Shown here in pieces: positions 1-34,945 of a stretch of DNA of 34,945 nt. The position numbers and the translations under genes are program-made. How positions within the stretch are numbered: position 1 is the first letter of the stretch; each line of letters begins with the position of its first letter. Origin of the DNA: Craspedostauros australis (Eukaryota); assembly GCA_030167865.1 (NCBI GenBank), contig JALAGF010000397.1, forward strand, positions 1-34,945, written 5' to 3'. The notes under the pieces are model-generated. The model had not been told where the DNA came from. It ran no database searches and saw only the letters and a program-made list of their open reading frames with translations.

Positions 1-100
1 ATACAATTGCCAGTTCCTGTGTACAAACATCCAAATTAATGTACAGTGCGATGCGTACCAATCACTACTGTGTGATATCTGCATTCATAGAATTGGATCC

Positions 101-515
101 GTTCCTGATGGATCAAAGACTTCAAAATTCATGTCCGTACTCTCTGGAGTATGATTGGAGTAGTGAGGTTGGTTGGACCTCTCAAAACGGCCTGCCNNNN
201 NNNNNNNNNNNNNNNNNNNNNNNNNNNNNNNNNNGTACCGCACAGTATCACGAGATTCATAGATTTGGGTGCCAGCACTCCTTCCAGAAGGACCCAGATC
301 CTCGCAAGCCACCCCCATACCCATAGAAGCGCCGTTGCTATGATGGTATTGGTGGAATGGAATATGTTGAATCTTTCATATGAAGGTTGGGTCCAAACCC
401 TGCATACCGCGCAGAGTCGCCGTGCGGTATCCCGTGATTTGGCCGCGTACAATCCGCAACACCTTCTAGATGAATCCAGTCACTCACAAGCTATTTGTAT
501 ACCCATTGGAATGCC
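101..515. repeat. Degenerate ~182-bp tandem repeat, possibly a decayed repeat-protein gene on the minus strand
   Basis: 281-333 aligns without gaps to 463-515 (about 35/53 identical, counted by hand). GTATCACGAGATT (245) and GTATCCCGTGATT (427) share the same 182-nt offset. A weaker third copy lies near 101-150. Confidence 0.5.
197..234. other. Assembly gap (38 N)
   Basis: Run of N in the sequence. Confidence 0.99.
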
Positions 516-1557
516 TTCGATGCGCTGATTTTGTTAAACTGTACTATTTTTGTTCTTTGCAATGAAGATGTCGTCAGAATACAATCCACAACGCAAGAAC
601 TTGGAGCAAACAGATGGATGATGTACATATCTACAACTAAAGTAGTCACATATTCCCCTCATTGGATGGTGTACATTTGTGTGGACTATACTGGCAATAT
701 GAAGATGATGATAAACATGTATAATATGATGTGGCTTGAAGTTTTCCTGTGTGGTACAGGTAGTCTATATTTATGCACTAGCCATGGCAGTCGATGCGAA
801 ATCCCTGTGTCCGTGGGATGTCGCATGGACAATTGGACGTTTTGTGCCACTAAGTGTTGTAAAAACAGGCTGGTTGATGCAAATCGGCACTTCAAAAGGG
901 CTGGTTAATGAATTTCCTCGAACAGAAACAGAAAACGGAAAGGATGGAACAAACCCGAGCAACCCAGAAGGGGTTTGCGCCATGGTGGGGTTGCAGCGCG
1001 TCGACTTGTGATCGTGGTGAGCGTTGCGGTACTCACCGGTGGTGACGGCAAGGAGCGAAGCACAGCGAGTGGTTACCTCGGGCTCTGTGCTATTTTGGCG
1101 GCATCGCCTCTTGGTGGCATCATGGGAGGAGAGGAAAGACGACTGAGACACGCTCTTGGTGCCGAGAACAGCGGTATTGCCATCGAGATGAGCCCAAATG
1201 TGCTCGTGTGTAGTAGTATTGGTGCTCACAGAATGTTGTGGCTTCGCAGCGCGATGTCTCAAGAAATACGAATAGTCGTCGACGAGGGCACAAGGCAATA
1301 GGGCGCAGAAACCGCTGCAGACAAGAACAGGCGTATTCAAGCTCGCGGTCGGACGACGCATGGTGGAGAGACGTGCATGCCGTGACGAGATTGCTTGGTG
1401 TGTGTTCGATGTACTCTTGAGCACTAAACTTTTCTCCGGAATGCCCTGGCAGAGTAATGGCTTGCGTCTATTTGTATGTTATCTTTCTGTGTGTGGTGCT
1501 TCGTTGAGCTGTATGGTGTTGGTATTGCTGTATTGGTGTGGTTTGGCATGGTAGTCT

Positions 1558-1567
<10 letters not shown>

Positions 1568-1590
<23 letters not shown>
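1568..1590. repeat. (CT)n microsatellite
   Basis: Read directly. Confidence 0.9.
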
Positions 1591-1591
<1 letters not shown>

Positions 1592-1802
1592 TCTTCACGG
1601 TCTGTTTGGTAGTAGTCTATTGCGAATGCGTGGTGGTGTAATGGTATCATGGTATACATCTGTCATTGTACAAGTATCATTCGCGGGTTTGTTGTGGTTT
1701 CCTTTCCCTTGTTTCGTCTTGCTGTTCTTCCCCCGTCCTCTTCTGCAGCTGGCCTTGGCTTTCGAGAGCCTGTGACGATGAACTCGTGTTTCAAAAATTG
1801 GC

Positions 1803-2303
1803 TTACGCCGACCGTGCGGTTGGTTCCTTTGGCTTGTTGGACGGCGAGACGACGACGCTTCTCATCGTGCCGATCACTCCATTCATGATGCCCTTGGGGA
1901 GCTTGCCTGTCGTCTCCAGAACGTTGCGGATCTTGTCCCATCCCTGCGGTCCTGACATGGAATCTCTGCGCTTCTTCTTGATGATACCGACCTGCAGCGT
2001 GGCCTCGGCGATCTCTCCCATGCTGTACCCGGCATCGAGAAGGATGGCGGCGCGCTTGGGGACGGAAATCGCCAGCTGCTTGCCTCTGCGGCGTTCCTGG
2101 CATCTCAGGTGCTCGTACAGCTCAAGGTTGCGAGAGCAAGACGAGAGGACCTCGAATCCCATGTGGATCGGAGCTCCCGACGAGCATGATGGGTTGTCAC
2201 CGAGGATGATGTTGAATTCGACGATCTCCAGGCCACCGAAGCGTACCGTTCTGTTGTCCTTTCCCTTGTTGGCGTTGCCGGTCGTTCTCTTCATCGAAGA
2301 CAT
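1803..2303 (-). CDS. Hypothetical protein (166 aa) of the diatom-type 'VRF...LGDNPS.S.G.P..G' family; RVxF-like motif RTVRF
   Basis: ATG-to-stop ORF with C/G-ending codon bias and an A/C-rich leader (CAACACAACAAAAAGATG). Motif RTVRFGGLEIVEFNIILGDNPSCSSGAPIHMGF. The long antisense shadow ORF fits a real GC3-rich gene. Confidence 0.8.
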   Translation of the reverse strand: MSSMKRTTGNANKGKDNRTVRFGGLEIVEFNIILGDNPSCSSGAPIHMGFEVLSSCSRNLELYEHLRCQERRRGKQLAISVPKRAAILLDAGYSMGEIAEATLQVGIIKKKRRDSMSGPQGWDKIRNVLETTGKLPKGIMNGVIGTMRSVVVSPSNKPKEPTARSA

Positions 2304-5300
2304 CTTTTTGTTGTGTTGGTGTTGAATCTGGAGGGGTTCGAATTCGAGCTTGGTTTTATTTTTATGTGTATGTTTGGTGGTTGCCGTTGGTTTGCAATTT
2401 TGTGGACATGCAGTTTCGTGTGTTTGGACTGAGTTGAAGTGTGGTGATTGTTGGTTTCATGTTTGGCTTTTCGCGATGTGTGGTGGTTCAACATTGGGTT
2501 GTGTCAATGCACTGGAAGTTTGTGTGGTACTGACGCAACGTACATTTTAACGGCAGGGACGAACTTGTTTGACGTTTCGGCGGTTGATGATTCATCATGG
2601 TGCGACATGTGATGTGTGTTGTGTTGGTCTTGTGTGTTGGTGTTCACAAGTTCTTCCCTCCCTTCCTTTGTGGATGAATTGTGCCGTTACCGTGAGGTTT
2701 CTGGCGTCTTTTGTTGTCACGAAGGGTGCCGCCAGGGTGCAGAAAACTCGTGGGATGCGAAGCATCCTTGTGTCAAAACTGTATGAAACGCAACATCGAC
2801 AAGAACCAAAGCGTAGTCGTCCGGCGGAACTTCGTTTGTTCGCGCGTATCGTTCTTGTTGTGCGTCACCATACAGCGCACATAGAAACTTTGGGGGAATG
2901 GGAACACATCCAGAAAGGGGCCTGTGTGAACGAAAAACATGTTCGCTCGGGACTCGATGAGTCCTTGTCTCTGATCGGCACTCTCGACACTGGTGGATGC
3001 AACAATTAAGCGAACTGAACACGGACAATACCGGAGGCACTTTTGATCTTGTGCTTTGGAACGTTAGGTGCATGTTTGGAAGCAGTCAATACGCGCAAGA
3101 GCGAATAGCAAGCAGGAGAAGCATGTTTATCGAATTAAGCTGTTCCAATTGAATACCGTTTGAACGAGACACACCAAGAGTATCATGACCACTCAGTCAG
3201 AATGGGTTTAAGTGGGAAAGGAGAAGTGAAGTTCTATGAAACGCCGTTGGGTTGCGCTTTGATTTATTACAAACAGACAAGCCGGAACGACTGACAGACA
3301 AGTATCAAACAGACATCCACTATCCACAGACGAAATTCACACAGACAGTCATATTTTCATACATACACAACAATAGACAGACAGACGTATCGGTTATATG
3401 CCGTTTGATAGAACAGACATGCTGAACAACAACCAAAAACAGCCACACAATGGCAGTTTCCACACCATCACAAACCAGCCATGGACACAAACGTGGACAT
3501 TGATGTGGTTGGACAGTGTACCACAGATCGTACGTTTGGCGAGTCGAGTTCATCGCGGGCTGATCTGTAACAGCTGAACACGCGTGGCACATGCAATACG
3601 ACGGAGAGCAGATCACAGATAGAGCAATACCATCTGAAGGCCACCATCGGCTCTCCTCTTCTCTGATCTCGTCACACATCCAGCTTGGGCACAGCAGAGT
3701 CTTCGACCCGTCTTCTCTTGCTCAGTCTTCCTTTCGCAGCAACTCACCCGATCACTTCGATACCATTCGCTGAGTTGGGTCCAAAACAGGACGATAAAGC
3801 ACATTGCAAACGTGCGTATCACAGGACCGAACAAACATCGAGGGGAGTAGCATTCCACCCTCCGAGAATCTCGAACACTTCATACAACCAATTGCAAACC
3901 AAGGCGAGGCTATGGAAGCTAAGACAATACCAATCCACCATCCAGTGGTGAGTTGGTGTGAGCAGTCAAGTCGCAAAGTGGTGACTTGCCGGATCGTTGT
4001 GGCCTTTCCGCAGAAGGGTGGTTGGGACAACCAAGCTGAATGGGCGCAACCACAGCAAAAACAAACACGATTTTTGGTTGGTGAGGCGGTCCATCTTGTG
4101 AGTAACGAAATTGTGACCACAGACGTGTCCGGTGATGGGGTTTGGAGACGTGCCCAGTCCGGGATGATCAGACGTGATCCACAATAGCCAGGTCGGCGCA
4201 GGCGAACGCAGTGTGATTTGCTGATGGGACACTTGACGACATGTCCCCGCAGTCACACACACACACGTGTACACACGTCTCACCAGATTTGATCGTAATC
4301 ACAGAGGCCAACAAGTCCTCACAATTTTCGCAACCGCCGCGGCCAATGGTGTTGCTGGTTTGTGGCTTCATCGCTTTCAATGACAGCTGGCACACAACCA
4401 GGGACATTGGTTTGACGCAAAACGGCGCCAGAGCAACCCACTGCTCTTCTCCATTATTGTTCTGTAGTACCTCTTGTGTCATCAAAGAAATTGACACGAT
4501 GGCAACAACGGGAGCAGCAGCAACGACAGCAACGGTGGAGCCGCAGAGCCAACAACGCGAGACAAGACGAGCTGACGTGAAGTTCGAACAGACAGCTCTC
4601 TCTAGGTTGTCCTTCTCTCAACTACTCATTCTTTTCTGGAGCTCGTCGTCCACTCCATTGTAGATTGGTCGTGGAAGATGATGAGACATTGAAGGATGTG
4701 CTGACCGTCTCATGAGAAACAGCAGAGGATAAAACAACCACCCTGTTATGTTTGACACAGCGGATGCACGAGCAACTTTTGCTCCGAGAGACAGGCCAAA
4801 TCCATTCCGCTGGAGGCGATTTCTGATGATGGTCATGCCAAAAATGGCCAACTACGGAAACGGTTTTGGCAATTAACCGTATTCAGAAGCACCAATCCAC
4901 GCAACTTGCATCGGGATCTATGGAGACCTGAATCTTCGCTGGTTGAACGACATTGCTCCCTTGTTCTCAACAATTGATACGACGTTGCGCAACTTTGGCA
5001 CCGGAACTGCCATCCGCTGAGCGGCCTGAGAACGATGATGGAATCTAGTATTCTAGATGATTGTGTGAGGCGCGGCTGTCGCCCCTCATCTTCGCGCGTC
5101 GCAGCCTTCTCCACACGGCCATGTTTGGGGCAGAAGCGACGAATCTTGATGACCTCGTGCGATAGATATTCATTGCTGATACAGTATCTGACACCACGAG
5201 TACAGGCCACACGGACAACGAGCAGTGTGCTGTTACTTCTCGCAAAAGATGATGACCACTTTGCTGGCGTATAGAGTAGATCTTCTACCTACTACTGCTC

Positions 5301-6703
5301 GTGCTCTACTCGCGAGCATCAGGCAACATCACATTGGATGCAAGTGAGGTCACGGTGGGATAGCACAGCAAAGTTCAACTTGGGCACCTATGGCACGCAT
5401 ACATGTACAAGCTGCGAGTCCAGTGTTTTACTTTGCTCTCCTAGGATCCACTCAACTCTGCTCTACTCTCGCTGTGATCTTGTTCTCCTCTTCCGCACGC
5501 TTCAAATACTCACGACAAGCAAGCAAGCAACCAAGAAAGATGAGACAAATGCCGACACTGAGGGGAGCAACGGAAAGGAACGAAATTGATAGGTTTGTGG
5601 TGCTCCTTGTCGTTGAGTGCCTGAGCACGAGTAGGATGTGAGAAGCGGAACCTGGCCTGCGCTAATGCTCTGGTCTGCCCTGCTCGACTCCATTCTCGAA
5701 CTATCCTGCCAGGGCAGAGTGGACACTTTGTACCCAAGGGAAGCTGCGTTCATTATCGATACGACACAGGACATAGCCCCAGCCAGTTATTCTCACGATG
5801 ACATGCGCCCGCAACGTGTGCAGCTCGTGCAGTGTCCAACAACTATTACAGTCATCAACAAGGGGAACTGTGCGCTTTGTGGAGGCCCAGCCAACTTTTG
5901 AATTGGAATTCTGCGTTCTAATCTTGAAGATCATAAGCGGGTAGAAGTATCACGATGCCCAAGCGTGTTAAGTATGTTGTCGGTACTGAAGCATCGTCAG
6001 ATAGCCTTGTTCGCCACGACTCTACTTCTCGTTGGAGCAATATCTTGATGAAACAAGTAGCCGCCACACGTTGCACAGACAGAGCGCATCAACTGCTGTG
6101 CGCGCCAGTCTTATGTTGCAGTGCGCCAATGGTATGTATCATTGCTGGCACTAACATTTTGACACTGTTCGCAACGGAGCAGTTGCCAAACACACTTGTT
6201 TGGGTCGAACTCGCATGCGGGCTCAGTTGTGCAATGAGCATGTACAATCAAGACACATCTTCTTCGCGTTCGTCGACGTGGGTGCGAAAGGTCTTACGCG
6301 AAATGGTCATGGGAGACAGGAAGCTAAGTGGTGTAATGGGAATTGCTGGAGTGCTGCGTTTGTGCCCTTTGGTCCTTTGTTGCTTCGTTTCGCTCCACGT
6401 ATTCGCGTGTTGGTGGGTGTGGTCGCTGCGACAGACCAACGAAACCTTTTCGTGATGTACGAGGCGAAAGCCACCCGCTCCCCTTGATTTGGCGCGGTGC
6501 TGTGCGCGTGTGTGGGCGTGAATTTCTGTGCGAGTAAGTGTGCTAGTTGGAGCGAGAGTTGGAGCGACAGTTGGGGCTTGTGCTGTGCGCTTCATTACTT
6601 CACTCTTCTTTCATAATTTTCCACTTCACATCATCATCATCAAGAACATCGCAACTGCACAACTACACCACCGCAATACACCCAAAAGAACACACATCTT
6701 ACC

Positions 6704-7033
6704 ATGATCGGACGAGTGATTGACGTTTCCAACAAGGACTTCGAGGAGGAGGTGAGCGAGATCTTCGGAGCGCCAGATGAAGAGCCATGCCTCCACTACG
6801 GAAGACGCCGGCAGTCGGCGCCACTGTCACGCTCCAACTCCCAGGACCGCGACAGCATCCCATCATGTCCTCGTCGTGGCTCCATGCCCCGCATCTCTTT
6901 CTTCACCAACACTGACAGCACCAACAGCAAGGACACCCCACCCTCCATTCCCACCAGACGTAATACCGTGCGAATGAACCGCGCGGATCGCGCCGCAATC
7001 ATGGCCGCCCTGGAGGCAGCTGCTTCTTCATGA
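6704..7033 (+). CDS. Small, probably disordered hypothetical protein (109 aa) with repeated P-x-x-P-x-R/RRxS motifs
   Basis: A/C-rich leader then ACCATG; coding-like codon usage; motifs RRQS, IPSCPRRGS and PPSIPTRRNT. Confidence 0.65.
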   Translation: MIGRVIDVSNKDFEEEVSEIFGAPDEEPCLHYGRRRQSAPLSRSNSQDRDSIPSCPRRGSMPRISFFTNTDSTNSKDTPPSIPTRRNTVRMNRADRAAIMAALEAAASS

Positions 7034-8495
7034 ACACCATGCCACAAGATGAGATGACATGACCTGTGTCATCATACACACACTCAGACGCACAGACGCA
7101 TAGACGCAACATGGACGACACTACAAGCAGCCATTCTGGCTCTCCCAGTCTCTTCTACATGCCGGTCATTTTTCGTGAGACCAGCACGGGACGAAGGAAG
7201 GGACTGCATCACGCCGAACGGCCAGACTGAACATCCGCCGACCATGTCGATCCCCCTGTGCTTCCAACAACAAGGAGGAAACAATGACATGCGAGATTAC
7301 CGCGTGAGCAGTGTGGCTCACGCAAACAGGCGCGATGGAATGGCCAATTGCTTGCACGATCCTCTGTGAACGTGCAAGAAGGCAAAATACTCACTTTGCG
7401 TGATCTTCCATGCAGCAGACTCCACTTCAAGCCGACAACGCACGACTGCCGCAACGAGAACGACCAAGTCCACATGGCGAACATCTCCATGTTGGCACGA
7501 AGCAGCATTGCTCACTCAAGCCACATCGCTGCGCAGCATGCACTATCTCCCAGTTGAAGTTCGACCTCACCAGGAACGTGTTTTCCCCAAGGGCCGAAGA
7601 CCCAACGGATAACTGTTTCCGGCATGGGCCCGAATCAATCACCCTTCCTGTGACACCGAAGATTTCCCAGGCACGAATCTTCTGCAGAAAGGCAAGCGAA
7701 CGTCGCAACCCCACAAACCAGCCAAATCCAGCTGGATGCAACAAGCCGGCTGCTGATCAGTCAATAGGAAGGATACCACACTCTCCAGCGACACAAAGTA
7801 GAGCATCGCGGATGCAACAACAGTAGACACTCAAGAAATACAAATACAACTAAAACACCAGATCATACAATAGAAACGAAAAGAAACACTCATACTTACT
7901 CGCAGTGCGACGGCACCACATGACCAACAGTAGTCAACCAACCGCGCGAGCGCGAGTCGAAAGCAGCGCCATGGTGGAGCACGCTTGGCTCCATGCTGTG
8001 CTGCTCGTCGCCAACTCGCTTCTTTGGGACTCTCGCGTTGGCACGACTGACGAATCCACTGCAAACGAACCACGAAGATGTTCGCACCACGCCAGAGAGA
8101 TCGCCTTGGAACAAGCTCATGAATCGTATGAGCAATACCAGCAACCCCGCTGATGTCCGCAGCACTGGTGGGATCTCACATATACCACCCACTCTCCCCA
8201 TGCTTCTCGACTCGGCTCTCCTCGTATTCTGCCCCGCCTCTTCAAGAGGGAACGTACAGTACACACAGTACGAGCGAAGATGGAATGTGGCCGGGCAGGT
8301 CGTACTCCTGCGACCGGAGGAGAGTCGTGGAACCCGAAAAACATGCACGGAACCGCAAAGGCACTTGATTGCAAATATAACATGCCGATGTGTAGTCGTG
8401 GTCGTGGAGGCCTCATTCAGCATTCCAAGTATGGTGTCGCAACAGTGTGTTCCGCACAGAGTCCTCTCTCGAATAAAGCAGAGTGGAGCACAGTA

Positions 8496-10753
8496 CTATA
8501 TTTCTAGTACCCTGAAGTTGCCCTTCATCTCGCTCGCCTCGTCTCCGTTGGGATCGTAATCGCTGTCTTCTGCTGCTGCGGATGATGACGATGCTGTCGC
8601 CTTGATCTTCTCCTTGCGCTTGTTCGCTTTTTCTCGCACCAAGCAGCATTTCTTGTACTGCTGGCCGCTCCCGCATGGGCAGGGGCCTTTCTTCGTCACC
8701 CTCATTTTGACTCTGATCGCACTGCGATCGCCCAGCATGCCGCTGCCCAACTTCGGCCTGCCTTGCGGATTGGCACTGGTTCGACCTCTCGCGAGATCAT
8801 CCGATTGCTTGCATTCTGCGCCGCTATTTGATTGCGTTGGCACTTCGCTGCCGCCCTTCCCGTCGCTCCTTGAATGGAGTGATGTTGATGTTGCTCCCGT
8901 GCCGCTGTAATCGTCACCGGCATCGAAAGCGTCCGTATCGGAAAGGGATTCAGTTCCTGCTTCTTGATCCGTCGCTCCTCCTCCTCCTCCTTCTTGTCGC
9001 TGTGTTTGCTTCTTCATTGTGCTGTCGTCATCTCTTCGTTTACTCGATGCGTCGTTCCGCTTCACGTCCGCCTTGCTCGCCACCGTCGAGGAATGTCCAG
9101 AAGGCGTGGATCCGGACAGGCGCACGCTGTTGTAGTGATCGTTGTCATGAAAGCTCAGCAGCAGGTCCGAACCCTCGGAGTGCTTATGTCCATGATCGAT
9201 AGTGAACGCCGCCATGTTGGCGGAGAATACAGTGATCTTGCGACTGCCGGCACACCACCCAACGAGATTTCACGTACATGCGTTTGTATTCGCATGATGC
9301 GCATAACACGTGGTATAGAGCGTTATAGGAGAGCAAAGTAGAGGAAACCGGATCAAGGTCCGGATAGAATAAATCAGGGTTGTGAGGACGGGTATGCTTG
9401 ACGGGTTGATGGGATGGCTGGATGGAGAACACGATCAGAAGCCCATGACGCAGCACGAATACGAGTGGTTGCATTCAGTTGGGTTGTGACTGGGCTGCGA
9501 TTCTCGATTGAAGCTGCGGTTTAATATCCAAGTCTCCAGGAGATATTCACGATGGCTGACGCAACAATGGCACCAACCGTCACTTCCTATCCAGCACCGG
9601 CAAATTTGATGCACAGCCATATCGCGCCGATCCATACGTCGCTGGATTTGTGAATCCGGAAATGCATGTATTATGATACATGCATGCATACAATTCTCCG
9701 TGTTCTCCACATTCTCACGACGTGATGATCCGCAGTTGGCGTCTGCTCAGGCATTCCATCAGCTCTCTGCATGGCGCTCTCGCCCTTGTCGATAATACAT
9801 GCAAACGCACGTATGGGAGGCATCATGTCAAAATGTTCGTCCACTTGACTCACCCGTACACCCTGGCTGCGGCAACCAATTCGAGATTCCCACCCCACTG
9901 ACCATCCTGCCTCATGCTGTCTATGTAGCTGTCGAAGTCCGACGCATCCTCGTCTTCATCGTCGTCGTCATCCAGCACGAGGAAGAGGCGGAAGTCGTCT
10001 GGATTGTCCTCCATGAAGTCACAGACGTCGTTGCGTACTACGTCGTGCTCATTGCCATGGTCATGGTACAGCTGATCGGAGAGGGCGCGGAACAAGCAGT
10101 TGCCATCCGCGTTCATGTCGATGATCGTCATCTTTCCGTCTGGCATGCCGAAGGTGAGATCCGATACGGGGCAGTGGGTTGTAATGCAATGTTGTCATAT
10201 CGTGTGCGGACACATTGCCATGCAGCACGGAATCCACGTTGTCCATGTTATCCACGTGATGGAACAAAATGCCAGTGGTGATGTGAGGGGAGCATGTGGA
10301 GATGCAGTGATGGATGCAGTGATGGATGGTGAGGTGTGCGGCTGCTGTTGGCATCAATTTTGGTGCATGGTGCTACATGCCTGAAAGACAAACCGCGCAG
10401 TCACCAACAAAAGGCTCGCAAACGAAAATCTCCAAAAAGCTCGAACAATGCAGGATGCTCATGGCACACCACAGCGTCGCCATTGTTTCCGAAGATTAGC
10501 AATGATTGCTCGTACCATCTTCGATCTGATCACGCAGTTGCTGATCCTCTTGCGCTGCGGCGTTGGCGTAGTTCCGATGCTTGTTCGCACCGCTGCGCTG
10601 TCGACGGCGCAACCAACGCTGAGTGCCGCCGCCTTTGCCGGATCCCTCATTGTTCTTGCTGCTTCCGCCTTTGCCGTTGTTGGCATTGCCACTTCTGGAT
10701 CCCTTGCCTCCGCCAGACGATTTGCTGCTCTTCTTCTTCTTGCCCTTCGCCAT
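8496..10753 (-). CDS. OTU-domain deubiquitinase (OTUD3/plant OTU7-like) with C-terminal SEC-C motif; 3 exons: 10753-10516, 10139-9854, 9243-8496 (~423 aa)
   Basis: Catalytic loop ADGNCLFRALSDQL, WGGNLELVAAAR and His loop HDNDHYNSVR; SEC-C motif CPCGSGQQYKKCC. GT-AG introns 10515-10140 (G|GTACG...CCAG) and 9853-9244 (GG|GTGAGT...GCAG) join in frame (1272 nt). The start could be an in-frame ATG at 11071 or 11119. Confidence 0.9.
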
Positions 10754-11729
10754 CTGTGGATCCTCGCACAAGGATCGTTCCCGTGAGGCAGCAAGTCTCG
10801 GAACGGTGGAATCGGAGTGCGCGACGGCTTTCTTGTCGTGTCGTTCGTCAGTGCGCCCGTCGACGTCTTTCTTGCGGCTGCTTCTGTGCTTGCTGAGTCT
10901 GCTGTGTTTGTGCTGGCCGCTGATGCTGCTCTCTTGGCTGATGCTACTGCCACAGCTGCTCTCGTCCTCGGATTCCGCGTAGATGGGTCTGGAGATGAGG
11001 CGGATCGATCTCTTGGGGCGTCGTTTGACTCTCTCCGGACTCCTGTCTGATTCGCTGCGGCGATCACCCATCCAACCTTCTATCCATCCGCTCGTCCGAC
11101 CATGCACTGATGTCTGCATCGAATGCTGGACTTGCGATGGCTGCGAGAGACCGCAGTCGTATGTATAATATGATCGACCCCGCTTCAGTCTCTCTCACAG
11201 CTCCTTTCGATTCGTTCCTTCCGTCCGATTCTTTTCTTTGCAGGTTCGACGGCACAATGATGCTTCAGCGAAGCAAGGCGTCACAACGCATTGCAACGTG
11301 TGGCGATCGTGCTATCAACGACATCCACCAAGAGAAAAATCAACGGCTGGGCTGGTTGTGTGTGAACAACCGTGTCACATGGTCGTTTCTCGTTGTTCAT
11401 GTCGTTTGTCTCCAAGGAATGTCGCACAACCGCAAAGAACAACCAGGACGGCGCGACGACCTGGATGACTGAAGCGAGTATCCAAAAAGGTACTTGCAAA
11501 GTGCCTGACAGGCGAAACCTGGAATCTTTTCCAGTTTTCTCGTTTGGGATCTTTCCTCTTTTGCCTTCGCTTTCCACCAAGAACAGCCACGACCATGACC
11601 TTGGTGATGGTGACACCGTTCGGAAACGGAGATGTTTCTCTCTTGCTGCTACCGCTCCATCCCACAACAAGAACAAGAACGAGGCCAAGACCAATCTATA
11701 AGCCACAAGTTGCAAGTATTCTATTCTAA

Positions 11730-11765
11730 GAACCAACCAACAAACCAACAAACCAACCAACCAAC
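11730..11765 (+). repeat. AACC/AAAC-rich simple repeat in the 5' leader of the 11783 gene
   Basis: aaccaaccaacaaaccaacaaaccaaccaaccaac just upstream of the ATG. Confidence 0.75.
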
Positions 11766-11782
11766 TCAGAAGAAGCAGCAAG

Positions 11783-12595
11783 ATGGGATTCATTCTGATC
11801 GACTTCAAGAAGCGCAAGGAGCACGACGAGCTCCGCACCATGGTGCCCACGCTCGTCAAGAAGCTCGACAACTGGATCAACGTGTACCCGAACGACGGCA
11901 CGCCACCGACCGAACCCGAGTGCAGCGACCTCGAGGACGAGAAGATCAACGAGCTGCTCGCGGAGTTCGACGAGAAGGCCGGCAGCCTGGGACGCGTCAA
12001 GGACGAGGTCCCGGACCGCCGCCATCTCCTGGCCCATAATCTCAACTCCCGCAAGGGATACCTCTTCTACAAGTTCTCCGACACCGTCGACGCTCTGCAG
12101 GATCAGGCGGCCAAGACCATGACGGTATGTCTCGAGACGCTCAACCAGAGCGTCAAGGAGCTCAACTCCATCATCCCCACCAAGGACGACGCCATCACGT
12201 GGGAGTTCGAGCAGGTCGTCAAGCGCTGCGAGGAGTACGTCACCGCCACCTACCCCGAGGGCGTCACGGGCCTCGATGCCTACGACGACGTCCTGCCGGA
12301 GGGCATCCCGTCCTACGCGGACTTCCTCACGCTCGTCAAGGAGAAGGAGGAGTCCTTCCTGCAGGCCAACAAGGACTCCGTGCAGCCCGCGATCGATGAT
12401 GTCAAGGCCAAGTCGAAGGCGACCTTCCGCGGCATCATCAACAAGGCCATCGAGAATGCGACGGCCGAGATGGTGGCCGATCTCTCCGACGACACCCTCC
12501 CCTACCTGGGTGAGGCGGAAATGGAGGAATTGCGCGCCGAGCTCATCGCGGGTGCCAAGGAGTATGCCGAATCTCGTTTGGACAAAGAGGAGTGA
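11783..12595 (+). CDS. Hypothetical acidic, predicted alpha-helical protein (270 aa)
   Basis: Intronless ATG-TGA ORF; most codons end in C/G; A/C-rich leader; long antisense shadow ORF. No recognisable catalytic motif. Confidence 0.85.
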   Translation: MGFILIDFKKRKEHDELRTMVPTLVKKLDNWINVYPNDGTPPTEPECSDLEDEKINELLAEFDEKAGSLGRVKDEVPDRRHLLAHNLNSRKGYLFYKFSDTVDALQDQAAKTMTVCLETLNQSVKELNSIIPTKDDAITWEFEQVVKRCEEYVTATYPEGVTGLDAYDDVLPEGIPSYADFLTLVKEKEESFLQANKDSVQPAIDDVKAKSKATFRGIINKAIENATAEMVADLSDDTLPYLGEAEMEELRAELIAGAKEYAESRLDKEE

Positions 12596-13312
12596 TGTTA
12601 GAGCTGCCTGCTCGTACGAGTACAACTATCGTGCGGTATGGTACGATCTATTCTACAATCTATTGATCTCCAGGCACACAATGGGTGCATCGCAGGGGTC
12701 AACGAATAATGCGCATGACCCGTAGAGGACCAGTAATTATGATGAGGAAAGATACATGTACCAATGCGCTGTTTCATCATCAGATACGCGCGTACTCCGC
12801 TGTTTCTGCATTGTGCCACATGCCTCCTTGAATTTCTTTCGTACATGGTACTGTGATCGTAGGATCGCAACACCATCTCTACGGGTCTTGCTATCAATGT
12901 ACCAATATCATATTATTATATTTTAGTACCGTTGATGCTGGCGACAGACACCATGCTTGTACGTAGGTCGTACGGCTTTGATTCATCCGTCATGCTCAAT
13001 TCACGATCAAAGACGAAATCTGGAGTATGACATTAACACTCTACAAGCTACAGTGATTATGGATACAATGCAAGTTCTGCATGAAGGAATGAATCGGATG
13101 CGCCAGGATGCAGGTATCCGCCGCACCCAAGATGGTGCAGTGTCGTATACTCTAAGATCGTATTACCACGCAGCGAATGGCCTCGACAGACATTACGTCA
13201 AGGACACGTTGGTATGGTGTGAGCGGACTTGAAGTTGCCAAGGTCGTCATCATCGCATTGTCGTGGTTGTCTACACACATCTTGAAGGATCGAGATCCAA
13301 GTTCGGATTTGA

Positions 13313-14107
13313 CTAGGCGCCGGTTCGGGCGGAACGCAGCAGGTCCATCTTGGCCTGCACGTCCATGACCGGCAGATTCTTTTCGGGCGTCGATCGCATG
13401 ACCGTGAAGATGCCAAAGAGGACGACGCACGCGATGACTCCCAGCAGCACACCATAGTTCTTGAGGAACTTGCCGCTGCGGTAGTTCTTGACGGCGGTGG
13501 GATCGCCGCTGACCCAAGGATCGTACTGCCCGTAGTTGTCGTTCATGCAGTTGCGGTTGACGCTGCCCAGGTCGTACCCTTCATCTGCGTAGGACGAGAA
13601 CGCCATCGTGATGGCGGGGACGAAATCGCTGTCGGTGCCGTCGCTGGGGGTGTCCAGCGTCTTGGTGACCTTGAAGCAGTAGTTGCCGGCGTACGTGCAG
13701 GTGGCGTCGCCCACCAACCCGTTGCACACCTGTCCGGAGAGGATGCTGTACAGGAGCTCGTCGTAGCTGCTGGATCCGGAGTACACGCCCAAGGTCAGGT
13801 ACATCTCACCCAGCGTCTCCGACAGGTCCTCCGTCACCTCGAAGCACACTGCGATGGTGGCCTTGTCGCCGTAGTTGCAGTACGGGCTGCTGCGGTACGC
13901 ATTGCTTCCGTAGTAGTACGTGTTGGGGCTGTCACAAAGGATGGAGACGCTCGTTGCTTGCACCAACGACCCGTCGCAGTTCTTGAAGTAGACGGAGTCA
14001 CTACCATCATCCGTCCCATCGTCATTGTTGCCCTGATCGGCCGCGATGGCTGCGAACGACAACAACGTCAACGTCAGCAGCAATTGCACTTTGCGAAGGA
14101 TCTCCAT
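13313..14107 (-). CDS. Type-I membrane protein (264 aa): signal peptide, Cys/Tyr-rich ectodomain, one TM helix, short cytosolic tail
   Basis: Signal MEILRKVQLLLTLTLLSFAAIAA; 8 Cys in the ectodomain (e.g. CDSPNTYYYGSNAYRSSPYC); TM YGVLLGVIACVVLFGIFTVM; strong GC3 bias. Confidence 0.88.
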   Translation of the reverse strand: MEILRKVQLLLTLTLLSFAAIAADQGNNDDGTDDGSDSVYFKNCDGSLVQATSVSILCDSPNTYYYGSNAYRSSPYCNYGDKATIAVCFEVTEDLSETLGEMYLTLGVYSGSSSYDELLYSILSGQVCNGLVGDATCTYAGNYCFKVTKTLDTPSDGTDSDFVPAITMAFSSYADEGYDLGSVNRNCMNDNYGQYDPWVSGDPTAVKNYRSGKFLKNYGVLLGVIACVVLFGIFTVMRSTPEKNLPVMDVQAKMDLLRSARTGA

Positions 14108-14186
14108 TGTCGCCGATACTTTCGCTTGTCAGCTATCTACTTGCCAGGTCTCTCTTATCTCTCTTTGCTTTGGCGACGTTGCGTCG

Positions 14187-14210
14187 TTGAGTTGAGTTGA
14201 GTTGAGTTGA
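14187..14210. repeat. (GTTGA)n pentanucleotide microsatellite upstream of the membrane-protein gene
   Basis: gttgagttgagttgagttgagttga. Confidence 0.85.
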
Positions 14211-15354
14211 TGCGACGTGATGTGATGTGACAACACGCTCGTCGAGACCAGTGGAATAGAGATTGCAACGATGAGACTTCGCCAAGGAAGAACAGTTGTT
14301 GCTGGTAATGCTGTTGTTGCTGATGCTCGGTTGTTGCTGATGCTCGGTTGTTGATGATGATAGTGATGGAGCTGCTCTGTAAGAATCTCGACTTGAGTTG
14401 TAGATCGGCGACACTAACAGCGCTCGTGTTGATGTTCGCGTTGGACGGTGGGAGAAGAACTGGCGATGTTTGCGTTCTGTGGGGTGAGGAGCCAAACCGT
14501 GGATGCGATCCATCCTGGACCCTCGCCAAGCTACGCAAGAATGTGCTTCATTGTTCGGCGATCAATACAAACCCTCAACTATTGATAATATTGAATACAT
14601 TATGTCATACACATCAAAATGATACATGTGACGGTTAACAAGCGTTATAAAACAGTTATAATGGAGAGTTCTTCGGAGAAATACATTCGAAATGAGCCCG
14701 CAGGGAAAGGAGATGCAAAACAACGAAACGGCGTCACAAGTCGCGCTTTCCTCCACAACAGCCTGCATCTCTCAGAATCGTTGTCGTTGGTACCGTCATG
14801 GACAACACCTCATGGGACAAGCTGAGTCTGGTTCCATCCAGGCGGAGTAAGATACCCCGGTCTTTCACAAGAACATGAATTGTCGCTCTTTCTTGTGCCG
14901 TCGAGATCGCATGCATCTACGCAACGATCAGGTCCCGCCCTTGGTCAACATAGGACGCAACTGGGTTTGCCATCCAGAATGCCCGATCCTCACTCCGTGC
15001 CACTTGTTTGTGTTGGTCGTACTAATACAAGAGAGTATGTAGAACACATCAGGAGCGCAATTGAGCACCATCTCGGAAACCTCGTGGAAAGTAAATCTTC
15101 TCTCCGCAGGGACCTGATGTGGACGATTCGTCATCCCATTCCTGTTCTTGGCGTACCTATCAAACCAGAACGACGCGAGTACGGTAGCATCAACTTGTCT
15201 CTCTCCCTTCCCCACAAGAGCACAAAGAACCCGCAACCAAACGGAAAAAAGCGACTCCCAACCCAATGCAAAGCAATGCAATGCGGTGCAGCGCAATCTG
15301 GCAAACAAAGTAGAGAGACGCAGAGACTGAGGACGAACAAGGATTGACGTTGGT

Positions 15355-15400
15355 GGAGTGAGTCAGCGGAGCGAGTCGGCGGAGTGAGTCAGCGGAGCGA
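15355..15400. repeat. 13-bp tandem repeat GGAGYGAGTCRGC x3.5
   Basis: ggagtgagtcagc ggagcgagtcggc ggagtgagtcagc ggagcga. Confidence 0.85.
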
Positions 15401-17209
15401 CAAGAAATGCCCGAAAAAGTGGACCAGCCCAGCCTGTGAAGAACCCAAAAACCAGCGATGCCGCCGATCACTGGGGACGGAACACGATTGTGGATGCGAC
15501 AACAGGATGTGTCCAAGACGTGGCGAAGAGGCTGCACGCAAGCAGGCATATCTTTGTTCTGTACCTCTTCCCACAAACCGTTGAAGCGAGAACAGGTGAC
15601 CCACCATCCCGCTGGACTGTGATGGTTGCGCGTCGCCATTCTTTGCTCCTGCGTATACTTTGTAGAGAACAGGAAGTAGTCTCGCTGGTGGTGTGGTGGG
15701 ATCCCATCAAGCCAGAGACATTCCAAGAAAGCACAGCAGAATACTCTAAGCGTGCGCCTGAGTATTCTGCTACTCTCGAGTTGTTCTCAATCGCATTCTA
15801 TTAATACACCTTTGTTGTTGCCGTTCGCAATGCTCAACCATAGTGGGCAATGGAAAGCATGCTGCTTGGACAGAGTAGTATTACAATAGTGAGACACGAA
15901 TATTAGGTAGTGTGGAGTACCAGGAACCATCATACTACGACACTCGATTAACACCTCCCCGGAACATCTCCGAGATGGCAGCCTGCATCATCATCCACAC
16001 CTCGATCAAAGCGCTTTGTGGACAAGATCCTCTCTCGTGAATATCCTGTGAAAGCACGCGAGACAGAGAAGAGCAAACGAAGCCAAGCCTAGCCTTGTTG
16101 AAATCGCCCTTGGCGCGGTTCTAGAATCACGTATCACGTTATCGCATTTCGCATTTCGCCAAAGCAGAAAAACGTTGCTCGACTACGAGCTCCTGCGATT
16201 GGGTCGATGGTTTCACAGGACGAGGTGAAGCAGAGCTGACTCTATCGTGGCACCATGACACCGCTCAGGCAGGCAAGTTCGGCATGCTTTGCTCTAGCCC
16301 TCTATTTCCTCTGATCCGTCCTCCGTACTCTGACCTGGTCTTGTGCACGATCACACACTACTATACATGTGGACCACTCGGCATGCCTTCACTTGTGTTG
16401 CTGCATAGTCGTATGCATACTCCTGCTCTTCCTCCCGTTCCTGCGGACAAACAATGCTCTCTGAAGAGAGAGGGTAGTGCTTTCGTGATCGGAGTGTATC
16501 CATCGGGCGATGTGAACCGGTCCCACGTCCGCACGCATCGAGGAAGCTGCGAACAATTCCAACCCGACATCCAGGTCTCGCAACTGGTGTATCTCCCCAA
16601 AGCCACCACACGTCGTCGTCCATCCGTTTCCCCTTTCCAAACCATCATTGACGCTATTTTCTGCGGCGAACTATTGGTGACGTGGGATTGGAGGTGGAGA
16701 GCAGACACGTCAGGACCATGATCACTACGGAGCAACTCTTGTTGAGGCTTGTCCAAGCTTGATTAACGCAGAGAACAATCATGCATTCTGAATGTATGCT
16801 TCACCGATTGCGCCTGTTAATTGATTGGTTGCGCAGAAGTCTCCGTGATTCAAGACTATCTACGATCACGCACCAACATCCTCCTGTTTGTGTGAGGTGA
16901 GGATTGAGGCCTCCTTCGCATTTCTGCCAAGGTGAGATGACTTTCGTTGCCGCATCAGCTGTTCCGCACTGATTGTTTTTTGCTCCGCATTCCGCGAGAC
17001 GTCTTTCTTCACCAATGAGGAGGAAAGCGCGACACAACACGACACAACACGACACAACACAAACGGCACGACACTGAAGCAACACACACACAATTTCCAA
17101 TCCAGCAATTCACAAAAGCACACAAAAACACAAAACAAATCAACACATCTATTCGCATCAATACTCACTCCATCATAAAAAAAAACGCTCACCAACCAAT
17201 CTCAACAAC

Positions 17210-17824
17210 ATGTCCACTACCACCAAGAACAACATGAAGAAGTCTGTCCGCTTCGCAGCTAGCAACGAGGTTTGCGCAACCATCTCTCTCAGCGAATTGA
17301 CGCAGAGGGAGATCGATGCGGCATGGTACAACGAAGACGACTACTGCACCTTTTCTCGCAAGTGCGAGAAGATCATGCGGCTCATGGAACGGGGCGAGTC
17401 CAAGCAGTATTGCACAAGAGGTCTCGAGAGATTGGTCGGCGATCGCAGGACGCTGCTGAGCCTCAACCGCGAACTCGCATACGACATGGTGCTCAACGAG
17501 CAGGACGCCCAGATGCACGAAGGGACACACAACCCACAGCACATCGCAGACGCCTACGCCAACGTGTCGACGCCGTGCCATCGCCGTGCGCATCGCACCG
17601 CCCTCCTCGATGAGCACATCATCCGGCCGTACCTGTCCAAGGAACGCGCCACGATGCAGCCATTCCTCCAAAACAACGCCGCTGCTCCCGATCAGCCAAA
17701 GCAGCAGCAGCAGCAGCAGCAGAAGCAACAGCAGCCAAAGCAGCAGCAACGTCAATTGACGCAATCATCGACCACCCTCCCAAGGTGTATCCAGAGAGGC
17801 GAGACGGTGGCTCGTTGCGCATAA
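17210..17824 (+). CDS. Hypothetical protein (204 aa) of the diatom-type 'KxVRF...WY..DY...C.RGLE' family with a polyQ tail
   Basis: Long CA-rich leader; motifs KKSVRF, AAWYNEDDY, YCTRGLE and VLNEQ; CAG-repeat polyQ at about 17701-17750; GC3 bias. Confidence 0.85.
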   Translation: MSTTTKNNMKKSVRFAASNEVCATISLSELTQREIDAAWYNEDDYCTFSRKCEKIMRLMERGESKQYCTRGLERLVGDRRTLLSLNRELAYDMVLNEQDAQMHEGTHNPQHIADAYANVSTPCHRRAHRTALLDEHIIRPYLSKERATMQPFLQNNAAAPDQPKQQQQQQQKQQQPKQQQRQLTQSSTTLPRCIQRGETVARCA

Positions 17825-18021
17825 AGTGCTCGGAGACACGCTTCATGCTACTCTATATCTATTCCGAATGTAACCCGATGTTCGGCTGGACACAGGTCGC
17901 ACACCCATAGACTCCGTACCTACATAAAGCTATACACTAGAGACACACTGTTCAAATCACAGGCACCTGCATTTCGTACTGCATTCTGACAATCTTGTAC
18001 AACTCTCTGCGACTTCTCGTG

Positions 18022-18045
18022 GAGAGAGAGAGAGAGAGAGAGAGA
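18022..18045. repeat. (GA)n microsatellite
   Basis: Read directly. Confidence 0.9.
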
Positions 18046-18771
18046 CCAGAGAGTGCAGATGACAGTAGCTTGAAGTATGGTGCGCTGCTACTTCGACCCC
18101 CAGAGGATTCCCGCACTGCAGAACAGATAGGGAACGATGACCTCCAACCCCATGTTCCACTCGTATCTTGTGAGTATGCGTTGTCGGCAAGAACGGCAAC
18201 GGCGGCAGCAATAGCAACAGGAATGTCATGCTCGGAACGACGACAAGCCACGGCCGTCTCTGCCTGAACAGCGATCGCGAAGGGCCAAAGCACAAAATGA
18301 TGTCACCATTGACTCAATGGACTATTGGATTGGAAGCTCATTACCCAATCAGAGGAAATGAGAACATGCCTCAGCGCGGGTCTTTTCGAAAAAGCGTGTG
18401 ACAGCGCGAACATCAACGTTGACACCATCGTGGACGCCTCGAAGGTTGTGGATCATGGAGATGGAGATGGTGAAGATGACAATGATGACACGGAGGCGAA
18501 GGCGGCCGTTCCGTTTGCCACAAACAGACCACAGCGTGTTGTGGTTTGGACCACTCCAGCAGCATCAACCAAACTTACTTGCGATACGAAGATAAAGACA
18601 AGGACAAGCATAAGCATTCCATTCCATTCCATTCGCCCACAAGCTCAAACGGAGACACTTTCATGGAGTACACACCCTGCTCTCCACGCATTGCTCCATA
18701 CGTACATTGCTCCAAGACAGGAAGTCGCCTGCGTCCGTAGCTGCGGTTGCGACCGTAAATGCGATAGAGAG

Positions 18772-20360
18772 ATGTTTTGCAGAATTTTGACGGCGTCGAT
18801 GTCACGAAGAATGGGCTGCGTACGAGTACGACCGTTGCGGCTGGGCAAGGACATTGCGAGCCAAAGAAGATGGATGCATGCGTTGGGAGGATCTAGATCG
18901 CCGATGGCACTCTTGGCTCAGCCGCTGCATGCACCGTCCACGTATGATCAGGGAAGAAGATCAGTTGATCTGCATCGATCTCAGCGATCCAATCTGTACT
19001 CATACTCGTATTCAAGCGGCGTGATATTAGCCAAAACGAAGGATCCAAAGGATGACAATGAGAACTTACACAGCTCGATGCAATCAGAGATCCGTCTCCA
19101 GCACACACAGCATGATGGACAGCAAATACAGAAAATAGATGAGAGAACAAGCGCTGATTCGACGGCTGCTGATGGTGATGGTGAAACATTGGCATCAAGC
19201 GACGAGGTGGCGGAAAACACCACATCCACATTATGGGATCAGCTGCGATCTCCTCCGAACATTATCACGCTCACCCGCATGGCCACCACTCCGCTCCTGG
19301 CCATGTGGGTCATCAACGAGCAACATAGCTTGGCATTGATGGGGTGTCTCGTGGCTGGTGCTTCCGACTACCTCGATGGATACCTTGCGAAGAACCACGG
19401 CATGTCCACTGTCCTGGGATCTTACCTCGATCCCATGGCCGATAAGGTCGTCATCAATGCTTTGGCTATCAGCCTTTGGCACATCGGAACGCTACCCACG
19501 GCTTTGGTGGGGCTGTGGGCCATCAAGGACTTCACCTTGCTGAGCTTCGGCGCGATATATCTCCGCAAGGCGACCGGAAGCATGAACATTTTCCGCAACG
19601 CCACGCTGTCGGAGCCTCTCACCGTGCAACCGAACACAATCGCGAAGATCAACACAGCCTTGCAATTCGCGACGTTGGGAATGGGGATTCTGGAACCGAC
19701 GCTTCTGGGTGGACCGTGGATGATACAGTTCAATCCCGACGCGAATTATTCGGCATTGGAGTGTCTTTGGTACGCAGATTCGTGCGCTTCATCGCCGGCA
19801 TTGGCAGCCAAAGTGGCACGGCCATATCAGCTTGAGTTGTGTGACCTTGACGCACACTGTTGAAGCCAACTGTTGAAGCCAACTGTTGAAGCCAACTGTT
19901 GAAGCAAACTGTTGACGCTCATTGTTGAAGCACACTGTTGAAGCACACTGTTGACGCACACTGGTGACGCACACTGGTGACGCACACTGGTGAAGTTCGT
20001 AAATGGTGTGCAATATCATGCGAATATCAACAGCTACAATTGATCTCACACTCGGCACTTCCCGTTTCACATCCCGATCAATTCTGACGACATGCGACTT
20101 GTTCACTCGGCTCTATTCTCTTCGTATCTCACTCCCTTCCTCACCTGATCCCGTTTCAATCAATCATGCATCCTGATGCAATCATCAGCTGGATGACTGG
20201 AGGCACGAGTGTCGCGACGATCGTTTCGTACATTGGAAGCGCTGGTTTCAGCGAAGTGGCAACGCCGAATTCATTCTCGGCATCCGATGATGGCGATTCG
20301 AAGAAGACGATCACGCCACGCAGCAATACAAGCAAGGGTGTCGATGTGCATCAGAAATAG
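18772..20360 (+). CDS. CRLS1: CDP-alcohol phosphatidyltransferase, most likely mitochondrial cardiolipin synthase (CMP-forming); 2 exons: 18772-19769 and 20189-20360 (~389 aa)
   Basis: PNIITLTR and the signature SDYLDGYLAKNHGMSTVLGSYLDPMADK, then AKINTALQ. The Arg-rich N-terminus from ATG 18772 (MFCRILTASMSRRMGCVRVRPLRLGK) looks like a mitochondrial presequence. Intron 19770-20188 (TG|GTACGC...TCAG|C) restores the last TM segment (CLCWMTGGTSVATIVSYIG). PGP synthase is not excluded. Confidence 0.82.
19847..19995. repeat. Intronic 13-bp minisatellite, ~11.5 units, consensus KTGAMGCMMACTG
   Basis: Contiguous units: ttgacgcacactg, ttgaagccaactg x3, ttgaagcaaactg, ttgacgctcattg, ttgaagcacactg x2, ttgacgcacactg, gtgacgcacactg x2, gtgaag. 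Confidence 0.95.
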
Positions 20361-20388
20361 AATGAGAAGAAGACCCAAGTGCACTCCG

Positions 20389-20406
20389 TCTCTCGGGATA
20401 ATTCAT
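20389..20406 (+). repeat. Target-site duplication, left copy (TCTCTCGGGATAATTCAT)
   Basis: Identical 18-mer at 28828-28845. Confidence 0.95.
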
Positions 20407-20519
20407 ATATATATATCACAAGGATTATAACAGTTAAGTCATGCGCCGGGGGCGCTTTGATTCCGCCTCGTTTATTCTACGTGTAGTCACGCAGCGGGAA
20501 CGGACGCAACAGTTGAGTT

Positions 20520-23500
20520 TCAGTCAGGCGAAAAAGGTGGTGTACTGCGGCGGGATGGCGACCTGGTGGCCTCGGAAGGGTGCGAGGGCACAGCTCGGTG
20601 GCCGCACGTGCTGCGCTGGTGGTTGCGCATCCAGTTGGAAAGGACCGGGGAGATAGGTGGTGCCGAGTCGCCAAGACCTGATGTGATGGACTGAATCCAG
20701 AGTATGAGCGGGGAGTGTGGCTGGGCCGCCGGGGGCAGCCTCCAGAGCGCACGCAGGACGGCGGGGACTCGATGCTCCGGGACCTCTTTCAGTAGCTGCA
20801 GCTGCTGGTACAGGAGAGCGGTCATCTCCAGGGAGTGGCCGGATGCTTTGGCCTCGTTGCGGCTACCCCACTGCTCCAGCACGGCGTGCCAAAGGACGTT
20901 GGTGACGCTGACCTGCCAGTCCCGGAGGAGCTTGGGGGCTCGTCGGCGTCGGCTCTGCGGCATGGGGGGCGCGAGGGTGCCCCATTCCGATGCCCATCCA
21001 CCCCACACAATGGCCTCCCACCCCACCTGGTGTTGGCGGAGCTGAAGGGCCTGGGTGGAAGATCGCCTGATGCCCGACGGAGGAAGGCCGCCTGTCGAGA
21101 TCCGTGTGAGCGCCGTGCAGAGGAGCTGGGCGATGTGGGGAGGCGTGGTTGGCGGTCGCACGATTGACCGCACTTTAGCAATGGCCCTGGCCCATATGGC
21201 TTGGCTGTCCTTGCTGCGGCACACCAGGATGTGGCCATTGTCTTCGGCCGCACCACACCTGGGGCACGCATCGGAGACGTCTTGCTGTCGCCGCTGCATA
21301 TTCCTCCCACTGGCGCTGGTGCCGGACATCAGCTTTATCAACGTCCGACGTTTGCCGCCGCTCCATTTCTTTGAAACCACAGTCATGGGTCTCCAGTCGA
21401 CGTCGGAGGGACGTGACGTACCCCATCTGCTGCACCACTTTTGCTGAATGTTATCCCCACGGAGCCGCGAGGAGAGAGTCCAGTACGCCGTGTCAGAGAC
21501 TGGTGCAGCACCGGCTTGGAGGGTCCAACCCTGGGTTTGGGCCGGGCCGCTAATGTGCCGCAGGGTGGTCTGGGCTGATACTTGCTCCCAGTAGTGGCCA
21601 GCAGCGGCGTCAGCGGTGACGTTCATCTCCTCCCACGCCGTGAGTTCCCGGCCTTCGTTGTCGGCGTGGCCCTGCACCTCCTGCTGACTGAACGTCAAGG
21701 GCGATGCTCGCACTTGTCGCACGATTTCGGACCATATGTCAAAGTCATGGCGTTGGGGCTCCGGCCACCGGCTGGCACTTACCGAGCTGAGGGCCCGGTT
21801 GTTGTCGCAGGCAACCGTCACTCGCCCCTGCACTCCCGCCCATTCTGCCACGGAGGTGGTGATCCATACGGACATGAGGACCCCCATGAGCTCAGCTCGG
21901 TTGGAGTCCGTTGGGTGTGAACCGGAGGGCACCGCCATTACGGCGACTATGCGATGGGAGCTGTTGGAGGGAAGGCTCTGCACGACGGTGGCGGCCGTGC
22001 CGATACAGTGCTTAGCGGATGCGTCGCTGCACGCTGCGCACTCGCCCGATACGATGGATCGCACTATCTGATGCACGTCGCCATAGATACGTATCTCTTC
22101 GACCATGTGGGAGGCGGCAGGTCCTTTGGAGCAGAGTATCTCCCGCAGGGTGGTTGGAGGGGAAGGGCTGCGGAAGTCTCCTGATGATATCGTAGTCGAT
22201 ACAGACCTGCGCACCACGCGGTCGACTACCTGCACCGGCATGGTGGTGGAGCGCGGGCGGCCGGCCCTCGTCGTGGTCTGCTGAATAGTGCCGTCCTCCA
22301 TCACTGCCGCGCGTCCTTCCGGGAGGGCCACCCATGGTCCCAGGCGCATGCGAACATGCCACCCTGGCCGATCAGGTGCTGACAAGGCTGATAGGACCGT
22401 TTCCCATGCCTCCCAGGCCGTGCGGGAGACCGAGCCGGTGGCTGGCCACGTGATGCTGCCCGCCGGTAGTCGCTCCCTCCGCAGAATGCTTGGTCGGATC
22501 TTGTCGCCCTTCGCGTTCGCGATGTCGGACATCCACATGGCGCGGAGGTGGATCCTGGCCACGTTGGCAGACGCCAGGGTATTGGGAGGAACTCCTGCTG
22601 CGATGGCCTGGTGCATGATGGCCGCATCACCTTCCCGGGGTGGGGCCCAGTGGTCGCCCAACAGCGTCATGGTGATGCCCAGATCCGAGGCCGACGAGAA
22701 GGTGTGTTGCCACCAGGTGGTGTTGGTCCATTGGCGCCAGATGGCTTCATGCTTCTGGAGGTGCCCAGGCAGGCCGGTCCACAACGTGAGGTGCTGGAAG
22801 GAGGCACGGAGCAGACGGCCGGTGGCTGTGGGTTGCTCGAAATGTCGCATGATTAGGGAGAGGTGGGAGGCGGTCTGCACCACGTGTAAATGCCGAACAC
22901 CCAGGCCCATGAAGCACTTGGGGCCGTGGACATACTCTCTCGCTATGGTGCGAGCTATCCCCATGGCTGGGAGCGCGGCAACGAGAGCCTTGCTCATCAC
23001 TTGGTGCCACTGTTGTCGGGACATGGTTGTGGCTGGCGCCGAGTACTCCAGGGATGGCCACAGGACGGCTGTCATGGCGATCTCCGCATCCTGCTTGCTG
23101 ATTCGTGACGTGCGCACGCTCTCGGACCATGTTTGCGCCTTCTCGACGAGGTAGGAGGTGTGCTCCGTCATACGGCCATCACGACGGGTCATCATCCCTA
23201 GGTATTTCGACGCCGTCCTGGGGCTGACCACTGTCAGGCGAATGCGTTCGCCGGATGGGGAGTTCATGCTGATGCCTTCCCTCGGTTGGCTGATGTGGTA
23301 CGCCCACCTGTGGCGCTTCCACTGGAACCGCACAAGTTGCCAAAAGCTTTTGGTGGGTTCCAGGGCACCTCCCGTCGCGGTCAGCAGATTGTCCCAGCGA
23401 TCCACGGCACGTTGAAATACTTGGGACTGCGTGTCTGGGGAGGCCGGCTCCAAGCTTTGCATTATGTTCGCGTCGTCCACGTACGCCGTCCCTACCAGGG

Positions 23501-26132
23501 TGTGCTCCTCTTGCGTGACCGGGTTCGGCAATCGGAGGCCGTGGCCTTCATGACGCATGCTGTCGAGGATGGCGGAGCTGATGAGAAGCCATCCTGTAGG
23601 TGCAGATCCTAGGCCTTGTACGAGTCCCTGGAGGTAGTTGTGTCGTTGCTTGCCGCTGTACGACGAGCGGGAGGTGCCAGTGGAGGTGCGTATGCGATGG
23701 GTCATTGACTGCAGTGTTCGGAGTGTGCTGGTGATGGGCCCCTTGGGAGCGCCTTGCCTTTGAAGCGCCAAGCTGAACACTGAGTGGGAGATCCTGTCGT
23801 AGCAGCCCTTTGCGTCATTGGAGCAGATGGCGTATGGCTTTCCTGTCAATCTGGCGATGTCATCAATGAGGACCGTGTTGACCAGCACTTCTTGTGCAGT
23901 GTGGGCCCTCCGGCTTCCGAACTGTTCTGCTGCGATGGTGTTGTTGGATTCGGCGTGGGACCGTGCCTGCTTTCCGAGCAGCCGGTTATTCATATTAAAA
24001 TCTCCTTCCATCAGCCCTATTGTTCTGGTCTTGGTCACGGCAAGGTTACCTGGTTTCTTTCGCAGCTGGATGTTGACGCACTGCTGCCATCGTTTGAGAC
24101 TATACCCGGTGCGGTAGGGTATGCTCCGCATGATTGAGTCAATTGCGGCCAGATTTGGCACTGCGGCGTTGGCTTTCCAGCAGCCAAAGTGTATGCCGGA
24201 TGGGCCCGACGACGTGCTTTCCTTGATTTTCGCCCAGCCTGCGGTATGGTCGGCAGGGCTGATGTGGACGTGAGAGGCTGGCCATGGGGTGGCTTCGGTT
24301 GGTTGGCGCAGAGCTTGGAGCATGTCCTTGGTGCTGGACCGAACCTGGGAGGGCACTATCCCGTGCAGGATGGCTGTGGCCCCGGGCCGCGTGCCGAATC
24401 TTCCAAGGAGGCGCTGCAGCGGTGTTTGGCAGACCTCTGCTTGCCACGCCTGGCTGTACTTGTCGACGTTGTTGGCGCAGCAGGCTTGCGCGACTTCTTC
24501 TCCCGAGGTGAGGAGGCCGCCGCTACCGTTGGGGCCGTCATCGATGACTATCGATACCTGAGCGTCGGAGCCGTTGGCGTGGAGGGTCCAGCGAATGCGT
24601 CGGTAGGTCGCTTTGGTCTCCTCGCGTTGAAGGATCTGAGCCCGGTATTTCGCTGAGTCTTTGCCGGCCATTTCGACCTCTGCCTCGTCCGCGGAAAGGA
24701 AGGATCGCCTGTGTTGTTCAGCGTGCCGCTTCTCTTGGTTGTACCGTTTCCATGACTCGTTGCGGCGTTTGTACATTTCGGCCGTCGTCATGTCCTTGGT
24801 GCGTAGGGTAACGCCGCCTTTCTTCTTTGCTTTGTCAGTGGTGCGGCCTTTGATGTGGTGCCCTTTCCGTCGCTTGATGCTGAGCGTCCAGAACCGATGC
24901 TCCCAGTGTAGTTTGGACACCACGGGCGAAAACGGCACGTGACCTGCTCGAATTCTGCGGCACTTGAGCTCAGCATTGATCATGGCGGTGGTTCTGTCTT
25001 TGTCAATTTGTTCGAGGGCACGCATTTGTGCTTGCGTGATGCTGTCGCCGTTGATGCTCTGGTCTAGTAGCTGCGCTCGCTGGAGGAGGTGTAGCTGCTC
25101 TGCTTGTGCTTCGTAAGCATGGATATATCGTCGTACCGTGGACGGCTGATTGAGCTGGAGGCGTCGTCCAGTGAAGGGCGTGGTGGGTTGTTTGGTGGAT
25201 CCAAACAGGCTGTCTGAGTCGATATCCATCCACACTGGCCGATGATCCCAGTCGGCGTAGGGGGCCAGGCCAAGTTGTGTGGGAAGTATGTCCGGCGTGG
25301 CCCATATGGCATCGATGGGTGTGCTGCTGCGGTTGCGGATCATTGTCGCATAGGGTGTATTGATGCGGTCTGTGTGGTGCTCATGGAGCCCATTGGACTG
25401 CATCATGGCTGTGAACTTGGAGTTGCGAACGTCCATGTTGATGTCACCTCCGATGACGATGGTTTCTCCTGACTGCTTCCATGCCGCGATCTGAGTTTGG
25501 AGATCGTGTATGAGCAGGTCAATGGGATCCAGGGTGGACTTCCTTTGGGCGGCCTTCACCGCTTGCTGGTTGTACACTGTGCCTGCGGTCTGTGTGGACT
25601 TCGTGGGCACGTAGACCGAGGCAACTCTGACTTTGATGCCTTGCCGGCCTTGAAGCAGAATGCTGGACCATCTGCCGCACGCTTCGGGGTCGTTGCTACG
25701 CGTGAGCACTCTGCCTGAGATGTTCCCATGCACCAGTACTGCCGTGCCGCCCCATTGGCGAGGAGCTTTGGCGTCGGTTCTGAGGTGTGCCGTACTGGCT
25801 TTGGCTAGCCGCAGGTGCTTCTCAGCTCGTCGTACCAGGGTGGACTCAGTGGGGATTTGGCTCCAGTTTAGGCCGACTTCCGTCATGAGGAGTACGTCTA
25901 TGTCGTGTTGACGTATAGTCTGCCACAGGCTGTCGTTCTTGGGTTCTGAGGGGTGTAGGGGCAGTCCGCCTACGTTGAGGGCCGCGATCCTGACTTGAGT
26001 CGGTGCCTTCTTGTCAGGTCGCTGGCCGAGGTGTTGTTGCTGGGTGTTCGATTCATCCGATCTCGAGCCCCCGGGTATGGTGGGTCCGTTGGTGTCCGGG
26101 CTGGACTGTGCCCGTTCATGGCAGGCTAACAT
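20520..26132 (-). CDS. Retrotransposon ORF2 polyprotein (1870 aa): AP-like endonuclease, reverse transcriptase, RNase H, C-terminal CCHC zinc finger
   Basis: APE motifs LNVGG, MTEVG, GGDIN, IDAIW, WDHRPV. RT motifs RTIGL, EQFGSR, SNDAKGCYDRI, GLVQGLGSAP, YVDD (23472-23483), KYLGM. RNase H motifs ACSDAS, SNRAELMGV, VACDN, VQGHAD, NVTADAAA. Zinc finger CPRCGAAEDNGHILVC. Confidence 0.96.
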   Translation of the reverse strand: MLACHERAQSSPDTNGPTIPGGSRSDESNTQQQHLGQRPDKKAPTQVRIAALNVGGLPLHPSEPKNDSLWQTIRQHDIDVLLMTEVGLNWSQIPTESTLVRRAEKHLRLAKASTAHLRTDAKAPRQWGGTAVLVHGNISGRVLTRSNDPEACGRWSSILLQGRQGIKVRVASVYVPTKSTQTAGTVYNQQAVKAAQRKSTLDPIDLLIHDLQTQIAAWKQSGETIVIGGDINMDVRNSKFTAMMQSNGLHEHHTDRINTPYATMIRNRSSTPIDAIWATPDILPTQLGLAPYADWDHRPVWMDIDSDSLFGSTKQPTTPFTGRRLQLNQPSTVRRYIHAYEAQAEQLHLLQRAQLLDQSINGDSITQAQMRALEQIDKDRTTAMINAELKCRRIRAGHVPFSPVVSKLHWEHRFWTLSIKRRKGHHIKGRTTDKAKKKGGVTLRTKDMTTAEMYKRRNESWKRYNQEKRHAEQHRRSFLSADEAEVEMAGKDSAKYRAQILQREETKATYRRIRWTLHANGSDAQVSIVIDDGPNGSGGLLTSGEEVAQACCANNVDKYSQAWQAEVCQTPLQRLLGRFGTRPGATAILHGIVPSQVRSSTKDMLQALRQPTEATPWPASHVHISPADHTAGWAKIKESTSSGPSGIHFGCWKANAAVPNLAAIDSIMRSIPYRTGYSLKRWQQCVNIQLRKKPGNLAVTKTRTIGLMEGDFNMNNRLLGKQARSHAESNNTIAAEQFGSRRAHTAQEVLVNTVLIDDIARLTGKPYAICSNDAKGCYDRISHSVFSLALQRQGAPKGPITSTLRTLQSMTHRIRTSTGTSRSSYSGKQRHNYLQGLVQGLGSAPTGWLLISSAILDSMRHEGHGLRLPNPVTQEEHTLVGTAYVDDANIMQSLEPASPDTQSQVFQRAVDRWDNLLTATGGALEPTKSFWQLVRFQWKRHRWAYHISQPREGISMNSPSGERIRLTVVSPRTASKYLGMMTRRDGRMTEHTSYLVEKAQTWSESVRTSRISKQDAEIAMTAVLWPSLEYSAPATTMSRQQWHQVMSKALVAALPAMGIARTIAREYVHGPKCFMGLGVRHLHVVQTASHLSLIMRHFEQPTATGRLLRASFQHLTLWTGLPGHLQKHEAIWRQWTNTTWWQHTFSSASDLGITMTLLGDHWAPPREGDAAIMHQAIAAGVPPNTLASANVARIHLRAMWMSDIANAKGDKIRPSILRRERLPAGSITWPATGSVSRTAWEAWETVLSALSAPDRPGWHVRMRLGPWVALPEGRAAVMEDGTIQQTTTRAGRPRSTTMPVQVVDRVVRRSVSTTISSGDFRSPSPPTTLREILCSKGPAASHMVEEIRIYGDVHQIVRSIVSGECAACSDASAKHCIGTAATVVQSLPSNSSHRIVAVMAVPSGSHPTDSNRAELMGVLMSVWITTSVAEWAGVQGRVTVACDNNRALSSVSASRWPEPQRHDFDIWSEIVRQVRASPLTFSQQEVQGHADNEGRELTAWEEMNVTADAAAGHYWEQVSAQTTLRHISGPAQTQGWTLQAGAAPVSDTAYWTLSSRLRGDNIQQKWCSRWGTSRPSDVDWRPMTVVSKKWSGGKRRTLIKLMSGTSASGRNMQRRQQDVSDACPRCGAAEDNGHILVCRSKDSQAIWARAIAKVRSIVRPPTTPPHIAQLLCTALTRISTGGLPPSGIRRSSTQALQLRQHQVGWEAIVWGGWASEWGTLAPPMPQSRRRRAPKLLRDWQVSVTNVLWHAVLEQWGSRNEAKASGHSLEMTALLYQQLQLLKEVPEHRVPAVLRALWRLPPAAQPHSPLILWIQSITSGLGDSAPPISPVLSNWMRNHQRSTCGHRAVPSHPSEATRSPSRRSTPPFSPD

Positions 26133-28741
26133 GTTGGAGGTCCTCCATTGGGCTGCGGAGGGTCGCCATTGGGTTTGCCGAGTTCACGTCGGAGAGCCTG
26201 GACCTGTGCGAGGAGTTGCTGTTCCTTGGTCTGGGGCTGGCCATACCTGGAATCGTTGCCTGTCCTGAGTATGCTGCCTGTGTTGCTGGCGCTAGCGTGA
26301 TTGGCGTTTTGTGTTGTGTCTTCGCTGGGGGAAGCATGCGTCATGCCCAGTGGGGCGATGGTGTAGGCAGAGTCAATGGATCGGTTGGTGGCCACGGTCG
26401 AGTTGGGGTTGAAGATGCTCCTGTTGTCGAGCGCTGCTGGTCGGTGCGCGACTGGCATCACATCCGGTATGTTGGTGATGATGACACTGGCCGGGAACTC
26501 TTCATCGGCGATGTTCTCGAGGTAGTGAGTGTCCGGAGACGTGTAGTCGTTGGTTTCCGGGTCATGCGTGATGTTGAGGCTGGCCACCCATACTTCGGGG
26601 CTGAACCATCTCTCTGCTTTGGGCCCAACTTTGTGTCGTGCTATCGCCGGGAGTAGCCCCATGATGTGTTTTGCTTCCTCCAGGTATTCCGGAAAGGAGT
26701 GAGCCACGATCTGGTCGTCTGTGCCTCGCGCTCTGTCCACGCTGTGAAAGATTTTGTTCCCGGCACTGTCGGTTTCGCGGAGGATGAGCTTTCTGAGCGT
26801 TATGGACTGTCCGTGTTTGCTCTTGACTTTCTTGTCGAGGTGTTGCACTCCGTCGGCGTCCGAGTACTCTATGACAGAGAGGATGGCTTGATGTTTGGCC
26901 ACGATCCCTTCCCTGAACTCTGTCTTCTTGCGTGACATCTGTTCGTATTTCTTGTCTGGCAGAAATCTGAAGTTCATCGCGCCGGGTCTCTCTGTGCGTG
27001 AGTTGAATAGCCGGGCCACTTCTTCCACCGCTGCGTGCGCTTGTGTTCTCTCCACTTCAAGTTTCACCGCTCTCCACGGTTGTACTGACCAGTGGCGCTT
27101 GCCGTCCTTGAACTTGTCTCTGGTCTCGTCACTCACTTGGATGATGTTTTTGAGCTTCCCGCCGACTCGGATATCGCTGTTGAGTCGCCTGAGGCTTCTG
27201 TTGATCACGTCCACTGTGCTGTTGACGTCCGTGAATCCTCCGGAGTACAGTAAAAATCCGATTTCCTTCACCTCTTCTGCGTGTTGGAGTTGTGCTTCGT
27301 AGAGGCCTTCGTGCTCGTTGTAGTAATAGGCGTTGAGCTCTGAATTTCTGTCAGCTGTGATGTCAAAGGGGTTGTCTCTGGTGGTGATTCGGACTTTGGC
27401 GTATGTGATGCCTGTGGCTCCTGACGGTGCGCGTAGGCCGGGGAAGAATGTGCGGAGTTCGTCCATTCTCTCGGGGATTTGGCCTGTGTGCGCGATATGC
27501 GGACCTGTGTTGCCCGATTCTCGCCAAGGGAGGATGACTGCCGACGGGTCGATGCGCCGTACTTGTCTGAACCACCGCTTGATTCTGTCTCGTACCGCTG
27601 CTGTGGTGTCCTCCTCTGTCCTGTCCACGTTGAGTTTGATCGTGAATCTCGTGTCAAATGCGTGTCGTGGGGCCGCGATTTTGGTTTGGGAGGTGTTTGA
27701 CTCATCGTCGGAGCTCACTGACGCATCATCTTGGTTGGTTTTCTCTTTGTTGGCTGTACTGCGTCTGCTTCGGTTCCTTGTTACTCCGGAGTCTGCGGAA
27801 GTGTCCTGGCTCTGGCTGGATTCCGTGGACGTTGAGCCGTCGATGCTTTGTTGGCTGATGTTTCTTGGTTCGGTGGTGCTTTTGGGTGACTTGAATCTGG
27901 TACGCTTGGTGGGTTGGTTGCTGATGTACGAGTCGTCGCTGTCTGTGTCCATGAGTCCAGTGTTCACGCCTGCTGGCATGGTCGCCACTCCTGACCCCAC
28001 GCGATGATCGCCTTCCGCCGTTTCCGTTGTTGGCTTATTGTGTAGGGTGAGGTCCTCCATGCTGTCTCTGTTGATGCTGGGCTCGTCGGTGGGTGATGTG
28101 CCGAGGTCGTAGTTAGATCCCAGAACCCTGTTGGCTGCCTTCCATACTTTGACGGCTCTTGCGCTCTTGACTGTTCCATCGCTGTTGAGGTGGGCTTTGA
28201 ATACGACGTGGGGGTTGGTCGATGCCACGTTTACCACGAATTGGAGCAGTCTCAGTCTGGTTGGGTCCCTGTTTGGAAGGGTGACCGGCCCAAATGCCGT
28301 GACTCTGCCGTCGGCCAGATCGCGGAAGTAGTGCTCCCACTGCTTGATCGTTGGGTTCTCTCTGTCGGCTGTAGCTTCATCCCTGTTGTACCACACGGCT
28401 CTTGCTCTCCATGCTGCTTTCGCCGCGCGGTCGATGGATCCGTCGCCTGTGGCTCTCTCGTACGGGGTGATATCAAGCCCGGTTTTGTTGGCTGCTGTCT
28501 TGAAGGTGCTGGATCTGGGTTTGTATGTCACTGATACGTCTTCTGGGTCGTTCTCCTCCGCTCCTCCGTCGTATGGGATGGCTCTTTTTGCTTGGCGTCG
28601 GGCTCGGTGGTGGTTGCTTGCTTCTATGCTTCCCTGGGTCCCTGCCTTGTCGGGTTCCTTGGTGGGAAGCTTCAAAGTTGGCTCGTCATCTTGCTCCATC
28701 TCTTCGCGTTGGGTCGTGTTGGGTTCGTTGTTCGAAGTCAT
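26126..28741 (-). CDS. Retrotransposon ORF1 protein (871 aa)
   Basis: Uninterrupted ORF between the 5' TSD/UTR and ORF2, overlapping ORF2 by 7 nt. Low-complexity S/T/D linker, then a globular region (IDPSAVILPW...LQ...IGFLLYS). Confidence 0.9.
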   Translation of the reverse strand: MTSNNEPNTTQREEMEQDDEPTLKLPTKEPDKAGTQGSIEASNHHRARRQAKRAIPYDGGAEENDPEDVSVTYKPRSSTFKTAANKTGLDITPYERATGDGSIDRAAKAAWRARAVWYNRDEATADRENPTIKQWEHYFRDLADGRVTAFGPVTLPNRDPTRLRLLQFVVNVASTNPHVVFKAHLNSDGTVKSARAVKVWKAANRVLGSNYDLGTSPTDEPSINRDSMEDLTLHNKPTTETAEGDHRVGSGVATMPAGVNTGLMDTDSDDSYISNQPTKRTRFKSPKSTTEPRNISQQSIDGSTSTESSQSQDTSADSGVTRNRSRRSTANKEKTNQDDASVSSDDESNTSQTKIAAPRHAFDTRFTIKLNVDRTEEDTTAAVRDRIKRWFRQVRRIDPSAVILPWRESGNTGPHIAHTGQIPERMDELRTFFPGLRAPSGATGITYAKVRITTRDNPFDITADRNSELNAYYYNEHEGLYEAQLQHAEEVKEIGFLLYSGGFTDVNSTVDVINRSLRRLNSDIRVGGKLKNIIQVSDETRDKFKDGKRHWSVQPWRAVKLEVERTQAHAAVEEVARLFNSRTERPGAMNFRFLPDKKYEQMSRKKTEFREGIVAKHQAILSVIEYSDADGVQHLDKKVKSKHGQSITLRKLILRETDSAGNKIFHSVDRARGTDDQIVAHSFPEYLEEAKHIMGLLPAIARHKVGPKAERWFSPEVWVASLNITHDPETNDYTSPDTHYLENIADEEFPASVIITNIPDVMPVAHRPAALDNRSIFNPNSTVATNRSIDSAYTIAPLGMTHASPSEDTTQNANHASASNTGSILRTGNDSRYGQPQTKEQQLLAQVQALRRELGKPNGDPPQPNGGPPTC

Positions 28742-28827
28742 TTTGCTTTGCTGTTGTTTGTGTTGTACTAGGGGATTAATTAGTTTTTATTTTTTCGTTG
28801 TTTTGGTTTGTCGGAATTCCGAAACTA

Positions 28828-28845
28828 TCTCTCGGGATAATTCAT
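28828..28845 (+). repeat. Target-site duplication, right copy (TCTCTCGGGATAATTCAT)
   Basis: Identical to 20389-20406. Confidence 0.95.
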
Positions 28846-29744
28846 CGGTTGAAGCTGATCTGGTGGGGATCAGTGAGGGGCTGTTGGAACCGTGAGAGGT
28901 TCGACATTGCACGACAAAGCGAAGAGGTCAACCAAGTAGCAGAAAGCACAAACTGGTGAACGCACGAACTGACAAGAACGGCTCTCGGACAATTTTTCTT
29001 CCCGTCGTCAGGTCCCACGGCACCCGACTGAAACCGGCTGATCGTCAATCCCTCCATGAGGCGAAGTGGACTCGAGTTTGATATAATATAATAGATACTA
29101 GAGGCAAGTGCTTCCTGATCTTCCTCATAGAGAGAAACGCCGCAAGTATCGACTGCTGTGTTCTCCTTTCTCTCTCCAAGAAACTGTCCTCGCACAAGGG
29201 TAATCAAGAGCAGGCTGGGGCTCCTTTTCGCACCATCATGCCGAAGTGTTCGTTCAGCGATGATCGTGATCACGATCGTGACGAGATTGTGAGTTGCCTG
29301 ATGAGTCAGCAACCGCAGGCAAGAACAAGCACTCCACCACAGGCACTCAAGCCACCGAAGATGCAAGCGCAAACGTTCCTGTGGGCATGGATAGTTGTAG
29401 AGTACCAGTGTATGGGAGGCGTGATCCTCTCTACTCATACAGATAGACTGCACTCGTATCTTTGGGCAACCGTGACTGACTCAGTCAAGATGGTGACGCA
29501 TTTTGCGGATGTTCTCCGTCTTTGCTTCTGTGTTGGCGTTTGTGGTGGTAATGACCAACTCATCGCAACACAACCCAAAGTATCGAAACGCAACAACACC
29601 TGACCAAATCACCATGACGACAAGCATCAACGGCCCATCAAAGGCGCTCCACAGTCACAGCCAGTCACAGCCAAAGTTACGCTGAACTAATCGTGCTCTG
29701 ATCGTATTTGCAACAACGGAGATACATCCCACGAGATCGCAATC

Positions 29745-30602
29745 ATGCAGCCATTACCTACCACATTCCTTCGAATTGGCGTTTGCCTGTCAGTCTTCGC
29801 TCTGACATCCGTATCAGCATTCCAACCACTCGCTTCCTGGCTGTCGGCACCCGGATCTGTTGGAACCAATGGCAATACCAATCTCGCATCGCCCGCGCTG
29901 CACGCCAAGAACGACGGGAAAGACGACAGCATCGACGACGAAACCTTCATCGATGAGACAGTCGAGAATCCAGCACGCCGCAATCTGATCATCAACGCAG
30001 TGTCGGTGGGATTGCTGGGCGCCTCGGGCGTGTCGGCCGCGCAGCTGTACCAAACCAACGTGTACACGCCGTCCAACTTCAAGCGATTGCCCACAACGCA
30101 GTTCATCGCGGCCCTCGGCGATCCCAAGGCCACGTCCGGCAGCGGCGCTGAGGAGTGGGGATTGTGGCGTCTGGATCCTGGTCCGCGCGGCGTTTGGCTG
30201 CGCCAGTACGAGGAGAAGCTGGCACAGCGCGACAACATGGCGCCGGCTGGTTGGAAGTTCGACCTCAACGACTGGTGGGTCGAGGAGCACGGTCTCATCA
30301 TGGAGGCGCCAGAGTTTCCGTTGTCGGCTGGGCGATACCTCGTCACGGGCGGGCGCATGACGACGACCGGTTTGACGGTGGACGCCGCTGGAAATTGGAA
30401 GCTGGACGAAGGCACTTTGTATGATGTTACGCATCTTCCATGCCGATCCGCACGCTACAGTCCTGCGCCAGGACAGAACGGATCTCCTCTGACTGCCAAC
30501 CAAAGAGACTTCCCTGTTTCGCCTGGCGCCATCATGCCCTCCGTCGAGGGATGCAACAAGCAGGATTACGCCGTTCTGTTTTTGATCGGCAAGGCGGCGT
30601 GA
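29745..30602 (+). CDS. Hypothetical protein (285 aa) with predicted bipartite plastid targeting plus a twin-arginine (thylakoid lumen) signal
   Basis: Signal peptide ending VSA|FQP (ASAFAP-type), S/T-rich transit peptide, then ARRNLIINAVSVGLLGASGVSAA. Trp/Gly/Pro-rich mature domain (WGLWRLDPGPRGVW, DWWVEEHGLIMEAP, YDVTHLPCRSARY). Confidence 0.88.
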   Translation: MQPLPTTFLRIGVCLSVFALTSVSAFQPLASWLSAPGSVGTNGNTNLASPALHAKNDGKDDSIDDETFIDETVENPARRNLIINAVSVGLLGASGVSAAQLYQTNVYTPSNFKRLPTTQFIAALGDPKATSGSGAEEWGLWRLDPGPRGVWLRQYEEKLAQRDNMAPAGWKFDLNDWWVEEHGLIMEAPEFPLSAGRYLVTGGRMTTTGLTVDAAGNWKLDEGTLYDVTHLPCRSARYSPAPGQNGSPLTANQRDFPVSPGAIMPSVEGCNKQDYAVLFLIGKAA

Positions 30603-31292
30603 AGATGGTGACATTGTCGGATTGACATCGTCAGAGATAATACGAATGGTGTGGGCATGGTGTGGTCAGCTATCATCGCGGCATTCCGCTCTGCCCTATT
30701 CTACTTTCACCGAATGCCGTGGAGTGCCAACACGGCAATAGTGTAAATAGTCGCGTTGCTGTTGCCACCCATGCGCCTTGCCATTGTGCAGAGTTGTTGC
30801 GTGCAGCCTTGAGCGTCTCCTCAATAAGGCACTATATGTATGTACACGTGCTGGCGATGGTCGATGGGGATGCCACAAGAAAACCAGCAGTTGCCCATTG
30901 AAATGCTCTACTCTACGGATATCTGCAATATGTGGTGCGATCAATGCTGCATTGCATCCTAAGGACAAGAATTCACTAAAGCTTCTGTATGGTGCTATGT
31001 CGAGTATGTACGAGTGATGGCACTCATGTACGGGCTCTCTCTCTCTCTGTGTACCATAGAGACAGCAACTATCTTGATTGTGTTGGATACGCTAAAGTAC
31101 TTGCATAGTCGTTCACTGGCTTCTTTTCAAAATGATTCAAAATTGGCGGCGTTGCTGAGTGCGGACCCACAACAACCAACAAAGATCGACAAGACCACAG
31201 AAAACAGGAGAGGCAGCCCTCTGTCTCCTCTCCTTGATTTCAAACACATCCATTCTTCCATGAAGCCCAGAGAGCATGTCTCTCCTTGGGTT

Positions 31293-31343
31293 GTGAAGAG
31301 TGCAAAGAGTGCAAAGAGTGCAAAGAGTGTGAAGAGTGTGAAG
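31293..31343. repeat. 9-bp tandem repeat (AAGAGTGCA/AAGAGTGTG) x~5
   Basis: gtgaagagtgcaaagagtgcaaagagtgcaaagagtgtgaagagtgtgaag. Confidence 0.85.
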
Positions 31344-31738
31344 GGTACAAGTAAACCAAGAAGCAAACAAGCAAGGGAGGCAAACAAGCAAACAGGCAAA
31401 CAGGCAAACAGGCAAGGACGCTCCAGACACGATCAGCGCCGTGCCTCTCTCCGTGTCAATTATCTCCACTGCGACTCTGAGTGCGAGTGCGAGTCGTGCT
31501 CCGGTACGGCTGCTGGTGGAGGATCGTGGAAGCATCAGGCGAATCCAAGTGCATTGGATCACAACATTTGTCGAAGGCCGCATCAACGCAGCCCAGCGAG
31601 GATACAACAGCAAGTTGCAACAAACCTGCTCTGCTCTATTATATTCTATATTAGACCACGAGTACAACCACGAGCAGCCAAGGAGGCAGGACCTGAACCC
31701 GCACTTGGGAACGGCGAGGCAGCAGAGATTAGAGCAGC

Positions 31739-34700
31739 ATGAGCGACCTTGACGACTTCCTGAAGCTCACGCTGGATGGAACATCGAGCAATGCGTCCGC
31801 TGCGGCTGCGGGCCTGCAGAGCACGCAGAGACCGACCAAGGCAGGCCTGAACTGGCTCACAGCGACGCCGTCCCAGCGGTCCATGGACCTTCTCTTCGAG
31901 CTGCAGGGTGGCACGGTGCTGCGGTGCCTGCGACTCATGGGAAGCAACGAGGGCGGTCCCTTCGTCGAGCAGACTGCCATGACCTTGCGCCAACCAGCCA
32001 TCAGCCTCACATGCTCGGCGGACGGTCGCATGGTGGCGTTTGCCTGCACGGACGGATCCATCCAGTGCTTCAACGTCACATCGCAGATCTTCAACCACCG
32101 ATGGACGATCAAGGATGCGCACTCTCACGTCACGCCCAGCGCGGCGCTGCCGGCCTCGTCCATCAGAGACGATGCTGCGTCCGCGGCTGGTCCTATCCAC
32201 ACCTTCTCTTTCGTTCCGAGGGACGGCGATTACACCTTGCTCCTTGTGGATTCGGGGACCGGCTCCATCTCGATCTTCGACGCCGCCTTGGCGAAGCCCA
32301 AGGACATGCTGCAGCTGCACAGCGCCAACTTCCCGCTTCCGAAGGCCAAGAGCGCATCCTGGCTCATGCCCAAAGATGGAAGCGGCGCATCAGACACGTT
32401 GGACATCATCATCGGCACTCATTCAGATTCGATACAGGTCTATTCGTACAACATCGACGGAACCTTCAACAAGACCGGCGACGTCCCGGAGCCCAAGATC
32501 GAAGATGATGATTACGGGGAGGAGATCGATATCCCATGGACTTGCGTGCACATGGATTCATCGGATGGTACCGTCGTCCTGGGAATGTGCCGCGTCGTGC
32601 CTGACGAATATGCGGTTGAAGACGATGAGGAGGAAGAGGACGATTCGGCTGAGCACCAAGTCCATCTCTTTGTTGCGGATGTCACATCAGACGGTGCCGC
32701 ACCATCGGTCAGCGCATGGAAGCACCTCGGAGACGTCGTCCCGTTCTTCTCGGTCCCGAAGGGCGGTCGCCATGCCTTCTTCTCATCCTTCACGACAGTC
32801 AATGATCTGCAGCTTATCGCAGTCGCGGCCAACGTCGGTTCGGATATCTCCATCGTCGCTAAATCATCCGCAGGCGGCGATGGCTGGACCTTGGTGGAAT
32901 TCCAGGAGGGTCACCAAGCCACCACACCCACGGACGACGATGACGAATTCTCTTTCCCCGTGGGCTTGTGCCTTGTTCCGCACCACGATGGAAAGCTCAG
33001 GCTCGTTGTCGCATCCACCGACGGAGTGCTGTCCTCCTTCTCCCTCGAGCACGAGGGCAACCCAGCACTGTCTCAACTCGCGTCCGCCGTGGAGACGGCC
33101 CTCCCGGATGAATTCGTTCCCATGAAGGCATTCCAAAAGCCCACCACGCAAACAACTCCTTTCGGTGGTGCGGGCATCGCCACGAAGAGCACGCTCGGGT
33201 TCGGAGCAGCAGGCAGCACCACCACATCGCTGTTTGGCAACTCCGTGACGCCAGCATCCTTCTCCTTCCAGCCATCGTCGTTGACAGCAGGATCGGCGGC
33301 ACCCAAAGACTCCAGCAAAACGTCAACGTCGGGGTTTTCGTTCGGAGCTTCAGGCGGTGCAGCATTCGGTTCACCCTCAGCACTCGGTGGTGGTTCTGCC
33401 TTTGGCAGCGCAACGCCCTTTGGAACTCCGAGCAAGCCCCTTGGACAGACCACGCCCCTCGGTTCGACATTCGGCAGCAGCACGCCATCTGCAACTTTTG
33501 GCTCTGCATCAGCTGGGTCGTCACTTGGATTTGGGGCACTGGCATCCACTTCCGGCGGGAACACAGGATTCGGTGCATTCGCAGCAACACCCAAGAAGGA
33601 AACTATCGACAAACCGCCCGCCACGCCAGCTTCCGACAAACCGAAGCAAGCCACAGAAACCACTTCGTCGTCGGCATTTGGTTCTGGCGACGGCTCCAAC
33701 ATGGTGTTCGGCTCAGGATCGACGCCGCCAACCTTCAACTTCGGGAAGGCGTCCACAACCTCGCTTTTCGGAGCGCTGGGTACCACGAAAACAACTCAGC
33801 AATCGCCCTTCCAATCTGCATTCGGCAACAAGCCGTCGCAGCTGAACCAGGGGATGGTCAAGCCGCTCTTCGGAACCAAGCAACCTGACACACCAAAGGA
33901 CGAACCGAAAACTGTCCAAACGAAATCGACCGAGGTGAACATCCCTCCCAACGCGATTCCCGCCAACAACATCTTCAATGAATTCGACACCGACAAGACT
34001 GGCATCATCCCCATCGACAAGATCGAAGACATGATCGATGCCCTCGGCGAAGGATTCAGTGGCGATGAGTTCGATGAGCAAGTCGCACTCATCGATCCCA
34101 ACAAGACAGGAAATGTCACACGAGATGCCTTCATCTCTTGGTACAGCAAGCTGCTCGATGGTGGCGCCAAGAAGTCCGGCGATGATGACGACGCTGACTC
34201 GTTGGACTCCGATGAAAGAGCCGAACGAGAAGAAGAACGGCAATCCGCTTCTGCAGCATTCACAGAGATGGCAGGATCAGATGGCAAGGTGGGCTTTTCC
34301 GAGTTCCCGAAGCTGTTCAAGGCACTGGGGTCAACGTATGGTGAAGAGGAGTTCCGCAAGCCGATGAAGAAGCTGCGCGGATCTGCATCAGGATCGGACA
34401 GGATCGACAAGGAACCGTTCTTGGATTGGTATGTGAACTGGCTGTTCGCAGGCGATGAATCAGATGACGACGACGACGACGATGATGATGTTACTGGTGG
34501 TGGTGGCGAAGCCCCAGAAACGGCGACAAGTGGAGGCTCTGGCGCTGTGTCGGGCTGGGGCGATACTTTCAAGTTGGACAAGGATAGCTGGAAGTGTGAC
34601 GTATGCTCTGTTCGCAACAGCGGCACAGCAACGGAGTGTGCAGCCTGCGAGACGGTGCGCCCAGGATCTAAGAAGGCGAACAAGGAAAGCAAAGCAAAGG

Positions 34701-34945
34701 AGAGTGGATCATCATCGTCTGGTATTGGTCAAAGTGGTTTCTCCTTTGGCGGTGCGAGTAGTGGTGGAGGCGCGATTGGGTCAGGTGGATTCAGTTTCGG
34801 GGCTCTCTCTGCAACATCCGCAGCTTCATCCAAGGTACCGCCGCCGCCACCACCACCACCCTCATCATCTTTGTTTGGAGGAGGTGGTGGTGCTGGATCG
34901 GCAGGCGATGGCAAGTCGAAGATGTCGTTTGGCTTTGGAAGTGGG
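31739..34945 (+). CDS. FG-repeat nucleoporin, Nup214/Nup159-like (5' part, >1069 aa, runs off the window): N-terminal beta-propeller-like region, FG repeats, EF-hand-like module, RanBP2-type zinc finger
   Basis: Hand translation from ATG 31739 (MSDLDDFLKLTLDG...) stays open to the window end, which is why the ORF track lacks it. Beta-strand/WD-like N-terminus (LTCSADGRMVAFACTDGSIQCF...LRLVVASTDGVLSSF). Many FG/FSFG/SAFG/SLFG repeats from about 33160. EF-like loops DTDKTGII and DPNKTGNV. WKCDVCSVRNSGTATECAACETVRP at 34589-34663. Confidence 0.88.
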   Translation, partial: MSDLDDFLKLTLDGTSSNASAAAAGLQSTQRPTKAGLNWLTATPSQRSMDLLFELQGGTVLRCLRLMGSNEGGPFVEQTAMTLRQPAISLTCSADGRMVAFACTDGSIQCFNVTSQIFNHRWTIKDAHSHVTPSAALPASSIRDDAASAAGPIHTFSFVPRDGDYTLLLVDSGTGSISIFDAALAKPKDMLQLHSANFPLPKAKSASWLMPKDGSGASDTLDIIIGTHSDSIQVYSYNIDGTFNKTGDVPEPKIEDDDYGEEIDIPWTCVHMDSSDGTVVLGMCRVVPDEYAVEDDEEEEDDSAEHQVHLFVADVTSDGAAPSVSAWKHLGDVVPFFSVPKGGRHAFFSSFTTVNDLQLIAVAANVGSDISIVAKSSAGGDGWTLVEFQEGHQATTPTDDDDEFSFPVGLCLVPHHDGKLRLVVASTDGVLSSFSLEHEGNPALSQLASAVETALPDEFVPMKAFQKPTTQTTPFGGAGIATKSTLGFGAAGSTTTSLFGNSVTPASFSFQPSSLTAGSAAPKDSSKTSTSGFSFGASGGAAFGSPSALGGGSAFGSATPFGTPSKPLGQTTPLGSTFGSSTPSATFGSASAGSSLGFGALASTSGGNTGFGAFAATPKKETIDKPPATPASDKPKQATETTSSSAFGSGDGSNMVFGSGSTPPTFNFGKASTTSLFGALGTTKTTQQSPFQSAFGNKPSQLNQGMVKPLFGTKQPDTPKDEPKTVQTKSTEVNIPPNAIPANNIFNEFDTDKTGIIPIDKIEDMIDALGEGFSGDEFDEQVALIDPNKTGNVTRDAFISWYSKLLDGGAKKSGDDDDADSLDSDERAEREEERQSASAAFTEMAGSDGKVGFSEFPKLFKALGSTYGEEEFRKPMKKLRGSASGSDRIDKEPFLDWYVNWLFAGDESDDDDDDDDDVTGGGGEAPETATSGGSGAVSGWGDTFKLDKDSWKCDVCSVRNSGTATECAACETVRPGSKKANKESKAKESGSSSSGIGQSGFSFGGASSGGGAIGSGGFSFGALSATSAASSKVPPPPPPPPSSSLFGGGGGAGSAGDGKSKMSFGFGSG

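Follow-up and report, generated by a model that had tools for sequence, protein, structure and literature searches.

For organisms other than animals, fungi, plants and trypanosomes, the make-up of the nuclear pore is documented mostly as homology lists, and the asymmetric parts of the pore, the cytoplasmic filaments and the basket, are the least conserved. The end of a 34,945-nt stretch of Craspedostauros australis DNA (the window) raises the question of what kind of nucleoporin could combine a propeller, FG repeats, EF-hands and a RanBP2-type zinc finger. A first-pass annotation had proposed a lineage-specific hybrid whose EF-hands might tie Ca2+ to mRNA export. Is the hybrid real, to which family does it belong and what would its parts do?

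The open frame, its propeller and its relatives

Positions 31739-34945 of the window form one uninterrupted frame of 1069 codons on the + strand, the strand of every feature annotated below, with an ATG start and no stop up to the window end. This confirms the original observation, and all peptide strings quoted in the first-pass annotation are present in the translation. We annotate the single open frame as a partial nucleoporin CDS, comprising the first 1069 codons, with its 3' end beyond the window. From the N-terminus, a beta-propeller leads into 17 FG motifs; four EF-hands, an acidic run and a RanBP2-type finger come next, and then 5 further FG motifs. The N-terminus, MSDLDDFLKL, agrees with the N-termini of relatives, and collinearity with them extends over the entire frame. 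Relatives match the propeller at E 1e-78 and the segment from EF-hands to finger at E values as low as 2e-87, and the domain matches in the frame are far beyond chance. Open frames on the opposite strand (for example 33796-34692, 298 aa) were rejected, with homology found on the + frame only.

The N-terminal beta-propeller, residues 1-470 (31739..33148), is of the Nup214/Nup159 type as judged from its predicted fold and from the family profile, in agreement with what had been claimed for it. The AlphaFold2 model has a pLDDT of 77.9 and a pTM of 0.83, and its strands end near residue 438. The six top Foldseek matches, at E 8e-16 to 8e-15, are without exception N-terminal domains of Nup214 or Nup159, and the next match follows at E 5.5e-11. 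Searched against PDB sequences, the family propeller profile matches human and Xenopus Nup214, with the Nup214 N-terminal domain 3fmo at E 1.3e-10 and further matches to 7r5j_V0 and 7tdz_s. The corresponding Pfam family, PF16755 (the seven-bladed NUP159/214 propeller), scores above cut-off in relatives P0003, P0006, P0007 and P0015. The window's own propeller sequence has no PF16755 match at E up to 1 and no Pfam match above cut-off, so its Nup214/Nup159 membership rests on the predicted fold and the family profile.

By motif count, FG repeats flank the remaining domains. The first region, residues 471-732 (33149..33934), holds 17 FG motifs in a stretch that is 67% G/S/T/A/P; the second, residues 977-1069 (34667..34945), holds 5, two of them GFSFG, includes a run of eight Pro (34838-34861) and ends with the window. 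Both sets of motifs lie in low-complexity, G/S/T/A/P-rich stretches, as in nucleoporins of the Nup214/Nup159 kind. Between the two regions lies what we call the cassette, in which four EF-hands with a calmodulin-like fold are joined through an acidic linker to a zinc finger that belongs to the Nup358/Nup153 class and has a hydrophobic lead-in.

We gathered 166 proteins, and aligned 96 distinct copies of the cassette. Propeller and cassette occur together in 50 of the 166. Full-length relatives, the long forms, measure 2000-3343 aa, carry one to four full cassettes and long C-terminal tails, and, in all but one case, contain 28-74 FG motifs. The cassette is also found in propeller-less FG proteins that bear a cyclophilin domain, and more distant proteins with a propeller contain a minimal unit, in which the finger goes with a single EF pair; this unit would thus predate the named diatom set. 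By sequence, the propeller-FG-cassette architecture is the usual one in its family, of which every named member is a diatom except for one sequence labelled Alexandrium tamarense. The proposal of a lineage-specific protein therefore stands to the extent that, bar this one label, the named relatives are all diatoms; it does not stand in the sense of a one-off, since the cassette is conserved and repeated. The hybrid itself is supported in all three of its folds.

The EF-hand block and its loops

The block spans residues 733-905 (33935..34453) and was delimited by Pfam, AlphaFold2 and Foldseek as a four-EF-hand unit like that of calmodulin or centrin. Its loops are EF1, residues 750-761 (33986-34021); EF2, residues 786-797 (34094-34129); EF3, residues 844-855 (34268-34303); and EF4, residues 882-893 (34382-34417). 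The span from 33986 to 34417 is consistent with the 33960-34450 or so given in the first-pass annotation. Conserved W-Y motifs lie at 34130-34144 and 34418-34447. On the first EF pair, Pfam EF-hand_6 scores 25.9 bits (cut-off 25) and EF-hand_7 scores 29.0 bits, just under its cut-off of 30; in relative P0002, EF-hand_7 reaches 60.3 bits.

In the AlphaFold2 model of the block, the helix-loop-helix units form two pairs, and within each pair a beta bridge joins the loops; pLDDT averaged over 10-residue blocks is 82-94 in the first pair and 66-90 in the second. Foldseek returned 177 PDB matches at E<=1e-3, and all among those listed are entries with centrin, calmodulin, troponin C or a related EF-hand domain. 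Centrin-2 ranks first (E 5e-6), and the E values of calmodulin and troponin C differ from it by no more than tenfold. In line with this, the alignment of the family EF profile with troponin C takes in both lobes and covers residues 13-157 of that protein. On the evidence of model and sequence, with its helix-loop-helix units paired as in EF-hand proteins, the EF-hand fold of the block is real; the fold prediction that had been named beforehand as a check on this module bears it out. In the model of the whole cassette (pTM 0.36), the two EF lobes and the finger have no defined mutual placement. A search of the ESM Atlas with the P0002 EF block gave generic EF-hand clusters only, at scores of <=0.87, which serve as leads only.

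Is the block a calcium sensor? We scored a loop as canonical if it had 12 residues, oxygen ligands at positions 1, 3 and 5 and an acid at position 12, and we also scored a relaxed variant. The sample consisted solely of 96 distinct cassette copies of the family. None of the four loops in the window has the canonical ligand set, and just one of the 96 copies has any loop that fits the relaxed pattern. Position 12 is E or D in only one copy each for EF1 and EF2. Asp at position 1 is found in none of the EF3 loops, where this position is hydrophobic in 90 copies, and in 7 of the EF4 loops, whose column assignment is approximate owing to a 3-residue gap in the alignment in 92 copies. Some ligands persist: in EF1 and EF2, Asp is retained at position 1 (81 and 91 of 96) and Gly at position 6 (71 and 86), and Asp stands at position 12 in 34 EF3 loops and in 40 EF4 loops, the latter again by approximate columns. 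The half-cassette protein P0024 has a nearly canonical loop, yet with Gln at position 12. Taken together, these sequences show that the calcium ligands have been lost, and Ca2+ binding by the block is unlikely. The caution already voiced over the missing position-12 Glu extends to the whole family, and the sensor idea that accompanied it finds no support.

Two further candidate functions were considered and rejected. EH-domain-like binding of the relatives' APTPF repeats by the EF block had no EH match in Pfam or among the listed folds. A shared metal site, formed by a His (column 774) and a Cys/His pair (868/872), is too weak to claim: the two residues of the pair are kept in 85 and 84 of 96 copies and are absent from the window's cassette, they are lost together only in the window and P0064, which represent one lineage, and the column-774 His varies freely.

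The zinc finger and its lead-in

The EF block is followed by an acidic linker, residues 906-934 (34454..34540), which is predicted to be disordered (45% D/E; model pLDDT <50); it includes a run of nine Asp, and the acidic run proper covers residues 906-917. The RanBP2-type C4 finger with its N-terminal lead-in occupies residues 935-976 (34541..34666), as delimited by PF00641 and the ranking of PDB sequences. The lead-in reads GWGDTF (34553-34570) and the core is W951-x-C953-x2-C956-x3-N960-x6-C967-x2-C970 (34589-34648). Pfam Zn_ribbon_RanBP (PF00641) matches at 35.4 bits (cut-off 27, E 6.3e-9). Conservation is nearly complete: W951, C953, N960 and C967 are present in all 96 copies, and C956 and C970 in 95.

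To which class does the finger belong? When the finger alone was compared with PDB sequences, the 22 best distinct ones were all Nup358/RanBP2 or Nup153 (E 1.9e-37 to 2.7e-4), with RanBP2 at the top through 8 matched stretches. YAF2/RYBP fingers followed at E 4.5e-4 to 6.6e-3, ubiquitin-binding NZFs at E 0.06-1.2 and ZRANB2 at E 0.51. The C-x-V-x-N core is the same as in RanBP2. W940 of the lead-in aligns with NUP358 F1717 (stretch 7 of the PDB sequence search), and its column contains W in 77, L in 17 and F in 2 of the copies. Bley et al. (bioRxiv 10.1101/2021.10.26.465790) describe F1717 as inserted into a hydrophobic Ran pocket, report that every structure of a NUP358 or NUP153 finger with Ran has Phe or Leu in this position, and put the Ran-contacting hydrophobic residue in a ~10-residue N-terminal extension of the finger. 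By its sequence, the diatom finger has such a hydrophobic residue in its N-terminal extension, with Trp replacing Phe/Leu, and it belongs to the Ran-binding Nup358/Nup153 class, the kind to which the first-pass annotation had likened it. The lead-in is modelled at a pLDDT of 31-58, and the single-chain model gives no hint of its docking in cis on the EF block.

Known systems, alternatives and proposed role

The diatom protein shares with Nup214/Nup159 a propeller of the same fold, with detectable sequence kinship, followed by FG repeats. It also resembles Nup159 in order: propeller, FG repeats, an inserted structured element and further C-terminal parts. In Nup159, a dynein-light-chain-binding segment lies between the FG repeats and a C-terminal coiled coil, and Nup214/Nup159 are anchored in the pore by such a coiled coil, which joins Nup88/Nup82 and Nup62/Nsp1; in the diatom protein, the corresponding part would fall beyond the window end. 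Unlike these proteins, which to our knowledge lack EF-hands and RanBP2 fingers, the diatom proteins carry one to four EF-hand plus finger cassettes each. This contrast, already drawn in the first-pass annotation, agrees with our PDB sequence searches, which match Nup214 chains through the propeller only.

Nup358/RanBP2 has the eight fingers most similar to the diatom finger with its hydrophobic lead-in, and the diatom protein presumably shares its pore face. A cyclophilin domain is found in RanBP2 and in some relatives that share the cassette. Unlike the diatom protein, RanBP2 has neither a propeller nor EF-hands, and Pfam detects no RanBD, N-terminal solenoid or cyclophilin in the window's 1069 residues. 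NUP358 is called metazoan-specific by Bley et al. (bioRxiv 10.1101/2021.10.26.465790) and is scored in opisthokont columns only by Neumann et al. 2010; the diatom protein would then be an independent assembly of similar parts. Nup153, like the diatom protein, has Ran-binding fingers of this class followed by FG repeats, but it has a different N-terminal domain and a bare tandem array of fingers, whereas each single diatom finger is paired with an EF block.

The EF block itself has the fold and lobe organisation of centrin/Cdc31, calmodulin and troponin C, and we take the spacing of its inter-hand LG...E..D.Q linker to be calmodulin-like. It differs from these proteins in that it is embedded in an FG protein of >1000 residues and has no calcium ligand set in any of its four loops. 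In this it comes closer to those calmodulin-like domains in structural proteins that do not respond to calcium. The muscle isoforms of alpha-actinin are calcium-insensitive, and alpha-actinin is among the PDB sequence matches of the cassette (E 7.5e-4). Centrin is pore-associated through TREX-2, according to PMC2726291.

Could the gene instead encode a Nup153-type protein of the nuclear basket, with fingers and FG repeats acting on the nuclear side? Two relatives bear such names in the databases ("Nucleoporin 153kDa [Seminavis robusta]" and, for Cylindrotheca closterium, "Nuclear pore complex protein Nup153"), and Nup153 fingers are among the best finger matches. These names rest on finger and FG repeats, however, and the propeller speaks against them: we know of no propeller in Nup153, the six best structural matches are Nup214/Nup159, the family profile matches Nup214 by sequence, and the N-terminal part of Nup153 is not matched in the Pfam or PDB searches. 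We consider a basket protein improbable. The idea that the long frame is an artefact, from a chimeric or decaying locus or an EF block that is really an open intron, could appeal to the frame ending with the window and to the missing Cys/His pair. It is contradicted by 1069 codons without a stop, by full-length homology and the same order in 50 proteins with propeller and cassette, and by zinc ligands and core residues that are all intact. Moreover, relatives P0003, P0006, P0014 and P0018, from eukprot assemblies (one with an MMETSP id) that we take to be transcript-derived, hold propeller, FG repeats and EF block in one product; P0003, P0006 and P0018 have NUP159/214-propeller matches and P0014 matches our own propeller profile. 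An artefact is thus very improbable indeed.

Two alternatives concern the cassette. A working Ca2+ sensor that gates transport or Ran docking would draw on the true calmodulin-like four-EF-hand fold, on the retained Asp 1 and Gly 6 of EF1 and EF2, and on the scattered Asp 12 of EF3 and EF4. Against this, the bidentate position-12 acid is nearly absent from EF1 and EF2, EF3 begins with a hydrophobic residue, EF4 is shortened by three residues in most copies, relaxed-canonical loops are confined to a single copy and even P0024 has Gln 12, which makes a sensor quite unlikely. It is easier to imagine, while still the less favoured possibility, that the finger binds ubiquitin, RNA or another protein and that the cassette is not a Ran dock. 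The RanBP2-type fold does bind varied ligands, and YAF2/RYBP fingers are among the matches. The best-ranked sequences are nevertheless all Nup358/Nup153, those of ubiquitin- and RNA-binding classes lie at E 0.06 to 1.2, the lead-in is hydrophobic (W, L or F) in 96 of 96 copies and the core is that of RanBP2.

We conclude that the frame is quite likely the 5' part of the gene for a diatom counterpart of Nup214 (Nup159 in yeast), a nucleoporin of the cytoplasmic filaments, here equipped with Ran-docking fingers and calcium-independent calmodulin-like adaptors. By analogy with Nup214/Nup159, its propeller would offer a binding site to the DEAD-box helicase Dbp5/DDX19, which acts in the final step of mRNA export. 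The FG repeats would bind transport receptors. In this lineage the cassette has been inserted between FG regions, with at least one copy here and one to four in relatives. The finger, judged by its class, most likely docks Ran at the pore, with Ran-GDP preferred, and Ran docking on a Nup214-type protein in diatoms would then correspond to what animals have on Nup358. The most likely role of the EF block, coupled to each finger, is that of an adaptor that binds protein constitutively and without calcium, or else that of a rigid spacer. A link from the cassette to mRNA export, as once suggested, is unsupported: the cassette points to Ran, and only the propeller, by the Nup214/Nup159 analogy, to mRNA export.

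A bolder and rather doubtful extension holds that the cassette is an unrecognised docking unit of the Ran cycle, and that diatoms independently built a functional analogue of Nup358 from two bases, a Nup214 scaffold and an FG protein with a cyclophilin domain. The degenerate calmodulin-like domain might then keep a factor of the Ran cycle or of export termination, such as RanGAP, RanBP1 or NTF2, constitutively bound beside the Ran-GDP-binding finger; alternatively, it might mask the W940/F944 lead-in of the finger.

Searches of the openly accessible literature found neither an EF-hand-bearing nucleoporin nor the diatom cassette family, and the propeller-FG-cassette combination, common to many diatoms, is apparently undescribed so far. 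The Nup214-type assignment would correct the "Nup153" labels on relatives. If it holds, a major algal lineage has placed Ran-binding fingers on a Nup214-type protein, a job that falls to Nup358 in animals, and has paired every finger with a calmodulin-like domain that is blind to calcium and absent from described nucleoporins. With a compact cassette of ~240 residues that is suited to biochemistry, the family would offer a testable entry to Ran handling at the diatom pore.

A Nup214/Nup159-type gene and its surroundings

We conclude that window 31739-34945 (+) is a real gene. It forms a single 1069-codon open frame with an ATG start and no stop before the window end, and its translation contains all of the peptide strings quoted in the first-pass annotation. 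The start codon is well placed, since the N-terminus agrees with those of relatives. In the translation, four EF-hand loops (residues 750-761, 786-797, 844-855 and 882-893) are followed by an acidic run (906-917), a lead-in GWGDTF (939-944) and a zinc finger of the form W951-x-C-x2-C-x3-N-x6-C-x2-C970 (951-970), all on the + strand. FG motifs number 17 between residues 471 and 732 and five between residues 977 and 1069. When this sequence alone was compared with Pfam, Zn_ribbon_RanBP (35.4 bits, cut-off 27) and EF-hand_6 (25.9 bits, cut-off 25) were matched, EF-hand_7 stayed below its cut-off (29.0 bits, cut-off 30), and matches to a propeller were weak, none reaching threshold.

Structure prediction identifies the N-terminal domain. 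Residues 1-480 were modelled with AlphaFold2 on a 17-row alignment (mean pLDDT 77.9, pTM 0.83). In a Foldseek search of the PDB, ranks 1-6 are all Nup214 (3fhc, 3fmo, 3fmp, 2oit) or Nup159 (1xip, 3rrm), at E 8e-16 to 8e-15, and the next fold is UBR4 at 5.5e-11. Consistent with this, a sequence profile from the family alignment matches the N-terminal domain of Nup214 (E 1.3e-10 for 3fmo; further hits are 2oit, 7tbl and 3fhc) and full-length human and Xenopus Nup214, and the Pfam NUP159/214 propeller, PF16755, exceeds its cut-off in four relatives (P0003, P0006, P0007 and P0015; such numbers denote the 166 proteins gathered during the analysis). As the propeller is of the Nup214/Nup159 type, the name 'Nup153' that two relatives carry in their source owes nothing to the N-terminal domain and is explained by the finger and FG repeats.

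Several other features lie in the window. Short tandem 'caaacagg' units occur just upstream of the nucleoporin gene, at 31380-31410, and an overlapping 241-aa frame at 31017-31742 (+), with K-S-A-K-S-A repeats and no Pfam match, is probably non-coding. A 1870-aa frame at 20520-26132 (-) is a LINE-like retroelement, because it matches both the Exo_endo_phos endonuclease and the RVT_1 reverse transcriptase; the G+C content of the window is highest here (0.63 at 21-23 kb), and an 871-aa frame without a Pfam match adjoins it at 26126-28741 (-). Further frames encode 501 aa with a CDP-alcohol phosphatidyltransferase domain (18358-19863 (+), 81 bits) and 239 aa with a SEC-C motif (8496-9215 (-), 24.9 bits, cut-off 20.4).

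The cassette: EF-hand block and zinc finger

Downstream of the first FG region lies what we call the cassette: a block of four EF-hands, an acidic linker, and a RanBP2-type finger with its lead-in. An AlphaFold2 model of its 256 residues (15-row alignment, mean pLDDT 73.6) contains two helix-loop-helix pairs, with helices at model positions 8-20, 30-40, 46-56 and 66-80 in the first and 95-119, 124-133, 140-152 and 162-174 in the second, and a short loop-loop bridge within each. Over 10-residue blocks, mean pLDDT ranges from 82 to 94 in the first pair and from 66 to 90 in the second. The linkers between the lobes and after the EF block are disordered; with a pTM of 0.36, the model does not fix the mutual arrangement of the parts. 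Foldseek returned 177 PDB matches to this model at E<=1e-3, with centrin-2 on top (5e-6) and calmodulin, troponin C and Cdc31 behind it by roughly tenfold in E or less, so that none stands out as nearest, and in the family profile both lobes align to troponin C residues 13-157. The calmodulin-like EF-hand module proposed in the first-pass annotation is thus correct as a fold.

Calcium binding by EF-hands depends on a set of loop ligands, and we surveyed these in a cassette profile of 97 full copies from 71 proteins, which gave 96 distinct rows including that of the window. Glu or Asp at position 12 occurs in a single row of the 96 in EF1, where K, M, S and R are commonest, and likewise in one row in EF2, where Ala (52) and Ser (24) prevail. 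Other positions of these loops are kept: Asp1 (81/96), Gly6 (71/96) and Pro9 (73/96) in EF1, Asp1 (91/96) and Pro2 (77/96) in EF2. In EF3 no row has Asp at position 1, and 90 of the 96 have L, I, V, M or F there; in EF4, whose columns are approximate since the loop is three residues shorter than that of the window in 92 rows, Asp1 is found in seven. Even a relaxed ligand pattern appears in only one of the 96 copies, in an EF2 of P0014, and in P0024, a half-cassette protein, position 12 of the most canonical-looking loop is Gln. What is conserved is structural: Phe13 is present in all 96 copies of both EF2 and EF4, and the W-Y motifs are also kept. With any relaxed-pattern loop confined to one cassette copy in 96, the earlier suggestion of a Ca2+ sensor is disfavoured, and we read the EF block from its sequence as a probable calcium-independent calmodulin-like domain.

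The EF3-EF4 linker, 'G-T-T-Y-C-E-E-E-H' (window 34340-34354, residues 868 and 872), carries Cys in 85 and His in 84 of the 96 copies, spaced C-x3-H or C-x4-H. The window copy has Gly and Phe at these two residues instead, as does P0064, which may be the closest relative of the window's protein. A metal site formed by residue 774 (window 34058-34060) and the Cys/His pair at 868/872 was considered, and the evidence is too weak to claim one.

The EF block always lies N-terminal to a finger, with an acidic disordered run between them. By sequence, the best PDB match to the cassette is RanBP2 (7r5j, E 5.7e-22), in eight stretches that all fall on the finger, followed by Xenopus Nup358 and by Nup153 fingers from structures with Ran, such as 3gj7. 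When the query was cut down to the finger and lead-in, the 22 best distinct PDB sequences are all Nup358/RanBP2 or Nup153 (E 1.9e-37 to 2.7e-4), and other finger classes score far worse: YAF2 4.5e-4, RYBP 6e-3, TRABID 0.06, HOIP 0.1, TAB3 0.3, ZRANB2 0.51 and TAB2 1.1. According to the accessible text of Bley et al. (bioRxiv 10.1101/2021.10.26.465790), all NUP358 and NUP153 fingers but ZnF1 bind Ran, with Ran-GDP preferred; a ~10-residue N-terminal extension inserts a Phe or Leu (F1717 in ZnF7) into a hydrophobic Ran pocket in all structures, and its removal abolishes Ran-GTP binding. In the PDB sequence alignment W940 of the window pairs with F1717; its column holds W in 77, L in 17 and F in two of the 96 copies, and F944 is kept in 91. 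Since W940 is the counterpart of F1717 in a column conserved as W, L or F, Ran binding is well motivated, and a Ran dock is the favoured reading of this finger.

Relatives and family architecture

Residues 1-480, used as query in a word-indexed search, matched 12 proteins at E<=1e-3, led by one from Nitzschia inconspicua (E 1.4e-78, 39% identity). The named relatives are diatoms (Nitzschia, Cylindrotheca, Seminavis, Attheya, three Skeletonema and Thalassiosira), the sole other name being one sequence labelled Alexandrium tamarense. The cassette query (residues 725-985) found 10 proteins of like length and nine longer ones, with Amphora coffeaeformis, Cylindrotheca closterium (2996 aa) and Thalassiosira exigua (3196 aa) among the named matches. 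An exhaustive comparison of the 256-residue cassette with 1.84 billion representatives yielded 1284 proteins at E<=1e-3, of which 454 reach E<=1e-10 and 91 reach E<=1e-30.

Of the 166 proteins, 52 match the propeller profile, and 50 of these also carry the cassette. Long forms of 2000-3343 aa have one to four full cassettes each (four in P0023, three in P0163 of Cylindrotheca closterium), and 28-74 FG motifs in most cases. Many also have, further downstream, F-P-P-M-S-x-K-A-P-T-P-F repeats. In relatives such as P0005, P0016, P0020, P0042, P0056 and P0164, as many as 13 repeats of the F-P-P-M-S-T-K-A-P-T-P-F type follow the cassettes; none lies inside the window. The window's protein has one cassette up to the window end, and another copy downstream is possible.

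Other arrangements were also found; gene-model errors in metagenome predictions may blur the classes. Nine of the 166 proteins have a cyclophilin domain. One of these, P0136, has finger matches only and looks like animal-type RanBP2; six, which are FG proteins (P0016, P0038, P0056, P0062, P0089 and P0164), have a full cassette without a propeller match, and in four of the six the cyclophilin is N-terminal to the cassettes. These propeller-less proteins could represent a second, Nup358-like gene or a gene-model effect. In P0016 the cyclophilin is preceded by a short helical motif, F-Y-x-x-H-N-P-x-K ... K-Y-x-G-K-E, of which P0164 has a variant form in the same place; the motif is also present in the propeller-bearing P0017, P0033 and P0068. 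Half cassettes, in which one EF pair, an acidic linker and a finger repeat three to nine times per protein, occur in P0024, P0026, P0048 and P0058, the last two of which also match a Nup214-type propeller in part. The pattern points to one EF pair and a finger as the minimal unit.

Proposed role at the nuclear pore

In the accessible part of Neumann et al. 2010 (PMC2951903), Nup214 and Nup153 are scored in some chromalveolates and Nup358 in opisthokont columns only; a term search of its main text returned neither 'zinc finger' nor 'EF-hand'. The accessible part of a PSSM-library paper (PMC10034585) mentions EF-hands for centrin-2 only. The literature covered, which leaves out most subscription journals, yielded no account of a nucleoporin with EF-hands or of this diatom family. 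We conclude that the window's protein is an ordinary FG nucleoporin of the Nup214/Nup159 type that carries a conserved, repeated and apparently undescribed cassette.

The propeller of Nup214 and Nup159 holds the Dbp5/DDX19 helicase, and their FG repeats bind transport receptors. By analogy, the propeller described here, whose structural matches include 3fhc, 3fmo and 3rrm, would hold Dbp5/DDX19, and transport receptors would be bound by the FG repeats. Like those of Nup358 and Nup153, the finger with its lead-in would keep Ran at the pore, mainly as Ran-GDP. Most simply, the EF block would be a constitutive binding module or a spacer, and we see an adaptor role and a purely structural one as about equally probable. 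From the propeller alone we infer the pore face that the protein would occupy. As a whole, the protein may represent an independent, non-animal way to set Ran docks on the cytoplasmic filaments.
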